Positions 1-64,000 of a stretch of DNA of 64,000 nucleotides are shown piece by piece (the first letter of the stretch is position 1; every line of letters starts with the position of its first letter). Made by a program: the position numbers and the translations under genes. A model generated the notes under the pieces. It made no database searches, was not told the DNA's origin, and saw nothing but the letters and a program-made list of their open reading frames with translations. Location of the stretch: IMG/VR virus record IMGVR_UViG_3300043427_003501, positions 8,548 to 72,547 of that record; one strand, 5' to 3'. This DNA is from a virus.

Positions 1-48
1 TTCGCCAGTTCGACCGGGTGATCGGATTCGCGACATCGAGGACATCAA

Positions 49-642
49 ATGATCGTCATGGGTGTCGACACTGAGACTACGGGTCTCGAGCAGGAGAAGG
101 GCCATCGAATCATCGAAATCGCTCTTGTTTCCTACGATCTTGAAAGCCGCAAACTGATGGATCGCTACGTTCAGCGAATCGATCCTGAACGTCCGATCGA
201 CTCGGGCGCTCAGGCGGCACATGGCATCAGCTACACGGAACTTGTCGGCCAACCCAAATGGGAAGATGTCGCCGAAGAGATCAACCGCCGACTTGGCGGT
301 ACTGATCTTCTGGTGGCGCACAACATGGGCTTTGACGGTCCCTTCATCGCAGGAGAGCTTCTGCGAGTCGGTCTTCAACCGCCCAATGTTCACTCAGTCT
401 GCACGATGGAAAACGCTCGGTGGGCATGCCCCGACGGTAAGTTACCTCGTCTAGGCGAGCTCTGCTTTGCGCTTGGTGTCGGTTATGACCGCGCCAAAGC
501 TCATGCTGCTGAGTACGACATCGAAGTCACGATGGCTTGCTTCTTTCGCGGCCTGGATCGTGGTTTCTACGAACTGCCCAAGAAGTTGAAGGGCATCAAC
601 GAATTCAAAAACTGCCACGACGCACCAGGAGCACCAGCATGA
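49..642 (+). CDS. DEDDh 3'-5' exonuclease (DnaQ/epsilon-like)
   Basis: ExoI DTETTG, ExoII AHNMGFD, ExoIII HAAEYD motifs. Confidence 0.9.
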   Translation: MIVMGVDTETTGLEQEKGHRIIEIALVSYDLESRKLMDRYVQRIDPERPIDSGAQAAHGISYTELVGQPKWEDVAEEINRRLGGTDLLVAHNMGFDGPFIAGELLRVGLQPPNVHSVCTMENARWACPDGKLPRLGELCFALGVGYDRAKAHAAEYDIEVTMACFFRGLDRGFYELPKKLKGINEFKNCHDAPGAPA

Positions 643-1022
643 GCCTTGAGTTTCATGGATACGAAATGAAGAGAGAGCCAACGATGTTGCCGACTCCGAA
701 GGAGTTCTGCGTCGAGAACAATCCCAGTTACGCTAAGTCACTCGTGACAGGGATTGTCTCTCCTCTCTTTCATCTGCCTCAGATCATCTTCTTTGGATGT
801 TTGTGGCCGTTCATCACCGCAATTGGCAAGAGCATTGCCTATATCGGACTGTCGATGTATGCGGGATTCACAGGCAGAGCGTCAGGCTACCGTACTACGG
901 AGGTTAAGTCGGTCGCCATTTCGCAGGCAGATCGCCAGAAGGCGGTCAACAGAATGTTGGAAGGCTCTGGCTTTGTGGCGGTACCAATTGAGGCCATCAC
1001 TGAGCCGACTTCCGAGAAATGA
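639..1022 (+). CDS. hypothetical membrane protein
   Basis: ATGA overlap with upstream gene, AGGAG upstream, hydrophobic central segment; start uncertain. Confidence 0.55.
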   Translation: MSLEFHGYEMKREPTMLPTPKEFCVENNPSYAKSLVTGIVSPLFHLPQIIFFGCLWPFITAIGKSIAYIGLSMYAGFTGRASGYRTTEVKSVAISQADRQKAVNRMLEGSGFVAVPIEAITEPTSEK

Positions 1023-1210
1023 TTCCTTCGCCATGCAGCAAGCGATGCAAACCAGATTGGAATGCGAGCTTGTGTTTGTCCTGTCGCCGAACATTCGAAG
1101 AGATCGGTGCCTGGAACAAGCTGAGTGACGAGGCCAAAACTGTCATATTGGAGCGAATTAAGCATGGATCAAATTCAGACGATGCGCCTGGCAATGCAGG
1201 CGCTGCGTAA
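1019..1210 (+). CDS. DUF1289-like small Cys-rich protein
   Basis: SPCxxxC...CLSCRRTxxEIxxWxxLSD pattern. Confidence 0.7.
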   Translation: MIPSPCSKRCKPDWNASLCLSCRRTFEEIGAWNKLSDEAKTVILERIKHGSNSDDAPGNAGAA

Positions 1211-1712
1211 CGGAGCTCGAGTCTGGGATGCTATGGACATTCTCGACGCAGGCATAAAGCTAGCTCAGGCTTCGGGAAACGATGAAGGGTTGGCGATCAA
1301 GGAGTGGTTCGACAAGACAGACTGGATGAAGGGTACATACGAACCCAAAGAGCTTGGCTTGCATAGAGCCGATGTCCTGAAGCAGAGAGTCGATCGCCTG
1401 CAAGCGGAAAATGAAAGGTTGCGAGAGGCTTTGCGTCTCATCAGCCTTGCAGGCCAAAACAGCATGAGCAGCCGCAGAGAGTGTGGAGCTTTAGCGCGGC
1501 GTGCTTTGGAGCAAGCGCCTTGTGACATCGCCGAAGATGGCGTTTGTGAGACGTTGGAATGCTGTAAAGAGCAAGAGCAGTCTCGGCGCGAATGGCAGAG
1601 CTTGACAGACACGGAGCGTGCGGCAATTCAGTACGAGAGTTTCAAACGCGGACTGACCCCTCTTGAGTTCATGGAATTGCATGAGGCCAAGATGAAGGAG
1701 AAGAACGCATGA
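1164..1712 (+). CDS. hypothetical protein
   Basis: ORF in co-oriented array; GGAG upstream of ATG 1164. Confidence 0.5.
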   Translation: MDQIQTMRLAMQALRNGARVWDAMDILDAGIKLAQASGNDEGLAIKEWFDKTDWMKGTYEPKELGLHRADVLKQRVDRLQAENERLREALRLISLAGQNSMSSRRECGALARRALEQAPCDIAEDGVCETLECCKEQEQSRREWQSLTDTERAAIQYESFKRGLTPLEFMELHEAKMKEKNA

Positions 1713-2032
1713 AACCCATCACCATCGACCGAGCCGTGATCCAGCAGGCGCTGGAGGCGTTGGAAAGCCTGTTCACGTTGCAAGTGGACTATGCCCGTCC
1801 CAAGCAATGCGGAGACGCCATTACCGCCCTCCGCGCCGCGTTGGAGCAGCCGGAGCAGGAGCCAGTGGCGTGGATGCACAGGCACATTGAAGGCAACGTC
1901 ATTACGCACAGGCCCGCCGACTTGGATAGGCACCCCGACAGATGGACATTTCTCTACAAGAACCCGACGCCATGTGAAACCTGTCAGGCGCTGGCCCGCA
2001 CTGTGATGATGGATCAGATGGGGGCAGCATGA
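1709..2032 (+). CDS. small mosaic phage protein (AALEQPEQEPVAW type)
   Basis: AAGGAG RBS, ATGA overlaps on both sides. Confidence 0.65.
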   Translation: MKPITIDRAVIQQALEALESLFTLQVDYARPKQCGDAITALRAALEQPEQEPVAWMHRHIEGNVITHRPADLDRHPDRWTFLYKNPTPCETCQALARTVMMDQMGAA

Positions 2033-2232
2033 CCCAATGGAGAAACATAACCGGAGAAGCAGAAGACGGTCGTCTTGTTACGCATGTCGTTCCTGTTGCT
2101 GACTTGCGTGAACACTCGCTCACCTCTAAATGCTGGTGTGACCCAGACCTTGATGAGTGGTATCGGGTTGCCACGCACCACAGCGCCGACAACAGAGAAG
2201 CGTTTGAACGCGGGGAAAGGAAAGCATCATGA
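2029..2232 (+). CDS. small His/Cys protein (HVVPxxDLREH...CWC...HH)
   Basis: ATGA-coupled on both sides; metal-ligand pattern. Confidence 0.6.
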   Translation: MTQWRNITGEAEDGRLVTHVVPVADLREHSLTSKCWCDPDLDEWYRVATHHSADNREAFERGERKAS

Positions 2233-2621
2233 CCACACTACGCGAAGCCGCCCAGCAAGCTGTCGCGATGCTGAAGACGGGAATGCCAGAGTACGACGCT
2301 CACGATGTGCTGGAGGTGCTTGAGGCCGCGCTGGAGCAGCCGGAGCAGGAGCCGGTGGCGTGGATAAGCCCTGCGTCTGAGTCAATGATTGGCAAAACAG
2401 ACGAGAACGGTTCGGCGTATCACATCATTACGACCAGCAAAAAGACGGCCAACAACTCAGTCCCCCTCTTCACCTACCCACCCCGCCGCGAGTGGCGAGG
2501 GCTGACGGAGGAGGAAATCATTTCGCTGGCAAATGAACCGCGATGGCCTGTAGGAAATAGCTACGTTGTGCCATTCGCCAGAGCCATCGAGGCCGCGCTG
2601 AAGGAGCTAAACCATGAGTGA
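2229..2621 (+). CDS. small mosaic phage protein (EPVAW...LTEEEI...FARAIEA)
   Basis: Coupled ORF; shares a 41-bp repeat with 1709..2032. Confidence 0.65.
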   Translation: MTTLREAAQQAVAMLKTGMPEYDAHDVLEVLEAALEQPEQEPVAWISPASESMIGKTDENGSAYHIITTSKKTANNSVPLFTYPPRREWRGLTEEEIISLANEPRWPVGNSYVVPFARAIEAALKELNHE

Positions 2622-2880
2622 ACAACCCGAAGCACTGCGGCTGGCTACCCAACTTGAAAAGTATTGGGGCGCAGAGAGCGGCCACGACCGCGAACGACAA
2701 GCCGCCGCCGAACTGCGCCGCCTGCATGCGGTGAATCAGGAACTGCTGGAGGCGTTGAAGTTGGCGCTGTCTGCGCATGGCGTGCTTCTGCTGAGCGACC
2801 CCCCGCAAGATGCTTGGAAGACCTACGGTGTGGAGCAAAAGGCCCGCGCCGCCATCAAGAAAGCGGAGGGGCAAGCATGA
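2614..2880 (+). CDS. hypothetical protein
   Basis: AAGGAG RBS; coupled ORF. Confidence 0.6.
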   Translation: MSEQPEALRLATQLEKYWGAESGHDRERQAAAELRRLHAVNQELLEALKLALSAHGVLLLSDPPQDAWKTYGVEQKARAAIKKAEGQA

Positions 2881-3080
2881 TTCGTCTTAGTTCGCCGCAC
2901 AGCGGCACCGTCCAGTACGTCTCTCCGCAGGCCATAGCCCGCGTCATCGAAGCAGGCGCATCCAGTCAATGGCACGGAATCCGCTCGATTGTGAAGACAT
3001 TCGACGGCGCGACCTTGGAATGCAGCGAGACAGCGCACGAGATCAACGCCGCGATCGCCAAAGCGGAGGGGCAAGCATGA
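2877..3080 (+). CDS. small beta-rich protein, possibly FlbD-like fold
   Basis: MIRLS...YVSPQAIARV...SIVKTFDG...CSETAHEI pattern; flanked by a 21-bp direct repeat. Confidence 0.45.
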   Translation: MIRLSSPHSGTVQYVSPQAIARVIEAGASSQWHGIRSIVKTFDGATLECSETAHEINAAIAKAEGQA

Positions 3081-3331
3081 GCCGCGACGACATCATCCGC
3101 ATGGCGCGGGAGGCTGGCGACGTTGAAATTGACCGTCGTGGCCGAGAGACTTTCAGCTACGACAGCTATGGCCTGGAACGCTTCGCCGCCCTTGTCGCCG
3201 CTGCCGAGCGCGAGGCGTGTGCGAAGGTGTGTGACCAGAAAGTTGATGCCGAGTACGCCACGGGGAAGGTTGACCACAACGAGATGGGATGGACGCAGGC
3301 TTGCGCCATTGCCATTCGCGCAATGGAGTAA
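3077..3331 (+). CDS. small phage protein (MSRDDIIRMAREAG...LERFAALVAAAEREACA)
   Basis: GGAGG RBS, ATGA overlap. Confidence 0.65.
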   Translation: MSRDDIIRMAREAGDVEIDRRGRETFSYDSYGLERFAALVAAAEREACAKVCDQKVDAEYATGKVDHNEMGWTQACAIAIRAME

Positions 3332-3333
3332 GT

Positions 3334-3570
3334 ATGAACAGGGATAACGTCGTCAAATTGGCGCATGAGGCGGGATGTGCGGTGTACGAGGGCAGAGATA
3401 TTGCCCCTGCACTGGAACGCTTCGCCGCCATCATTCTCCAAAATAAACGGTCTCTTACAGATGCCGAAATTGGCGCAATTTGGTTTGAAGCCAAGATTCC
3501 TGGTCTGACCGAAACTAATGCCAGACTGCTCATTAGGGCAACTGAGCGCAAGATCAGGGAACTTCAATAG
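3334..3570 (+). CDS. small phage protein related to 3077..3331
   Basis: GGAG RBS; MNRDNVVKLAHEAG...LERFAA. Confidence 0.6.
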   Translation: MNRDNVVKLAHEAGCAVYEGRDIAPALERFAAIILQNKRSLTDAEIGAIWFEAKIPGLTETNARLLIRATERKIRELQ

Positions 3571-3636
3571 CCAGTATTTCTACTCCTGATTCGTTGCGAC
3601 AGAATTATCAGATCGCAACACAACAAGGAGCGTCAT

Positions 3637-3885
3637 ATGCGGATTCGCAAACTCGCCGAGCCTCTCAACGACAAAGCTGAGGGTTATTGCGGCGGCTTTC
3701 CCTACACCACCGAACTCGCCGGACCTGACGGCGTTTCCATTCATTTCTGGGTTGGCGCTCAGACAGTTACGGAAGAGATGCTGCAGGCCGCTCTGACGAA
3801 GGCGCGCAGGGCGCGAGATGTCGTCTGTGCCAGCTGGAGCGAAGGCATGCCCATCAAGTTCTGGGCGCATCAGGACATCAATTGA
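3637..3885 (+). CDS. hypothetical early protein
   Basis: AAGGAG RBS, promoter-like leader. Confidence 0.6.
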   Translation: MRIRKLAEPLNDKAEGYCGGFPYTTELAGPDGVSIHFWVGAQTVTEEMLQAALTKARRARDVVCASWSEGMPIKFWAHQDIN

Positions 3886-3895
3886 AGGAGCGCAC

Positions 3896-4087
3896 ATGAC
3901 GAGCAAATGGAAATGCCGCGAGTGTGGCTCGATCAACGTCCAAATCTCTCTGCCTACGTGGTATCGAGAGTCCCAAGATGGCGATCTCATGCTTGTGGAT
4001 ACTGACTACGAAGCCGATCCTATCTACTGGTACTGCGAGGACTGCGATACGTCCGATAACGGCAGTCCCGCTTTTGCATTGAGGTAA
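3896..4087 (+). CDS. zinc-ribbon protein
   Basis: CRECGS...CEDC; AAGGAG RBS. Confidence 0.65.
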   Translation: MTSKWKCRECGSINVQISLPTWYRESQDGDLMLVDTDYEADPIYWYCEDCDTSDNGSPAFALR

Positions 4088-4089
4088 AG

Positions 4090-4305
4090 ATGACCTACGC
4101 ACTACACATCCGACGAGGAACTTTGGTTATTACAGACCCACAACGCCGGTGCTACAACGGAGCCTATGCCTCGTCGCATATGGAGTGGTCACCCTGGGAG
4201 TTGTGGATCAAGGACTTCACATTCGATACGTTGGAGAAGGCTGAATACACGGCCAAGCTGTTCTGCCGCGAGGATCAGCAAGTCAAAGCTGTGGAGCTTG
4301 AGTGA
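4090..4305 (+). CDS. hypothetical protein
   Basis: GAGGT RBS; coupled ORF. Confidence 0.55.
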   Translation: MTYALHIRRGTLVITDPQRRCYNGAYASSHMEWSPWELWIKDFTFDTLEKAEYTAKLFCREDQQVKAVELE

Positions 4306-4790
4306 ACATCTTCGTCCTTCACCGTGAACCGGCCATTGCAGCGCAAATGGCCTGTGACAAGCACTGCGTGAAGATGATTCTGGAAACGGCTCAGATGCTG
4401 GCCACTGTCATTCAGGCCAATGGCGGTACGGCCAAGTACAAGCCAACACATGCAGGCCATCCCTGCACGATTTGGGCAGGCCAATCGGCTCACAACTTCG
4501 CCTGGTTATGGCATCACGGCCTGGCGCTGTGCGAGGAGTACACCTTCCGCTACGGCCGTACTCACGCCTGCCATGAACTGTTCGAGGGCGAGCTCCGCAA
4601 GCTGCCTTCTTCAGTACCTAAAGCAGGGCTGACCACATTCGCGCAGGCAATGCCTGAGCAGTATAAGCACCCTAATCCCGTCATTGCCTACCGTCGCTAC
4701 TACCTGGGCGACAAGGCGCGTTTTGCCAAATGGACGCTACGTGATGAGCCATTGTGGTTCACCTATAAGCGTCCGGAACTGGAGGTTTGA
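4302..4790 (+). CDS. pyrimidine dimer DNA glycosylase / endonuclease V-like family protein
   Basis: MNIFVL...DKHCVKMILETAQML...HPCTIW...QAMP...AYRRYY signature; activity not established. Confidence 0.75.
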   Translation: MNIFVLHREPAIAAQMACDKHCVKMILETAQMLATVIQANGGTAKYKPTHAGHPCTIWAGQSAHNFAWLWHHGLALCEEYTFRYGRTHACHELFEGELRKLPSSVPKAGLTTFAQAMPEQYKHPNPVIAYRRYYLGDKARFAKWTLRDEPLWFTYKRPELEV

Positions 4791-5230
4791 AAGTGATCTA
4801 CTTCGATAAGGTTGGAAACAAGATTTCTCCAGCCAAATGGCATGAACTTCGTGCCGACCACTCCTACACCACTGTTCGTGAGTTTGCCAATGAAAAAGTC
4901 TCCATTCGAGTTATTTGGCATGGCGCTCTGACACTGGGTGAGTCGAAGTCATTCAGGGACACATGGCCACTGTTTCAAATCAGCGTATCAAATGCCAATG
5001 CGGCTGGTGAGTTCAAGCCTGACCCCGTTCTGGACTGCAAGACGTTCCCTTACGAGAATATCGCCATTCAGGCATACGAGCACTTCCTTCTCCAGTGGTC
5101 GGAATGCAAGGTGAACGACAGTGGCGAGTTTGAGGAAGTGGGTAACGAGCTGACACCGCCTCCGCCACCAAGTCCCGACATCCCTACCTCGACGATCAGG
5201 GGTACGGGTACGGACCTGATGGTGTGGTGA
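4787..5230 (+). CDS. hypothetical protein
   Basis: TTG start overlapping upstream stop. Confidence 0.55.
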   Translation: MKVIYFDKVGNKISPAKWHELRADHSYTTVREFANEKVSIRVIWHGALTLGESKSFRDTWPLFQISVSNANAAGEFKPDPVLDCKTFPYENIAIQAYEHFLLQWSECKVNDSGEFEEVGNELTPPPPPSPDIPTSTIRGTGTDLMVW

Positions 5231-5341
5231 GGAGTACGGGAGCAGCTCTGTATAGGGCTCTCGGACGGTGGCGCAGCCACTGTCGGCTATTACAGGCAAA
5301 GTCCTAGGCGTTTGTCCAAAATGGCAGCCAAGACGCCCAAG

Positions 5342-5400
5342 TCCTGAATTATCCTGAATTATCCTCAGCAGGATAATTCCTCATAAAAGTCCATAAAAGT
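5342..5400. repeat. tandem TCCTGAATTA x2, hairpin GAATTATCCT/AGGATAATTC, CATAAAAGT x2
   Basis: Read directly in intergenic DNA. Confidence 0.7.
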
Positions 5401-5696
5401 ACCCTGCGGCCGCTGTTGACACTCCTATGATCCAGCGGTATTCGCATGCGCGCTGGCGCGCATTCTTGATCAGTTCCTGCTCGGCACGTTCCCTACAAGG
5501 TGTCCTGCGAATACTGTTGTAACTCCTATCCGTGAGGTTGATACTTCAACCATCGACAAACCCGCTGATGGAAATGAGAGCAAGGCCCAACATTCAAGTC
5601 TCCAAGCAATTTGCTTGTAACTCCAAGCCTGTGTCTCTACAGTTCAATCATCGATTTATCGATGCCGTTCAACCCGCTCACCAAAGGAGTTTTTCC

Positions 5697-6551
5697 ATGA
5701 GCAAGCGCAAATCCAAGCAGCAGTCCGAACTGGACACCTTCTTTCACGCACTGGGCGTGGTGGAAGCCCCCACAACCGATGACGCTCTGTTGGCGTCGAT
5801 GATCGGTGATCTCAACCTGGACGACGATGGCGAACTGCCCGAGCCGCCCAGCGAGATCATCGTGCCTGTCGATATGCTCTCGGGCGATCCGCTCGAAGCT
5901 GCGGTGGCAGACATCGAGAAGGCAGAAGCTGTTCAGGCTCTGTACGAGGAGCAGGACTCTGAGTTCGAGACTTCGGAGGCTGACAAGCCCTCGACCGAGA
6001 CGGTCGCCGACTCTGCTAAGCCCGCGAAGGTCAAGAAGGAGCGTGCTGCGAAGGCTCCCAAGACCACTCGCGTCACCTCCATCACGCATCAACCGGGCGA
6101 TCGTCTGGTGGCGATGCTCGGTGCCGACTACAAAGACTTCCTCGTCTTCTACAAGTCGGACGACACGATCGCTGCGGAGACTCGCGTCGAGTCCTTCGTG
6201 ACCGCCATGAACGATCGCGAGGCGATTGCCGATAAGGTCAAAGACAAGGCCGTCATGCTGCTGACTTGGCTCAAGGCTGGCAAAGATGTCTCGGAGCTCA
6301 ACGAGGTTCTTCGTCGGGCGTTCACGGTTCTCTTCCGAGACGGTGAACTGACATCGGGCAAGGCGGGCAATCTCCAGACCGACCTGCTGTCCAAGCCGTA
6401 CTCACCGGGTACGTCGGCATCGCAGGCGAATCAGATGTTCATGCTGTTCCCGATTCTCGGTATCACCCAACGCGAGAAGGGTCGCATGGTCGTCAATCCG
6501 GACAGCACCATCGCTGAGGCGATGAAGATCAAGCTGGGTGTCGCGGCGTAA
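5697..6551 (+). CDS. acidic N-terminus plus helical/winged-helix-like C domain; distant paralog of 15045 and 16999 genes
   Basis: AAGGAG RBS; YSPGTSASQANQMFMLFPILGI aligns with CSEGTASTQASSTRMMLRALGV. Confidence 0.7.
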   Translation: MSKRKSKQQSELDTFFHALGVVEAPTTDDALLASMIGDLNLDDDGELPEPPSEIIVPVDMLSGDPLEAAVADIEKAEAVQALYEEQDSEFETSEADKPSTETVADSAKPAKVKKERAAKAPKTTRVTSITHQPGDRLVAMLGADYKDFLVFYKSDDTIAAETRVESFVTAMNDREAIADKVKDKAVMLLTWLKAGKDVSELNEVLRRAFTVLFRDGELTSGKAGNLQTDLLSKPYSPGTSASQANQMFMLFPILGITQREKGRMVVNPDSTIAEAMKIKLGVAA

Positions 6552-6554
6552 TTG

Positions 6555-6581
6555 GGAGGGGCTTAGGCCCCTTCCTTTTTT
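6555..6581 (+). terminator. Rho-independent terminator
   Basis: GGAGGGGC-TTAG-GCCCCTTCC followed by T6. Confidence 0.8.
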
Positions 6582-6623
6582 GAGCGTGTCACGTTGGCGC
6601 GCTGAAACAAGGAAGGAACCTAT

Positions 6624-6944
6624 ATGGAGGATGGAATCATGGATGCTGGCACAGCTTACTTGAGCCTGATGCGTGAGCGCAATGCCTATCGCGACATCGC
6701 CCTGCAGATGCAGATGGCGCTAGATGCGATCCGCGCTCTGCACCCTTCTGACACCGAAGAAGGCTACAACGAGTGGGGCGAAGCGGAATGCTTCCATAGA
6801 GCTCAGCGTATCGCCTTCGACACCCTCAATCAACTCAACAAGGAGTATGGAAGTGGACCTCTCGATTCTGGACAAGATGTCAACCGAGGCGCTGCAGGCG
6901 ATTCGAGATCGGACTCAGGACTTGCTTCAGGCGCGTTCGCGTAG
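6624..6944 (+). CDS. hypothetical protein
   Basis: AAGGA RBS; overlaps next ORF. Confidence 0.5.
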   Translation: MEDGIMDAGTAYLSLMRERNAYRDIALQMQMALDAIRALHPSDTEEGYNEWGEAECFHRAQRIAFDTLNQLNKEYGSGPLDSGQDVNRGAAGDSRSDSGLASGAFA

Positions 6945-7167
6945 TGTTATCAGAGTCGGCGCCTTTGCCGAGTTCAAGGACAAGAATGGCGTCGTGCGGA
7001 CTATCCAAATCACTCGGGTCAACGCCAAGAGCGTCACCGGGTTGGAAAACGGCAAGCTCCGCTGGCGCGTCAGCCCTCAGTTTCTGACAGTCAGGACTTT
7101 GCCAAGCGCTCCCGTGATAACCGCCGAGCGCCATGTGCCCAAGACCGAAGCCACCGCCGTTTGGTGA
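6847..7167 (+). CDS. hypothetical SH3-like protein
   Basis: IRVGAFAEF...ITRVNAKSV...WRVSPQFL pattern; start uncertain. Confidence 0.5.
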   Translation: MEVDLSILDKMSTEALQAIRDRTQDLLQARSRSVIRVGAFAEFKDKNGVVRTIQITRVNAKSVTGLENGKLRWRVSPQFLTVRTLPSAPVITAERHVPKTEATAVW

Positions 7168-7563
7168 CAGTAAGGCGCCTTTTTGGCGTTTTTTGGCTTC
7201 AGACCAAAATTTCCTAGGACTTAGCGGTTCTCCCTAGCGGCGACTGCTGCGCGACACCAGCACACGATCTAGGACTGCGGTGTTCCTGCCATCAGAACGC
7301 GCTACAAGCGATTTCCAAGATGTCGGTAATGGTGAGGTACCACCGACAAAACGAAACCAAGGCCAAGGTGTTTTCGTCGGTTTGCCCTAGGGGCTTCCTA
7401 TAGCACTTTGTGCTATAGGCCGATAAATAGGAGATTTCAACTCGCCTCTGTGAACTCCCTGCAAAAGCGCTTCAAAGTCCTATAGCGGCTCGCAACAATG
7501 AGTCATGTCGCAAACACGGCGACAGGCACAAGCGCCATGCGCTTCATCTCAAGGAGTCACAGT

Positions 7564-8007
7564 ATGTGGGACAAGGAAGGTATTCAAAGGCTATTAGCCG
7601 AGAACGACAAGGCTGTCGTTCGGGCAGTGGCTGCAATCTATGCGCGCCAAACTGCATCCGAGCAGAGCACAGAGTCCACCGTTGAGTCCAACGGTGTCGG
7701 TTTCAACTACGCGGATGCTAGGCTTGGCACCTACTATGGGCAGTACATCGCTCGTCGGGGTGCCTTGACTGGCCATCATCTTCAGAAGGCTCGTCGGATG
7801 ATGATGAAGTATTGGCGTCAGTTGGCTGAGATTGCGAACGCCAAGCAGCCGACTGTGGTCGAGCCCAAGATCGAAGCTGCTGGCTTTCGTCCGATCGAAC
7901 CTGACGAGGATGTTGGCAACTACCTCGAGGAGAAGATGATTCACGACGAGATGGCCGCTGCAGGCATGTTGGAGACCACAACTCCGCGCCCTGCTGATTG
8001 GGCTTGA
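7564..8007 (+). CDS. conserved-looking phage early protein
   Basis: AAGGAG RBS; IYARQTxxEQ...NGVGFN...KYWRQL. Confidence 0.7.
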   Translation: MWDKEGIQRLLAENDKAVVRAVAAIYARQTASEQSTESTVESNGVGFNYADARLGTYYGQYIARRGALTGHHLQKARRMMMKYWRQLAEIANAKQPTVVEPKIEAAGFRPIEPDEDVGNYLEEKMIHDEMAAAGMLETTTPRPADWA

Positions 8008-8095
8008 TCTCGGGAATCAGTCACGGGTGACTTGTGTTTCCTGCAAGCGCAAGTCACACTTCACTTGTCACTTTTGACAGCAAAGGAGAAACCAT

Positions 8096-8608
8096 ATGGG
8101 TTTGGATATGTATGCGTACAGGATTCGCCAAGACATCATTGGCGATGCTCAAGTGGACGTTGACGTCAACGATCTCGTCCTGAAGGCCAGTGGCTACACG
8201 ACGCCCTCAGATGAGGAGTTTGAGAAGCTCAGCGACGAGGAGAAGAAGCGGCACTACGCCGAAGTTCACAAGCTGATCGACCGGGCGAAGGAAGACGGCA
8301 TCTTGGACACTGACTTTGCCTACTGGCGCAAGTTCAACCACCTGCATGGGTGGATGGAGGAGCTCTACAGGCACAAGGGCGGCCAAAGCGAGTCCTTCAA
8401 CTGCGACACGGTTCGCCTGATGCCAGACGATCTGGACGCGCTCTACGTCCTGGCAGCCAGCAAGGCGTTGGCACCGACGCAGGGCTTCTTCTTCGGAAGC
8501 TACGAGCCCTTCAACGACGACGACAAGGGTGAAGTCATCGACTTCATCCAGAAGGCTCGCTCGGCCATCAGGGACGGTTACGCCGTCCTGTACTCATCCT
8601 GGTGGTGA
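8096..8608 (+). CDS. MGLDMY...YWRK...SWW type phage early protein
   Basis: AAGGAG RBS; recognisable motif string. Confidence 0.75.
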   Translation: MGLDMYAYRIRQDIIGDAQVDVDVNDLVLKASGYTTPSDEEFEKLSDEEKKRHYAEVHKLIDRAKEDGILDTDFAYWRKFNHLHGWMEELYRHKGGQSESFNCDTVRLMPDDLDALYVLAASKALAPTQGFFFGSYEPFNDDDKGEVIDFIQKARSAIRDGYAVLYSSWW

Positions 8609-8702
8609 TTGGCTGCTTTATTGGATAAGTCACAGGCGACTAACCTTTTCCTGGGGTCGCTTGTGACAATTCACTGTCAGCAATCAACTGTGAGGAGTTT
8701 CT

Positions 8703-9020
8703 ATGGATTGGATCATCACCAAAGACAGGACTGCGGAGCCGGATGAGGCCTCATTCGCAGGGCGAGGTATGCGCGATGGCGTATTTCATATCGGCCTGCA
8801 GCTTCAACAGGACGCAGATGAGTGGCGTAAGCAGGAACTGATCTTTCAGTTCCAACTGCTCAACGACGATGGCGAAATCGACCTCGATGGCGAGTGTGGC
8901 GACATTCAAAACGCCTACGAACTCGACGCCTTCGCCCCTCTCGATTGGGCGTCCGACCTGATTGGCTGCACCGAACTCCGTTTCAGACTGAAAGGATCAA
9001 AGCAATGGCAAACCCTGTGA
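8703..9020 (+). CDS. acidic hypothetical protein
   Basis: GAGGAG RBS; own promoter-like leader. Confidence 0.65.
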   Translation: MDWIITKDRTAEPDEASFAGRGMRDGVFHIGLQLQQDADEWRKQELIFQFQLLNDDGEIDLDGECGDIQNAYELDAFAPLDWASDLIGCTELRFRLKGSKQWQTL

Positions 9021-9664
9021 ACGAACACAATTGGACAACCAAGAGATTCCACAGAACCATGCGTGAGGCGTTTCCAAACGATGCTAAATATGCCTGCGCT
9101 ATCGAAGTCCACAAACCGTTTCGGTGCCTGGACTTTCCCATCTTTGCCGTAGTGACAGGACTGGCGGCTGTGTCCGCAATTCTCATGATCCTCGCGAGTT
9201 GACGCATGGAAACTTCCACAAAAGCCACGTTTCATAAATCCTGCAACTGCCATATGTGCAGGCTTGGCAGGCAGCATTTCGACAGGAATCTGAATGAGCG
9301 GAAGCTGCGTAGGAAGTCAAAGAAGCAACTCCTCGACTATCGGCTCAAGGGCTCAGAAGATGTGGAAATTCATCCTATCTCAAGCCCCTTCACGGACTAA
9401 ATCCATGTTTGAAGCAATCCTCGTGTGCATCCTGTACGGAATTCTTGTAGGAAATAGGAAATGACTTCAGTGCCAAACAATGCTTTGAGGCTACTTAGGA
9501 TCGAGGGTGATCTTGTTGCCGTCTATGAAGGCAGGAGGCGTCTGGCCATCTTTGCGGGTGCCAGGCAGTTGGATCGAGAGTCAGCCGAAACTCTGCGGCT
9601 GACGCCTGAAGCAACTATCTTGGCGCAGCCCATTGAGCCTGTCGAGAACCCAACGGCCGCTTGA
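9017..9664 (+). other. cluster of small ORFs (9017..9202, 9206..9400, 9461..9664)
   Basis: Co-oriented, closely packed; no recognisable family. Confidence 0.45.
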
Positions 9665-9746
9665 AAGTGTCCTGCTAAGTCACTTGTGACTCCATGCGGC
9701 GAGCGTCAGAATCAATCATCGCAATCAACGACAAAGGAGTGACGCG

Positions 9747-9977
9747 ATGGAAGTTCTCAAGGTGGGCGATACCGTCATGTGGCGCGGCAGTTGGGGCAGC
9801 GAACCTGCCAAACGCGCCAAGATAGTTCGTATGGAGCTGTGCAAGGCCGAACGCGACAAGTATGGCGTGGAGGTCAGTAGCGCCTGGCTCACGGACAAGA
9901 ATCGCTTGTGCGTGGACCTCGACAACGGGTCGTGGGCCTATGGCTTCCAAATCGAACCGATCGGGAGCGCGGCATGA
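9747..9977 (+). CDS. small SH3-like hypothetical protein
   Basis: AAGGAG RBS; LKVGDTVMWRGSWG...LDNGSWAYGFQI. Confidence 0.65.
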   Translation: MEVLKVGDTVMWRGSWGSEPAKRAKIVRMELCKAERDKYGVEVSSAWLTDKNRLCVDLDNGSWAYGFQIEPIGSAA

Positions 9978-10324
9978 ATTTCAGCCAAGACTTCAAACAA
10001 GCCTACGTTGACGAGCTCCTGCATCAGGTGCATCACCGAGCAGGCAATGAGTGGCCCTGGCTCGAGGAAGACGAAATGGTGGGCTCTGTGTATTTTGTGG
10101 AAGACAAGGAAATTGTCTACTGCACGCCCGCTGTTCGCCAATACCTTGGCGGTGAGGAAGTTCCTCCCAACGACAACTGCCCAATTCAGTTCTGTCGGAT
10201 CAGAGAGGAGAGTGACTCCCACGAAATGACCGAAGTGGACTACTTCCTCACTTACAACATGCCTTATGACTTGGCGCGATATCAGGCGCTTGTAGGGGCT
10301 TACAAGCAAGGAGCTTTGGTATGA
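9974..10324 (+). CDS. acidic hypothetical protein
   Basis: ATGA-coupled. Confidence 0.55.
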   Translation: MNFSQDFKQAYVDELLHQVHHRAGNEWPWLEEDEMVGSVYFVEDKEIVYCTPAVRQYLGGEEVPPNDNCPIQFCRIREESDSHEMTEVDYFLTYNMPYDLARYQALVGAYKQGALV

Positions 10325-10611
10325 ACGTCCGAGCTGAACTCGATAAGGCAACGGAGCCTGTTGTCACCATCTCCACCAGCCACCTGTCCGAAGCCACAAA
10401 GGAGTGGCTTAGCAAGGACTTGCTCAGGCGTGATGGAAAGATGGCAGGTATGGAGTGGGACTACGGTTGGATGTTGTTCGTAGGCAATTGGGATGAGGAT
10501 ACCCCTGAAGATTTGGCTTGCATCCTCAAAACCTGCAACGACTACGCATACTCCTGGGTCCGATTCGACTGCGATGCGCCTGCCTGTCGCGCATTTCCGG
10601 AAGCCTCGTAG
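10321..10611 (+). CDS. DUF5983-like protein
   Basis: ISTSHL...YGW...PEDL...WVRFDCDA pattern. Confidence 0.55.
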   Translation: MNVRAELDKATEPVVTISTSHLSEATKEWLSKDLLRRDGKMAGMEWDYGWMLFVGNWDEDTPEDLACILKTCNDYAYSWVRFDCDAPACRAFPEAS

Positions 10612-10883
10612 GAGACTGAAATGACCACATCGGACAGGGTCTTTCTGATAGTTTTGGCCATCTGTTGCCTCGCCCTTTCCACAGTAATTGGCAAACCTGG
10701 CAGTTACTGTGGAAATGTGGAGTTTCGTCCGGATGCCACTCAGCATCAAAAGGACGAATGTCGAAGGCTGAGGCCTTGATCAGCCAGGAAACCTTATAGG
10801 GGATGTCGAGCTTGCGCTCGCTATTCCTATTTTCGCAAGCGACAATTATTTGTCAGCAACTTATACCCTTTGGGGCTTTTCCC

Positions 10884-11237
10884 ATGAAAAAGAAACGCAA
10901 GCCAACACGCGCTCAGCAGGAAGCACAGGCTTCTTTTGACGCCATGATTCGCAAGTGGGCGAATCTACCAAAATTCGCGCACACTAACAGGCCGAATGTT
11001 AGCGTCCAAAAACCTGTTACATCGCCTATCTACCCGCCAGGGCGCGAGCCTCAAACTGTCATCCGACCCTCCGAGTCGTCGTTCCAGGACAAGTGGGTGG
11101 GCGGCACCAAGCCTGTACACAGTCTGCGCTATACGGGCGACAAGCTCGTGGGTATTGGCGTTATGCACAAATCCAACTCAGTGCCTGTATTCAACTCGGA
11201 TCAGGCTGTCGAAATCGCACGTATGCGGAGGGGCTGA
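10884..11237 (+). CDS. basic phage protein with YTG..LVGIGVMHKSNSVPV C-terminus
   Basis: Motif recalled from T4-like phage hypotheticals. Confidence 0.6.
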   Translation: MKKKRKPTRAQQEAQASFDAMIRKWANLPKFAHTNRPNVSVQKPVTSPIYPPGREPQTVIRPSESSFQDKWVGGTKPVHSLRYTGDKLVGIGVMHKSNSVPVFNSDQAVEIARMRRG

Positions 11238-12884
11238 TGCAGCCAACACACGAAGAGAAATTGGCCACCATGCGTGGCGAGGACACGGGCTGGAACTACC
11301 GATTTCAGGTGCCTGGCCCTTCCCCAAATATGTGGAGTCACGAGGACTGGATTCGCTACATTGGCGACAACTGGTTCCGAGTGCCTCGCAAGGACACCAA
11401 CCATGAAGACCGAACCCCTGAAAGTACCGATCCCGAAGCCTCGTAATCCCCTGGTTGCGCCTTCACACCGTCGGAAAGCGGGACCACATAAGGATAGGCG
11501 CGACAAACGCCGTAAGCCTGACGTAAGAGAAGATCAAACTCATGAATCCTGAAGAACTCCTGGCCAAGATCAAGGAGCTTGGCAATTACATCGACGTTCG
11601 GATGCTCGAGGACGAATCGATCGTCGCCATTGGCGAGCTGATGTTCACCCGAGCGATCTACATGGATGTGGATTTACTCGGCTGGGGCAGGCGCTTCTGC
11701 TTTGAGAACCGAGATTTGGCCGTTGTGGAATATGCCAAGCTCCAAAACGGTGACATGGAACCTCAAGGGTGGATTGCGAGGAGATAAACATGGGCTACTG
11801 TGATCCTAAAGCCATTCGCAATGGCAAGGCCTGGGCTGATGTCGTCAATACGCCTGGGTTCATGCGTGGGTGTTTGCCAGGGAAAGTGAGTGGAACCTCA
11901 CCAAACCCTGCACTCGGTCGAGACAATAAATCATCGCAAAACGACATGAAAGGAGATTGCGATGGTTTCCGAAGCACGCAGACAGGAGTTGGCTCGCAAG
12001 GGCTACTTCATCGAGGACATGGGGGTCGAGTACGGCCTTGAGTACGAGGGTCAGTTCCGCTGGATGAACAGCCGAACGAACGAATTCCAGGACTACGAAG
12101 CGTCCTACAGCATCAACGATGCCTGGACCGCAGCCGACCTTCACGATCAGGAGGCAGCATGAGCGAGGACAAGCGCACCCAGTACCTACGAGGAATTGCA
12201 GCAAGCGCTCCTGAGCGCCAGGTTGATCCTCGCAACATCCAGCATCGCCTCCTGCACACCATCTTCTACGAGGTGGCCAACACGGAAGATTGGCGAGCTC
12301 CGATCAACGTCCTGGTGAAGATTCACCGTACAGGATCGATCACGCTCGGCCTGTACACCGACGCCATCGAATACTTCACAGGAACCAAGCCGGCCATCTT
12401 CATCGTCGAGGATTGGCAGGAGGCTTCCGACTTCGCAACCTTCCGAATCGTCAGCGAAGGCTATCGACTCGGCCCCGCAGGAGCTTGACATGCTTGTCAA
12501 TGGAATTGGACCGATCGATTGGGCGCTGCTGCGAGAGCAAAAGCGTTGGCTCCTGGATCAGGACAACCAGTACGCCGAAGGGCTCGTGATCCTGCTGGAT
12601 CACATTGGCGATTTGGCTGTCGAGCAGGGTTTCAGTGAACAGGAAGTCTTCGACGAGGAAATTCTCCTATGAAGCACGAGCAAATCCAACAACTCGCCGA
12701 CGATGCTTTGGACGCAGCCTGCCTCCATATGCAGAACCAGCTCGGAATCGACGATGGCGACGTAGCAGGCATCTACTTCAGTGGAAATGTCCAAGATGCA
12801 ATTCGCCAAATCTTCGAGGGCTACATCAAGATGGAAACCGCCATGAGGAGCAGGACAAATGTCCGTACCGAAACTCCTGCGTGA
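11237..12884 (+). other. cluster of small early ORFs (11237..11446, 11403..11552, 11542..11787, 11962..12162, 12159..12488, 12490..12672, 12669..12884)
   Basis: Translationally coupled, several with GGAG RBS; many acidic. Confidence 0.55.
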
Positions 12885-13092
12885 GCAGATTCGCCAATAC
12901 GAACGTGAAGGGTTTACGGTGGAGAACATCTCTCGGGCCGCCAGGCACTACAAGGTGAAGTTCCACCAGTTCCCCGAACCACAGTTCCTGACGGCCAACA
13001 CGACCGACTTTCGTGCCTACAAGAACAATATCACCCGATTCAAACGCCTGACTGTAAGCCAGGAGAAAGGTTCGAAGCCCCGAAACGTATAG
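12859..13092 (+). CDS. HicA-like fold protein
   Basis: GFTV...RHYKV...TTDFRAYKN pattern. Confidence 0.4.
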   Translation: MSVPKLLREQIRQYEREGFTVENISRAARHYKVKFHQFPEPQFLTANTTDFRAYKNNITRFKRLTVSQEKGSKPRNV

Positions 13093-13155
13093 GCAAGACA
13101 CCTCCGAGTTATCAGATCAGTCACCCGTAACGTATTAGGAAAGGGTAAAACTACC

Positions 13156-13536
13156 ATGCACGGATACCCCTCACCGAAGCCTGCTGAGCAGTACCGGAAG
13201 CTGCAGGAGCTGGCTCTCAAAGGCAAATTAGGCGCTTCGAGCGCAGATGGATCATGCGTCTATGAATCCAAAGGCAGCTTCTGCGCGGTTGGAGCTCTGT
13301 TCAACAAAGCCCAACACAAAGACCTGAAAGCCCGCGACCTCAACACAAAAGGCATCGGCTTTGTCGCCCACCAGATCGGAAAAAAGAACCTCGAGGCCGT
13401 CACTGGACTTCGCCTGAATGAGCTGGTGAAGCTGCAAGGCCTGCATGACGAAAACGCCTGGCGTCTGTCGAATGGCGATCAGTATTCCATACGACGATCG
13501 GAGTTCTTCCAGTACCTTGAAGAACGCCAAAAGTAA
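13156..13536 (+). CDS. hypothetical protein
   Basis: CVY...CAVGALF...LQGLHD motif string. Confidence 0.65.
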   Translation: MHGYPSPKPAEQYRKLQELALKGKLGASSADGSCVYESKGSFCAVGALFNKAQHKDLKARDLNTKGIGFVAHQIGKKNLEAVTGLRLNELVKLQGLHDENAWRLSNGDQYSIRRSEFFQYLEERQK

Positions 13537-13613
13537 CGCAAAAGGCGTTATAACTTGACCCTATAACCCCACACAGCATGGGGTTATTCCACAAAGCCAT
13601 CAACCATAGGCGC

Positions 13614-13626
13614 TAAGTCCTTGATT
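13614..13626 (-). promoter_or_regulatory. IHF consensus site
   Basis: Minus strand AATCAAGGACTTA matches WATCAANNNNTTR; overlaps inverted repeat AAGTCCTT-N7-AAGGACTT. Confidence 0.55.
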
Positions 13627-13740
13627 TCAAAGGACTTTCCTCAAATTGCAACATCGAAATGTTTCTATAAGAGTGCTGGCCTACTTGTAACCCAAGTGTA
13701 TGAAAACGACATAGAAAACTACTAATTTCCAACATCAGGG

Positions 13741-14070
13741 AAGACACAGGCCAGAGCTCACAACGAAGCCGGAAAAGCAAAGAGTACACCGACCAACACC
13801 AAGCACAGGAAATCGCTCAAAACGTCAATAAACGAACCGAAGCCTAAGAAGAACAATACGGACAACAGGAACAAACAGGACAAAGACAAGAACGAGGCCA
13901 ACAAGGACAAAGACAAAGATCAGGCCAAGAACAAGAACACAGGCAAAGAAGACAAGTATGTCAAGGAAGATACAGAGGAAGAAGAGGAGAAAAACAGGCA
14001 AAAGAAGAATAAAGGAGAACAGGCAAAGGGCAACAAGAAGAGAAACAAAAATGGGAACAAAAATGGGGCG
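13741..14070. repeat. strand-asymmetric low-complexity tract (A-rich, T-depleted)
   Basis: 16 T in 330 nt by hand count, no TT. Confidence 0.85.
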
Positions 14071-14214
14071 GCAGTTGTCCCTTCACTTTTCCACATGCCA
14101 TAAAACTGGCCTTGGCAACGAATTCCCCTACAAGGTTCCCAACAAACTGCATTGCACACCCTACCTCCCGTCATCACAATTGAATCGTGCAAGGTGCACA
14201 ACGAGGAGTTCAAC

Positions 14215-14352
14215 ATGGATGAGATGCAGTTTTTGCTGGCCGATTCTGAGAGGGATTTTGCCTACCTGACCGACAACCTGGAAGATCAGGAGTGCTTCGA
14301 GCGCCTGGTCGAGCGCTTTGAGGAGCAACAAGATTGGCAAGATTTCCGATGA
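14215..14352 (+). CDS. 45-aa highly acidic protein
   Basis: GAGGAG RBS, TTGCAC...CACAAT promoter-like; 15 D/E. Confidence 0.7.
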   Translation: MDEMQFLLADSERDFAYLTDNLEDQECFERLVERFEEQQDWQDFR

Positions 14353-14513
14353 TTCGCTACCTTCTTCTAGGTTTAGCCATGACTTTCGCGACTTTTGGGC
14401 TTTCCGAAGCGGTTGGAAAGCTCCTTGAGACACGGGAAATGATCTGGCTTTTGGCTTCTCTGGGAGCCGTAGCTGTCCTGGGAATGCTGCTTTCCCAATG
14501 TTCTCGGGAGTAG
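14349..14513 (+). CDS. 54-aa protein with two hydrophobic segments (not in ORF track)
   Basis: ATGA overlap; MIRYLLLGLAMTFATFGL...MIWLLASLGAVAVLGMLLSQCSRE. Confidence 0.55.
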   Translation: MIRYLLLGLAMTFATFGLSEAVGKLLETREMIWLLASLGAVAVLGMLLSQCSRE

Positions 14514-14529
14514 GAAAAGCCAGGAACCG

Positions 14530-14571
14530 AGTGTCGGGATGAACCGGGAAAGACCGGCAAATCCCGACACT
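14530..14571. repeat. inverted repeat AGTGTCGGGAT/ATCCCGACACT
   Basis: 11-bp perfect arms. Confidence 0.75.
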
Positions 14572-14750
14572 TCGTATATATGTATATGTAAAGGAAAGAA
14601 GAAAGGAAAGAATGTTTGCGGGAAGTTGCCGGCTCCTAGGGGTACGGCACGGCTCCTGTAAGGACGATAGGAGCTCGGCAACGAGGTACGGGAAGCCCCG
14701 AGTGGCCAATCGCCGTCAAAGGTTCCTAGGCCTGCCTAGGCCGAGGTTGG

Positions 14751-14826
14751 AAGCTCCTATAAGGTTCCAAGGCAAGCCTAGGGCGCCGTATAAGGATGGC
14801 TCCAAGCTCCTATAAGGTTCCAAGGC
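14751..14826 (+). repeat. 23-bp direct repeat AAGCTCCTATAAGGTTCCAAGGC x2
   Basis: 14751-14773 and 14804-14826. Confidence 0.9.
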
Positions 14827-15044
14827 GAAGTGTAAGGATCGCCCTATAAGGTTACGGTCCAAAAAGTATCTCCCTAGGGAAAAAGCATGGATTTGCCAGG
14901 CCGTTCCGGTTCCCATGTGTAAGGTTGGGAACTTGCAATGTCTCCTGGGAAAGCTGTTGCACCTCCAAAAGTGGCACATCACAATACAGTCACTGGGTAG
15001 TGATTCTGCTCCCGGTGCTCTTTCAATCCATTTTGGAGGCCATC

Positions 15045-15686
15045 ATGGCAAAAAAGTCCGTCTCTTCCGCCCCTTCCGCTTCTTCTGTTGACGCAATCGA
15101 GGCCGCTCAGGCCGCTTTACTCGCGTCCATCAAGCGCCGCATTGACAACGCGCCCAACGACAACCAGGCGGAGAAGCTCTCGGCCGAGTTCAAGTTCTTC
15201 GAGGGTGCTTCGGGGGCTCGTATCCTGAGCGCAGCTGCTGCCAAGTACGAGCTCGACATCGGAGCCCTCGCTGCTCAGGTGGCCGTGCTCAGCAACGAGG
15301 ACAAGGATCGCTTCCTTGCGGTCTACGCCCTCCAGAAGGTGCGCAAGGCACTCTATGCCCTGGCCAACGACCTTCGGAGCTTCTTCGATGGGTACACGAA
15401 CTCCATCCTCTTCAACATGGCGAACCTGCAGGCCATCAACAACAAGGAGGCCAGGATGAGCCTGTGCAAGGCCATCGAGTACACGGAGCTGGAGCAAGTG
15501 CAGGCCATTCGTAGGCTGCTGAACTGCTCGGAGGGTACGGCTTCGACACAGGCCAGCAGCACTCGGATGATGCTGCGGGCTTTGGGTGTCGCCAACGTCG
15601 TCAAGCGTAAGGCCGGTGACTCGATCTCCTTCACCGAGAGCAAGGCCGCGCAGGGCATCTTGGCGATGTACGCGACGAAGGCGTAA
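15045..15686 (+). CDS. helical early protein, paralog A (TASTQASSTR family)
   Basis: GGAGG RBS; GC-rich codon usage; aligns end to end with 16999..17577. Confidence 0.85.
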   Translation: MAKKSVSSAPSASSVDAIEAAQAALLASIKRRIDNAPNDNQAEKLSAEFKFFEGASGARILSAAAAKYELDIGALAAQVAVLSNEDKDRFLAVYALQKVRKALYALANDLRSFFDGYTNSILFNMANLQAINNKEARMSLCKAIEYTELEQVQAIRRLLNCSEGTASTQASSTRMMLRALGVANVVKRKAGDSISFTESKAAQGILAMYATKA

Positions 15687-15708
15687 TCAGGGGGCTGCAA
15701 GGCAGCCC

Positions 15709-15729
15709 AGGGAGCGTCAGCTCCCTTTT
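15709..15729 (+). terminator. Rho-independent terminator
   Basis: GGGAGC-GTCA-GCTCCC-TTTT. Confidence 0.65.
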
Positions 15730-16124
15730 ACGGGTACGGCTGAGCCCTAGGCGAGATCAGGATCAGGGTACGGCTGGACAGCTGTACGGGTGAGTAGGAG
15801 TACGGCTGTACCGAAGTAGGCCGGTATTCCTAGGCCTTAGCAGGCCACGGTAGGGGATTGCAGGCCACTGCAGGAGGTAGGCCTTTCCTAGGCCAGCCTA
15901 GGCCGCCGAAGGACTTCAGGCCACCGCAGGCATTCTCAGGGCAATAGGCCGACTCCAGAACATCTGAGAAACGCCAAGGAGAAAACGTAGGGCCGTTGCA
16001 AATTGCCCTGCAAACCTCTCACAGGGAGCTTTGCAGGAGACATGCACCCCCACCATCAAAACCCAAAGATGGCTTGCTGTAATGAGTTTGCTGCGATGTT
16101 GCAGCGGTTCTTTCGGAGAGGTGT

Positions 16125-16460
16125 ATGGTCCAAGTCTCGCGAGTTTCTGTTTTGCTCCTGAATACCGACGACATGGGGAAGTTTTACTTCGCCAAGTCTG
16201 ACGCCGAGCGTGAAATCATGGCGCTGGAAACGTTACAGGCAGGTGGGTACCAGTACGTCAAGGGCAGCATCATTGTGGAAAGTCTGTTTCGCAAGGATGC
16301 TGCTGAGGAGGTGTTCGACTTGACCAACAATCCAAGTCGTGAAGAGGAGCGTGAGCTGCTGTATGGACGTCACCGCAGCGTGTCCTCAGGTGACATCGTG
16401 GATGTGGACGGTTCCAAGTTTCTTTGCCTACCTGTTGGTTGGCTTCGCTTGGCGGCTTGA
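16125..16460 (+). CDS. YodL-like domain protein
   Basis: EEVFDLTN...RSVSSGDIVDVDG...C.PVGW pattern; GGAGAGG RBS. Confidence 0.65.
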   Translation: MVQVSRVSVLLLNTDDMGKFYFAKSDAEREIMALETLQAGGYQYVKGSIIVESLFRKDAAEEVFDLTNNPSREEERELLYGRHRSVSSGDIVDVDGSKFLCLPVGWLRLAA

Positions 16461-16469
16461 TGGGTAGAT

Positions 16470-16498
16470 GAGAAGCCGACCAGGAGTCGGCTTCTTTT
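16470..16498 (+). terminator. Rho-independent terminator
   Basis: AGAAGCCGAC-CAGGA-GTCGGCTTCT followed by TTT. Confidence 0.8.
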
Positions 16499-16675
16499 GG
16501 AGCTGTTCGCTTCCTAGGGATGCCCAGGGGTACGGCTGAGCCGAAGAGGACTTCGGGAAGTTTGGGTACGGCAGGGTCGAAGAGGGTCTTTCGGAGTACG
16601 GCGGTCTCGGAGTACGGCTAGGGCGAAGAGGGCCTTCCTAGGGCTAGCGCCCTCGCGGGCCAGCCCGCCTGGCGG

Positions 16676-16770
16676 CCATAGCGGCCGCCTATCGGCCCGT
16701 CGCCGCCATAGCGGCCTGCTATCGATAGCCTGGCCCTACCGCCACGCCGTTTCCATAGCGGCTCCCTATC
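16676..16770 (+). repeat. CCATAGCGGC-N3-CTATC x3
   Basis: Copies start at 16676, 16706, 16753. Confidence 0.85.
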
Positions 16771-16774
16771 CTGG

Positions 16775-16840
16775 GTCTCCTATAAGACCCAAGATGTCTC
16801 CTATAAGACCCAAGACCCGGGTCTCCTATAAGACCCAAGA
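16775..16840 (+). repeat. 20-bp iteron-like repeat GTCTCCTATAAGACCCAAGA x3
   Basis: Exact copies at 16775, 16796, 16821. Confidence 0.9.
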
Positions 16841-16998
16841 CCCACGCCATAGAGGCCCTCCATTACATCATCGGCCCCATTGTAAAATTTCATCGTCGCG
16901 CCGTTGCAACATGCTGCAAAAAAGCGGTTGCAGCATGCGCCACCATGTTATGATTGCATCACTGCGATGTTGCAGTGTTCGATTCTGAAAGGTTCATC

Positions 16999-17577
16999 AT
17001 GAACAAGGTTCAAAAAGCCCTCCTCGCCGCCCTCCAGACCCGCATCGATTCCGCGCCCAATGCGAACCAAGCCGAGAATCTGTCCGCAGAATATAGATTC
17101 TTTTCAGATACTAACGCCGGTATTATTATCGACAAAGTATCTCACATAATCGATATTAATAAACTCGCAAAGCAGATTGCAATATCTGAAAAGTCTAATT
17201 CTGATTTTATCGCAGTATATGCTTTGCAGAAAATTCGTAAAATGATTTATTCGCTTGCGAATAATACTAAATCATATATTGACGGTTATTCTAATTCGAT
17301 TATCTTCAATATGGTCAAATTGAATTCTGAAATTACTAATAAGTCTGCACTTGTTGCATTATCTAAATCGGTCGAATATACCGAATTCGATAAGGTGCAA
17401 GATATTAAGCGCACAATATCTGTTGCAGTATCTACCGCATCCACTCAAGCATCATCCACCCGTCAAATGCTGCGTGTTTTGAATATCGCCAACGTTACCA
17501 AGCGCAAGAATCAAGATGAATTTACTTTCATCGATTCTGATATTGCAAAACAAGTAATCGCATATTATCAGGTATAA
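16999..17577 (+). CDS. helical early protein, paralog B (AT-rich recoded copy)
   Basis: GAAAGGT RBS; shares RID.APN.NQAE.LSAE, AVYALQK.RK, DGY.NSI.FNM, TASTQASSTR.MLR with paralog A. Confidence 0.85.
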   Translation: MNKVQKALLAALQTRIDSAPNANQAENLSAEYRFFSDTNAGIIIDKVSHIIDINKLAKQIAISEKSNSDFIAVYALQKIRKMIYSLANNTKSYIDGYSNSIIFNMVKLNSEITNKSALVALSKSVEYTEFDKVQDIKRTISVAVSTASTQASSTRQMLRVLNIANVTKRKNQDEFTFIDSDIAKQVIAYYQV

Positions 17578-17583
17578 ATAATA

Positions 17584-17615
17584 AGGTGCGGTATATAATA
17601 TAATATACCGCACCT
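17584..17615. repeat. 13-bp-stem hairpin AGGTGCGGTATAT-N6-ATATACCGCACCT
   Basis: Perfect inverted repeat after paralog B. Confidence 0.85.
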
Positions 17616-17644
17616 AATATAAACCACATTCGAAAGGTAATATC

Positions 17645-17746
17645 ATGGTATATATAATCGGTGCGATTCTGATTCTCTGCGGTATATTCTTTATCTGTGA
17701 GAATATATATATTCGAAGAGAATATAATAAATACCTGAAGAGATAA
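17645..17746 (+). CDS. 33-aa single-TM peptide (not in ORF track)
   Basis: GAAAGGT RBS like paralog B; MVYIIGAILILCGIFFICENIYIRREYNKYLKR. Confidence 0.55.
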   Translation: MVYIIGAILILCGIFFICENIYIRREYNKYLKR

Positions 17747-17954
17747 TATACTATCGAGAAAACCAAAGTCTTAGGTTTTCTCTATCGGTGCGGGAGCGCT
17801 CCCTTCCTCGTTCCGACCCTCTCCCAGACCCCCTTATACGGCCAGGCCCGAGTCTCCAAAGACCATCCTTATAGAGCCAAGCTCAGAGTGCAGAATAGCG
17901 TCTTTGTAGAGCCGAGCCCGACCTTGATGCGGGCGTCCTTACACCGGCAAGAGC

Positions 17955-18245
17955 TCACTGACGCTCTTTGAGCGCCTTCAAGAGCAGATCGAGGTCTTCG
18001 GCTGAGAACTTTGACAGTTCCTTGAGCACGGAGGTCTTGCCAACCTTGTTTGAGGTCTTGGCATCTTGCTTAGCCTTGATCGCGGCTTCGAACTCGGGCT
18101 TGCCCTCGCAGACCTCGAGCAGCGCCAGAATGATGTGCCCTTGAGAGAGCTTGTTCTGGCGAGCAAGTTTGGCGATTCGCTCCTGTATCTCGGTTTCGAG
18201 AACGATGGCGGAGCGCTTGGGTTGGTTGGTGACAGACTCACTCAT
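17955..18245 (-). CDS. ribbon-helix-helix (Arc/CopG-like) DNA-binding protein
   Basis: KRSAIVL (beta) ETEIQERIAKLARQNKLSQGHIILALL (helix-helix); GGAG RBS. Confidence 0.65.
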   Translation of the reverse strand: MSESVTNQPKRSAIVLETEIQERIAKLARQNKLSQGHIILALLEVCEGKPEFEAAIKAKQDAKTSNKVGKTSVLKELSKFSAEDLDLLLKALKERQ

Positions 18246-18333
18246 GACTTTCTCCAGTTATACAAATGCAAAATTGCATCATTGCAAGAGTATAGTCTCT
18301 TGCATGTTATAAGCAACAGTGAAATTTAGGCTA

Positions 18334-18537
18334 TTACTCTTCTCCCCGAATGAACCCAATGGGACGACCAGTTGGCTCTTCTTCCTCTTCAGGTTCGGCT
18401 TGACTCTGGTCCAGAAGACCATACGGCATGTCCTTCAGAAAGGCAATTCCCAGAAGCACCAGCGGGTTGGACGTTGCAAACAGTGCAATGAGTACAACGG
18501 CAAGAATTCCGACATTGAGAGCGAGAGCGTGGTTCAT
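18334..18537 (-). CDS. small membrane protein
   Basis: Hydrophobic N-terminal half, acidic tail; AAGGT RBS. Confidence 0.6.
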   Translation of the reverse strand: MNHALALNVGILAVVLIALFATSNPLVLLGIAFLKDMPYGLLDQSQAEPEEEEEPTGRPIGFIRGEE

Positions 18538-18560
18538 GTTGCGGCACCTTTCTGTGGCTT

Positions 18561-20132
18561 TTACGCAACTGTAGCACGCCCCTGTTTGGCAAGTCCCAGT
18601 TTTTCGAAGTCGAAGTCACTTCCATCTGCAAGAAGGTTCTCGGCAAAGCCTTCAGTACCTTTGATGATGCTCAGGCGCTGCAGCGAATGATCCTTCAGGT
18701 AGCGGTTGTGCTCATCGAAGAAATCCACAATCAGAGCAATGTTGGGACCGGATTTTTTGGCCCGAAGACCGCGACCGACCCTTTGACGAAGAGCGACTTC
18801 GGCCTTACCACCGCCGGCAAGAATCACCATCCCCACAGCGGGAACGTCAACACCGACGTCCAGAATCGTAGAACCAATCAGTACCTGAATTTCACCATTG
18901 GCGAGCTTAGAGAGCGCTTTCTTGCGCTCGTCTTGGTCGTTCTCACCGTAGATGAACGCGGCGCGAACACCTTTAGCTTTCAGAAGCTCAAGCAGCTTGT
19001 GACCGTGGGCTTTCTGCTGGATGAGCACCATCGTCGACAGGCGGTGACGAGCTGCTCGTAGACACTCGGCGACAATCAGGCTGTTTCGCTCTTCGTTTTC
19101 GACGATTCCCAGACGGTACGCAGCTTGCCAGGGTGTGCCTCGCAGCAGGTTCTTGGGCTTGGAAGACAGTTTGGCAATCTTGAAGATGGGTCGGGCAAGA
19201 ATGCCTCGATCGATCAGCATCTTCTCGGTGACCTTGATGCCGATGGAGCCGAACGCCGCCATCAGGCGCATGTTCGACTCTTCGTCTTCCTTCATGAAGG
19301 GCGTGGCGGTGATGGCCAGGCGGTAGTGGGCGTTCTTGCAGTGGCGAAGAATCTCGTAGTAGCTATTGCCGGACGCCTCGTGGGCTTCCTCACCGATCAC
19401 AAACTCGAACTTGGACAACAAGCTGATCGTCTGGTTGCGAATCGCAGTCTGGCGATTCTGCTCTTCAACGGAGTCGTCTGGATCAGGCTCGGCCAGTCGT
19501 GAGACAAGAGTTTGCACCATGCCGACGCTCATCTTCTTTACAAACTGGCGACCTTCGGCGTCAGTGTAGCCGAACTGACCGTCTCCCAGTACCGAGCAAG
19601 CGATGCCAAGGTCTTGCTCAAAAGTTTCCTTCATCTGGTACATCAGGATCGACCGGGTCGTCAGAAACAACGTCGGGCGGTTGATGCGCATGAAGGCAAG
19701 ACGAGCGATGCGACTCTTTCCACCACCCGTTGCGACCTGAGCAATCATGGAGCCGTACTTCACCAGCCTATCGACTGTCTCCATCTGATAGTCATAGCGA
19801 GGGTCGTCGGGAAACGAGTCAACTCGAGGCTTTTCTGGCCCCTGGGGCAACGGAAGCGGTTTTCGAACGCGGTTGACTCGATGACCTAGACGAGTCAGGT
19901 GCGCCGCTACGTAGTTGACGAAGCCCGCAGGGAAAGTCGCAGCCCGAAAGTCAAAGAAGCTGGATCGACCATCCCAGCTGCCGCCTTTGAAAGCGGCAGT
20001 GTGCTCGGCACCTTCAACCTTGTAGGATAATAGAGATTGCACCCGCAGCTTTACCTCTCTTGAGGATTCATGCAGCTTTGCAACCGTGGCGTTGTATGCC
20101 AGCGTAACCGGCTCGTGATTTGAGTGTTCCAT
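18561..20132 (-). CDS. SF2 DEAD/DEAH-box helicase (UvsW/Rad25-like)
   Basis: ATGGGKS, EEAH, TATP, QRVGRGLR motifs. Confidence 0.9.
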   Translation of the reverse strand: MEHSNHEPVTLAYNATVAKLHESSREVKLRVQSLLSYKVEGAEHTAAFKGGSWDGRSSFFDFRAATFPAGFVNYVAAHLTRLGHRVNRVRKPLPLPQGPEKPRVDSFPDDPRYDYQMETVDRLVKYGSMIAQVATGGGKSRIARLAFMRINRPTLFLTTRSILMYQMKETFEQDLGIACSVLGDGQFGYTDAEGRQFVKKMSVGMVQTLVSRLAEPDPDDSVEEQNRQTAIRNQTISLLSKFEFVIGEEAHEASGNSYYEILRHCKNAHYRLAITATPFMKEDEESNMRLMAAFGSIGIKVTEKMLIDRGILARPIFKIAKLSSKPKNLLRGTPWQAAYRLGIVENEERNSLIVAECLRAARHRLSTMVLIQQKAHGHKLLELLKAKGVRAAFIYGENDQDERKKALSKLANGEIQVLIGSTILDVGVDVPAVGMVILAGGGKAEVALRQRVGRGLRAKKSGPNIALIVDFFDEHNRYLKDHSLQRLSIIKGTEGFAENLLADGSDFDFEKLGLAKQGRATVA

Positions 20133-20138
20133 TGGCTG

Positions 20139-20190
20139 TTGCCAAGTTCTTATATAAGGATTATAGTTGCCTCAGTCGTGACTTATACAA
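20139..20190. promoter_or_regulatory. divergent sigma70-like promoters with operator
   Basis: + TTGCCA-17-TATAGT; minus strand TTGTAT...TATAAT; operator copy at 20170-20183. Confidence 0.65.
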
Positions 20191-20195
20191 ATACC

Positions 20196-20846
20196 GTGAC
20201 CAAGATCAAAGTTGAAACTCTACCGCCGAGTCAGTTGCGGCCAAATCCCTGGAACACCAATGTGGTGTCGCCGGAAAACCAGGCCAAGCTCGAAGCCTCG
20301 GTCAAACGCTTTGGCATGTTCAAACCGATCGTGGTTCGGCAAATGCCTGATGAGACTCTTCAGATCATTGGCGGTCAGCATCGTTGGGAAGCGGCAAAGT
20401 CACTGGGGTTGAAAGAGGTTCCAGTTGTCAATCTTGGCGTACTGAACGACAAAAAGGCAAAAGAGATTGGGCTTGTTGACAACGGTCGGTACGGAGCAGA
20501 CGACACCCTACAGCTGGCAGGCCTGCTGGAAGACATCGGTGTTTCCACCGAAGAGCTTGCCAGCTTTATGCCGTTTTCCGAAACCGACATCGCATCAATT
20601 TTTTCATCTGTAAGCATATCGCTGGATGACCTTGATCTACCTGATGATGCTGAAATTCCCAAGACGCCGGCTACAAAAGCCGTTCAGACTCATCAAATCA
20701 TGCGCTTCAAGGTTCCGGTAGACGATGTTGCCAAAATCACAGAGATGATCGAGCGGACCATGAAGGAGCAGAGGTTTACGGATGAAGACTCACTTTCTAA
20801 TGCCGGAAATGCTCTGGTTCACCTCCTGTCAGGACTCTACGACTAA
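20196..20846 (+). CDS. ParB/Srx N-terminal domain protein 1
   Basis: LRPNPWNTN...S.KRFG..KPIVVR...IIGGQHRWEAA; GTG start inferred. Confidence 0.85.
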   Translation: MTKIKVETLPPSQLRPNPWNTNVVSPENQAKLEASVKRFGMFKPIVVRQMPDETLQIIGGQHRWEAAKSLGLKEVPVVNLGVLNDKKAKEIGLVDNGRYGADDTLQLAGLLEDIGVSTEELASFMPFSETDIASIFSSVSISLDDLDLPDDAEIPKTPATKAVQTHQIMRFKVPVDDVAKITEMIERTMKEQRFTDEDSLSNAGNALVHLLSGLYD

Positions 20847-20856
20847 AGGTGATGAC

Positions 20857-21033
20857 ATGGACAAGTTTCCTGAGTGCGCCGAGTGCATCAACAAAGAGTT
20901 TGACCCTTTTCAATGCGAATCCTGCGAGGATGCTTGCAACTTTGAGCCTTACGATGAGGAATATGAGCCAGAAGACACTGCGGAGTCAATGACCATCTCG
21001 GAATTCAAAGATTTCTGGAGGAATGGACGATGA
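20857..21033 (+). CDS. small Cys-rich acidic protein
   Basis: CAEC...CESC...C; AAGGT RBS. Confidence 0.6.
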   Translation: MDKFPECAECINKEFDPFQCESCEDACNFEPYDEEYEPEDTAESMTISEFKDFWRNGR

Positions 21034-21698
21034 AAAAGAAGACTGACATTCCTGGCCAGATCACCGTCTGGGACATTGACAAGGTCAAGCCCTACGAACT
21101 CAACGCCAAGATTCACGACTCGAAGCAGGTCGAACGGATTGCCAAATCGATCTCGGAGTTCGGTTGGGATCAGCCGATTGTCGTCGATGCAACCGGAACC
21201 ATCATCAAAGGTCATGGCCGTCGCCTGGCCGCTCTAAAGCTGGGTCTGACGCGCATTCCGGTCTGGGTACGCGACGACCTGACTCCCGAGCAGGTTCGAG
21301 CCTCTCGCCTGGCAGACAACCGAGTTGCAGTCAGCGACATCGACAGCAGCATTCTGCAGAAGGAACTCGAAGGTCTCGAATATGACTTGAAAGGCATATT
21401 TGATGAGAAGGAACTTACCTTCCTAGAGGAAAATTTAGGAGAATTCAATGCAAACGCTTTTGTCGATGACATTGAGGTCGAAGTAGGGCGCCAAACAGAA
21501 GAGACTCAAAAGACTGTCGAGAGTGCGAAGTCGAAAGATGTTCCAATCGACAAAGCTCTGGGTTTTAAGATGATCAAAGGCAGCCAGGAGCGCCATGTGG
21601 CTGCTTTTATGGCCCAAATCGAAGAAGAAACTGGGCTCGAGGGTGCAGACGCCTTCGTTGACTTCATCCAAAAATTGCTGGACGAGGATCAGTCATGA
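21030..21698 (+). CDS. ParB/Srx N-terminal domain protein 2
   Basis: PYELNAKIH...SISEFGWDQPIVVD...IIKGHGRRLAA...RLADNR. Confidence 0.9.
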   Translation: MKKKTDIPGQITVWDIDKVKPYELNAKIHDSKQVERIAKSISEFGWDQPIVVDATGTIIKGHGRRLAALKLGLTRIPVWVRDDLTPEQVRASRLADNRVAVSDIDSSILQKELEGLEYDLKGIFDEKELTFLEENLGEFNANAFVDDIEVEVGRQTEETQKTVESAKSKDVPIDKALGFKMIKGSQERHVAAFMAQIEEETGLEGADAFVDFIQKLLDEDQS

Positions 21699-22066
21699 GT
21701 GACGTATACATAGGCTTACCAAGAAAGATCAGAGTTGGCCAATACACGTTTCGCGTCACTGTCGGTTCGGAAGAGAAGTACCCCGTACTCGAAGGAAATG
21801 ACGGCGTGACCGATTTTGGTCAGTTCCGCATCTACCTTGGCGACAAGCTGCACCGACAGCGTGCCATTAACGTCGTTCAGCACGAACTGACTCACGCAAT
21901 CAACTGGGTGTACGGCGTCACTGATGGCTCAGAAGAAGAGCACATCACAACGCAACACACAAATGGACTGATCGAGCTATGGGTAAGCAATCCAAAGGTA
22001 TTCGGCTGGTTTGCCAAGAGTTTGCGAACGCTGAAGCGCGAAAACGCGCAGGAGGAGACTGAGTGA
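21695..22066 (+). CDS. HExxH metallopeptidase-like protein
   Basis: QHELTHAI...EE motif. Confidence 0.6.
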   Translation: MSDVYIGLPRKIRVGQYTFRVTVGSEEKYPVLEGNDGVTDFGQFRIYLGDKLHRQRAINVVQHELTHAINWVYGVTDGSEEEHITTQHTNGLIELWVSNPKVFGWFAKSLRTLKRENAQEETE

Positions 22067-22209
22067 CCTGCATATCGACAATCTGGATGTGGCTGCTTGC
22101 CATGTCCGCCATTCCCGGCATTGCTATTACCCTGCTGATACTGCTGATGCTCTGGGAAGGCGCCTGCATTTTTATCGATGACTGGCGTCGAGCTCGGAGG
22201 CGTCAATGA
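22063..22209 (+). CDS. 48-aa membrane peptide (not in ORF track)
   Basis: GTGA/ATGA overlaps on both sides; GGAG RBS; hydrophobic. Confidence 0.5.
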   Translation: MTCISTIWMWLLAMSAIPGIAITLLILLMLWEGACIFIDDWRRARRRQ

Positions 22210-22868
22210 CACAGTACGTACTGGACAAGCGCTTCGTCTGCAAAGTCGATCGTTCTGATCGAGTGCTGGAGATCGCTGAGGCCTTCGGTTTGGGCCTGGA
22301 TGACAAGGAATTTGTCGTCTTTGACAAGCAGGCTGTCGAGATTGAGCAAGGCGATGTCGTTTACATCACAGGGCAGTCGGGCTCAGGAAAGTCACTGGCC
22401 CTGCGCGAGTTGAAGAAGCAGATGTCCGAAGCGGGGCACCATATATCGGACATTGACGAGGTAACGCTCGATTTAACGCGCCCCTTGATCGATCAAATTG
22501 GAAGCAATACAGCCGAGGCGCTCACGCTTCTATCAATCGCCGGACTGAACGACGCCTACCTTTTCGTTCGCAAGCCGCAAGAACTCTCCGATGGTCAGCG
22601 CTACCGCTTTCGCCTGGCTAAGATCATTGAGTCTGGCGCAAACGTCTGGGTCTGCGATGAGTTCTTGGCGGTATTGGATCGAACCACGGCCAAGGTCATT
22701 GCATTCAACTTGCAAAAGGTGGCTCGCAAGATGAAGGCTACTTTGATGGTAGCTACAACCCATACCGACATGGTTGCCGACCTGGCGCCAAACCTTTACA
22801 TCAACAAACGCTACCGAGAAAAGATCGAAATCGTTCGGTCCCCGGAAGGCTACAAGGAGAACCCATGA
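22206..22868 (+). CDS. soluble ABC-type ATPase
   Basis: Walker A GQSGSGKS, signature LSDGQ, Walker B VCDEF, H-loop ATTH. Confidence 0.9.
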   Translation: MTQYVLDKRFVCKVDRSDRVLEIAEAFGLGLDDKEFVVFDKQAVEIEQGDVVYITGQSGSGKSLALRELKKQMSEAGHHISDIDEVTLDLTRPLIDQIGSNTAEALTLLSIAGLNDAYLFVRKPQELSDGQRYRFRLAKIIESGANVWVCDEFLAVLDRTTAKVIAFNLQKVARKMKATLMVATTHTDMVADLAPNLYINKRYREKIEIVRSPEGYKENP

Positions 22869-23200
22869 ATGACATTGAGCAGGAAATTCAAGAAAAGAAG
22901 CTGACCGCGCCGCGCATTACGCCGGCGGACATCGAGGCCAACATCGTCAGCGAGCATTACTTCACCGCCGCAGACGGCATCGACGGTTCTGACAAGGCCG
23001 CCGAAATCCCCGACGAGTGCGAACTGCTGACCTTCTGCGTCCTGGTTCTGCGCAACGGCTTCATGGTGACTGGTGAGTCGGCCTGCGCCAGCCCGGAGAA
23101 CTTCGACGCCGAGATCGGACGCAAGGTGGCCCGACAGAACGCAGTGGCCAAGATTTGGCCGCTGATGGGATATGAGCTGCGAACTCGCCTGGCTCAATAA
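22865..23200 (+). CDS. Gp49-family phage protein
   Basis: TAPRITP...LTFCVLVLRNGF.VTGESACASPENFDAEIG...LMGYEL. Confidence 0.85.
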   Translation: MNDIEQEIQEKKLTAPRITPADIEANIVSEHYFTAADGIDGSDKAAEIPDECELLTFCVLVLRNGFMVTGESACASPENFDAEIGRKVARQNAVAKIWPLMGYELRTRLAQ

Positions 23201-23202
23201 AG

Positions 23203-23517
23203 ATGACCGAAGACAAGGAAACTTTTGAGCAGATGGTTCTGCGATCCTGGAATGAGGAGGCAGGCGCCAAATCGTTCGTACTGTTCAGCTCACCCGATTG
23301 CGCTCCATGCAGGCGCATAAAAGCCACCATTGAGTCGCTAGAGGATGATCTGGGAAAGATTGTAGGGTTCGTCAACGTGTACCACGCAGTCGCAGCCGCC
23401 TCTCAGACCAAGGTCAGATCAGTGCCAACGCTGATTCGCTTTGAGCGGGGTCAAGAAGTGGCGCGCATAGTTGGCGAGACAAGTCGGCAAAAGCTCGAGG
23501 CGTTTCTTCGTGACTGA
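23203..23517 (+). CDS. thioredoxin-fold protein
   Basis: CAPC active site, VRSVPT cis-Pro loop. Confidence 0.85.
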   Translation: MTEDKETFEQMVLRSWNEEAGAKSFVLFSSPDCAPCRRIKATIESLEDDLGKIVGFVNVYHAVAAASQTKVRSVPTLIRFERGQEVARIVGETSRQKLEAFLRD

Positions 23518-24421
23518 AGACATGGAAGTCATTCGCCGGCCAGTGCCGAGCAACCATACGCTCTCGCTTTTGCCGAACGTATACGTTGAGCGCGGCACTA
23601 TCGAGGACTGGAATCTGCTCCACGAACTCCACTACAAGGCGGAGTCGCTAGGTATCGGTCCTCGCATCTACCGCTGCGTACTCAACGGACAAACAATCGG
23701 CGTGGGTGTCATGACGGTGCCCAAGATTCTGCTGTCCGGACGGAATGAAGTCTTCAGACATCTGAAGCCCAACACCGGAGGTATGGACTCAAGGTTGATC
23801 AATCGACACCGAGCGTACTGGATCAACGATCACGCCTGTACCAACTCGCGGCTGGTGCTGGACACCATGTACCGAGGCGCCGGCATCGCCTACCGAATGC
23901 AGAACATCATGATGCGAATGACTGGCTGCCAGGTGATTGAATTTCAGTCGTCGATGAGCAAGTTCAACCCCTTCGCTCAAAAGGCGGGCATTCGCTTTAC
24001 CAGACCGAAGCGCAGCGCCAACTACGAGCGCGGCGTCATGTTCTTCCAACGATGGTTCATATCCAATCCGTCGGACTACATGGGAATCATGACGGAAATC
24101 AACGAGATGAAGCCGGCGGTGCGAAGTAAATGCGAAGCCGAGATGCGTAAGTTTTATTACGCCTGTTCGGCACTCGAGAAGACAGGAAATGCGCGTTTTC
24201 GAGGAGAAGATCGGCGCGACAACATGGAAGTCAGCTATCTGCTCAAGTCACTTCAGCAGCTGACGTTGGCTTCACCTCTGTACGGCGCATACATCAATCC
24301 CGACGCCAGCCCGCAAAAGGGAGTCTCAAAACTGCCTCCCCGCGTTCCAATCATCGCTTTCGACAACCAACCGCCGGATCAACCGCTGGACATTTCCAGG
24401 CTGCCGGCTAAGTACGTGTGA
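23510..24421 (+). CDS. GNAT-fold acyltransferase
   Basis: SRLVLDTMYRGAGIA acyl-CoA-binding motif A; LHELHY, MSKFNPF. Confidence 0.75.
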   Translation: MTEDMEVIRRPVPSNHTLSLLPNVYVERGTIEDWNLLHELHYKAESLGIGPRIYRCVLNGQTIGVGVMTVPKILLSGRNEVFRHLKPNTGGMDSRLINRHRAYWINDHACTNSRLVLDTMYRGAGIAYRMQNIMMRMTGCQVIEFQSSMSKFNPFAQKAGIRFTRPKRSANYERGVMFFQRWFISNPSDYMGIMTEINEMKPAVRSKCEAEMRKFYYACSALEKTGNARFRGEDRRDNMEVSYLLKSLQQLTLASPLYGAYINPDASPQKGVSKLPPRVPIIAFDNQPPDQPLDISRLPAKYV

Positions 24422-24425
24422 TGCC

Positions 24426-24758
24426 ATGCCTCTGACAAACAAACAACTCGCCCTGATCAACCTCCTGGCCAAGCGCAACCCCGACGGGTCAGCACTTGAC
24501 CTGGACCAGATTTCTGAAGGGCTACCCTACAAGCCGAGCAAGCAATCGCTGCAATTTTCGATCCGAGCGCTGGTAGCCCACGGTCTGATTGAAAAGGCAC
24601 CCTCTGAGAAGCGACGGGGCCGCATGCGATGCCTCATCGTTCTGACCCGAGCCGGTGAGCATGTAGCGGGACTGAAGTCAAAGTCTGAGCCGATCGCTGT
24701 GGACGAACAAACCGACGCTCTTCTTCAGGAACTTAGCGAGGCCTTTGAAGAAGTCTGA
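24426..24758 (+). CDS. MarR-like winged-helix protein
   Basis: LTNKQLALI...SIRALVAHGLIEK...RRGR...LTRAG. Confidence 0.7.
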   Translation: MPLTNKQLALINLLAKRNPDGSALDLDQISEGLPYKPSKQSLQFSIRALVAHGLIEKAPSEKRRGRMRCLIVLTRAGEHVAGLKSKSEPIAVDEQTDALLQELSEAFEEV

Positions 24759-24812
24759 GCCGACCTGGGAAATCTGGGAAACCGGCATCACTTCGTATAT
24801 AGATATATAGAT

Positions 24813-25232
24813 ATGACAGATTCAACAGATAAAGAATTGCGGGAAAGTACCGGCACGGAAGAGACCCGCCGGGAAGAGGCTTTGATGGTTGATGCCGCAA
24901 TCATGCAGATGTTGAATCTGCGGTTTGAAGTCGCGGACGACATCATCAAAGTCTGGCCTCGGGAAATCGAAATCCCTGACGACACAAACTGGCTGACCGG
25001 ACCTCGGTTTACACAAAGTGTTGTCGCCTGCCAGGACTTGTTTGAGGCCCTCAAGGTGGAGACAGAAGCCCTCGAAACCGACGGCGAGCATTTCGTCAGA
25101 GTGACGTTCCCCAATCACGGCGGGTTCAAGCTGGACGGCTCAAAGACGTACTGTCTCGAGATGGCACAAGCCATTGCACTGATGTCCACCCTGTACATCT
25201 TCCGCACGGAAAACGACGTAAGTCATGACTGA
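24813..25232 (+). CDS. hypothetical protein
   Basis: ORF between wHTH gene and terminase promoter. Confidence 0.6.
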   Translation: MTDSTDKELRESTGTEETRREEALMVDAAIMQMLNLRFEVADDIIKVWPREIEIPDDTNWLTGPRFTQSVVACQDLFEALKVETEALETDGEHFVRVTFPNHGGFKLDGSKTYCLEMAQAIALMSTLYIFRTENDVSHD

Positions 25233-25262
25233 CTTGACAATGTGTCGCTTTTTTGCTACATT
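25221..25262 (+). promoter_or_regulatory. terminase promoter with overlapping operator
   Basis: AGTCATGACTGACT overlapping TTGACA-17-TACATT with extended TG. Confidence 0.8.
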
Positions 25263-25334
25263 CCGCCCGAGACTTGTTCTATCTCCTATGGGCGTTATCT
25301 CCACGCCCATTTTTTTTGACTGAAAGAGGCGCCT

Positions 25335-26000
25335 GTGAAAGAAGACAAGGTCGCCGCATCGGAAAAAGCGGTAAATCCACACGGAAAGCGACTTACGCCA
25401 AGCGAATGGGCTCGGGCGACTGCTTTGTGGCGAGCCGGAGAAGTAACACTAGAGGAGCTCGGCAAGCAGTTTGACCGACATCCACAATCCTTCGCCAAAT
25501 ACTTCGGACGCCGAGGTATCAAGAAGGGCGACAGAGCTCACCTCACTACCAAGGCGGTAGAAAACGCCGTAGAGCGTAAGGCTATTAAGGATGCAGAGCT
25601 GATAGCGGCTCGGATTCGGGAAACCAAGGAAGAGCACTACAAAATGGCCAGCGGTCTGGCCAAGCTCACTTGGGCTGAAATTCTTAAAGCCAAGCAGGAC
25701 GGAGTTCCGCTATCGGCCATTCTCAACAACATCAAGACTCTGGATGCTGCATCAAGTGTCCTGCGCAGGACTCGAGAAGATCGCTACGCCGTGCTTGGGC
25801 TGGATCGTGCAGACGCAGTGGATGAGGACGACGTACCACAACTCGTAATCTCGGAACTGACGGCTGAGCAGATCGAGAACCTTCGAAAGCGTAACTTCCG
25901 CGAGCTATCAGCGCTCGACGGCATGGAAGTCGGCGACATTGATGGCTCTCAGGATGCTTCTGCTGACGATGATGACGATGAGGTGGTTGAGGAGTCGTAA
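25335..26000 (+). CDS. terS: terminase small subunit
   Basis: N-terminal HTH, helical body, directly upstream of terL. Confidence 0.7.
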   Translation: MKEDKVAASEKAVNPHGKRLTPSEWARATALWRAGEVTLEELGKQFDRHPQSFAKYFGRRGIKKGDRAHLTTKAVENAVERKAIKDAELIAARIRETKEEHYKMASGLAKLTWAEILKAKQDGVPLSAILNNIKTLDAASSVLRRTREDRYAVLGLDRADAVDEDDVPQLVISELTAEQIENLRKRNFRELSALDGMEVGDIDGSQDASADDDDDEVVEES

Positions 26001-27247
26001 TGACACTTCGAGCCAACCTCACCCTGCATCCGAAGCAGATGGAGGTGTACCGCTCAAAGGCGCGGTACCGAGTAGTCGTGGCCGGACGACGCTGGGGCAA
26101 GACCGCGCTTTCGCGGGTGCTCATCATCAAAAAGGCGCAAAAGCCTAAGCAGAAAATCTGGTATGTGGCGCCTACGTACAAGATGGCCAAGCAGATTATG
26201 TGGCTTGACCTGCTAGATGCGATTCCACGCAAATGGATTCGAAAGATCAACGAGACATCTTTGTCCATTACGTTGATCAACAACACGCGAATCGAACTAA
26301 AAGGCGCAGACAAGCCTGATTCACTTCGAGGCGTGGGTATTCATTTCCTGGTGCTCGATGAGTTTCAGGACATGGCTGAAGAGGTTTGGACCCTAGTTCT
26401 GCGACCGACGCTCGCAGACACCGGAGGAGATGCGATCTTTATCGGCACTCCAAAGGCTTACAACTACCTGTATGAGCTGTACAAAAACGGTCAGAATCCC
26501 AAGATGGTTGCCAGCAACCTGTGGGAGTCTTGGCAGTTTCCGACCATTACCTCTCCATTCATTCCGCTCAGCGAAATCGAAGCCGCTCGACAGGACATGG
26601 ATGAGAAGAGCTTCAAGCAGGAGTTTGAAGCCTCGTTCGAGACAATGTCCGGAAGGGTGTACTACCCGTTCGAGCGAAGCACTCACGTTCAAAAGTTGGA
26701 GTTCAATCCAAAGCTGCCCATTTGGGTTGGCATGGACTTCAACATCGACCCGATGTCAACAGTCATCTTTCAGCCTCAAAACAATCGTGAGGAGCTCTGG
26801 GCAGTCGATGAGATCGTTCTATTTGGTTCCAATACCGAAGAGGTATGTGAGGAGCTCGAGAAGCGCTATTGGCGCAACCAGGGGCTCATTGTGATGTACC
26901 CAGACCCTGCCGGCGGTCAGCGCCAGCATGCTCGCGGTGAAACCGATATGGACATCTTGCGGGAAAAGGGCTTCAAGCGGATCAAGTACCGTCGCAAACA
27001 CCCAATGGTGGCAGACCGGGTAAATGCAGTCAATCGCATGCTACGTGATGCAACTGGAAAGATTCGACTCAAAATTGATCCAAAATGCAAGCACTTTATC
27101 AATGCGCTGGAACAGACAATCTACAAGCGTGGCACGCGAGAGGTTGATAAGACGTTGGGACTAGAGCACTCGGCGGACGCCGGCGGTTACTGCATCGAGC
27201 TTGAGTTCCCAGTTCGTAAGGTGGAAATTGGCGGGTTGTCAATATAA
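26000..27247 (+). CDS. terL: terminase large subunit
   Basis: AGRRWGKT Walker A, FLVLDE Walker B, IGTP, GMDFN nuclease motif. Confidence 0.95.
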   Translation: MTLRANLTLHPKQMEVYRSKARYRVVVAGRRWGKTALSRVLIIKKAQKPKQKIWYVAPTYKMAKQIMWLDLLDAIPRKWIRKINETSLSITLINNTRIELKGADKPDSLRGVGIHFLVLDEFQDMAEEVWTLVLRPTLADTGGDAIFIGTPKAYNYLYELYKNGQNPKMVASNLWESWQFPTITSPFIPLSEIEAARQDMDEKSFKQEFEASFETMSGRVYYPFERSTHVQKLEFNPKLPIWVGMDFNIDPMSTVIFQPQNNREELWAVDEIVLFGSNTEEVCEELEKRYWRNQGLIVMYPDPAGGQRQHARGETDMDILREKGFKRIKYRRKHPMVADRVNAVNRMLRDATGKIRLKIDPKCKHFINALEQTIYKRGTREVDKTLGLEHSADAGGYCIELEFPVRKVEIGGLSI

Positions 27248-27251
27248 GGCG

Positions 27252-27280
27252 TTGACTAACTCAGTAGTGACGTATAAGAT
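27252..27280 (+). promoter_or_regulatory. portal promoter with operator in spacer
   Basis: TTGACT-17-TAAGAT; ACTCAGTAGTGACG at 27259-27272. Confidence 0.75.
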
Positions 27281-27294
27281 AGGAGCCTCAAAAC

Positions 27295-28899
27295 ATGGCA
27301 ACTGTACTGAAACCAGGCGAATCCTTCGTCATTGACCCGGCATCTGCTGGAGGCTCAATTGCGCCGATGACGGACGATCAGAAGCTACTTCGACGCTTGA
27401 TTGAGCGCCGACACCCCGACTACGCGGAAAAAGTAGCACATTGGGACTTTCTTGAAGACACCTATGAAGGTGGACGAGAGTGGTTTACCGACAACATCTT
27501 CCGCTACATCAAGGAAGGTGACACTGAGTTTGCAGACAGGCTGACTCGAGCCTACCGATTCAACCACTCTCGCGAAGTGGTGGACTTGCTGAACAAGTAC
27601 CTGTTCAAGCAAAACATCCAGCGCAACGAGACAGATGCGCCCGAATCGGTTCGCCGCTTCTGGAAAAAGGCAACTCGCAACGGTCTGGGGATCAAAGACT
27701 TTTCGCGTCAGATTTCCAAAAAAGCGTCAATCTATGGCCGCATTGGTATCGTGATTGATACCAACAACGGCCAAAACGGCGAACTTGTAATAACAAAGGC
27801 TGACGAAAAGCGGTCTGGCGTATCGGTCTATGCTTACACGGTAGGGCCGGAACAGTTGCTGGACTACGCTTTTGACGAACAGGGCGCTCTGGAGTGGATT
27901 TTGATCCTCGAGAACGTGCGTGACGCCATCGATCCCATGAATTCGTCAGGCGACGAGAAAGAGCGCTTCAGGCTCTGGACCAAGACTGAGTGGCGACTGT
28001 TTGAAGAGGTCAAGCAGGGTCGAAAGAAGGTCGTTGTTGAAGTCGCAAGCGGCGTTCACGGACTGGGTATCGTGCCGGTTGTGCTGGCCGACAACATCAT
28101 CTCCGACGAAGAATACTGCGCGCAGTCGCTGATTGACGAAATTGCGTACCTGGATCGAGCCGTTGCCAATTACCTCTCGAACTTGGACGCCATCATTCAG
28201 GATCAGACTTTCTCGCAGCTGGCCATGCCGGCGCAGAACGTGCTGCCGGGTGAAGACAACTACACCAAGCTCACCGAGATGGGCACCAAGCGCATCTTTC
28301 TGTATGACGGGGAGGGCGGGGCTCAACCCTTCTACCTGTCTCCCGATCCAAAACAGGCACAGATGATCCTGGCGGTGATCAACAAGATCATCTCGGAGAT
28401 TTACCACACGGTCGGACTGGCAGGCGAGCGCACCAAGCAAGACAACGCCGTAGGTATCGACAACTCATCCGGTGTGGCCAAGGCATACGACTTCGAACGA
28501 GTCAACGCGCTTCTGGCAGCCAAGGCGGATTCGCTGGAAGTTATCGAGAACAAGATCACGGCCATTGTGGCTCGATGGAGTGGCGAAGACGGGAGTATCG
28601 ACTCCGATCTGGTGACTTACCCTGACGATTTCGACACCCGTGGGCTGTACGACGAGTTTGACATTGCGGCTCGACTGATGTTGATTGGAGCACCTGATCC
28701 GATTCGTCAGGAGCAGATGAAATCGGTGTTGGACAAATTGTTCCCGCAACTTGCTAAAGACTTGCGGGCAAAAATGGAAGCGGAGCTGAAAAAGTGGCCG
28801 CCCGATCCGGCAGAACTGACGCAAAGTCCAGATGGACCCAAAAGCGCAGTGAAGCCCAAAACGAATCAAGGGGCAGTCGGCCCTGAGAACGGAGAGTAA
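27295..28899 (+). CDS. portal protein
   Basis: Size and position after terL; RHPDY...YEGG, VPVV, SGVAKAYD motifs. Confidence 0.85.
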   Translation: MATVLKPGESFVIDPASAGGSIAPMTDDQKLLRRLIERRHPDYAEKVAHWDFLEDTYEGGREWFTDNIFRYIKEGDTEFADRLTRAYRFNHSREVVDLLNKYLFKQNIQRNETDAPESVRRFWKKATRNGLGIKDFSRQISKKASIYGRIGIVIDTNNGQNGELVITKADEKRSGVSVYAYTVGPEQLLDYAFDEQGALEWILILENVRDAIDPMNSSGDEKERFRLWTKTEWRLFEEVKQGRKKVVVEVASGVHGLGIVPVVLADNIISDEEYCAQSLIDEIAYLDRAVANYLSNLDAIIQDQTFSQLAMPAQNVLPGEDNYTKLTEMGTKRIFLYDGEGGAQPFYLSPDPKQAQMILAVINKIISEIYHTVGLAGERTKQDNAVGIDNSSGVAKAYDFERVNALLAAKADSLEVIENKITAIVARWSGEDGSIDSDLVTYPDDFDTRGLYDEFDIAARLMLIGAPDPIRQEQMKSVLDKLFPQLAKDLRAKMEAELKKWPPDPAELTQSPDGPKSAVKPKTNQGAVGPENGE

Positions 28900-28971
28900 T
28901 CTCCGGCCGACAAGAGACTGTCGGTATTTTTAACTCCATGACCAAGCGAACGGTCGGAAAGGTTCTAGACG

Positions 28972-29862
28972 ATGTTTCATCTAACACGAAATGTGGCCAT
29001 GAAGTACCAAGCTCCCGAAAACGGGGGTGAAGGTGGTTCTGGTGGTGGCGGTGGTTCTGGAGACGGCGGTGACGCCGCAGCCGCCGCAAAAGCTGCAGAA
29101 GAAGCCGCAAAGAAGGCAGCTGACGAAGCGGCAGCCAAAAAGGCAGCTGATGACGCTGCCGCCGCAGCCGGCAACAAGAAGCCCACCGATGAGGAGGCTC
29201 GGTTGCTCAAGGAGAGCATGAAGCGCAAAGAAGCTCTTGACAAGGCAAATGCCGACCTCAAGGCTGCTCAAGAGGCGCTCAAGAAGTTCGACGGCATCGA
29301 TGCTGATGCCGTGCGGAAAATGTTGGCCGATCAGAAGTCGGCCGAAGATAAGGCGCTAGAAGCCAAAGGCGACTGGGATCGTCTGAAGACGCGCATGGCT
29401 GAAGAGCACGGCAAAGAGATCACTACGCTGCAAGATCAGATCAAGCAATTGACAGAGGAGCTCGGCAAGACGAAGGGCACCATCAAGGACTTGAGTATTG
29501 GCACTCAGTTCTCTCAATCGAAGTTCATCTCTGACGAGTTGACACTGACGGCAGCCAAAGCTCGAGTGATCTATGGAGATCACTTTGATGTGGAAGACGG
29601 CAAAATCGTTGGCTATGACAAGCCGCGTGGCGCACAGAACCGAACAGCAATTGTTGATCAGTATGGAAACGCCGTTGGCTTTGAAGATGCGCTGAAGAAG
29701 ATTGTCGAAGCCGATCCCGAGAAAGATCATCTGCTGAAGAGCAAGATGAAGCCGGGTGCGGGTTCGGATAGCAAGAAACCCAGCGGTGCTGTAAAGACGG
29801 AAATTCCTACTGATGGAATCTCAAAGATTGCCTCAGGCTTGAAAGGTTTGAAGGTATTTTGA
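28972..29862 (+). CDS. capsid scaffolding protein
   Basis: Coiled coil, GG-rich N-terminus, KPGAGS motif, upstream of capsid gene. Confidence 0.8.
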   Translation: MFHLTRNVAMKYQAPENGGEGGSGGGGGSGDGGDAAAAAKAAEEAAKKAADEAAAKKAADDAAAAAGNKKPTDEEARLLKESMKRKEALDKANADLKAAQEALKKFDGIDADAVRKMLADQKSAEDKALEAKGDWDRLKTRMAEEHGKEITTLQDQIKQLTEELGKTKGTIKDLSIGTQFSQSKFISDELTLTAAKARVIYGDHFDVEDGKIVGYDKPRGAQNRTAIVDQYGNAVGFEDALKKIVEADPEKDHLLKSKMKPGAGSDSKKPSGAVKTEIPTDGISKIASGLKGLKVF

Positions 29863-29877
29863 TTGCAAAGAGAGGTA

Positions 29878-29937
29878 AGTCACGAATGACTTGCCTTTCT
29901 TGGCAATATGTGTTATAGTTCTGCATCATCGGTGACT
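29878..29937 (+). promoter_or_regulatory. capsid promoter flanked by two operators
   Basis: AGTCACGAATGACT, TTGCCT-17-TATAGT, CATCATCGGTGACT. Confidence 0.8.
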
Positions 29938-29989
29938 TAGAGCGACGTAAGAGCCGAGACATTGAATTCAACCTCTGAAAGGAAATGAA

Positions 29990-30901
29990 ATGGCTCTTCT
30001 GAAAGCCGAAGCTGAAAAGCTGTCGAATAACCAGCTCGTCGCTGGCGTGATCGAGCAGATCATCGACCGTGACGACCTGTTCGCCGTGCTGCCCTTCTCG
30101 CAAGTGAATGGCAAGGCATATGTGTACAACCGCGAGAACACTCTGGCTGGCGCTGACTGGCTGGACCCCAACGAGGCGATCAACGAGAGCGCCTCGACGT
30201 TCACTGAGGTCGTGGCAAAGCTGCGTATCCTGGCTGGTGACGTTGATGTGGACAAGTTCCTGCAGTCTACGATGGGCGACACGAATGACCAGATGGCCAT
30301 TCAGATCGCACAAAAGGCCAAGGGCGTTGCCCGTGCCTTCCATCAGACGCTCGCCAAGGGCAATGCGACTACGAACGCCAAGGAGTTCGACGGTCTGCCT
30401 CAGCTGGCTGTGGCCGCTGGTGGCACCCAGACCGTGACTGCTGGTGCGAACGGCGCTGCGCTGACCCTGACGATGCTGGACGAGCTGGTTGACGCTGTGC
30501 CGAACGGCCCGGACGTCATCGTGATGCGTCGTGGCACCATCCGTGCGTTCCGTGCTCTGTTGCGCGCCACTTACGGCACTGACGCCGTGATGCAGCAGCT
30601 GGAGAACTTCGGTCGCCCGATGCTGACCCACAACGGCATCCCCATCATCATGAATGAGTGGCTGGCTTCTGACGAGACTCAAGGTTCCTCGAGCGCTACT
30701 TGCTCGGTGTACGCCCTGCGTCTGAACGAGCTGGACGGTCTGCATGGTCTGTACGGTGGCGGTAGCGCTGGTATCGTGGTCGAGAACATCGGCACGGTGC
30801 AAAACAAGGACGCAACCCGTCTGCGTATGAAGTGGTACACCGGCCTGGCCCTGAAGAGCACCCGCTCTATCGGTCGCCTGAAGGGTGTGACCAACGTGTA
30901 A
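29990..30901 (+). CDS. major capsid protein (HK97 fold)
   Basis: LPF..VNG.AYVYNRE...GDVDVDKF...EFDGL motifs; strong codon bias. Confidence 0.92.
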   Translation: MALLKAEAEKLSNNQLVAGVIEQIIDRDDLFAVLPFSQVNGKAYVYNRENTLAGADWLDPNEAINESASTFTEVVAKLRILAGDVDVDKFLQSTMGDTNDQMAIQIAQKAKGVARAFHQTLAKGNATTNAKEFDGLPQLAVAAGGTQTVTAGANGAALTLTMLDELVDAVPNGPDVIVMRRGTIRAFRALLRATYGTDAVMQQLENFGRPMLTHNGIPIIMNEWLASDETQGSSSATCSVYALRLNELDGLHGLYGGGSAGIVVENIGTVQNKDATRLRMKWYTGLALKSTRSIGRLKGVTNV

Positions 30902-30931
30902 GTTGTGCATCAGTCACGACTGACATAAAAT

Positions 30932-30959
30932 AGGGCGGGTTCAAAAGACCCGCCCTTTT
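30932..30959 (+). terminator. Rho-independent terminator
   Basis: AGGGCGGGT-N7-ACCCGCCCT followed by TTT. Confidence 0.85.
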
Positions 30960-30980
30960 CATTTGCAGGAGAGATAACGC

Positions 30981-31226
30981 ATGAAAGTCAAACTTACTCA
31001 AGCTGGAATGGAGACATACAGCGGTCTGCTGGGGGATGTCGTCTTTCAAGACGGCGTGTCGAGCACAGAACTTAGCGCCGCACAAGTGGCTGCTCTTCTG
31101 AGCATCTATGTGGGTGAAATCATGAATGGTGAAGATTCGGAAGTTGCTGGCGCTGTCGTCGAGCTCGCAGGAGCAGCCAGTGCAGTTGTTGGCGAACCCG
31201 AAGTTGAAACAGAGGAAAGCGAATGA
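30981..31226 (+). CDS. virion-module protein, paralog of next gene N-terminus
   Basis: MKVKLTQAGMETYSGLLGDVVFQDGVS. Confidence 0.7.
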   Translation: MKVKLTQAGMETYSGLLGDVVFQDGVSSTELSAAQVAALLSIYVGEIMNGEDSEVAGAVVELAGAASAVVGEPEVETEESE

Positions 31227-31678
31227 AGTTGCGCCTGACTCAAGCAGGGTTCGAGAACTACACCGGCCAGATGGGCGTGGTGTGGTTCGAGAACGGCCTA
31301 TCCACAACCGATGTTCTGCCAATTGACGGCATTCGTATCTCGGCGGCTCTTGGAGCGGTATGGGATGACGGGTCAGCCGCAAACGTAGGTCAGATGTACC
31401 TCAACAACATGGAGGTACCTGCGTTCGTCGGCATGGCAGACAACCAGGCAAAGGCACCCGAACCCGTGGCGCCTGTCGAGACCGTAAAGCAAGCGCTGGG
31501 AGAGCCCGACGGCGGTCTCGTCACCTACACCGAGGAAATGCTGGCCAAGATTGCCGACGAGAAGGGCATTGGCGGCGTGCGGGAAGTGGGCGACAAGTTG
31601 GGAGTCAAGGGAACTTCCATTGTCGGTCTGATTGCCGCAATCCTCAAAGCTCAGGCATCTCAGCCTAAAGCGGAGTAA
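31223..31678 (+). CDS. virion-module protein with helical C-terminal domain
   Basis: MKLRLTQAGFENYTGQMGVVWFENGLS. Confidence 0.7.
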   Translation: MKLRLTQAGFENYTGQMGVVWFENGLSTTDVLPIDGIRISAALGAVWDDGSAANVGQMYLNNMEVPAFVGMADNQAKAPEPVAPVETVKQALGEPDGGLVTYTEEMLAKIADEKGIGGVREVGDKLGVKGTSIVGLIAAILKAQASQPKAE

Positions 31679-31684
31679 CGGCAT

Positions 31685-32536
31685 ATGGCGCTCGACGTCT
31701 TTCTAGTCAACACCGAAGTCACGCTCGCCATCGATCTGGTCGATGACGCAGGCAATGCGCTGACTGTAGATTCGGTAGCCTATCGAGTCGTCGATCAAGA
31801 TGGCGTAGTAAAGGTTGCCCAAACCAACCTCACCACGTTTACCGCTGGCGACCCGCAAGCGACTGTAATTGTGGCAGCCAGCGTCAATCAAATGGCGCTG
31901 GGCAACACCCGTGAGATCAGAAGCGTCGAGCTAATCTGCGACACCGAAAGTGGGACGATCGGCTTTGCGAAGACTTACGGGCTGGAGACTCTTGCGCCCC
32001 TAGTCACGGGCGCCAACAGCTTTCAGACTTTTCCGATGGCTGAGCTTACAGCGATGGATATGCCCAACCTCGACGGTTGGGAGAGCGCATCAGAGCAAAG
32101 CAAGGTTCGGGCGCTCATCGACGCTCGTGAGCACATCTGCCAGCTGAACTTCAACCTGTTGAACTCCAACGCAAACTTTGGCCAGGACCAGCTCGCATAC
32201 GTTCCGGAAGGGCAATACCAGTCCTCTTACGTGGCGCAAAACAGCCTGTTCATCTTCAACGGCGATCTGGGCATTCTGAATGAAACTCAGTACGCCGCAT
32301 TGCCAGACCGTTTCAAGAAGGCGTTGCGTCAGGCTCAGGTTGCTGAGGCAAATGCGATTCTGGGTGGCGACAGCAATGAATCGCGCCGTCAAAGCGGCAT
32401 CATTGAAGATGAAATTGGCGAATCGCGCCAGAAGTATCGAGACTCAAAACCGCTGCAGCTGCCGGTATGCCGTCGAGCTCTCGGCTACTTGAGTGGCTAC
32501 GTCACCTTTGCCAAGCGTATCGGTCGTGCGGGATGA
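31685..32536 (+). CDS. head-tail adaptor with N-terminal beta domain
   Basis: Position; GANSF...W...K.RAL..A...LP...AQ..EA pattern. Confidence 0.65.
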   Translation: MALDVFLVNTEVTLAIDLVDDAGNALTVDSVAYRVVDQDGVVKVAQTNLTTFTAGDPQATVIVAASVNQMALGNTREIRSVELICDTESGTIGFAKTYGLETLAPLVTGANSFQTFPMAELTAMDMPNLDGWESASEQSKVRALIDAREHICQLNFNLLNSNANFGQDQLAYVPEGQYQSSYVAQNSLFIFNGDLGILNETQYAALPDRFKKALRQAQVAEANAILGGDSNESRRQSGIIEDEIGESRQKYRDSKPLQLPVCRRALGYLSGYVTFAKRIGRAG

Positions 32537-33207
32537 CTTACGATCAATTCGGCATCGATGCTCGGCGCGAGTATGACCTGTTCATATTTGCGTTGACTGG
32601 CCGATATTTGGCTCTAGTTGCTCCTGGAGTATCTCCAACTCCATTCTCGATCAACCAGTTGAAAAACTCTGGAATGGCGCTACGCCAGTCCTACCTTCAG
32701 AGTAGCAAGCTCTCTATTGAGGATTACGTTCGAGCCTACCCATCTGAAAAAGCTCAAGCGCTGGCAAGTGAATGGCAGGCAAAGATTGCTCGCTTCACCA
32801 TGGAAAATATCGCCAGCTTGGTGTTGAAGATGAAGGGAAGAGATCGATCGGAGCTCAGCTTGTTAGGTAATGCGCATGGTGCCGTAGGTCGCCTTCTTCA
32901 GGCAAAGCTAACGGAGCCTCAATACGAGATAACCACGGCAAGTGGTCGTCGCTACAAGGCAAGCCCGTTAATGGAGGCCGAGGCTCGCGACTTCGCCTAT
33001 CGAGTTTGGCTGGAAGCAAACCTGCAAATAATCTCGCAGCAGAGTGATTTGGCCGAGGTGGCTTATACCTCTCCGGAACACGAAGGCAATGGTCGCGTCT
33101 TCTCAATCTCAGGCCAAGATTCTCGCTTCCCTTCTTTCGCCGAGATCAAAGACCAAGTCTTCCATTACAACGCCACCGCAATGGTGAAGCCCCATGTTCT
33201 TTCCTAA
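32533..33207 (+). CDS. hypothetical head-morphogenesis protein
   Basis: ATGA overlap; position; VFHYNA C-terminal motif. Confidence 0.55.
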   Translation: MTYDQFGIDARREYDLFIFALTGRYLALVAPGVSPTPFSINQLKNSGMALRQSYLQSSKLSIEDYVRAYPSEKAQALASEWQAKIARFTMENIASLVLKMKGRDRSELSLLGNAHGAVGRLLQAKLTEPQYEITTASGRRYKASPLMEAEARDFAYRVWLEANLQIISQQSDLAEVAYTSPEHEGNGRVFSISGQDSRFPSFAEIKDQVFHYNATAMVKPHVLS

Positions 33208-33538
33208 CAAAACCTGCATCATCAGCGTAGCTTCCGGCAAAACGGATGTCTATGGCCAACCTCTTCCAGGGCGAAAGGTGTCAGAAGGCTGTGCTGTTGT
33301 GCGGTTGCAACTAAACAATATAAAGACATCGGTTCGTACCGACAGCTCTGCTTCCCGAGGTAATGCAATGGAGCTGGTTACGGACGCTTTGTTGTTGCTG
33401 TCTCGCAACACTGTTGCCAATATTGACGATGTGATTGAGATCGAAGGAGCCAAGCTGCGAGTTATTTCCAAGCACCCGCGATATTCAGTGAATGGAAAGC
33501 TGGATCACTACGAGATTGGCGCAATTACCTGGAGCTAA
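33194..33538 (+). CDS. head closure/stopper protein
   Basis: Size, beta-rich, DVYGQP...DHYEI. Confidence 0.65.
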   Translation: MFFPNKTCIISVASGKTDVYGQPLPGRKVSEGCAVVRLQLNNIKTSVRTDSSASRGNAMELVTDALLLLSRNTVANIDDVIEIEGAKLRVISKHPRYSVNGKLDHYEIGAITWS

Positions 33539-33540
33539 AC

Positions 33541-33933
33541 ATGGACTTGATGCCGATCGCAAATAAGCTGGAATATGAAGGTTTGGGCGTACCTGGCAAG
33601 ACGTTGTTCGTCAATTTCATGCCAATGGAATGCAAAGAGGGAATTTTGCTTCGTAGCCCATTGGCGGGCACAAATGTCGATCATGAGCTTCCGGGGTACT
33701 ACAAGACCGAGTTTTCGCTGATTGTCAGGTCACATCAATTCACCAATGCTGGAGCTTTGGCGCAAGAGGCGATGACGACACTGTGCCTTGCCGAACAGAT
33801 GCTTGATGATCTGTATATCCACTACTTGCGCCCCAAGAAACTACCTGTGGCTTTTCCAGTCTCTGATGGCAACTACTACGAGGTAATGGTTGTCTTTGAG
33901 GTGGTCTACGTAGGCGCAACCTATGGGCATTGA
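33541..33933 (+). CDS. tail terminator-like protein
   Basis: Size and position. Confidence 0.55.
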   Translation: MDLMPIANKLEYEGLGVPGKTLFVNFMPMECKEGILLRSPLAGTNVDHELPGYYKTEFSLIVRSHQFTNAGALAQEAMTTLCLAEQMLDDLYIHYLRPKKLPVAFPVSDGNYYEVMVVFEVVYVGATYGH

Positions 33934-34390
33934 GTTTGGTGGCTTTGAGGAGCTACAGGCTAATATTCGGCAAATAGGCCCACGCGCCGAAAGAGCCGTC
34001 ACGCGCCAGATGCGCTTTGAGGCGTATCGGATGCGAGACCTTGCACGCAAGTTTGCTCCTATCGATGAAGGCCCGCTCGAGGAAGCTATCGAAGTCAAGG
34101 AAGAAGGTGGCGGGCGCGATAGTCGAGGCAGATTTGCTCGCGTGAGTTACACGGTCTATGTGGACACCGACGCCTACGGCTCTCATGGTGCTTTCGTCGG
34201 CGAGTACGCCTACATCATGCACGAGCATCTCGCCCCTTATGGAAGTTACAAGCTCGGCAAGAGATCGCGTGAGAAGCAGTCTGGCCAGTCTGAGATGGTT
34301 GGGGGACGCTACCTGGAACGTGCGGCAGCCGAAGTTTCAGATGGCATCATGAATCGATTGATCGAAGTCACGCGAAGAGAGCTTTACTAA
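33923..34390 (+). CDS. HK97 gp10-like neck/tail completion protein
   Basis: ARKFAPIDEGPL..AI...YAYIMHE...RYLERA. Confidence 0.75.
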   Translation: MGIEFGGFEELQANIRQIGPRAERAVTRQMRFEAYRMRDLARKFAPIDEGPLEEAIEVKEEGGGRDSRGRFARVSYTVYVDTDAYGSHGAFVGEYAYIMHEHLAPYGSYKLGKRSREKQSGQSEMVGGRYLERAAAEVSDGIMNRLIEVTRRELY

Positions 34391-34394
34391 TCTC

Positions 34395-34456
34395 TGGACT
34401 TTGCACAAAGTTTGTGCTATAGTGCGCCCTACCGCTGAAGTCAAACACGACTGACT
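34395..34456 (+). promoter_or_regulatory. tail-tube promoter with degenerate operator
   Basis: TGGACT-17-TATAGT (extended TG); AAACACGACTGACT at 34443. Confidence 0.65.
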
Positions 34457-34482
34457 TCCACCCCTTTGCAAAGGAGTTCCGA

Positions 34483-35349
34483 ATGCCTTCCAGCACCAAA
34501 AATGTGAAACTTGGCGTCTGCCAAGTCTTCTTCGACGGCGTAGACCTGGGATACACCCAAGGTGGCGTCGAGGTCACCGTGTCTACTGAGACCCACAAGG
34601 TCAATGTCGATCAATTCGGCAAGAGCACGATCAACGAATACATTCTGGGTCGTGAAGTCATGGCCAAGGTGCCGATGGCCGAGACCACGCTGGAGAACAT
34701 GGTTGCGATCATGCCTGGCGCTACGCTGACTCAGTCGGGTGGCACCGCCGCTTCCGGTACGATCACTTTCGCGACCTCCGCTTCTGTGGCCAATGACACT
34801 GTGACCGTCAATGGCGTAGTGTTTACCTGCAAGGCCGTTCCCGCGACAGCATACGAGTTCGCTCCTGGCGCCTCGTTCACAGCCTCCGCTCAGAACCTGG
34901 CTGCCGTGCTGCAGGCTTCGACCGATCCCAAGGTTGCCATTGCTTCTTACACACTGGCTGGCGCTGTGATCACCGTCAAGTACGGCTCTGAGCTCCAGTA
35001 CGGTACGACCGGCAAGCAAGGTACTGAAGGCAACAGCTTCACGCTGGCAAAGAGCGGCACCAACGTGACCGTGTCTGGCGCGACATTGACTGGCGGCGTT
35101 GAGCCCACCTCTGTGTCTGTGGCTGTGAGCACCGGCATCGGTACCGACCTGCTGGCCGTTGCCAAGGAACTGCGCTTCCATCCGACTACCAAGGCTTCGA
35201 CCGACAAGTCTGACGACTTCGCGATTCCCCTGGCGGCCACTGCTGGCGCTCTGACCTTCGCTTACAAGCTGGAGAACGAGCGTATTTACAACGTGGACTT
35301 CATGGGTTATCCGGACTCCACCGGCAAGCTCTTTACAGTGGGTGCATAA
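34483..35349 (+). CDS. major tail tube protein with inserted beta domain
   Basis: NVKLGVCQVFFDGVDLGYTQGGVEV...DQFG; strong codon bias. Confidence 0.85.
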   Translation: MPSSTKNVKLGVCQVFFDGVDLGYTQGGVEVTVSTETHKVNVDQFGKSTINEYILGREVMAKVPMAETTLENMVAIMPGATLTQSGGTAASGTITFATSASVANDTVTVNGVVFTCKAVPATAYEFAPGASFTASAQNLAAVLQASTDPKVAIASYTLAGAVITVKYGSELQYGTTGKQGTEGNSFTLAKSGTNVTVSGATLTGGVEPTSVSVAVSTGIGTDLLAVAKELRFHPTTKASTDKSDDFAIPLAATAGALTFAYKLENERIYNVDFMGYPDSTGKLFTVGA

Positions 35350-35382
35350 AGTAGTTCACAACTGACTCACCTGCTGTAGAAT

Positions 35383-35408
35383 AAGCCTCGCCTAGTGCGA
35401 GGCTTTTT
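35383..35408 (+). terminator. Rho-independent terminator
   Basis: AAGCCTCGC-CTAGT-GCGAGGCTT followed by TTT. Confidence 0.85.
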
Positions 35409-35433
35409 CATTTCTGGAGCTACAAGGAGTCAC

Positions 35434-35763
35434 ATGACGAAACTACTCAATCTGAACCAATTGAGCCCGAAGGAAGTTCGGGAAGTTCAAATTGGAGACA
35501 AGACCTATTCTTTGAAAGAAATGTCCGTCGAAGATTTCATCGAGACGACAAAAGTTGCTGAAGCAATGGAGAGTGAGACTTCATATGCCAAGCAACTGAC
35601 GGCAACAATCACTCTGGTCAAGCGCTCTATTCCGGAGATTGACGAGACGATCCTTCTGAACCTGTCTTTGGAGCAACTGCAGGCTCTGACAGCATTCATT
35701 CGAGGCGCAAGTCCCGAAGAGCTGATCAAGCCTAAGGAAGAGGTCGAGCAGGGAAACGCTTAA
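35434..35763 (+). CDS. tail assembly chaperone (gpG-like)
   Basis: Between tube and tape measure; ends ...QGNA over slippery GGGAAAC. Confidence 0.85.
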   Translation: MTKLLNLNQLSPKEVREVQIGDKTYSLKEMSVEDFIETTKVAEAMESETSYAKQLTATITLVKRSIPEIDETILLNLSLEQLQALTAFIRGASPEELIKPKEEVEQGNA

Positions 35764-36083
35764 AGGGCTTACCGCAAAGAGAGATCGACTTTGGGTTTCT
35801 CTTCTGCGAAGTAAGCCACTTCTACTCGATGTCTTATCGAGAGGTGTTGGAGATGCCGATCAGAGCGTTCTGGCTCATGAGCGGCAATGTGAAGAGAGTT
35901 AGAGCGTACTCGGATGTTCGATCGCTGACGGTCGCAGCGGCAGCTCAGAGTGCGGATGGAATAGAGGAGATCAGAGAAAGACTGGTTTTGGAAATCGGTA
36001 CTGTGATTAACGAGCCGCCAACCGTAGTCGAGCGTGACGAAGCAGGGTTTGCAGAACTGAGAGCGATGGCAGCAGCAATGTAA
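35751..36083 (+). CDS. tail assembly chaperone gpGT-like extension via -1 frameshift
   Basis: GGGAAAC at 35751; -1 frame open and in frame with 35829..36083. Confidence 0.8.
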   Translation, partial: GKRLKGLPQREIDFGFLFCEVSHFYSMSYREVLEMPIRAFWLMSGNVKRVRAYSDVRSLTVAAAAQSADGIEEIRERLVLEIGTVINEPPTVVERDEAGFAELRAMAAAM

Positions 36084-36094
36084 GGAAGCGGAAA

Positions 36095-39000
36095 ATGCTC
36101 GGTGGTGAAATTAAAGTCGTGATGACCCTGGATAACGGGCAATTCACGATTCAAACTCAGAAGTCTGGCCAGGTAATCAAGGAGCTCAAGCGTACCCTTG
36201 AGGACACTGCTCGCTCTACCAAAGTTCTCGAGCAACGCTTCACGGGTCTCTACGGCCGTTTTCAGGACTTGGTGAAGACCGCATCGCTGCTGCGGTATGC
36301 CCTGCACGACATCCATGATGTCTTTGCGGCTCTACCTGGGGCCATTCTCAAGTCGTCGGGTGAAATTGAGCGCATGACTCTCCTTATGGAGGGCTTGAGC
36401 AAGCAGACCGACTCGGCGGCTAAGCGAGCGGAGGCTCTGTCGAACGTCAAGTTCGTGTTCGACATGGCGCAGAAGAACCCCTTCGACGTCAAGGCGCTTA
36501 CCGACTCCTTCGTCAAGTTCAAGTCTGCAGGGCTTGATCCCACCAACGGCAGCTTGCAGGCCCTTGTGGACTCGGTGGCACGCTTCGGTGGCACTTCCGA
36601 GGCGCTAAAGCGAGCCTCGATCGCGATTCAGCAGATGGCGGGCAAGGGCGTCATCTCGATGGAAGAACTGCGACAGCAGTTGGGTGAAGCTGTGCCCAAC
36701 GCCATCAACATGATGGCTGATGGTGCAGGCATGTCGATGGCCAAGTTCACCAAGCTCGTCTCGACGGGCACGGTGGAGGCATCGACCTCGCTGAACAACA
36801 TGTTTGCCATCATGAAGTTCCAGAACGACGGCGCTGCCGCCGCAATGATGCAGTCGTGGACCGGCATGCTGGCGCTTCTCTCCACCAAGTTCGAACTCTT
36901 CAAGAAGGAGGTCGGTGACAACGCATTCTTCGAGGAGTCGAAGAAGCAGCTCCAGGACATCATCGACCTCTTCGGGCAACCGCAAGCCAAGGCCTTTGCG
37001 AACGACCTTGGCGAAAGCCTTGCTCAGATCGTTCGCGCTCTTCGATCCGTCATCGAGACGGTTGTGGAGTGGTGGGGCGTCATCAAGCTCGCCGGCCAGG
37101 CATTCCTTGCCTATTTCGCGATCACGAAGGTCCAGGCAATGTTCAACGCCCTTCGTGGCGTATTTATGGCCAAGGTTGGCCTGTACCAGACAGATGTTGC
37201 AGCTCAGCGCGCCGCATTGGCTGACAAGTTGAATGCAGCGAATCAGGAAATTGCCGCTGAAAGACAGCGCTACGCGCAAAAGGTAGCAACCATTGCCGCA
37301 ATCAGGGATGCCGAACTGAATGCGCATGCCAACCAAGCGTATGACCAAGAAAAAGCCGCGAAGCAGAAGTTGACTGCTCTGCAAAAGGAACGAGCGGAGG
37401 CTTTTAAGCACTATCAGACACTCAATCAGCTCCATCAGCAGCACTTGATGCAGAAGATGGCTGCGGAATTGGCTGCCGAAGCGGCAATGCGTCAAAAGAA
37501 GGCCGGCTCGGCGGCTCAAGCTAGAGCTTATACGGCAGAGGCTAATCGTCTTGGCGGCAACGCCGCATTGATCGGCGCTGAAGTTGCCAAAGCTAGAGAA
37601 CACTCCGCCGCCCTTGAGGCTCAGCGCATTGCTCTTCTGCGACAGATTGATGCCGCAAGAATGTCTACCGTTGCCAATTCGCAACAGGCGGCATCAGCCG
37701 CAGCCGCAGCCGCCCATGCTCGAGAAATGGCTCGTTTGCTTCAAGTTCAAGCGGGCGCAGCTACCGCAGCAGCATCAGGCGTGACGCTCTTTGGCCGAGC
37801 AATGTCGGGCCTGGGCGTCGTATTCAACGCTTTTGGCGGTTGGGTAGGTGTAGCAATCGGCGTACTGGTAACGCTCGGCTCAAAACTCTATGAGTACATG
37901 AATCGCTGGGAGGAGTTTCGCAAGGCAGTAGATCGAACTAAGAGAGGCATGTCTTCTGCGGAAGATATGGAACGGTTTAAGAAAAATGCTGAAGAGTCCA
38001 AGGGTGAAATTGAAGCGCTAAGCAGAGCCCTTAAAGACTTTGACGCTCTTTCTACTGACCAGCAAAGGGCTTTCGCCTTTTCAATGGGTAGTCGAACAAA
38101 GCCCAACGCACAAGGTCGCCAAGAGGGTGATGCTGGGGAATATCGAAGAAGGCTTCAAGAGGGGCTGAATAAGCAGATTGCGATCTATACAGAGGCGCAA
38201 AATGGCCTTGCCGAGCAGAAGCGCCTGATTCGTGAAGAGGCAATTGCCACGGAAAGCTCACAGTACCAGCGCGAGTATGAGCGCGGTGTAATGGCTCAGT
38301 TGCGCACCTTTCAGGAAGGGGTAACCAGACTTACTCAAGAAGAGCAAGAGGCTCTAAAGAAGGCTCGGGATGCTGCTGCCGCCAAGGGAAGAAAGCTGAC
38401 CCAAGGCGAAGAAGAAGCGCTTCGCAAGCGCTACATCGATGCTCGCAATGCAATAGTTCAACAGGAGGCTCAATATCGTCTGACTTATGCACTGGAGAAG
38501 GATAAGACTCTCCAAAGCATGATTGCGGTCGAGAGTGACCCGAAGAAGCTCGAAGTTTTGAAGGCTCAGCGCGACTTTGTTGCTCAGCAGATTCAGGCGG
38601 CTCGCGAGCGAATTGTCGGTACGGTCAATTTAGGCAAAACCAATACGGCTGTTAAAGACCCCAAACCTAAGCTGCGCGAAGACCCGCTGGTGCGCATGGC
38701 TGCAGACCTTGAAGCAGCCGTTATTGCCGCCAGAATCAAGTACGAAGACGTTCTGGACGAAGGGCGAACCCTCAAAGCGTTGAAGAATCAAGTTGCCGTT
38801 GAAGTCTTCGGAGATATGGCTGAGGGCAAGTTTGATAGCAAGGAGCAAAACGCCGACGGTGAAATGGTGCCCAATTTTATGGGCGGTAAGGATGCACGGA
38901 AACTATACGCGCAAAACTTCATTGGCTTTCTCGAACTTAACAAAGGAGGCGTTGAGGAATTTATCGCAACTCTCGACAACCTTAAGGACAAGGAAGCCAT

Positions 39001-40510
39001 CCTCAAGCGTATCAACGACTTGTTCATCCTTCGGCAATACACCGAAGGCACTCAAGCTATTGAGCAAGCGCGTCAGATTGGAATTGGGGCTGCGAATGAT
39101 CTCAAGAACGCCTCAATCGACGTTGCAGACAATGGCCTGAGCAGAGAGAGCGCAGCACTCAATGCCGTAATCGAGCAGTTCAACAAGTTGGAGGCTAAGG
39201 TTCGCGCTTCTGGCAAGGGCTATGAAGAGTTCCAGCGTATTCGCGATAAGGCCGTCGGCGATGCTACGGCTGCTCGAGAGATCAAGGTTACCGCTGAGCT
39301 GAAGGAGGCAAACAATAAGTACATCCAAGATGTTAAGAAGGGTGTGGAAGAAAGTCGCCTTGCCAGAAGCAAGGCATCAATGGACTTTCGGCAGCTTGCT
39401 CGAGCTCAATACGAAGAAGAGCTAAGACTTTTCCAAGAGAAGGAAGATAAACAGCAGGCCGAGCTTACAGCTCGCATGCTGAATGGTTCAATTTCGTGGC
39501 AATTTTTCGAAAGCGAGAAGAGTCGCATCACAGCTGCCGGTGAGGCATATAGAACCGAAGCAATGGCTCGCTGGTTTGAAAACTCAAAGTCCGCAGTCGC
39601 GAAACTGAGGGATGAGTGGCAAAACTCTGTGAACGCGATGAACCAGGCCACGGCAAATTGGGCCAACTCCTTCATGGATCGGTTCATCAATGTCATCACT
39701 GGCGGCAGCTTCAAGTGGAAAGAATTCGTTGCCGGCATGGCTCGTGATCTGCTGGGTATGCTGATCAAGAAAGAGCTTGGTGGGGCGGTCGTAAAAATGT
39801 TTGGAGGTATTGGTCAAAAGATCGGACAGTCTCTTGGTTTGGTACCAGAAGCAACATCAACACGAGGTCAGTCACCCGATCAACCCATGTACGTTCAGGA
39901 TGTTTCAAGCGGCGTGGGTAAGGCGGCAAGCGAAGAGGGGATATTTAAGACCGTTAAGGATAAGCTCACAGATACTTGGGAACAACTCAAAAGCGGATTG
40001 AGTAATGTTTGGGACAGCCTTAAAAGCGGCTTTGATAGCGTTATGGGCTGGCTCAAAGATGGAATGAGTTGGATCACAGAGGGTCTGTCGAGCTTCTTTG
40101 GAAGCGGTGGTGGTGGCGGCGATATGTTGGCGACAATCATGTCCTTCTTTGGTTTTGCAAAGGGTGGGGTGATGACAGGTTCAGGCCCCATGCCTCTCAA
40201 GCGATATGCAATGGGCGGGATTGCTAAGAGTCCACAACTTGCTATGTTTGGAGAAGGCTCAACGCCCGAAGCGTATGTCCCACTACCTGACGGACGTTCA
40301 ATCCCCGTTTCGATGTCGGCTGCACCAGTGACAAATAACGGCGGTACCGCCGTCTACATCACTATCAACGTCGATGAAAACGGACAAGATCAAGAAACTT
40401 CGGGGTCTGGCGATGCAGAGACATGGAAAGTGATGGCAAGTCGTGTGAAGGGTGTTGTGATGGAAGAGCTTGTTAAGCAACAGCGCCCTGGCGGCGTCTT
40501 GTACAAATAA
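36095..40510 (+). CDS. tape measure protein
   Basis: 1471 aa helical; QMAGKGVISMEELRQQLGE domain; FAKGG...MFGEG..PEA.VPL C-terminus. Confidence 0.93.
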   Translation: MLGGEIKVVMTLDNGQFTIQTQKSGQVIKELKRTLEDTARSTKVLEQRFTGLYGRFQDLVKTASLLRYALHDIHDVFAALPGAILKSSGEIERMTLLMEGLSKQTDSAAKRAEALSNVKFVFDMAQKNPFDVKALTDSFVKFKSAGLDPTNGSLQALVDSVARFGGTSEALKRASIAIQQMAGKGVISMEELRQQLGEAVPNAINMMADGAGMSMAKFTKLVSTGTVEASTSLNNMFAIMKFQNDGAAAAMMQSWTGMLALLSTKFELFKKEVGDNAFFEESKKQLQDIIDLFGQPQAKAFANDLGESLAQIVRALRSVIETVVEWWGVIKLAGQAFLAYFAITKVQAMFNALRGVFMAKVGLYQTDVAAQRAALADKLNAANQEIAAERQRYAQKVATIAAIRDAELNAHANQAYDQEKAAKQKLTALQKERAEAFKHYQTLNQLHQQHLMQKMAAELAAEAAMRQKKAGSAAQARAYTAEANRLGGNAALIGAEVAKAREHSAALEAQRIALLRQIDAARMSTVANSQQAASAAAAAAHAREMARLLQVQAGAATAAASGVTLFGRAMSGLGVVFNAFGGWVGVAIGVLVTLGSKLYEYMNRWEEFRKAVDRTKRGMSSAEDMERFKKNAEESKGEIEALSRALKDFDALSTDQQRAFAFSMGSRTKPNAQGRQEGDAGEYRRRLQEGLNKQIAIYTEAQNGLAEQKRLIREEAIATESSQYQREYERGVMAQLRTFQEGVTRLTQEEQEALKKARDAAAAKGRKLTQGEEEALRKRYIDARNAIVQQEAQYRLTYALEKDKTLQSMIAVESDPKKLEVLKAQRDFVAQQIQAARERIVGTVNLGKTNTAVKDPKPKLREDPLVRMAADLEAAVIAARIKYEDVLDEGRTLKALKNQVAVEVFGDMAEGKFDSKEQNADGEMVPNFMGGKDARKLYAQNFIGFLELNKGGVEEFIATLDNLKDKEAILKRINDLFILRQYTEGTQAIEQARQIGIGAANDLKNASIDVADNGLSRESAALNAVIEQFNKLEAKVRASGKGYEEFQRIRDKAVGDATAAREIKVTAELKEANNKYIQDVKKGVEESRLARSKASMDFRQLARAQYEEELRLFQEKEDKQQAELTARMLNGSISWQFFESEKSRITAAGEAYRTEAMARWFENSKSAVAKLRDEWQNSVNAMNQATANWANSFMDRFINVITGGSFKWKEFVAGMARDLLGMLIKKELGGAVVKMFGGIGQKIGQSLGLVPEATSTRGQSPDQPMYVQDVSSGVGKAASEEGIFKTVKDKLTDTWEQLKSGLSNVWDSLKSGFDSVMGWLKDGMSWITEGLSSFFGSGGGGGDMLATIMSFFGFAKGGVMTGSGPMPLKRYAMGGIAKSPQLAMFGEGSTPEAYVPLPDGRSIPVSMSAAPVTNNGGTAVYITINVDENGQDQETSGSGDAETWKVMASRVKGVVMEELVKQQRPGGVLYK

Positions 40511-40525
40511 GTCACGGGTGACACA

Positions 40526-40864
40526 ATGGCGCTAACATTCAACTACGTACCTGAGTGGGGCAGCAAGCTCGAACAAGAGCCCCGCGTACTCACCACGAAG
40601 TTCGGTGACGGTTACGAAATCCGCTCCCCTGACGGAATCAACAATAACCCCGAAAAGTGGACTCTTCAGTTCACGATGGGAACAGCTAACGCTTCACAAG
40701 CTCTTGCCTTTCTACAGCAACGAAATGGCGTCGAGGCTTTCTGGTGGAAGAATCCATTTGAAGTGACTAAGTTGTACAAGTGCTCAAAATGGACATTTGG
40801 TAGGGAGCGTGGATACAATGTCCTCAGCATGACATTCGAACAGGTCTTTGAAGCCGCAACATGA
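40526..40864 (+). CDS. minor tail protein M-like (distal tail)
   Basis: KFGDGYE.R..DGINN...F.W...FEQVF. Confidence 0.9.
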   Translation: MALTFNYVPEWGSKLEQEPRVLTTKFGDGYEIRSPDGINNNPEKWTLQFTMGTANASQALAFLQQRNGVEAFWWKNPFEVTKLYKCSKWTFGRERGYNVLSMTFEQVFEAAT

Positions 40865-41559
40865 TTCGCACAGAGATTCAAAAGCTGGAGCAATCGGCTC
40901 TCGTTCAACTTTTCGTACTGGATTCCACCAATCTTCCTGGCGGATCAATCCTTCGGTTTCATGCTGGAACAAACCAGTTGAGTCAGCCTGTTGTTTGGCA
41001 AGGTCAGACATACACGCCTCTGCCCATTCAAGCAGATGGATTTGACGTCAGTGCAAAGGGAGCTTTGCCGCGCCCAAAGATGGTGGTGGCCAACGTGGGT
41101 GGTTTCGTCTCGGCCGAACTGGCTGATATGGACGATCTGATCGGCGCTCGCGTCATTCGAAAGCGCACTTTTGCAAAGTACCTAGATGCGGTCAATTTCC
41201 CCGGTGGCGTCAATGCAACTGCCGACCCCAACCAATACCTGCCTGACGACATCTGGTACGTCGAGCGCAAGGTAATGGAAGATAAGAAGGTGGTTGAATT
41301 CGAACTCTCATCGGCGTTTGACTTGATGGGCGTCCAACTGCCCAATCGCCAAATCATTCAAAACTCCTGCCCTTGGCCATATCGAGGCACGGTTTGCGGC
41401 TATACAGGTACCGGCTACACGAAGGATAACTTGCCCACGACGGCCAACTCCGCCACCGATGTGTGCAACAAAACGCTGACAGCCTGCCGCACTCGGTTTG
41501 GAACTAGCGTCATTCGGTTTGGCGGGTTTCCAGGAGCAGTGCGTGGAACTAGCGGATGA
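40861..41559 (+). CDS. minor tail protein L-like
   Basis: VWQGQ.Y...RT.AKYLDAVNF...CPWPYRG..CGY...C.K...C...FGGFPG. Confidence 0.92.
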   Translation: MIRTEIQKLEQSALVQLFVLDSTNLPGGSILRFHAGTNQLSQPVVWQGQTYTPLPIQADGFDVSAKGALPRPKMVVANVGGFVSAELADMDDLIGARVIRKRTFAKYLDAVNFPGGVNATADPNQYLPDDIWYVERKVMEDKKVVEFELSSAFDLMGVQLPNRQIIQNSCPWPYRGTVCGYTGTGYTKDNLPTTANSATDVCNKTLTACRTRFGTSVIRFGGFPGAVRGTSG

Positions 41560-42295
41560 CTTCAATGAAAAGGCTCGAGCTCTTGCCGAGCAAAGCTATC
41601 CCAACGAAGCCTGCGCTCTGCTTGTTGGAGTAGGAAAGCGATCAAAGTTCTTTGCTTGTCGCAACATCTCTACCGACCCGACATCGCAATTCCTGATTCA
41701 TCCTGACGATTACATCGCCGCTGAAAGCGCGGGTGACATCATCGGTTTGTGGCACTCTCACACAAACACGAACTCAAGCCCCTCTGAGATTGACATTGCC
41801 TGCTGTGAAGCGATGGAAGTGCCCTGGATCATCTCCTCGATCTGGCAGGAGAATGAAGAGTTCAAGCATGGTCCGATGACGACCATCACACCTCTAGGCG
41901 AACCCCTTGAGTATGTTGGGCGACCCTACGTCTTTGGCCAGATCGACTGCTACTCATTGACGGTGGACTTCTATAAGCGCGAGTTCGGCATCGTCCTTCC
42001 GCCATTCAAAGATCGTCGAATCGACTTCTGGTGGAAAAACGGTACCGACTACTTTGGAAACTTGTACAAGGAACAGGGCTTTCAAGATGTTGAAGGAGAG
42101 TGGAAACGTGGAGATGTGGTGATGTTTGGTGTTGGCTCTGACATTCCAAATCACGTTGCAATCTACCTTGGTGCCGGTATAATTCTTCATCATGTTGTAA
42201 ACCGCCTCTCTCGAAGAGAGGAGTGTTCACCCTACTGGTCGGAGAAGGTCGTTCGTTGCGTCCGACATAAAGATGCTCACCAAAGTAATCCTTAG
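41543..42295 (+). CDS. tail assembly protein K-like (JAB + NlpC/P60)
   Basis: YPNEAC, HSH, DCY, NHVAIY...LHH. Confidence 0.9.
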   Translation: MELADDFNEKARALAEQSYPNEACALLVGVGKRSKFFACRNISTDPTSQFLIHPDDYIAAESAGDIIGLWHSHTNTNSSPSEIDIACCEAMEVPWIISSIWQENEEFKHGPMTTITPLGEPLEYVGRPYVFGQIDCYSLTVDFYKREFGIVLPPFKDRRIDFWWKNGTDYFGNLYKEQGFQDVEGEWKRGDVVMFGVGSDIPNHVAIYLGAGIILHHVVNRLSRREECSPYWSEKVVRCVRHKDAHQSNP

Positions 42296-42920
42296 CGGTC
42301 CCCTCGGCAAGAAATTTGGAAGGAACTGGGAGCTCGACGTCTCCGGTCCGGCCGAAGCTCTGCGTTTGATCGACGCCAATGTTACGGGCTTTCGTAAATG
42401 GATTGCCGATAACGCCAAAAAGTACCAAGAGTACCGAGTTACTGTGGAGTATGAGGACGGTCGTAAGGCTGACCTTGATAGCAATGAATTTGCCACTCAC
42501 TGTAAGGCGAAAACGATTCGATTTGCGCCGTTAATCAAGGGCGCATCAGGTGTGGCCAAAGTTATTGTGGGCGCCATCATGGTGGCGATAGCTTACTTTG
42601 TACCAGGCCCCTGGAGTCCATATCTCTACAAGATTGGCGCTGCCATGATACTTGGGGGAGTTGTGGAGCTACTCAGTCCGCGACCCAAGACCAAGAACCA
42701 GGATGGCACTGAGCTCAACTCCTACTACTTCGACGGACCTCTGAACACCGAACAACAAGGTCGGCCCGTGCCGCTCATTTATGGTCGTGTAATGACGGGT
42801 TCTCAGGCAATTTCTGCCTCCATTTCCATTGACGAACTGTCCATTCCCGCAGTCAAGCCTGAAGCTCCAGGCACAGATGTCTGGGTTGGTGAGTCCAATG
42901 GCTATATTGACGGTCCCTGA
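42273..42920 (+). CDS. tail assembly protein I-like
   Basis: L.G.LGKKFGR...SYYFDGPLNT..QG.PVPLIYGR. Confidence 0.9.
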   Translation: MLTKVILSGPLGKKFGRNWELDVSGPAEALRLIDANVTGFRKWIADNAKKYQEYRVTVEYEDGRKADLDSNEFATHCKAKTIRFAPLIKGASGVAKVIVGAIMVAIAYFVPGPWSPYLYKIGAAMILGGVVELLSPRPKTKNQDGTELNSYYFDGPLNTEQQGRPVPLIYGRVMTGSQAISASISIDELSIPAVKPEAPGTDVWVGESNGYIDGP

Positions 42921-42928
42921 GTATTCTA

Positions 42929-45900
42929 ATGAACGAAGTTAAAGACTCCCTACAGTCGCGAGCGCTGCTGTCCATTCTTGACCTTTTGGGTGAAGGCGAG
43001 ATTGCAGGTCTTGTAAATGGCGATCGGTCGATCTTCTTTAACGAGACCCCGCTTCGAAACGCTGACGGCACCTACAACTTCAAAGGCGTCACGACTGCCG
43101 GTACCTACGGAACAAATAATCAGTCACCACTGACGGGTTTTGGCAACTCGGTCGAGACGCCTTACAACATTGGCGTCAAGCTGAGCTTTCTCACTCCTTA
43201 TACGTTTGCAGTCACCAACTCCGCAGCCGACTTGGCGCGGGTCATTATCAATATCCCTGGACTTTCGAAGACCAATTCGGAAAACGGCGATATTAACGGC
43301 ACGACCGTTGAATACAAATTTCAACTTTCAACAGATGGCGGCCCATTTCAGGATGTCGCCGTCGATGCGGCATATGTAGATGATGTCACATGGTCCCAAG
43401 TCGGCGGTTACTGGCAAGTTACCGCACCTGCTGGCTCTTCGAAACTAACAGCCTCAATTACCGCAACCAGCACAGGCAACGGTGTTGGCCAAATCGTCTT
43501 TCAGCCGCAAGAGTTCAACGGCACCTCCTGGGTAAATCTGGGCGAGACAAAGACGGTTGAGGTTATCGGCGCCTGGGAGAACAGCTATAGCGAGGCTCCC
43601 GCATTCAAGACTCGCGCATCTTTGTCGATGCCTGTTGAGAGCGTCTACAGCACGATTCGATTTGTGCCAGTTTCGGTTCGACTTGACTCTGGAACCTCGA
43701 TCAGTCCGGCTCAGGGTAACGCATCGTACTGGAAGCGCAGTCCTACAGTCACGATCAGTGGCAAGACTCGCTCGAAGTACCAGCGAAGCCACATTCTGAG
43801 CTTGCCGACGCCGCGCACAAGCGCTCAAATTCGCGTCACTCGCCTTACAGCCGATGCGGCAGATTCGCTCACGGTAAACGAGACATGGATTGAATCGTTC
43901 ACTGAGATCACTTCGCTGAACATCAACTACCCGAATTCCGCACTCGTTGGCGTTCGAATCGATGCTCAGCAGTTCAACTCAATCCCGTCACGGGCGTATC
44001 TGGTTGACGGCCTGAAGATTCAGGTGCCGTCCAACTACAACCCTGTCACTCGAGTCTATACGGGAGTTTGGAACGGTACCTTTCAGACAGCGTACAGCAA
44101 CAACCCGGCCTGGGTACTGTATGACGTTCTAACGAACAACCGTTATGGTCTTGGAAATTACCTGACGCCATCGCAGGTAGACAAGGCGGCCCTCTACACA
44201 ATCGGCAAGTATTGCGACGAGCTTGTACCAGATGGGCAAGGCGGGACAGAGCCTCGCTTCACAATCAACACAGTCATTCAGAATGCTGCCGACGCCTACA
44301 AGGTGATCATGGACATCACCTCGGCATTCCGAGGTATGGCTTTTTGGGATGGTGGAGTTGTGGGTCTCATGCAGGATTCGCCTGCAGACCCCTCAATGCT
44401 CTACACCAATGCCAACGTAGTGGATGGCATGTTCTCGTACACCGGAAGTGCGAGAAAAGATCGGCATAGCGTCGTTCATGTGACATGGAACGACCCGTCG
44501 GACAACTATAAGCGCAAGGTTGAGTACGTCGAAGACCCTGAACTTATCCAGCGCTTCGGTATTCGCCGTACCGATACGCTGGCTTTTGGCTGTACATCGC
44601 GTGGTCAAGCCGCTCGTGTCGGTAAGTGGATTCTCTATACCGAGCGCTACGAATCTGATGTCATTCAGTTCAAAGTTGGCGTCGATTCTGCATTCTTGTC
44701 GCCAGGCGAAATCATCAAGATTCACGACCGCGACAAGTCAGGCAAGCGCTTCGGCGGCAGGCTGGTTTCTTGCACTACAACGGGCGCTACTCTCGACTCT
44801 GCCATCGAGCTGACCGCTGGAACAACCGTCATCTCTCTGATGATGCCGGATGGCACATTTGTCGAGCGCACTCTTGACCAAACCAACGGAACCTTCCTTA
44901 ACGTCACCTGGGCGCAGGCACTGACGCAACTGCCGGTCGCGGACGCTGTATGGATGGCGTCCCAGGGCACGCTGTCGCCGATGTTGGCGCGAGTCATTGG
45001 AATCGCTCAGGGCGAGGACAACACATTCGAGATTTCGGCGGTTGAGCACAATCCATCGAAGTTTGGAGCCATTGAGCTGGGGCTTGCTCTGCAGACGCAG
45101 ACAACCTCCATCATCGATCCGAAGTTTGTTGATACGCCGGAAAGCCTTCTGACCGTTGAGCGACAGCTTCTGAATGACCTCGGTCAGCCCGAAATTCGCC
45201 TTTCGATTTCGTGGTACAGCAATGCCGGTCGGCATGAAATTGCCTATCGAAACGTCAGTGTCGATAGAGGCTCTAACTGGACTCAACTCACGATTGAGAA
45301 CCAGAACTTCTTTGAGATCGTCAATCCTAGTTTGGGCGAGTACGAGATTGCCATCACCGCAATCAACCCTCTGGGCAGGCGTTCAAAGACGGCTCGAATC
45401 AACCACATCGTTGTTGGCAAAGTTGCCAACAGTGATCTGCCGACAGACCTGACGATTCGTCCCATCTTTAGCGGTATTGCGCTGACCTGGACAAACGCAG
45501 GCAACAAGGACTTCTCTGGTGTCGAAATCTGGCGCAATGCGTCGAACGCAATCGGAAGCGCACAGCACATCGACACAACAGCCTCGTCTACCTACACCGA
45601 CATGACGGTGGATGCGGCTGACGGTGAACGCTTCTACTGGATTCGTGCGTTTGATGTCTACGGCAACACGACCAGCTATGTAGGCCCTGTCAATGGGTCG
45701 GCGCTTGACCTTCCCGAAGGCACATACGATCCAACGCCCCCTCCAGCGCCAACCAATGTCACAACAAAGTCGATTGTTGGCGGTGTGGTTGTCAGCTGGG
45801 ATGCGCCAACTTACTCCAACCACCAAGTTGCAGAAATCTGGCGTGCGACGTCGAATATTTTGGGCGAAGCGCTTCTCATCGACGTCACGGCATCGAACTC

Positions 45901-48900
45901 CTACATCGACTATGTAGGTAACACCGGCACCTACTACTACTGGGTCCGCTTCCTCAGTGTGTCGGACATTGCTGGTCCGTACCAGGGCGTGAATGGTGTT
46001 GTGGGCACGCCTGTAGCCGATCCTGCTTTCTTGCTCGATCTGCTCAGTGGAGCTATCACAGAGGGCGAGCTGTACCAGGGTCTGAACGACCGACTCGACC
46101 TGATCGACGGCAATGGTGCCGGCTCGGTCAACGCACGAGTTGCTTTAGAAGCGGCAAATAGCGCACTAGCGTTGGCTCAAGAGATTGATGCGCGCTCCAC
46201 AGCAGACGCGATATTCGCACAGGTTGACTCTGCACTCAGTTCCGCTGCGTCTTCCACAAATCAATCTCTCTCTACCGAAATCAATGCACGAGCAGCCGCA
46301 GACAGCATTCTTACTGCCGCTGCAGCAGCGGGTGCCAGCTCCACGCAGGCAACCGCAGCATCTCTGGTTCAAGAGCAGAATGCCAGAAGCCTTGCGGAGG
46401 CTGCGCTTGCAGCTACAGACGCAAGTTTTGCCGCTCAACTCGCGAGTACCGCTTCTGCTCTGGCAAGCGAGACAGATGCTAGGCTGAGTAGTGATGCAAT
46501 TCTGTCCGCCACAAATGCCGTCATCGGCACCCAGATTCAAGATGCCGCGAACGCGCTTCTTCAGGAGCAGAATGCACGTTCTGTTGCCGATTCTGTAATC
46601 TCGGCGGCGAATAACTCTACTGCGGCAGCTGTACAAAATGCAGCCGCCTCTCTCATTGCAGAGACCAGAGATCGGCTTGCAGCAGACTCTTCGCTGACAT
46701 CTGTTGCCTCGGCACTGGGTACGCAGCTTCTTAATGCTACGTCTTCGATTGACGCGGAGGCTGGTGCGCGAGCGGCATCCGATGCAGTTCTTGCGGCAAC
46801 ATCGACGGTAATTGGAACTCAAGTCCAAGACGCCGCAATCGCGCTTCTTCAGGAGCAAAACGCCAGGACGGTTGCAGATGCGACCCTGAGTGCAACCTCG
46901 GGAGCTCTCAGTGCGGCTATTGCGGAAGCAGCGACGAATCTCATCGCCGAGCAGGCGAGCAGAGAAGCGACGGACGCACTCCTTTCTGCCGCTAACGCCG
47001 CCACAACAGCACAAGCACAGGCTACAAGCGCAGCTCTTGCCGATGAGCTCAATGCTCGCACCCTTGCGGATTCGACGATCAGTGCAGTAACTGCGACGCT
47101 TGGCACGCAGGTACAGGACGCGGCGAACTCTCTGCTGGCGGAGCAGAGCGCAAGAGCGCAAGCGGACAGCACGATTGCTGCTGCTACCCAAGCAACAGAG
47201 ATTCGCGCGCAAGATGCTGCGGCTGCCGTCCTTCAAGAGAAGAACGCTCGCGAAGTTGCGGATACGATTTTCGCAGCGGCAGATGCTGCGACCGATATTC
47301 GTGCGGCGACCATCTCGGCATCGCTTCAGACGGAGATCGATGCGCGAGCGCTCGCGGATTCCCTGAATGCGGCTAGGGCAGATGTGTTCGAAGTGCGGTC
47401 GGCCGAAATCGCCAACTCGGTTGTAGCCGAGATTGCGACAAGAGCGACCGCTGATAGCACCATTCAAGCGGCTCTGAATGCTGTTGACGCGACGGCCGGT
47501 CAGGCAGTTGCGGCAGTGTTTTCCGAGGTGGATCAGAGAACAACAGCTGATAGCGCCATTGCGGCTATTTCCTCGGGGCTGATCGCCGCCCAAGCAGGCA
47601 ACGCCGCTGCAATTCATACAGAACAGCAAGCTCGCGCTGACGCAGACTCGGCTTCTGCCGGAGTCTCGGCAACTCTTGCCGCTGCCTCTGCTGCATCCGC
47701 AGCAGCGCTGACCGTTGAACAAGGTGTTCGGGCCGATGCGGATTCTGCAAACGCTACCGCGACGGTGTCTCTAGGTGCGGCAGTTGGTCAGAACGCCGCC
47801 GCACTCATCGTTGAACAGCAGGTCCGAAGCGATTCGGACTCTGCCGCAGCGACCGCGTCAACCTCATTGGCAGCCGCAGTAGGTGCCAATACTGCAGCAA
47901 TCCAGAGTGAAGTTGCGGTTCGTGCGGGCGAGACCGGAGCGCTTGCATCCCAAGTAACGGCCATCGGCGTTGCTCTGGACGACAAAGCTAGCGTTAGCTC
48001 GGTAAACAGCCTTGCTTTGGATATCCAAACAATTGACGGAGAGCTTACAGCCCAGGGTCAGCAGATTGCCGCACTCTCGGCATCGATCAATACTGGAACA
48101 GAGGAGCTTCAGGCGGCTCTAGAGATCGAGCAACTCGTTCGAGCTTCCGAAACAGAGGCACTGACTAGCACAACTACTCTTCTGCAGGCTCAGACGAGCG
48201 AAAATGCCGCTGCAATCCAAAATGAGGCGCTTGCTCGAGCTACTGCTGATTCCGCAGAAGCTGCTCAACGAGTGATCCTCAGTGCTCGGGTTGATTCTGC
48301 GGAGCTGGGCATCGCATCTAACGCCGCCGCTCTGGTAACAGAGCAACAAGTCCGTGCAGATGCGGATAGTTCTGCAGCCGCTCAAGTATCTCAATTGAGT
48401 GCAGTAACAGCAGCTAGCTTTGCTGCAATCCAAACGGAGCAACAGACCCGTTCGGATGCTGATGGCGCAGTTGCTAGCCAGCTATCGCAACTGAGTGCGA
48501 CGGACGCAGCTAACACTGCGGCAATTCAAACAGAACAACAGACCCGAGCTGACGCTGATTCTGCTACCGCATCCCAACTTTCCGGACTGTATGCGGCAAC
48601 TCAGGCAAATGCAGCTTCGGTTCAAGTTGAACAGCAGGCAAGAGCAGACGCCGACGCGGCATCTGCTGCGCAGACCAGTGCTCTTGCGGCAACAACTGCG
48701 GCAAACTCGGCTGCATTGCTCGTTGAGCAACAGGCTCGTACCGACGCTGATAGTGCTACGGCAAGTCAGGTTACTTCACTCGCTTCTTCGGTAGCCGCAG
48801 GCGATAGCACAAATGCTGCTGCGCTGATCGTCGAGCAGCAGACTCGTGCGGACTCCGACAGTGCTCTTTCGACCCAAGTCGGAGTTCTTACGGCGTCGGC

Positions 48901-51900
48901 CAGCTCTAACGCGGCGGCGATTCAGATCGAGCAGCAGGCTCGAGCGGACGCAGATAGTGCCGCAAGCACGCAAGTGGCAACTTTGGCTGCGCAGAGTGCC
49001 AATACAGTTGCAGGTCTTGTTTCTGAGCAGCAAGTCCGTGCGGACTCCGATAGCGCGGCATCTCTGCAGATCAACAGTCTCGGAGCAACAGCGGCGGCCA
49101 ATAGTTCAGCGCTGGCAACAGAACAACAGGCGCGGGCTGACGAGACTTCAGCTCTCTCTTCGCAAGTTACCAGCCTGAGCGCTCAAGTCACGATTGGTGA
49201 CCAGAGTAGCGCCGCTGCAATCCTCGTTGAGCAACAAGCTCGCGCTGATGCTGACAGCGCTGCCGCCTCTCAGGTTCTTTCTCTTGCGGCTAGCACAGCG
49301 ACTTCTGCCGCAGCTTTGAGCGCCGAGCAAGATGTCCGAGCTTCGGCCGACGCTGCAAGCGCTTCTCAGGTGTCAAGCCTTGCCGCCAGTTTGGGCGACA
49401 ACAGCGCTGGCATTCAAGCGGAACAACTGGCTCGTGCCGATGCAGATTCTGCTTTTGCTCAGCAATCGACCACATTGGCTGCTGCGACTGCCGCAGCCTC
49501 TGCGGGCTTGGTCGCTGAACAACTTGCAAGAGCCGATGAGGATTCCGCTCTCTCGTCCCAGATCGTTGGTCTTGTCGCCAATGTTGGTGCAAACAACGCT
49601 GCTTTGGCTGTCGAGCAGCAGGCTCGAGTTGATTCCGACGCCGCTGTTGCATCACAAGTCACAGCTTTGTCGGCATCTGTTGCTCAGGGCGACACACTCG
49701 TATCAGCCGCACTGGCAGTTGAGCAACAAGTCAGGGCTGAGTCGGACAGTGCGATTTCGTCACAACTGACTTCACTTGCCGCAACGTCGGAAGAAAATGC
49801 TGCCGCGATTCTTGTTGAGCAGAACGCTCGTGCAGATGCCGATAGTGCTACAGCCAGCCAAGTCACAAACCTGGCATCAGGCTTTGGCAGCAATGCCGCT
49901 GCACTCCTTGTCGAACAACAAGCTCGTACCGATGCCGATCTTGCAACTGCGGGCCAGATCACTGGCTTGTCAGCGGCTGTCGGAACAAACGTCGCTGGAC
50001 TTACCGCAGAGCAGCAAGTTCGGGCCGACTCGGATTCGAGCTTCTCCGGACAGCTGACGAGTCTGGTTGCCGCTACTGGAGCAACCAGCGCCGGATTGAG
50101 CGCGGAGCAGCAAGCTCGCGCTGATGCAGATGCTGCAACATCATCCCAACTGACAACCCTGAGTGCTCGTGTTGACCTGGGAGACAGTGCCAACGCAGCA
50201 GCCCTCACCGTCGAGCAGCAAGCGCGTGCGGACGCTGATTCAAGCGTTGCGACTCAAATCACAACACTTGCGGCCGCCACTGCCAATACCGCAGCAGAAA
50301 TCACAGCGGAGCAACAGGCTCGTGCTGACGCCGATAGTGCGACCGCAGGGCAGCTCCTGAACCTTGCAGCTACTAATGCTACAAATGCGGCAGCGCTCCA
50401 GGTCGAGCAACAAGTTCGTGCCGATCAAACAAGTGCTCTTAGCCAACAAACCAGTATCCTGGCCGCTCAGGTTGGGGATGCAACCGCAGGCATTCTCCAA
50501 GAGCAGAACGCTCGCGCTACGGCAGATGCAGCTCAAGCCTCTCTGATCACGGGTCTGCAGGTATCGGCAGATACGGGCTTTCAGATCAACTCAGCGGCTA
50601 TCGTTCAAGAGCAACAGGCTCGAGTTGACACCGATTCGGCGGTTGCGAATCAAATCACAACGCTGAGCGCCCAGGCAGGACAGACCTCGGCGGGTCTGGT
50701 CACAGAACAGCAAGTCCGTTCGGATGCGGACAGTGCTTTCTCGTCTCAGGTGGCGGGTCTTGCGGCTTCTACCGGAGCCAATGCTGCAGCGTTGACCATC
50801 GAGCAGCAGACTCGGGCTGATCAAAACTCCTCTCTGTCTTCACAGGTGACATCTCTGGCCGCTAGCAGCGCCAGCAACAATGCTGCCTTGCAAGTGGAGC
50901 AGCAGGTTCGAACCGATGCCGATCTTGCCTCTGCTCAACAAGTTACGACTCTTGCTGCCGCTACAGCACAAACAACGGCAGGTCTGTTGTCCGAGCAAGA
51001 GGTAAGGGCTACTTCTGACCTGGCGCTCTCAGCCACAACAGCGGGTCTGACAGCGGCGCTTGGCCAGGCGAATGCAAACATTCTGGCGGAGCAACAAGTT
51101 CGCGCCGATGCAGACTCCTCGACAGCATCTCAAATAGTTGCGCTCAATGCGACAACAGGAAGCAACACCGCTGCGATTCTGTCCGAGCAGACTGTTCGCT
51201 CTGACGAAACAGCCGCGCTTGCCTCTCAAATCACAAGTATTACGGTAGCGCTCGATGATAAGGCTTCGGTAACGGCGCTGAACGCTCTGGATGTCCAAGT
51301 ACAGACGATTGATGGTGTCGTCGTTGCGCAAGGACAGCAGATTAGCCAGCTTCTTGCCGAGCAGACAACTGATGTCGCGGCGCTGGAAGCTGCAATCGAG
51401 GTCGAGACGCTCGTTCGAGCGGCAGAAACCGAGGCTCTTGTCCAGACGACGGAGACTCTGACAGCTTCCTTTAACTCAAACGCTGCCGCAATCCAACAAG
51501 AGGCAACTGCTCGAGCTGACGGCGATTCAGCTGAAGCGGCTCAGCGGCTCATTCTTGCCGCCCGAGTCACGGCTACTGAAGGCGACATTGCTGCCAGTCA
51601 AGCGGCTCTCAGCGTCGAGCAAACTACTCGCGCCGATGCAGATGGAGCTCTATCTGGTCAGGTCACATCACTGAGCGCAACCAGCGCAGGCAACGCTGCA
51701 GCGCTCCAGGTCGAGCAACAAGTTCGTGCCGATGCTGATTCTTCAACATCGTCTCAACTGACATCGCTGACAAGTGCTGTTGGCGCAGCCGCTTCTTCCA
51801 TTACGGTTGAGCAGCAAACTCGTGCAGATGCCGATGCTTCGTCAGCCTCACAGATTGCAACACTCGGCTCATCAACCGGAAGTAACACTGCTGCCATTCA

Positions 51901-54900
51901 AACAGAGCAGCAGACTCGTGCTGACGCCGACTCGGCTTCTAGCCTGCAAGTCGCAACTCTAGCCAGCTCGACAGCCAGCAACACGGCGGGATTGGTAGCA
52001 GAGCAGCAGACACGGACTGACCAAGGCTCCGCTCTGTCTTCACAGATCACCGGACTGACCGCAACAGTTGGCGCAAGCACTGCGGCTCTGACCGTCGAAC
52101 AGCAAGCCCGTGCGGACGCGGATTCAGCAGTTGCCTCTCAAGTCACCTCTCTCGCAGCGTCTGTTGCCACAGGCGATACGATCGTTTCCTCCGCGCTAAC
52201 GGTTGAGCAACAAGTTCGTGCTGATGCGGATAGCGCCACATCGGCTCAGGTCACATCGCTGGCGGCAGCAGTAGGGGCAGATAGTGCCGCTCTTGTTGTA
52301 GAGCAGCGGACTCGTGCAGATCAAGACATCAGCCTGTCTTCTCAGGTCACGAGCCTGTCTGCAGGATTCAGCTCATCGAACGCCGCACTTCAGTTCGAAC
52401 AGCAGACTCGGGCTGATGCGGACTCGGCGTCAGCCAGCCAAGTCACCACGCTGGCAGCGCAAACAGCAAGCACAAGCGCCGGTCTTCTTGCCGAGCAGCA
52501 GGTGCGAGCTGATGCCGATAGCAGTGTCTCCAGCACGATCAACGGTCTGACGGCCGCTACTGGACAGAACGCTTCGGCGCTCCTGGTAGAGCAACAGGCT
52601 CGCGCTGACGCTGACTCTTCGGCCGCTTCTCAGATTACAGCCTTGACGGCTTCGACAGGAAGCAATGCAGCTGCAATCCTGAACGAGGTCAGTGTTCGCT
52701 CCAGCGAGACTTCGGCTCTTGCAAGCCAGATCAGCTCCATGACGGTGACGCTGGGCGAAAAGGCCAGCGCTTCCGCTCTGAATGCACTGACCGTTGATGT
52801 CCAAACTCTCGACGGCGAGGTGACAGCCCAAGCATCGCAAATTGCCGCGCTGACCGCCGCTCAGACGACGGATGTTGCGGACATTCGCGCCGACTTGGAA
52901 ATTGAGCAGATTGTTCGAGCGTCCGAGACAGAAGCTCTGACACAAACGACAGAGACGTTGACAGCCTCGTTCGCATCAAACGCCGCAGCGATCGCACAGG
53001 AAGCAATTGCACGAGCTGACGCTGACTCGGCTGAAGCTGCACTTCGAGTAGCTTTGGCTGCAACCGTCGCAACGGGCGATAGCACCAACTCGGCAGCGCT
53101 GTCGGTGGAGCAGACGACTCGCGCCGATGCTGATTCCGCTACAAGTGGACAGCTTACAACTCTGGTCTCGTCGGTAGGATCAAACGCTGCGGCGATCATC
53201 ACAGAGCAGCAGACCCGAGCCGATGCTGACGGCGCAACGTCGAGTCAGATTGCAACACTGGCGTCATCTACCGCCAATACAGCCGCAACGCTCGTCACTG
53301 AACAGCAGACTCGGGCTGACGCCGACAGCGCTGCATCGTCGCAAGTAACAACGCTGGCCGCCAACACAGCAGCTACTGGAGCAGCACTTCAGACGGAGCA
53401 GCAGACTCGTGCTGACGCAGACTCTGCCTCCAGTTTGCAAGTTGTCACTCTTGCGGCATCGACAAGCAATACGTCCGCAGGTCTTGTGGCGGAACAGCAA
53501 GTTCGCGCAGATCAAAACTCCTCACTGTCCTCGCAAGTCTCTGCGTTGACTGCCAATGTTGGAGCCAGCGCCGCCGGTTTGATCGTCGAGCAAACCGTTC
53601 GCGCACAGGCCGACTCGGCATCGGCCCAGCAGCTCACTGCGCTGGCTGCGGCCACGGGAAATAACGCGGCTGCTCTTTCGTCTGAGATCACTACACGGTC
53701 TAGCGAGACGTCCGCTCTCGCAAGTCAAATTACAAGCCTGAACACGGCGCTTGGTGATAAGGCGAGTGCTTCAGCCTTGAACGCTCTGACGGTAGACGTC
53801 CAAACACTCGACGGCGAAGTTACTGCACAGGCATCACAGATCGCGGCTTTGACGGCAGCGCAGACAACTGATGTAGCCGATATTCGTGCGGACTTGGAGA
53901 TCGAACAAATCGTTCGAGCTTCGGAAACTGAGGCTTTAACGCAGACGACTGAGACGCTGACTTCTTCGGTAGCGTCAAATACTGCGGCAATTCAGCAAGA
54001 GGCCACCACTCGCGCAAATGCCGATTCCGCCGAGGCTGCGCTGAGAGTGCAGCTAGAAGCCACCGTCACTTCGGGAGACTCTACAAACTCTGCGGCGATC
54101 ACAACTGAGGCCACAACTCGAGCCACTGCTGACTCTGCCGCTAGTGGGCGCATCGATGCGCTGACAGCTTCTGTTGGTGATGCTCGTTCTGCCATCATCA
54201 CAGAGCAGCAAGTTCGCAGTAATGCCGACTCTTCCTCCGCTCAGCAGACGACATCCCTAGCTTCGGCTTTTGGGACCAATGCCGCCGCTCTTGTAGTGGA
54301 GCAACAGACTCGCGCAGATGCTGACACAGCGTCCTCTTCTCAAACTACAACACTTTCATCGGCTGTAGGCGCAAACGCCGCTGCACTGCAAACACAAGCA
54401 CAAACAAGCTCCACTGCCGACTCAGCGCTGGCCGCACAGTCTTCAATTCTGACGGCGAACACAGCTTCGGCAACAGCCGGCCTTGTTGCAGAGGCTCAAG
54501 CGCGAGCCACCGCCAACTCTGCCGAAGTACAGCAACTCTCGGCCCTGGTCACATCTGCTGGAGCCAACTCCGCAAGCATCGTCGCAGAGCAGACAGCTCG
54601 GTCCAACGAGACCTCGTCGCTCTCAACCCAAGTCAACACACTCAGTGCATCCACGAGCGCCAACACTGCCGCGATCACTACGGAACAGACTGCTCGAGCC
54701 AATGCCGACAGTGCGATGGCCAGCGAAATTCGCCAGGTTCAGGCGGTCGCAACAGCTTTTGATGCCGGTATTGCGTGGAATTTCGACAGCGGAGTTGAAG
54801 GGTGGACGGCCACAAGCGCAAGCGCATCTGCCGCCAATAGCGTTGTCACACTAACCTCAACTGGCGGCGGCGATCCAATCTTCTTTTCGCCTTCCGGACT

Positions 54901-57900
54901 TACGATTGATGGTTCCAAAAACTATCTGGTTCGGGCTCGAGTGAAGCGTACAGCGGGTAGTGGGTGGGACGGAACTCTTTTTTATGTCACTGCGGGCCAT
55001 ACTTTTAGTGCCCTTTATTACAAAGTAATTCCCGATACTACGATTCTGAATGAGTGGGTGGTGCTGGAATGGGATATGTCCACGCAACAAGCTGGCGGAA
55101 CGGATTGGACGACAAATACTATCACCCAAATCCGACTGGATTTGGGTGCAACACTTGCGGCTGCAGATGTATTTCAGATTGACTGGGTCACGATTGGGCG
55201 CACAGCTCCGCAAACCTACAGTGCTGCCATTCAACAGGAGATCACAACTCGCGCCACTCAAACGGGCGATATCTTTGCAAAGTATGGCATCAAGGTTGAT
55301 GTTGCAGGGCATGTGTCAGGTTTTGGCCTGATTTCGACAGCTAACGACGCAACTCCGACCAGCGAGTTCGGCATTCGCGCCGACAAGTTCTGGATTGCTG
55401 GACCCTCCGTTTCCCAGGCGACTGCACCGACTGCTAACCTGTACAAGGGCTACGTCTGGATTGACACAAGCAGCACGCCCGTCACCAAGTATTACACCGG
55501 CTCTGCCTGGTCTACGACGCCGCAAGCTCTTCCATTTGTTGTCTCTAATACGACGACGACGATCAACGGAGTCTCAGTTCCGGCAGGTGCCTACATTGAC
55601 ACCGCCTACATTGCGAACGCAACGATCACGAGCGCGAAGATCGGAAGCGTCGATGCCGGCACGATCACTGCGGGCACACTCAGCACTGACCGTCTTGGTG
55701 CCAACAGCATCACAGCCAACAAGATCAAGGTTACCAGCACTGGCGGTCTGACGATTCTGAGTGATGACCCAACATTTCTTGACAATACATATTGGGATAG
55801 AAGCTCCGTTAATGTTCTCTACCAGAGCGGCACTTCCGCCAGCGGAGCAAAGGGTACTACGTATGTAAGTTCCGACACTGGTCAAAATGAGACCATTATG
55901 TCGAATCGTTACTACGAAATCGATCCGACGCAGACCTACAAGTTGACGGCTCTGCTTTATAGAGCCGCTGCTGCAGATAGGAATATGTACCTGTTCGTAG
56001 AGTTCTACGACAGTTCATATGGGTATGTTGACGGGGCAAGCACGGGTTGGGGAGGTAGTCGTTCTGGATATACGTATGGCGGAGTACCAACGACCGCTCT
56101 TGTGTTCCAGCGTCTAGGCGGTTCTTTTGGACCCGACACAGGTAGACCAATCCCTGCCAACGTCCGGTACTGCAAAATTGGTTGCTGGTTCAACTACAGC
56201 GGCAATGGCACAACTGTAGCTCTGCAGGCGTGTCAAGACCTGCGCCTTGATCAATATATCAACGGTGCGGACCTGATCGTTGATGGCTCAATTACCGCCA
56301 CTCAGATTGACACTCGCGGCCTGAGCATTAAAGACGCCATTGGTAACGTCATTCTGGCTGCCGGTACTCCGCTTACCTCCAGCAATATCACACCGGCTTC
56401 AGGGTGGTTGAACTCAAATATATCCGTTGATTCGAGTGGAAACATTCAAGGTATTGGTACTGGAGCTGGCGTATCTGTTGCCAACAATCAAGACTCTATT
56501 GTTCGGGCGCCTGCAGGCGCCCTATACACAACAAGCGACTCCACTAAGACTGGTGCGCTGAAGATTCGACTTCCGCAATCATGGACAGGCACCATGATGC
56601 GCTTCACGGTTGAGATATATGAATACTCGGCCGGCTTGATGTGTACGATTGAAATTGGTGGATATAACTACGCGCCCGCTGCGAGTTGGTATAACGTGTC
56701 CGCTCGAGTTATTGGCGGAAGTAACGTCGAGTATCCAGTTTACTTTGGCCATGACGGTACAAAGTGCTGTATTTGGATCGGAAATTACAACGAGACATGG
56801 GCTTACCCGCAGGCAAGGGTGAGAGACTTCTTTGCCGGATACCAAAGTGTTACTGCCTCACTGTGGTCAACTGGCTGGACGCTCTCATTTGATACAACGC
56901 AGATAACGTCCGGTACTGGAACTAATCAGTACAGCGCCGCTGTAACGGACACATATCCCGCAGCTGATTGGACAAAGGTTGTGGGAACAGGCAGACCCGC
57001 AAATTACGCTAACAACACCTATATTGACGGCAGTGGTTTGATCCAGGGCGTCTCGTCAGGTGGCGGCACATCCGTCTCGAACAGCAACATCACTATTACC
57101 GCTGCGGGTCAATTAACTGGTATTGGTTCAGGCGACAGTACGACTGTTGCTAACTACCGGATCGGGATTGACGCCACTGGCAACCTCACGGGTGGCGGCG
57201 GGAGTTTAACTCGCCTTGGTAAGAATCTGCTGGACCCCGGCAAGTGGGTTTTTGGTTCCAGCGGAGGTCAAACTGGTTTTCCGCAAAATGCTCCTTCTTC
57301 AGGCGGAGAAAACTACATCGCCTATGACACGCTTCCGGATGGTAGCCGTGGAATACATTGGCGTGCCAGAAGTGGTAGCGCGGCAGGAACGAGCGCCGAA
57401 GGTGGTTGGGACACTAACTCTTTCCCTATTGATCACACCAAGATGTACCGATTCACGGTGTGGATTCGCTGCTTTGGCGGCACAACCGGCTCTGCGTATC
57501 TTGGCGTTGGCGGAAGTACGGTTAACAATATTGGCGGTGGTGTAAATACCAACCCTTACTTCAACGCCGAAGGGCGTGCAAATTTTATTGCAAGTGAGTG
57601 GTATTTGTTCGTAGGGTATGTCTTGCCGTCGACCTATACCGGCGGCCAGCAAAATATGAGTGGCATATACCGAGGCTCGACCGGGGTTCGTATTCTTGCG
57701 GGAACGGACTACCGCTGGGTCTCTGGACAGGGGTCCTCTGTTCACCGCTCGTATCAGTATTACACGAACGCAGCCAACACTTATCAGGACTTCTTTGATC
57801 CTCGCGTAGAGCTATGTGACGGTACTGAGCCGTCTTTGGCTGCGTTGCTTGCAATGGGTTCCCCCAGCGGACGAAACCAAATCAGCTCGACGAATGTCTC

Positions 57901-58564
57901 GACGTATATCGCCAATACCGCCATTGGTGATGCGCAGATTGCCAACACGATTCAGTCGACGAACTACAGCTCGTCGGCTGGATGGCAGATCAACAAGGGC
58001 GGGACGGCGACGTTCAACGAGGTAGCGCTGCGTGGAGCAATTAACGGCGGTGCGTACACGGCGTATGCCTGGCCCGCCTCAGGAAATAACGGCTTCCATT
58101 TAGGGCCAAGTGGTTTGCTGCTGGGCAATGCTAATGACGGGAGATACTTTCAAGTCGAAGCTAGCGGCAACGTCTATGCACCTGGCTTTTCCATTGTCAA
58201 CGGTACAGCTACCTTTAGCGGCACAGTTTCGGCCAATGTCATCAACACAAACTCGATTATTGGAGGCGCAACCTCTGAGGCGACAACGGCCACAAGTACA
58301 GGCGCTACAGCTTCTATAACAATTACGGTGCCAAGTGGCGCATCAGCAATCTTTGTGACATACTATCTTGGCCCGCCAACCTTTGTATCTGGCGGAAAGT
58401 ATGGAGCGGATGTCTATGGTCCTACCATTGCCAGCTTTACATATGATGGCGTCGCAACTGGAAGCATTATCATCACCCCGTCAGCGGGGAGTCACACAAT
58501 CTCCCTGACGCGCGCAAATTACGCCGGAACCATGAGGCTCAACGTACTGTTGTTGAAGAGATGA
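42929..58564 (+). CDS. giant J-like tail tip / central fibre protein (5211 aa)
   Basis: N-terminal J hub (DLLGEGEI.GL, YSNNPAW, GCTSRGQA.R.G.W), FN3-like domains, 32-aa EQQxRADADS repeats, KYGIKVD..G.VSGFGL motif, beta-rich C-terminal domains. Confidence 0.92.
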   Translation: MNEVKDSLQSRALLSILDLLGEGEIAGLVNGDRSIFFNETPLRNADGTYNFKGVTTAGTYGTNNQSPLTGFGNSVETPYNIGVKLSFLTPYTFAVTNSAADLARVIINIPGLSKTNSENGDINGTTVEYKFQLSTDGGPFQDVAVDAAYVDDVTWSQVGGYWQVTAPAGSSKLTASITATSTGNGVGQIVFQPQEFNGTSWVNLGETKTVEVIGAWENSYSEAPAFKTRASLSMPVESVYSTIRFVPVSVRLDSGTSISPAQGNASYWKRSPTVTISGKTRSKYQRSHILSLPTPRTSAQIRVTRLTADAADSLTVNETWIESFTEITSLNINYPNSALVGVRIDAQQFNSIPSRAYLVDGLKIQVPSNYNPVTRVYTGVWNGTFQTAYSNNPAWVLYDVLTNNRYGLGNYLTPSQVDKAALYTIGKYCDELVPDGQGGTEPRFTINTVIQNAADAYKVIMDITSAFRGMAFWDGGVVGLMQDSPADPSMLYTNANVVDGMFSYTGSARKDRHSVVHVTWNDPSDNYKRKVEYVEDPELIQRFGIRRTDTLAFGCTSRGQAARVGKWILYTERYESDVIQFKVGVDSAFLSPGEIIKIHDRDKSGKRFGGRLVSCTTTGATLDSAIELTAGTTVISLMMPDGTFVERTLDQTNGTFLNVTWAQALTQLPVADAVWMASQGTLSPMLARVIGIAQGEDNTFEISAVEHNPSKFGAIELGLALQTQTTSIIDPKFVDTPESLLTVERQLLNDLGQPEIRLSISWYSNAGRHEIAYRNVSVDRGSNWTQLTIENQNFFEIVNPSLGEYEIAITAINPLGRRSKTARINHIVVGKVANSDLPTDLTIRPIFSGIALTWTNAGNKDFSGVEIWRNASNAIGSAQHIDTTASSTYTDMTVDAADGERFYWIRAFDVYGNTTSYVGPVNGSALDLPEGTYDPTPPPAPTNVTTKSIVGGVVVSWDAPTYSNHQVAEIWRATSNILGEALLIDVTASNSYIDYVGNTGTYYYWVRFLSVSDIAGPYQGVNGVVGTPVADPAFLLDLLSGAITEGELYQGLNDRLDLIDGNGAGSVNARVALEAANSALALAQEIDARSTADAIFAQVDSALSSAASSTNQSLSTEINARAAADSILTAAAAAGASSTQATAASLVQEQNARSLAEAALAATDASFAAQLASTASALASETDARLSSDAILSATNAVIGTQIQDAANALLQEQNARSVADSVISAANNSTAAAVQNAAASLIAETRDRLAADSSLTSVASALGTQLLNATSSIDAEAGARAASDAVLAATSTVIGTQVQDAAIALLQEQNARTVADATLSATSGALSAAIAEAATNLIAEQASREATDALLSAANAATTAQAQATSAALADELNARTLADSTISAVTATLGTQVQDAANSLLAEQSARAQADSTIAAATQATEIRAQDAAAAVLQEKNAREVADTIFAAADAATDIRAATISASLQTEIDARALADSLNAARADVFEVRSAEIANSVVAEIATRATADSTIQAALNAVDATAGQAVAAVFSEVDQRTTADSAIAAISSGLIAAQAGNAAAIHTEQQARADADSASAGVSATLAAASAASAAALTVEQGVRADADSANATATVSLGAAVGQNAAALIVEQQVRSDSDSAAATASTSLAAAVGANTAAIQSEVAVRAGETGALASQVTAIGVALDDKASVSSVNSLALDIQTIDGELTAQGQQIAALSASINTGTEELQAALEIEQLVRASETEALTSTTTLLQAQTSENAAAIQNEALARATADSAEAAQRVILSARVDSAELGIASNAAALVTEQQVRADADSSAAAQVSQLSAVTAASFAAIQTEQQTRSDADGAVASQLSQLSATDAANTAAIQTEQQTRADADSATASQLSGLYAATQANAASVQVEQQARADADAASAAQTSALAATTAANSAALLVEQQARTDADSATASQVTSLASSVAAGDSTNAAALIVEQQTRADSDSALSTQVGVLTASASSNAAAIQIEQQARADADSAASTQVATLAAQSANTVAGLVSEQQVRADSDSAASLQINSLGATAAANSSALATEQQARADETSALSSQVTSLSAQVTIGDQSSAAAILVEQQARADADSAAASQVLSLAASTATSAAALSAEQDVRASADAASASQVSSLAASLGDNSAGIQAEQLARADADSAFAQQSTTLAAATAAASAGLVAEQLARADEDSALSSQIVGLVANVGANNAALAVEQQARVDSDAAVASQVTALSASVAQGDTLVSAALAVEQQVRAESDSAISSQLTSLAATSEENAAAILVEQNARADADSATASQVTNLASGFGSNAAALLVEQQARTDADLATAGQITGLSAAVGTNVAGLTAEQQVRADSDSSFSGQLTSLVAATGATSAGLSAEQQARADADAATSSQLTTLSARVDLGDSANAAALTVEQQARADADSSVATQITTLAAATANTAAEITAEQQARADADSATAGQLLNLAATNATNAAALQVEQQVRADQTSALSQQTSILAAQVGDATAGILQEQNARATADAAQASLITGLQVSADTGFQINSAAIVQEQQARVDTDSAVANQITTLSAQAGQTSAGLVTEQQVRSDADSAFSSQVAGLAASTGANAAALTIEQQTRADQNSSLSSQVTSLAASSASNNAALQVEQQVRTDADLASAQQVTTLAAATAQTTAGLLSEQEVRATSDLALSATTAGLTAALGQANANILAEQQVRADADSSTASQIVALNATTGSNTAAILSEQTVRSDETAALASQITSITVALDDKASVTALNALDVQVQTIDGVVVAQGQQISQLLAEQTTDVAALEAAIEVETLVRAAETEALVQTTETLTASFNSNAAAIQQEATARADGDSAEAAQRLILAARVTATEGDIAASQAALSVEQTTRADADGALSGQVTSLSATSAGNAAALQVEQQVRADADSSTSSQLTSLTSAVGAAASSITVEQQTRADADASSASQIATLGSSTGSNTAAIQTEQQTRADADSASSLQVATLASSTASNTAGLVAEQQTRTDQGSALSSQITGLTATVGASTAALTVEQQARADADSAVASQVTSLAASVATGDTIVSSALTVEQQVRADADSATSAQVTSLAAAVGADSAALVVEQRTRADQDISLSSQVTSLSAGFSSSNAALQFEQQTRADADSASASQVTTLAAQTASTSAGLLAEQQVRADADSSVSSTINGLTAATGQNASALLVEQQARADADSSAASQITALTASTGSNAAAILNEVSVRSSETSALASQISSMTVTLGEKASASALNALTVDVQTLDGEVTAQASQIAALTAAQTTDVADIRADLEIEQIVRASETEALTQTTETLTASFASNAAAIAQEAIARADADSAEAALRVALAATVATGDSTNSAALSVEQTTRADADSATSGQLTTLVSSVGSNAAAIITEQQTRADADGATSSQIATLASSTANTAATLVTEQQTRADADSAASSQVTTLAANTAATGAALQTEQQTRADADSASSLQVVTLAASTSNTSAGLVAEQQVRADQNSSLSSQVSALTANVGASAAGLIVEQTVRAQADSASAQQLTALAAATGNNAAALSSEITTRSSETSALASQITSLNTALGDKASASALNALTVDVQTLDGEVTAQASQIAALTAAQTTDVADIRADLEIEQIVRASETEALTQTTETLTSSVASNTAAIQQEATTRANADSAEAALRVQLEATVTSGDSTNSAAITTEATTRATADSAASGRIDALTASVGDARSAIITEQQVRSNADSSSAQQTTSLASAFGTNAAALVVEQQTRADADTASSSQTTTLSSAVGANAAALQTQAQTSSTADSALAAQSSILTANTASATAGLVAEAQARATANSAEVQQLSALVTSAGANSASIVAEQTARSNETSSLSTQVNTLSASTSANTAAITTEQTARANADSAMASEIRQVQAVATAFDAGIAWNFDSGVEGWTATSASASAANSVVTLTSTGGGDPIFFSPSGLTIDGSKNYLVRARVKRTAGSGWDGTLFYVTAGHTFSALYYKVIPDTTILNEWVVLEWDMSTQQAGGTDWTTNTITQIRLDLGATLAAADVFQIDWVTIGRTAPQTYSAAIQQEITTRATQTGDIFAKYGIKVDVAGHVSGFGLISTANDATPTSEFGIRADKFWIAGPSVSQATAPTANLYKGYVWIDTSSTPVTKYYTGSAWSTTPQALPFVVSNTTTTINGVSVPAGAYIDTAYIANATITSAKIGSVDAGTITAGTLSTDRLGANSITANKIKVTSTGGLTILSDDPTFLDNTYWDRSSVNVLYQSGTSASGAKGTTYVSSDTGQNETIMSNRYYEIDPTQTYKLTALLYRAAAADRNMYLFVEFYDSSYGYVDGASTGWGGSRSGYTYGGVPTTALVFQRLGGSFGPDTGRPIPANVRYCKIGCWFNYSGNGTTVALQACQDLRLDQYINGADLIVDGSITATQIDTRGLSIKDAIGNVILAAGTPLTSSNITPASGWLNSNISVDSSGNIQGIGTGAGVSVANNQDSIVRAPAGALYTTSDSTKTGALKIRLPQSWTGTMMRFTVEIYEYSAGLMCTIEIGGYNYAPAASWYNVSARVIGGSNVEYPVYFGHDGTKCCIWIGNYNETWAYPQARVRDFFAGYQSVTASLWSTGWTLSFDTTQITSGTGTNQYSAAVTDTYPAADWTKVVGTGRPANYANNTYIDGSGLIQGVSSGGGTSVSNSNITITAAGQLTGIGSGDSTTVANYRIGIDATGNLTGGGGSLTRLGKNLLDPGKWVFGSSGGQTGFPQNAPSSGGENYIAYDTLPDGSRGIHWRARSGSAAGTSAEGGWDTNSFPIDHTKMYRFTVWIRCFGGTTGSAYLGVGGSTVNNIGGGVNTNPYFNAEGRANFIASEWYLFVGYVLPSTYTGGQQNMSGIYRGSTGVRILAGTDYRWVSGQGSSVHRSYQYYTNAANTYQDFFDPRVELCDGTEPSLAALLAMGSPSGRNQISSTNVSTYIANTAIGDAQIANTIQSTNYSSSAGWQINKGGTATFNEVALRGAINGGAYTAYAWPASGNNGFHLGPSGLLLGNANDGRYFQVEASGNVYAPGFSIVNGTATFSGTVSANVINTNSIIGGATSEATTATSTGATASITITVPSGASAIFVTYYLGPPTFVSGGKYGADVYGPTIASFTYDGVATGSIIITPSAGSHTISLTRANYAGTMRLNVLLLKR
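46130..54760 (+). repeat. diverged 96-bp (32-aa) coding repeats with four larger hinge modules
   Basis: EQQ[TAV]RADADS....Q...L unit; hinge modules near 47980, 51260, 52760, 53759. Confidence 0.9.
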
Positions 58565-58947
58565 AGCACTTTGTTGTTCATAATTCGGCCGGAGAGATCA
58601 TCCGAGCCGGCATCTGCCAAGATGAAGCTCTTAATCTCCAAGCTATCGAGCCTGGAGAGTTTGTAGTTGAGGGCGAAGCTAACCCCGAAACCGACGCGAT
58701 TGATCCGCAGACGGGTCAGATTCTTGCTGGCGGGCGCGTTCAGGTAATTGATATGGATTACCGCAAAGCTCGTCTGGACGCATATCCGTCAGTACGAGAG
58801 CAGATGGACATGCTTTGGCACGCAATGGATGACAACGCGCTGCCTCGTGTTGAGCCGTTTTACACGCGACTGAAGGTCGTTAAAGATGCCTACCCAAAGG
58901 ACAATTCAGTTGTGCCTGGCTCTGTAATCATCTACACGACGGAGTAA
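58561..58947 (+). CDS. tail fibre assembly/chaperone-like protein
   Basis: YRKARLDAYPSV.EQMDMLW...VK..YPK motif. Confidence 0.7.
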   Translation: MKHFVVHNSAGEIIRAGICQDEALNLQAIEPGEFVVEGEANPETDAIDPQTGQILAGGRVQVIDMDYRKARLDAYPSVREQMDMLWHAMDDNALPRVEPFYTRLKVVKDAYPKDNSVVPGSVIIYTTE

Positions 58948-58950
58948 AGC

Positions 58951-59490
58951 ATGACGGTCTCAAGGCGCGAATGGAGTGGTTCATACCCAGCGGGGCAGGG
59001 GACAATTCAAATATTTCCAATCTATGCGTTCAACTGGCTCGTCTATCGGCATGTTATGCCTTCTGGAACGAAGTTAATTACCACTTCCTCTAAGGTCATA
59101 GAGCGCGCAAAGGCGCCCAATATCACACTTACGGTTCGTGGTAGAGGTACTGTTAGAGGTGAAGATGGAACCGTTTATCCAGACAGAGTTCCTGGGCTTT
59201 TTTCACCAGAGCGAACAGATGTACCTAAGGGTGCCGTTACTACTTTGGCAGATAGTGAATTAGAGTTTTGGTGCTTCAACTGGACAGCAAATCGAGGAGC
59301 GCTTCCCCAAGTGGAAGCCCTTAGAATTACCGAAGATGAGAACGTCATCTTTCCAAGCGGCCAGCGAGTTCTTGTTTGTCTTGGGAAAGTTGGAAACTTT
59401 TCTGCGGGTGAATCATTCACCGCCGACGGAACGTCTATGAGCGTCACCGCTCCGACCTACGGGTTCTTGATTGGAGACTCTCGTGCTTAA
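58951..59490 (+). CDS. hypothetical beta-rich protein
   Basis: GGAG RBS; co-oriented. Confidence 0.6.
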   Translation: MTVSRREWSGSYPAGQGTIQIFPIYAFNWLVYRHVMPSGTKLITTSSKVIERAKAPNITLTVRGRGTVRGEDGTVYPDRVPGLFSPERTDVPKGAVTTLADSELEFWCFNWTANRGALPQVEALRITEDENVIFPSGQRVLVCLGKVGNFSAGESFTADGTSMSVTAPTYGFLIGDSRA

Positions 59491-60211
59491 GTTTCCATCT
59501 TGGACTATCTCAGTCGCACACATTGTTGGCTGTGTAAGCGTGGCGTGTGGCGTCTGGCTGCTGACTACCGGACAAGCAAGCGCTTGGTGGCTGCTTGGTT
59601 GGTTTCTCATGCACCTCTGGCATACCCTGATGGTGTCGGTCGGCCTGCATCGCTACTTCTCTCACGGTGCGTTCAAGACCACCCCGCTCTGGCACCGAGT
59701 CATGGCTTTCTATAGTGTGCCACTGCTGTACGGATCGCCCTACGCATGGGCAACGATGCACACCACCCATCATGCCCGCTCCGATACTGACCGCGACCCT
59801 CACTACACCAACTGGACTTACCTGTTCTACAAGGGGTTTCGCAATGTGCCAATGGTTAAAGAGCGTCTGCGCTGCATGGTTGGCGATCCTGTGACGGACT
59901 TTGTTCATCGCAATGGTGCTGGGCTTTGGATTGGCTTCGCAATAGTCGGCTTGCTTATTTCGCCGGTAGCCTTCTTGTTTCTCTATCTGATGCCTATGGG
60001 AAGTTCGCACATTGCTGGCGCTATTCACCAGGTCATCGGCCACTGGGGCGGCAGACCGCGCGACCTTCCGGCGCTTGAGTTCGTTCTACCTGCAGCTGGT
60101 GAATGGCATCACGGAACTCACCACGACCACCCTGGGCGCAGCAAGTTCAAAACCCGCTGGTGGCACCTAGACCTAGGCGCTGCTTTTATTAAACTGATCC
60201 GTACCAACTGA
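59483..60211 (+). CDS. membrane fatty-acid desaturase (delta-9-like)
   Basis: Three His boxes HRYFSH, HTTHH, HHGTHH; SDT..DPH; TM segments; GGAG before GTG 59483. Confidence 0.88.
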   Translation: MLKFPSWTISVAHIVGCVSVACGVWLLTTGQASAWWLLGWFLMHLWHTLMVSVGLHRYFSHGAFKTTPLWHRVMAFYSVPLLYGSPYAWATMHTTHHARSDTDRDPHYTNWTYLFYKGFRNVPMVKERLRCMVGDPVTDFVHRNGAGLWIGFAIVGLLISPVAFLFLYLMPMGSSHIAGAIHQVIGHWGGRPRDLPALEFVLPAAGEWHHGTHHDHPGRSKFKTRWWHLDLGAAFIKLIRTN

Positions 60212-60221
60212 AAGGACCGTC

Positions 60222-60587
60222 ATGGCCATCATTAAGGACCGCCCGACCCAGTTCGGCATCAACGCTCAGTACCATCGGCTTCGGCGAGTTGAGGTAGATG
60301 CCAATATGAGTGAGATTTATCTCCACGTAGAGGTATACCCAAGCGCCGAAGCGCGTGAGACGGCAAGCAATCCACTGTACGTTGAGCGAATGATTGTTCC
60401 GTTTTGGCGAATGGGTGAAGACCCCAGAGCAACCTTCTACAAGCTGCTGACGGACTACGATGACAGTCCGTTGTTCGAGGGTGATGCAGATGATGACCCC
60501 GGCGCAGTGCCTCAATTCACCTTCAAGCCGCCCCAGATGCCGCCGATGCCTGAACAACCGACAGAGCCGCCAGCTGAAACTCCGTAA
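60222..60587 (+). CDS. hypothetical tail-associated protein
   Basis: AAAGGA RBS; MAIIK...T.FGI.A.YHR pattern. Confidence 0.6.
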   Translation: MAIIKDRPTQFGINAQYHRLRRVEVDANMSEIYLHVEVYPSAEARETASNPLYVERMIVPFWRMGEDPRATFYKLLTDYDDSPLFEGDADDDPGAVPQFTFKPPQMPPMPEQPTEPPAETP

Positions 60588-60597
60588 GTTTCGATAC

Positions 60598-60625
60598 TTG
60601 CATATCAGTCACAACTGACTATAAT
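60598..60625 (+). promoter_or_regulatory. promoter with perfect operator in spacer
   Basis: TTGCAT-16-TATAAT containing AGTCACAACTGACT. Confidence 0.75.
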
Positions 60626-60654
60626 GGCGTCCAAACTGAACTTCCAACAGGAAT

Positions 60655-60816
60655 ATGGAAGACATTGTTGAATCGATTGCACACATCACTTGCCAGACTT
60701 GTGAAAGGTCTTGGCAAGTGGTGAGTGAAGAAGGTGGCGACTGGAACGAGCTCGCCACAGCCCAAGTTTTCGCAGATGGAAAAGCATCCTGCGAAACATG
60801 TTCCAGCGTTAACTGA
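60655..60816 (+). CDS. 53-aa zinc-ribbon protein (not in ORF track)
   Basis: CQTC...CETC; AGGA RBS. Confidence 0.55.
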   Translation: MEDIVESIAHITCQTCERSWQVVSEEGGDWNELATAQVFADGKASCETCSSVN

Positions 60817-60833
60817 ACCAAGGAGTTTGAGAA

Positions 60834-61667
60834 ATGCCTAAGAATACCCGTCGCGTGTCCGTAACTCGGACCGTCACCTTCACGACCTTCATCGATACGC
60901 CGGGGCGTCCTGAGGAGACTGATGCGAACATGCTGACTTTGCTGGGTGGTGCGGCAGGCACAACTGGCACTCTGGCCATTGGTGAGCTGCTTTCCGGTTC
61001 TACTCTAGCCAACAGCGGCACCATCACTCGTGGCAACTGGTCCGTTACTGGCACAAGTTCCAACATTGAGCCGTACATCACTCGCCCTCAGAACACGGCC
61101 CTGACGGTCGGTACTCGAGTGGCGTCGATCAAACCGCCCGCCACCTATGAAGCCGCTCTTGGTAAGTTGTACGTGGTCACCGTTGCTGGAACAACCCAGA
61201 ACGTCGCAACTGAGCCCAACTGGGGCACCACTGATGGCGGCACCACCTCGGACGGCACGGTTACCTTCCGCTGTATCCCGAAGTTTCCGACGCTGACGAA
61301 CTGGGCAGCTTCTACGGCCCGAGCAGTCGGAGTGATTACGCGACCTTCGGCTACCTCCATGCGAGAGTTTCTAGTGACAACGGCCGGCACAACAGCCGCC
61401 TCTGCTCCGACCTGGACTAACGCCGATACTGCTGGGGCAACTCTGGTAGATGGCACGGTGACCTACACCTCGTTGGTGAACTTCCTGACCTACGCCTTCT
61501 TGACTCAGTACGAGCTAGGCGCAACCGTCAAGCCCAGCGCTGCATCGACCGAGGAGTACCTCTGCACGACGGCAGGCGCCTCCGATACGACTGCTCTCAA
61601 TAGCGGCTCACCTGCTGTGAACGCTTCGGTGACTCGCGGAACGGCGACGTTCAAGCGGATCGTCTAA
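60834..61667 (+). CDS. Thr-rich virion decoration/fibre protein with three related beta repeats
   Basis: Y.VT.AGTT....P.W....G.T..DGTVT repeats; AAGGAG RBS. Confidence 0.65.
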   Translation: MPKNTRRVSVTRTVTFTTFIDTPGRPEETDANMLTLLGGAAGTTGTLAIGELLSGSTLANSGTITRGNWSVTGTSSNIEPYITRPQNTALTVGTRVASIKPPATYEAALGKLYVVTVAGTTQNVATEPNWGTTDGGTTSDGTVTFRCIPKFPTLTNWAASTARAVGVITRPSATSMREFLVTTAGTTAASAPTWTNADTAGATLVDGTVTYTSLVNFLTYAFLTQYELGATVKPSAASTEEYLCTTAGASDTTALNSGSPAVNASVTRGTATFKRIV

Positions 61668-61688
61668 TCTTAAATAGAGGATCACGCA

Positions 61689-62804
61689 ATGGCTCAAGTA
61701 ACCGTTGACAACACTACCGAGCTGGCGCGATACGAGTTCAATGGTTCCACTCTACCTACAGATTGGAACATTGTTCAACAAGGCTCAGGCCAAACCGTAT
61801 CTGTCGCCAGCTCCGTACTAACGATTGCCGCTGGCACCACTGCCAGTGCGGCAACAACCATTCGCTGTACTATTCCGTTCAGGATTAAGTCATACGCTCG
61901 CTTTGTTCTTCAACTCAGTCAGCGAATTGCCAACCAGAACGTCTATCTGGAAGTTACGAACAACGCTGGAACGACCTACGCTCGGTATGACTTCAACGGC
62001 ACAACTGCTACTAGCGTCCAGTGCGTAACGGTGAACAACAGCACGGCCAACACTGCCGTTACTGTTACTTGCCCTACAACCGCAACTTACGGCACTTTCG
62101 ACATCTACGCCGACACCTACGATGTAATCTTCTCGTCCGTTGCTTCTAACAGTAACGCCATAAAGTCTGGTGTTGCAGCATTTGATCGCTTGATTCTTGA
62201 CCCTGACGAAGATTACTTCATCCAGGTTAGGGTAGTGAATGGTGGTACGGCCCCTGCGTCCAACACCAACGTCCAAATTGACAGTGTCGCCCTTCAAGAC
62301 CTGACAGGGCTCAAGGTTGACATCATTCGTGGAGATGGTACGGCTTCTTTGGCTAGCGCCGCTCCGGTGCAGGTGATGTCCTCAGCGACGGTACCCGCGT
62401 CTCAGTCTGGCACCTGGACGGTGCAGCCGGGTAACACTGCGAACACTACGCCGTGGCTTGTGACGAGTCGAAGCAACATCTTCTATAACGAATCTACTAC
62501 GGCACTTGCGGCTAGTGCGACCTTTACTGGAACCTCCAGGGATGTCGGTCTTGCGGCGGCTACAGTTCAGCCCTATGCAGCTTTTAACGTCTCTGCATTC
62601 GCAGATCAAGCGGGCACGTTGCGTATCGAGATGTCAAACGACAATACAACATGGCGTCGAGCTACAGCTGACACTGCTGTGGCAGCAAACGCAGTTGGAA
62701 TTCTCTCTGTGCCGGTTGTGACCCGCTACTACCGTGCTGTATATGTTAACGGCGCTACGTTGCAAGGGGCTTTCATGATTAACTCCAGCTTTACTGCGGC
62801 TTGA
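61689..62804 (+). CDS. Thr/Ala-rich beta-sandwich virion protein
   Basis: Composition and position; GAGGA RBS. Confidence 0.6.
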   Translation: MAQVTVDNTTELARYEFNGSTLPTDWNIVQQGSGQTVSVASSVLTIAAGTTASAATTIRCTIPFRIKSYARFVLQLSQRIANQNVYLEVTNNAGTTYARYDFNGTTATSVQCVTVNNSTANTAVTVTCPTTATYGTFDIYADTYDVIFSSVASNSNAIKSGVAAFDRLILDPDEDYFIQVRVVNGGTAPASNTNVQIDSVALQDLTGLKVDIIRGDGTASLASAAPVQVMSSATVPASQSGTWTVQPGNTANTTPWLVTSRSNIFYNESTTALAASATFTGTSRDVGLAAATVQPYAAFNVSAFADQAGTLRIEMSNDNTTWRRATADTAVAANAVGILSVPVVTRYYRAVYVNGATLQGAFMINSSFTAA

Positions 62805-62887
62805 TCATGGTTAGAAGCCCTATTCGAAACCCTGTTCGCACCCCGGTCTTGAATCCAACTGTCTGGAAACGAGGCAAACGCTGAAGT

Positions 62888-62917
62888 AAAGGTGGCCCGA
62901 GCAATCGGCCACCTTTT
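62888..62917 (+). terminator. Rho-independent terminator
   Basis: AAAGGTGGCC-N9-GGCCACCTTTT. Confidence 0.8.
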
Positions 62918-62965
62918 GTTCATTTCGATCAGTCACGACTGATGAAGGTATCTTGCGGAGAAAAG

Positions 62966-63292
62966 ATGAGTAAGTTCGTTACATTTCTCAGCTCTCGGTG
63001 GCTTCAGTTCTTCCTGCTGCCGCTGGCAATTCTGGGCTGGTTCGTCTGGACCGACCCTTCGCAGGGCGCCGACACCATGCTGCGCGTGCAGCTCTGGGCT
63101 CAGGCACTGCTTGTGACGGGTATGTCCTATCTCATTGCAAAGGCAATGCTGGGTAGCGCCTCCAGTGAAGAACTCTACGACCAGGCTGTTATCGGCGTCA
63201 AAGCAGCAGGTGTTGCCTATCTTGGCGTGTGCTTGCTTCGAGGCATCGTGCTGATGTCTCTGCTCCTGTTTTTTGCCCTCGTACAACGGTGA
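62966..63292 (+). CDS. three-TM holin-like protein
   Basis: Hydrophobic helices, directly upstream of endolysin. Confidence 0.6.
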   Translation: MSKFVTFLSSRWLQFFLLPLAILGWFVWTDPSQGADTMLRVQLWAQALLVTGMSYLIAKAMLGSASSEELYDQAVIGVKAAGVAYLGVCLLRGIVLMSLLLFFALVQR

Positions 63293-63987
63293 AGGCCCTT
63301 CTCGTCGCACTGCTGGTCTTTGCGACGAGCGCCTTTGCGCAGGATCGCTCGACCTACATTCCCGCTCGAGCTCACGAACATCTGCCCGCCGTTCGAGCGC
63401 AGGTTCGGGAACTCTGGCCAGACTTCTTTGCGCCTAACTACATACCGGCGTTGATTGAGCATGAGTCCTGTATCAGTCTTACTCACTCGCGCTGCTGGTC
63501 GCCAACTTCACAACTGAAGACACACCGAGAAGAGGGCGCAGGATTGGGTCAACTGACTCGCGCATACCGACAAGACGGCAGCATTCGGTTCGACGCTCTT
63601 GCAGAAGCTCGCAGGCTCGATCCTCGAGGCTTAAACGAGCTGCGGTGGGAGACTGTATATCAGCGAGCCGATCTTCAGATTCGGGTGATTGTCCTGATGT
63701 CGCGTCACACCTGGAATCGTCTCAAGTCGCTTGTGCCGCAAGATGAACCTCGTCTGGCGATGGCTGACGCAGCCTACAACGGAGGGCTTGGAGGCTTGTT
63801 GGACGAACGGCGAGCCTGTGCATTAAAGGCGGGTTGCGATCCGAACCTTTGGTTTGGGCATGTTGAGCATACCTGCCAGAAGTCTCGCAAGCCTCTTTAC
63901 GGGACGCGAAGCGCTTGCGATATCAATCGGCACCATGTTCATGACGTCCTTAATGTCCGGATGTCAAAGTACAAAGGACTGGTATGA
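63289..63987 (+). CDS. lytic transglycosylase-type endolysin with signal peptide
   Basis: MKALLVALLVFATSAFA|Q; EHES, GLGQ, AAYNGG motifs; GTGA overlap. Confidence 0.85.
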   Translation: MKALLVALLVFATSAFAQDRSTYIPARAHEHLPAVRAQVRELWPDFFAPNYIPALIEHESCISLTHSRCWSPTSQLKTHREEGAGLGQLTRAYRQDGSIRFDALAEARRLDPRGLNELRWETVYQRADLQIRVIVLMSRHTWNRLKSLVPQDEPRLAMADAAYNGGLGGLLDERRACALKAGCDPNLWFGHVEHTCQKSRKPLYGTRSACDINRHHVHDVLNVRMSKYKGLV

Positions 63988-64000
63988 CTTGGATTGCTCT

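What the first reader, a model, noticed from the sequence alone, without database searches (positions are those of the whole stretch)
16880..17790. AT-rich island in which every + strand GG is GGT, carrying a recoded gene copy
Seen: all 17 GG dinucleotides in 16880-17790 are followed by T (about 1e-8 if T is one third of bases). All five GAG are GAGA, and GATC, AGCT, CTAG, GTAC and GGCC are absent. The rule is strand-specific. Both RBS here are GAAAGGT instead of the usual GGAG. Paralog B has 2 Gly and no Trp, versus 8 Gly in GC-rich paralog A 2 kb away. GAATTC and ATCGAT remain, so this is not generic restriction-site loss, and the close paralog argues against simple foreign import. Inference: a terminal, first-entering segment purged of a motif that is modified, cut or bound elsewhere. 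With the motif-rich spacers, the paralogs and the ParB/GNAT block it may form an undescribed staged-entry or end-protection system.
Basis: partly seen in the sequence, partly recalled or inferred. Interest (0 to 1): 0.85.

Follow-up and report, generated by a model that had tools for sequence, protein, structure and literature searches.

The report
Phage operon purged of GGA/GGC/GGG
One small operon of this freshwater phage, and its counterparts in about twenty related phages, has been kept almost free of the three-letter DNA words GGA, GGC and GGG (in most relatives on both strands), which points to a still unidentified factor that reads this very short word.

Summary
In detail: all 17 GG in 16880-17790 are GGT. 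It is the longest such run in the 72.5-kb record. None of 20,000 dinucleotide shuffles reproduces it, and only 7 of 5,000 synonymous-codon shuffles do.

The rule belongs to a conserved operon. That operon has a sigma70-like promoter, a 5' hairpin, a PHROG-4202 putative winged-helix gene, a tiny membrane-peptide ORF and a terminator. Convergent arrays of TATAAG boxes bracket it.

- Of 26 family genes from related phages, 21 carry 10 or fewer GGV+BCC sites where 38-114 are expected.
- In most of them the purge is strand-symmetric.
- It covers 0.8-2.2 kb, from promoter to terminator.
- It is the only such zone in three complete 106-113-kb genomes.
- In this window only the coding strand obeys.

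AT content, codon bias and recent import do not explain it. B is not a recoded copy of A (49% identity). The 'terminal, first-entering' idea could not be tested. No modification enzyme or primase of the five families tested was found.

My best reading is purifying selection that keeps the whole operon out of reach of an unknown strand-aware reader of GGV. The scan has already noted three analogous trinucleotide-free phage operons on other DNA, each with a different word. I did not check those notes.

The parts
16770..16840 (+). Three direct iteron-like boxes (GTCTCCTATAAGACCCAAGA type), upstream bracket of the operon
   Evidence: the repeat finder family D8. The same three-box array lies upstream of the unit in L014, L016, L011 and L050; in L003 two boxes lie there in the opposite orientation.
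16877..17791 (+). Stretch with no GGA/GGC/GGG on the + (coding) strand. It contains 17 GGT. BCC is tolerated here, with 20 sites, 14 of them in 17017-17116.
   Evidence: This is a 919-bp gap in + strand GGV; the next largest gap in the 72.5-kb record is 156 bp.
16946..16954 (+). Extended -10 promoter element (TGnTATGAT); inferred
   Evidence: A -10-like hexamer (TATGAT, TATAAT, CATAAT, TATACT, CATACT or GATATA) lies a few bases ahead of the 5' hairpin in all 12 upstream regions printed. The consensus scan did not list it, so this is inference.
16960..16977 (+). Leader stem-loop at the predicted 5' end of the transcript (CACTGC-N6-GCAGTG)
   Evidence: Read from the sequence. Equivalent hairpins follow the -10 in the relatives. 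A homologous leader before ORF 16125 carries GGAGAGGT where this one has TGAAAGGT (D7).
16987..16993 (+). Ribosome-binding site GAAAGGT of gene B
16999..17577 (+). Gene B, 192 aa. It belongs to PHROG 4202/9272 and has a helical N-domain and a putative winged-helix C-domain.
   Evidence: phrog_4202 at E 2.2e-18. AlphaFold model with pLDDT 82. Weak winged-helix matches at Z 4.5-5.7.
17581..17618 (.). 19-bp-arm palindromic hairpin between gene B and the small ORF, built from GGT/ACC pairs
   Evidence: the repeat finder I5. Terminator-like on the - strand.
17632..17638 (+). Second GAAAGGT ribosome-binding site
17645..17746 (+). 33-aa ORF: a hydrophobic helix followed by a basic tail, i.e. a small membrane peptide
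   Evidence: Translation. Small hydrophobic ORFs lie at the same place in L001/L014, L002, L049/L050 and L047. No family hit.
17753..17785 (+). Terminal stem-loop. The GGV-free stretch ends 6 bp after it.
   Evidence: the repeat finder I14. First GGV at 17792.
17833..17945 (-). Three inverted boxes (YCCTTAYA), downstream bracket of the operon
   Evidence: Boxes at 17833, 17868 and 17938. Three or four such boxes follow the unit in L014, L016, L003, L011 and L050.
15045..15686 (+). Paralog A, 213 aa. Ordinary composition, 61% G+C, 43 GGV and 37 BCC.

Best explanation
The island is a complete, self-contained operon. In order it holds a sigma70-like extended -10 promoter, a 5' stem-loop, a putative winged-helix gene of PHROG 4202, a tiny membrane-peptide ORF and a terminator. 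Convergent arrays of TATAAG boxes bracket it.

Purifying selection acts on the nucleic acid itself and keeps this operon free of the word GG[A/C/G]. In most related phages both strands are clean. In this phage only the coding strand is.

The most likely reason, which is inference, is that a factor tied to this phage group or its hosts reads this three-letter word in a strand-aware way. It could be a nicking enzyme, a base-modifying enzyme or an enzyme that acts on single-stranded DNA. Such a factor would hit the rest of the chromosome about every 10 bp. The operon must stay untouched so that host RNA polymerase can transcribe it when the rest of the DNA is marked, nicked or occupied.

Shown here: the purge, its extent, its conservation, its recent loss in one lineage, and its independence from codon use.
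For: (1) Extent. In relatives the site-free gap is 923 bp (G001), 902 bp (G003), 1010 bp (G008), 949 bp (L003), 828 bp (L011) and 930 bp (L002). The next largest gaps in the same records are 74-113 bp, at a density of 75-123 sites per kb.

(2) Boundaries. The gap starts about 100-130 bp before the start codon, so it includes the promoter, and it ends a few bases after the terminator. It also covers extra co-transcribed genes in L047/G006 (about 2.2 kb) and L048.

(3) Uniqueness. It is the only such zone in three complete genomes of 106-113 kb. Among 64 strand-symmetric 'dinucleotide plus not-x' word sets, [^A]CC gives by far the largest density-normalised gap: 93.5 in G001 and G008 against a background of 20-30.

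(4) All frames and non-coding DNA obey.
- Gly is always GGT, Ala almost never GCC and Ser almost never TCC, while Thr ACC is used freely. The three exceptions in ten purged or nearly purged genes outside this window are GCC in L015 and GCC and TCC in L008.
- The RBS is AAAGGT or GAGGT instead of GGAG.
- Terminator stems use GGT/ACC.
- Seven pooled genes hold 2 forbidden trinucleotides where about 97 are expected, against 58 GGT and 67 ACC.

(5) Selection in place, not import. Purged genes lie across the whole family tree, down to about 40% identity. L035 is 92% identical in protein to L011 and differs by 59 synonymous codons, yet it has 26 sites against 0. The changes include Ser to TCC (7 codons), Ala to GCC (3) and Gly to GGA or GGG (3).

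(6) Strand awareness. The 5' 120 nt of gene B hold 14 BCC and 0 GGV. Over the whole gene, BCC is at the level expected from genome codon usage (18 observed, 15.1 expected), while GGV is 0 against 11.2 expected.

(7) A population variant at 17368-17371 makes a new GG, and it is again followed by T.
Against: No reader was found.
- There was no C5-methyltransferase (PF00145), TGT/DpdA (PF01702) or N6/N4-methyltransferase (PF01555) in 4 partial and 5 complete related records.
- There was no DnaG zinc ribbon (PF01807) or Prim-Pol (PF09250) in the 5 complete ones.

I recall no enzyme that recognises GGV.

Other weaknesses:
- GGV/BCC is not depleted in the rest of the genome, so an unprotected genome would be hit about 6,500 times. 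An exempt 0.9-kb operon helps only if the damage elsewhere is tolerable or reversible.
- A duplex site looks the same from either strand. A plain double-strand cutter therefore cannot explain the one-sided pattern of this window.
- There is no evidence on when the operon is expressed.
- Three family members (W_A, and L034 and L006, whose proteins are identical) carry the motif at or above flank density.
Confidence: 0.42

Rival explanations
1. The constraint acts on the RNA. The mRNA must lack GGA/GGC/GGG because a ribonuclease or an RNA-binding repressor reads GG followed by anything but U. Absence of the complement would be secondary, for example a need for a clean antisense transcript.
For: In this window only the coding strand obeys: 0 GGV against 18 BCC in gene B. 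The 3' limit sits at the terminator. The RBS avoids GGAG. In my own hand tally of the leaky family genes from the counts, coding-strand GGV is the rarer leak (39 against 72 BCC).
Against: The purge also covers about 90 bp upstream of the predicted transcript start. In at least 12 relatives BCC is purged as strictly as GGV, at a visible cost in codon choice: TCC and GCC become the favoured Ser and Ala codons once the rule is lost. L020 and L021 leak only on the GGV side, 4 against 0. I know of no RNase or regulator with this specificity (recall).
Confidence: 0.15
2. The operon avoids its own product. The winged-helix protein, or whatever binds the flanking TATAAGG / TAGGAG boxes, contacts GG[A/G]. 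It is abundant enough to coat or roadblock any GG-rich DNA, so its own operon has to be non-stick. The motif-rich paralog A would then be a target of B.
For: The purge follows this gene family in all the phages examined. An ordinary, motif-rich A-type copy sits beside a purged B-type copy in two phages, G000 and G410. The predicted recognition helix (STASTQASSTR) is the most conserved part of the family.
Against: A 3-bp word is far below the specificity of a winged-helix protein, and GGC is purged too although it is not in the boxes. DNA binding was not tested. The fold matches are weak (Z 4.5-5.7). Earlier unchecked scan notes describe similar purges in operons that carry other genes.
Confidence: 0.12
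3. The pattern is a mutational footprint. A context-specific deaminase or other lesion process acts on exposed single strands of a heavily transcribed or unwound region and removes BCC/GGV over time, leaving ACC/GGT.
For: The purge is local, ends at the limits of transcription and comes with low G+C in several phages: 33-38% against 56-58% in the flanks. Enzymes that act on single-stranded DNA typically have 2-4-nt specificity, for example DarT2 with TNTC (passages of PMC11543638).
Against: Several purged units keep about 50% G+C, with GCGC and CGCG about six-fold enriched over the mononucleotide expectation (124 and 104 counts against 20.3), so C and G are not being lost. The expected products (BTC, BCT, GAV, AGV) are not clearly enriched. 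Total absence in many lineages, together with fast refilling in L035, speaks for selection. The non-transcribed promoter region is also clean.
Confidence: 0.1
4. The cause is a physical or replication-origin requirement. The DNA between the two iteron-like arrays would be an origin or looped segment that must lack GG/CC steps for unwinding, bending or priming.
For: Convergent box arrays on both sides of the gene, conserved in six phages, recall iteron-controlled replicons such as P1 repA with incC/incA (recalled). The module sits next to a helicase and ParB genes in 5 genomes.
Against: GGT/ACC contains the same GG/CC step and is not avoided. Replacing GG/CC by GC/CG makes the duplex more stable, not less (nearest-neighbour values, recalled). 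The one-sided pattern in this window does not fit a duplex property. No Rep family hit.
Confidence: 0.07
5. The island is ordinary: AT-rich foreign DNA plus codon bias and chance.
For: The island has the lowest G+C of the record. Family genes differ from their flanks in G+C in both directions, as mobile cassettes do.
Against: 0 of 20,000 dinucleotide shuffles and 7 of 5,000 codon shuffles reproduce the pattern. Units with 49-52% G+C obey as strictly. Non-coding parts obey. The purge is kept across the whole family tree.
Confidence: 0.02

Closest known systems
Restriction-site-free first-entering DNA: T5/BF23 first-step-transfer region, and the early-injected region of Murciavirus phages facing a Type I R-M system
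   Same: A limited, early-acting part of a phage chromosome lacks a sequence word that is common and harmful elsewhere. The logic is to express protective or take-over genes before the rest is exposed. Sources: PMC12455610 and PMC10644984, for which I saw only the title and the start of the abstract in the listing. The lack of EcoRI sites in the T5 region (Davison and Brunel 1979) is recalled, not read.
   Different: Here the word is a degenerate trinucleotide that occurs about every 10 bp, not a 6-bp or bipartite restriction site. The exempt unit is a single internal operon of 0.9-2.2 kb flanked by ordinary DNA on both sides. No terminal position is shown and no cognate enzyme is known. In this window the rule is one-sided.
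Short-motif DNA hypermodification by phage DpdA (7-deazaguanine; CAjan at two motifs, iggy at GA)
   Same: A phage enzyme that marks G in a 2-3-nt context, affecting about 16.5% of G in phage iggy. Sources: PMC10484667 and PMC7544227, title and start of the abstract only. The two CAjan motifs being GA and GGC is recalled.
   Different: No TGT/DpdA homologue in 0 of 4 partial and 0 of 5 complete related records. I know of no report of an operon exempt from the motif in those phages.
Frequent-cutting nickases with 3-nt sites, such as chlorella-virus Nt.CviPII (CCD) with its methyltransferase
   Same: A three-letter, partly degenerate word is read on duplex DNA and cut on one named strand. This would make the orientation of a site matter for transcription. 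Recalled; the review PMC3017599 appeared in the listing but was not read.
   Different: The word differs (CCD against BCC/GGV) and the host is eukaryotic algae. No homologue was sought or found here.
Anti-phage enzymes that act on single-stranded DNA with short motifs (DarT2 TNTC; DarT1 on guanine)
   Same: 2-4-nt specificity, action on exposed single strands, reversible damage that blocks polymerases. Source: passages of PMC11543638 read.
   Different: According to that paper DarT1 has no defined consensus motif. Nothing links DarTG to these phages or their hosts.
Other trinucleotide-free phage operons noted by this scan (e1-6078740 GGT/ACC; e1-5930901 VAG/CTB; e1-6123547 GCG)
   Same: One small operon purged of one three-letter word, conserved among relatives, with ordinary or enriched DNA beside it.
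   Different: The words and the phage groups differ. These are unchecked AI notes and I did not test them.

Membership tests
PHROG 4202 / 9272 (phage proteins of unknown function) | Significant match to the family profile over most of its length | tested here: met
   Gene B: phrog_4202 at E 2.2e-18 and phrog_9272 at 8.2e-13. Gene A: 1.3e-17 and 2.5e-17.
Winged-helix DNA-binding proteins | Helix-turn-helix followed by a beta-hairpin wing, with a structural match to solved winged-helix domains | tested here: inconclusive
   The model has H130-144, H149-160 and strands 164-167 and 174-177. Foldseek against the PDB gave no hit at E<=0.001. VIA-align matches to AF1382, MarR, ORC and MukF winged-helix domains reach only Z 4.5-5.7. 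No Pfam HTH family.
Restriction-site avoidance in first-entering DNA (T5 first-step-transfer type) | The exempt region lies at the chromosome end that enters first | tested here: inconclusive
   The record is a fragment (68% complete). Complete relatives are circular assemblies with 127-128-bp overlaps. The operon lies 9-13 kb upstream of terL in 5 genomes.
Restriction-site avoidance in first-entering DNA (T5 first-step-transfer type) | The avoided word is the site of an identified host or phage nuclease | not testable with these tools
   The host is unknown. I recall no enzyme with GGV specificity. The literature searches listed none.
DpdA-type 7-deazaguanine modification system | A TGT/DpdA transglycosylase gene in the phage | tested here: not met
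   PF01702 found in 0 of 4 partial records and 0 of 5 complete relatives. The control genomes matched.
Motif-specific DNA methylation by the phage | A C5 or N6/N4 DNA methyltransferase gene in the phage | tested here: not met
   PF00145 and PF01555 found in 0 of 4 and 0 of 5 records. Other methyltransferase families were not searched.
Translational codon bias of a highly expressed gene | The bias is confined to in-frame codons and explained by codon usage | tested here: not met
   Codon junctions and non-coding DNA obey too. 7 of 5,000 synonymous shuffles give 0 GGV, and the non-coding parts hold 7 GGT and 0 GGV.
Iteron-controlled replicon (P1 RepA / F RepE type) | Arrays of direct repeats on both sides of the initiator gene | tested here: met
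   Three boxes upstream and three or four inverted boxes downstream in W, L014, L016, L011 and L050; L003 has two upstream boxes in the opposite orientation.
Iteron-controlled replicon (P1 RepA / F RepE type) | The protein belongs to a Rep initiator family (two winged-helix domains) | tested here: inconclusive
   No Pfam or NCBIfam hit. Only one putative winged-helix domain. ORC/Cdc6 winged-helix domains are among the weak matches.
Lambda-type immunity region (repressor plus exclusion gene between operator sets) | A temperate phage, with the unit expressed from the prophage | tested here: inconclusive
   A tyrosine recombinase is present in 3 of 5 complete relatives, and one record is classed as a provirus. 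One copy lies on a 450-kb Paraburkholderia MAG contig. There is no expression data.

The most novel reading that the evidence does not exclude
Tailed phages of several unrelated groups each keep one small host-transcribed operon free of one group-specific trinucleotide: GGV here, and GGT, VAG or GCG in three other cases noted by this scan. This would be the visible trace of an undescribed class of three-letter-word readers that act on phage chromosomes about every 10 bp. They could be nickases, base modifiers or enzymes that act on single-stranded DNA. Against them the phage keeps a clean operon that still works when everything else is marked. The ordinary/purged paralog pair (A and B here, and again in G410) would then be a built-in sensor of that state.
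Probability: 0.3. Interest if true: 0.92.

Novelty: new variant of a known kind. Interest (0 to 1): 0.82.

Why it matters
Motif avoidance in phages is known for 4-8-bp restriction sites and for whole genomes or first-entering ends. This case is different. A three-letter word that occurs about 6,500 times in the rest of the 72.5-kb record is excluded from one complete operon. The exclusion reshapes codon choice, the ribosome-binding sites, the terminator stems and even the amino-acid make-up (few Gly and Pro, almost no Trp). It is kept across a family that has diverged to about 40% identity, and it is lost quickly in one lineage.

That strength of selection implies a reader of GGV that nobody has described. 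It would be either a very frequent DNA mark or nick on these phage chromosomes, or a host defence with trinucleotide specificity.

The case is directly testable, and natural controls are at hand:
- modification and nick calling on virion DNA;
- synonymous re-introduction of the word on either strand;
- L011 against L035;
- paralog A against paralog B.

If the three similar notes from other phages hold, this is a general and unrecognised feature of how phage genomes are organised.

Tried and rejected
Gene B and the region against isolated phages. blastn of 14900-18300 and tblastn of gene B against 50,697 phage records gave no match, so there is no cultured relative and no host from that source.

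The DNA behind the 116 homologous proteins, including the 98% relative P0001, could therefore not be fetched. I used the search for related loci and the genome search instead.

Structure and family searches.
- Foldseek against the PDB gave no hit at E<=0.001.
- BFVD returned only uncharacterised phage proteins.
- VIA-align wide gave Z<=6.9, all of it common helical or winged-helix arrangements.
- The ESM Atlas returned unnamed clusters.
- Pfam, NCBIfam and PADLOC gave nothing usable for A, B, the co-transcribed genes of L047 and L048, or the neighbours.
- Rfam gave two sub-threshold matches only.

Search for a reader. PF00145, PF01702 and PF01555 were not found in 4 partial and 5 complete records. 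PF01807 and PF09250 were not found in the 5 complete ones. The neighbours of the unit in L011 include a 2OG-Fe(II) oxygenase (phrog_81) that is not present at this place in G000. The ParB block showed two ParB_N proteins, an ABC-type ATPase, a thioredoxin and a weak SprT-like hit, but no GNAT.

Hosts. The family was found in 1 of 401 genomes sampled from the order of G009, and that one was G009 itself. It gave 1 locus in the genome-contig scan.

Sequencing runs. No RNA holder was listed. Two runs labelled RNA-Seq are probably DNA. All four runs laid were contigs, so there is no information on expression, ends or modification.

Ideas considered and dropped:
- CRISPR PAM avoidance. PAMs made of GG or CC do not depend on the next base, and one PAM-free operon does not protect a genome.
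- Avoidance of Shine-Dalgarno-like words. GGU is part of the SD complement, and GGC and GGG are not.
- CsrA (GGA only).
- G-quadruplex or R-loop avoidance. GGT is also a GG cluster.
- Recoding to prevent recombination between paralogs. Phages with a single copy are purged too.

Literature. The searches listed no paper describing an operon-scale trinucleotide void. That is four searches of an open-access library, not proof that nothing is in print. Supplementary files were not consulted.
Full report
WHAT IS THERE. The window is bases 8548-72547 of a single 72,547-bp viral record with 54.2% G+C. CheckV rates the record 68% complete. It is a tailed phage. I confirmed a terminase large subunit, a helicase and two ParB_N proteins. 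It also has a 1471-aa and a 5211-aa ORF, which earlier notes read as tape measure and tail tip.

The finding lies in the most AT-rich part of the record. Its anatomy, in order, is as follows:
- three direct boxes of the type GTCTCCTATAAGAC at 16770-16840;
- an extended -10 element, TGnTATGAT, at 16946-16954;
- a stem-loop at 16960-16977;
- the RBS GAAAGGT;
- gene B at 16999-17577 (192 aa);
- a long palindromic hairpin at 17581-17618;
- a second GAAAGGT;
- a 33-aa hydrophobic ORF at 17645-17746;
- a terminal stem-loop at 17753-17785;
- three inverted boxes of the type YCCTTAYA at 17833-17945.

All 17 GG in 16880-17790 are followed by T. The run goes from 16926 to 17787, between a GGC at 16873 and a GGG at 17792. 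It is the longest constant-neighbour run of any dinucleotide on either strand of the record.

No dinucleotide-preserving shuffle out of 20,000 reproduces it, and T is otherwise the rarer base after G in this stretch. Gene B is the only ORF in the list with no GGV on its sense strand. The next lowest has 3.

Seven of 5,000 synonymous shuffles give zero GGV. All five G|G codon junctions precede Val codons (P = 4e-4). The same protein written in the genome's codon usage would carry 11.2 GGV on average. The non-coding parts carry 7 GGT and no GGV.

The side claims are true in the window but weak. Each missing 4-mer is expected about 3 times, and in relatives these words occur and GAG is followed by all four bases.

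THE RULE BELONGS TO AN OPERON FAMILY AND IS USUALLY SYMMETRIC. Gene B and paralog A (15045-15686) belong to PHROG 4202/9272 and share 49% of their residues.

A protein search found 116 relatives, all from metagenomes. DNA for 26 family genes was obtained from viral, metagenome and genome collections. Two of these, L034 and L006, encode the same protein and may be one phage.

Measured as GGV plus its complement BCC, the 26 genes fall into three groups:
- 21 genes hold 0-10 sites where the flank density predicts 38-114;
- gene B holds 18, all of them BCC, and L035 holds 26;
- three genes are ordinary or enriched: A with 80, L034 with 61 and L006 with 60.

In seven pooled purged genes the six forbidden trinucleotides occur twice against about 97 expected, while GGT occurs 58 times and ACC 67 times. 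Codon tables show what this costs. Gly is always GGT, Ala almost never GCC and Ser almost never TCC, while Thr ACC is used freely.

The clean stretch is not just the gene. It runs from about 100-130 bp upstream of the start codon to a few bases past the terminator:
- 923 bp in G001;
- 902 bp in G003;
- 949 bp in L003;
- 828 bp in L011;
- 930 bp in L002;
- 1010 bp in G008.

It extends over additional co-transcribed genes in L048 and in L047/G006, where it spans about 2.2 kb with about five leaks.

In whole records it is unique. The next largest gaps are 74-113 bp in G001, G003, G004, G006 and G008, three of which are complete genomes of 106-113 kb.

As a look-elsewhere control I tested all 64 strand-symmetric sets of the form 'dinucleotide plus any base but x'. 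The set [^A]CC stands far above the rest, with a normalised gap of 93.5 against a background of 20-30.

IT IS MAINTAINED BY SELECTION, NOT INHERITED COMPOSITION. Purged genes occur throughout the family tree, in both main branches. The ordinary copies fall together in one weakly supported, partly unresolved group (support 82/79) inside one branch. Units with 49-52% G+C obey as strictly as those with 33-38%, so AT-richness is not the cause.

L011 and L035 form a natural experiment. Their proteins are 92% identical. They share 133 identical codons and differ by 59 synonymous and 16 non-synonymous ones. Yet L011 has 0 sites and L035 has 26, through Ser to TCC (seven times), Ala to GCC (three) and Gly to GGA or GGG (three). 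Without the constraint the gene therefore drifts quickly to the locally favoured C-ending codons.

A population variant of the window's own gene changes four bases at 17368-17371 and creates a new GG, again followed by T.

THIS WINDOW IS THE ODD ONE: ONLY THE CODING STRAND OBEYS. In gene B, BCC is at the level expected from genome codon usage (18 against 15.1), while GGV is 0 against 11.2. The GC-rich first 120 nt hold 14 BCC and 0 GGV. The remaining 671 bp hold 4 BCC and 0 GGV against 12.8 and 10.9 expected.

A duplex site is the same object whichever strand it is read from. This asymmetry therefore argues against a plain double-strand recognition-and-cleavage model. It favours a strand-aware effect. 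Possibilities include a nick or adduct on one named strand, whose harm depends on whether that strand is the template; an enzyme acting on exposed single strands; or a constraint on the RNA itself.

Across the leaky units, coding-strand GGV is the rarer leak. By my own hand tally of the counts it is 39 against 72. But L020 and L021 leak the other way, and the preference for C-ending codons may explain part of this imbalance.

WHAT THE OPERON IS. The AlphaFold model (pLDDT 82) shows a helical N-terminal part and a C-terminal helix-turn-helix with a beta hairpin. Only weak winged-helix matches were found. There is no named family.

The module architecture is conserved in six phages: three direct boxes, the unit, then three or four inverted boxes. 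L003 differs only upstream, where it has two boxes in the opposite orientation. A -10-like hexamer a few bases ahead of a 5' hairpin recurs in all 12 upstream regions inspected. A small hydrophobic ORF usually ends the unit.

The order 'unit, helicase on the opposite strand, ParB..., terL' is kept in five genomes, with 9-13 kb between the unit and terL.

Three of five complete relatives carry a tyrosine recombinase, one is classed as a provirus, and one copy lies on a Paraburkholderia MAG contig. At least part of the group is therefore probably temperate.

The unit could be an autoregulated regulator, an immunity-type operon or an iteron-controlled initiator module. I could not decide among these.

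An ordinary, motif-rich A-type copy sits 2-3 kb upstream of a purged B-type copy in two phages of different base composition, G000 and G410.

WHAT READS THE WORD. I found no candidate. The families searched, and the records they were missing from, are listed under evidence against and under tried and rejected. GGV/BCC is not avoided in the rest of the genome.

My best reading is therefore a class of explanation, not an identified mechanism: an operon kept out of reach of a frequent, strand-aware reader of GGV so that it stays transcribable. I put 0.42 on that class. Most of the remainder goes to an RNA-level constraint, avoidance of the operon's own DNA-binding product, a mutational footprint and a physical or origin requirement. 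That selection acts on the nucleic acid itself, rather than codon bias, AT content or chance, I hold at about 0.9.

COMPARISON AND NOVELTY. The nearest known things are the following.
- Restriction-site-free first-entering DNA of T5/BF23 and of Murciavirus phages. I saw only the listing and the starts of the abstracts. The T5 EcoRI work is recalled.
- Short-motif 7-deazaguanine modification. Again I saw the listing and the starts of the abstracts.
- Three-letter nickases of chlorella viruses (recalled).
- Enzymes that act on single-stranded DNA, such as DarT. I read passages of PMC11543638.

None of these has this word, this scale or this one-operon exemption. Four literature searches listed nothing similar.

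The scan itself has three earlier notes of the same kind on other phages, each with a different word: GGT/ACC, VAG/CTB and GCG. They are unchecked, and I use them only as a lead that the class may be general.

VERDICT. Novelty: a new variant of motif avoidance, possibly the trace of an undescribed kind of reader. Interest: 0.82.

Noticed in passing
window 15045-15686 and 16999-17577; G410 6984-7580 and 10021-10608 (L074, L076): Two phages of different base composition (54% and about 43% G+C) each carry an ordinary, motif-rich A-type copy 2-3 kb upstream of a purged B-type copy of the same family. The A copies are about 8-9 points richer in G+C than their genome and the B copies are poorer.
   Followed up: partly
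L011 3938-4573 versus L035 2992-3618: These are near-identical proteins (92%), but one gene has 0 and the other 26 GGV/BCC sites, through 59 synonymous changes. This is a recent loss of the constraint and a ready-made natural control. Only a 25.5-kb fragment of the L035 phage (G411) is held.
   Followed up: partly
window 17000-17120: The first 120 nt of gene B are GC-rich and strongly C-skewed (C41, G24), with 14 BCC and no GGV. They are 70% identical in DNA to the matching part of paralog A (15120-15199). This may be an old conversion patch that was afterwards cleaned on one strand only.
   Followed up: partly
window 16091-16122 versus 16962-16993: The leader and RBS of ORF 16125-16460 are homologous (78%) to the leader of gene B, but read GGAGAGGT where B has TGAAAGGT.
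   Followed up: no
window 14657-14918: Seven further TATAAGG / TGTAAGG boxes stand upstream of paralog A. Similar larger arrays occur in L014 (189-332) and L016 (2804-2983). The box GTCTTATATAAGAC is a perfect palindrome in L011 and L002.
   Followed up: partly
G004, G006, G008 (ends of the records): The 'direct terminal repeats' of these IMG/VR records are 127-128-bp overlaps, which look like assembly overlaps of circular contigs. Their ends say nothing about the physical ends of the genomes.
   Followed up: yes
L047 4763-5290 (- strand), next to the purged unit of G006: This ORF starts with a motif that I recall as typical of NUMOD4/HNH-type homing endonucleases. I judged this by eye only and did not search it.
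   Followed up: no
G000 1-8600 and window 49-4790: The left part of the record encodes a class II ribonucleotide reductase, ThyX, an RNA ligase with an OB-fold domain, an RNase T-like exonuclease and a pyrimidine-dimer DNA glycosylase.
   Followed up: no
window 23471-24421: The ORF that earlier notes called a GNAT gave no Pfam hit at E<=0.01. The neighbouring ParB_N proteins (two), the ABC-type ATPase and the thioredoxin were confirmed.
   Followed up: partly
genome 46018-46276 (window about 37471-37729): A run of 15 consecutive GG followed by C lies on the + strand inside the 1471-aa ORF, probably a Gly-rich or repeat segment.
   Followed up: no
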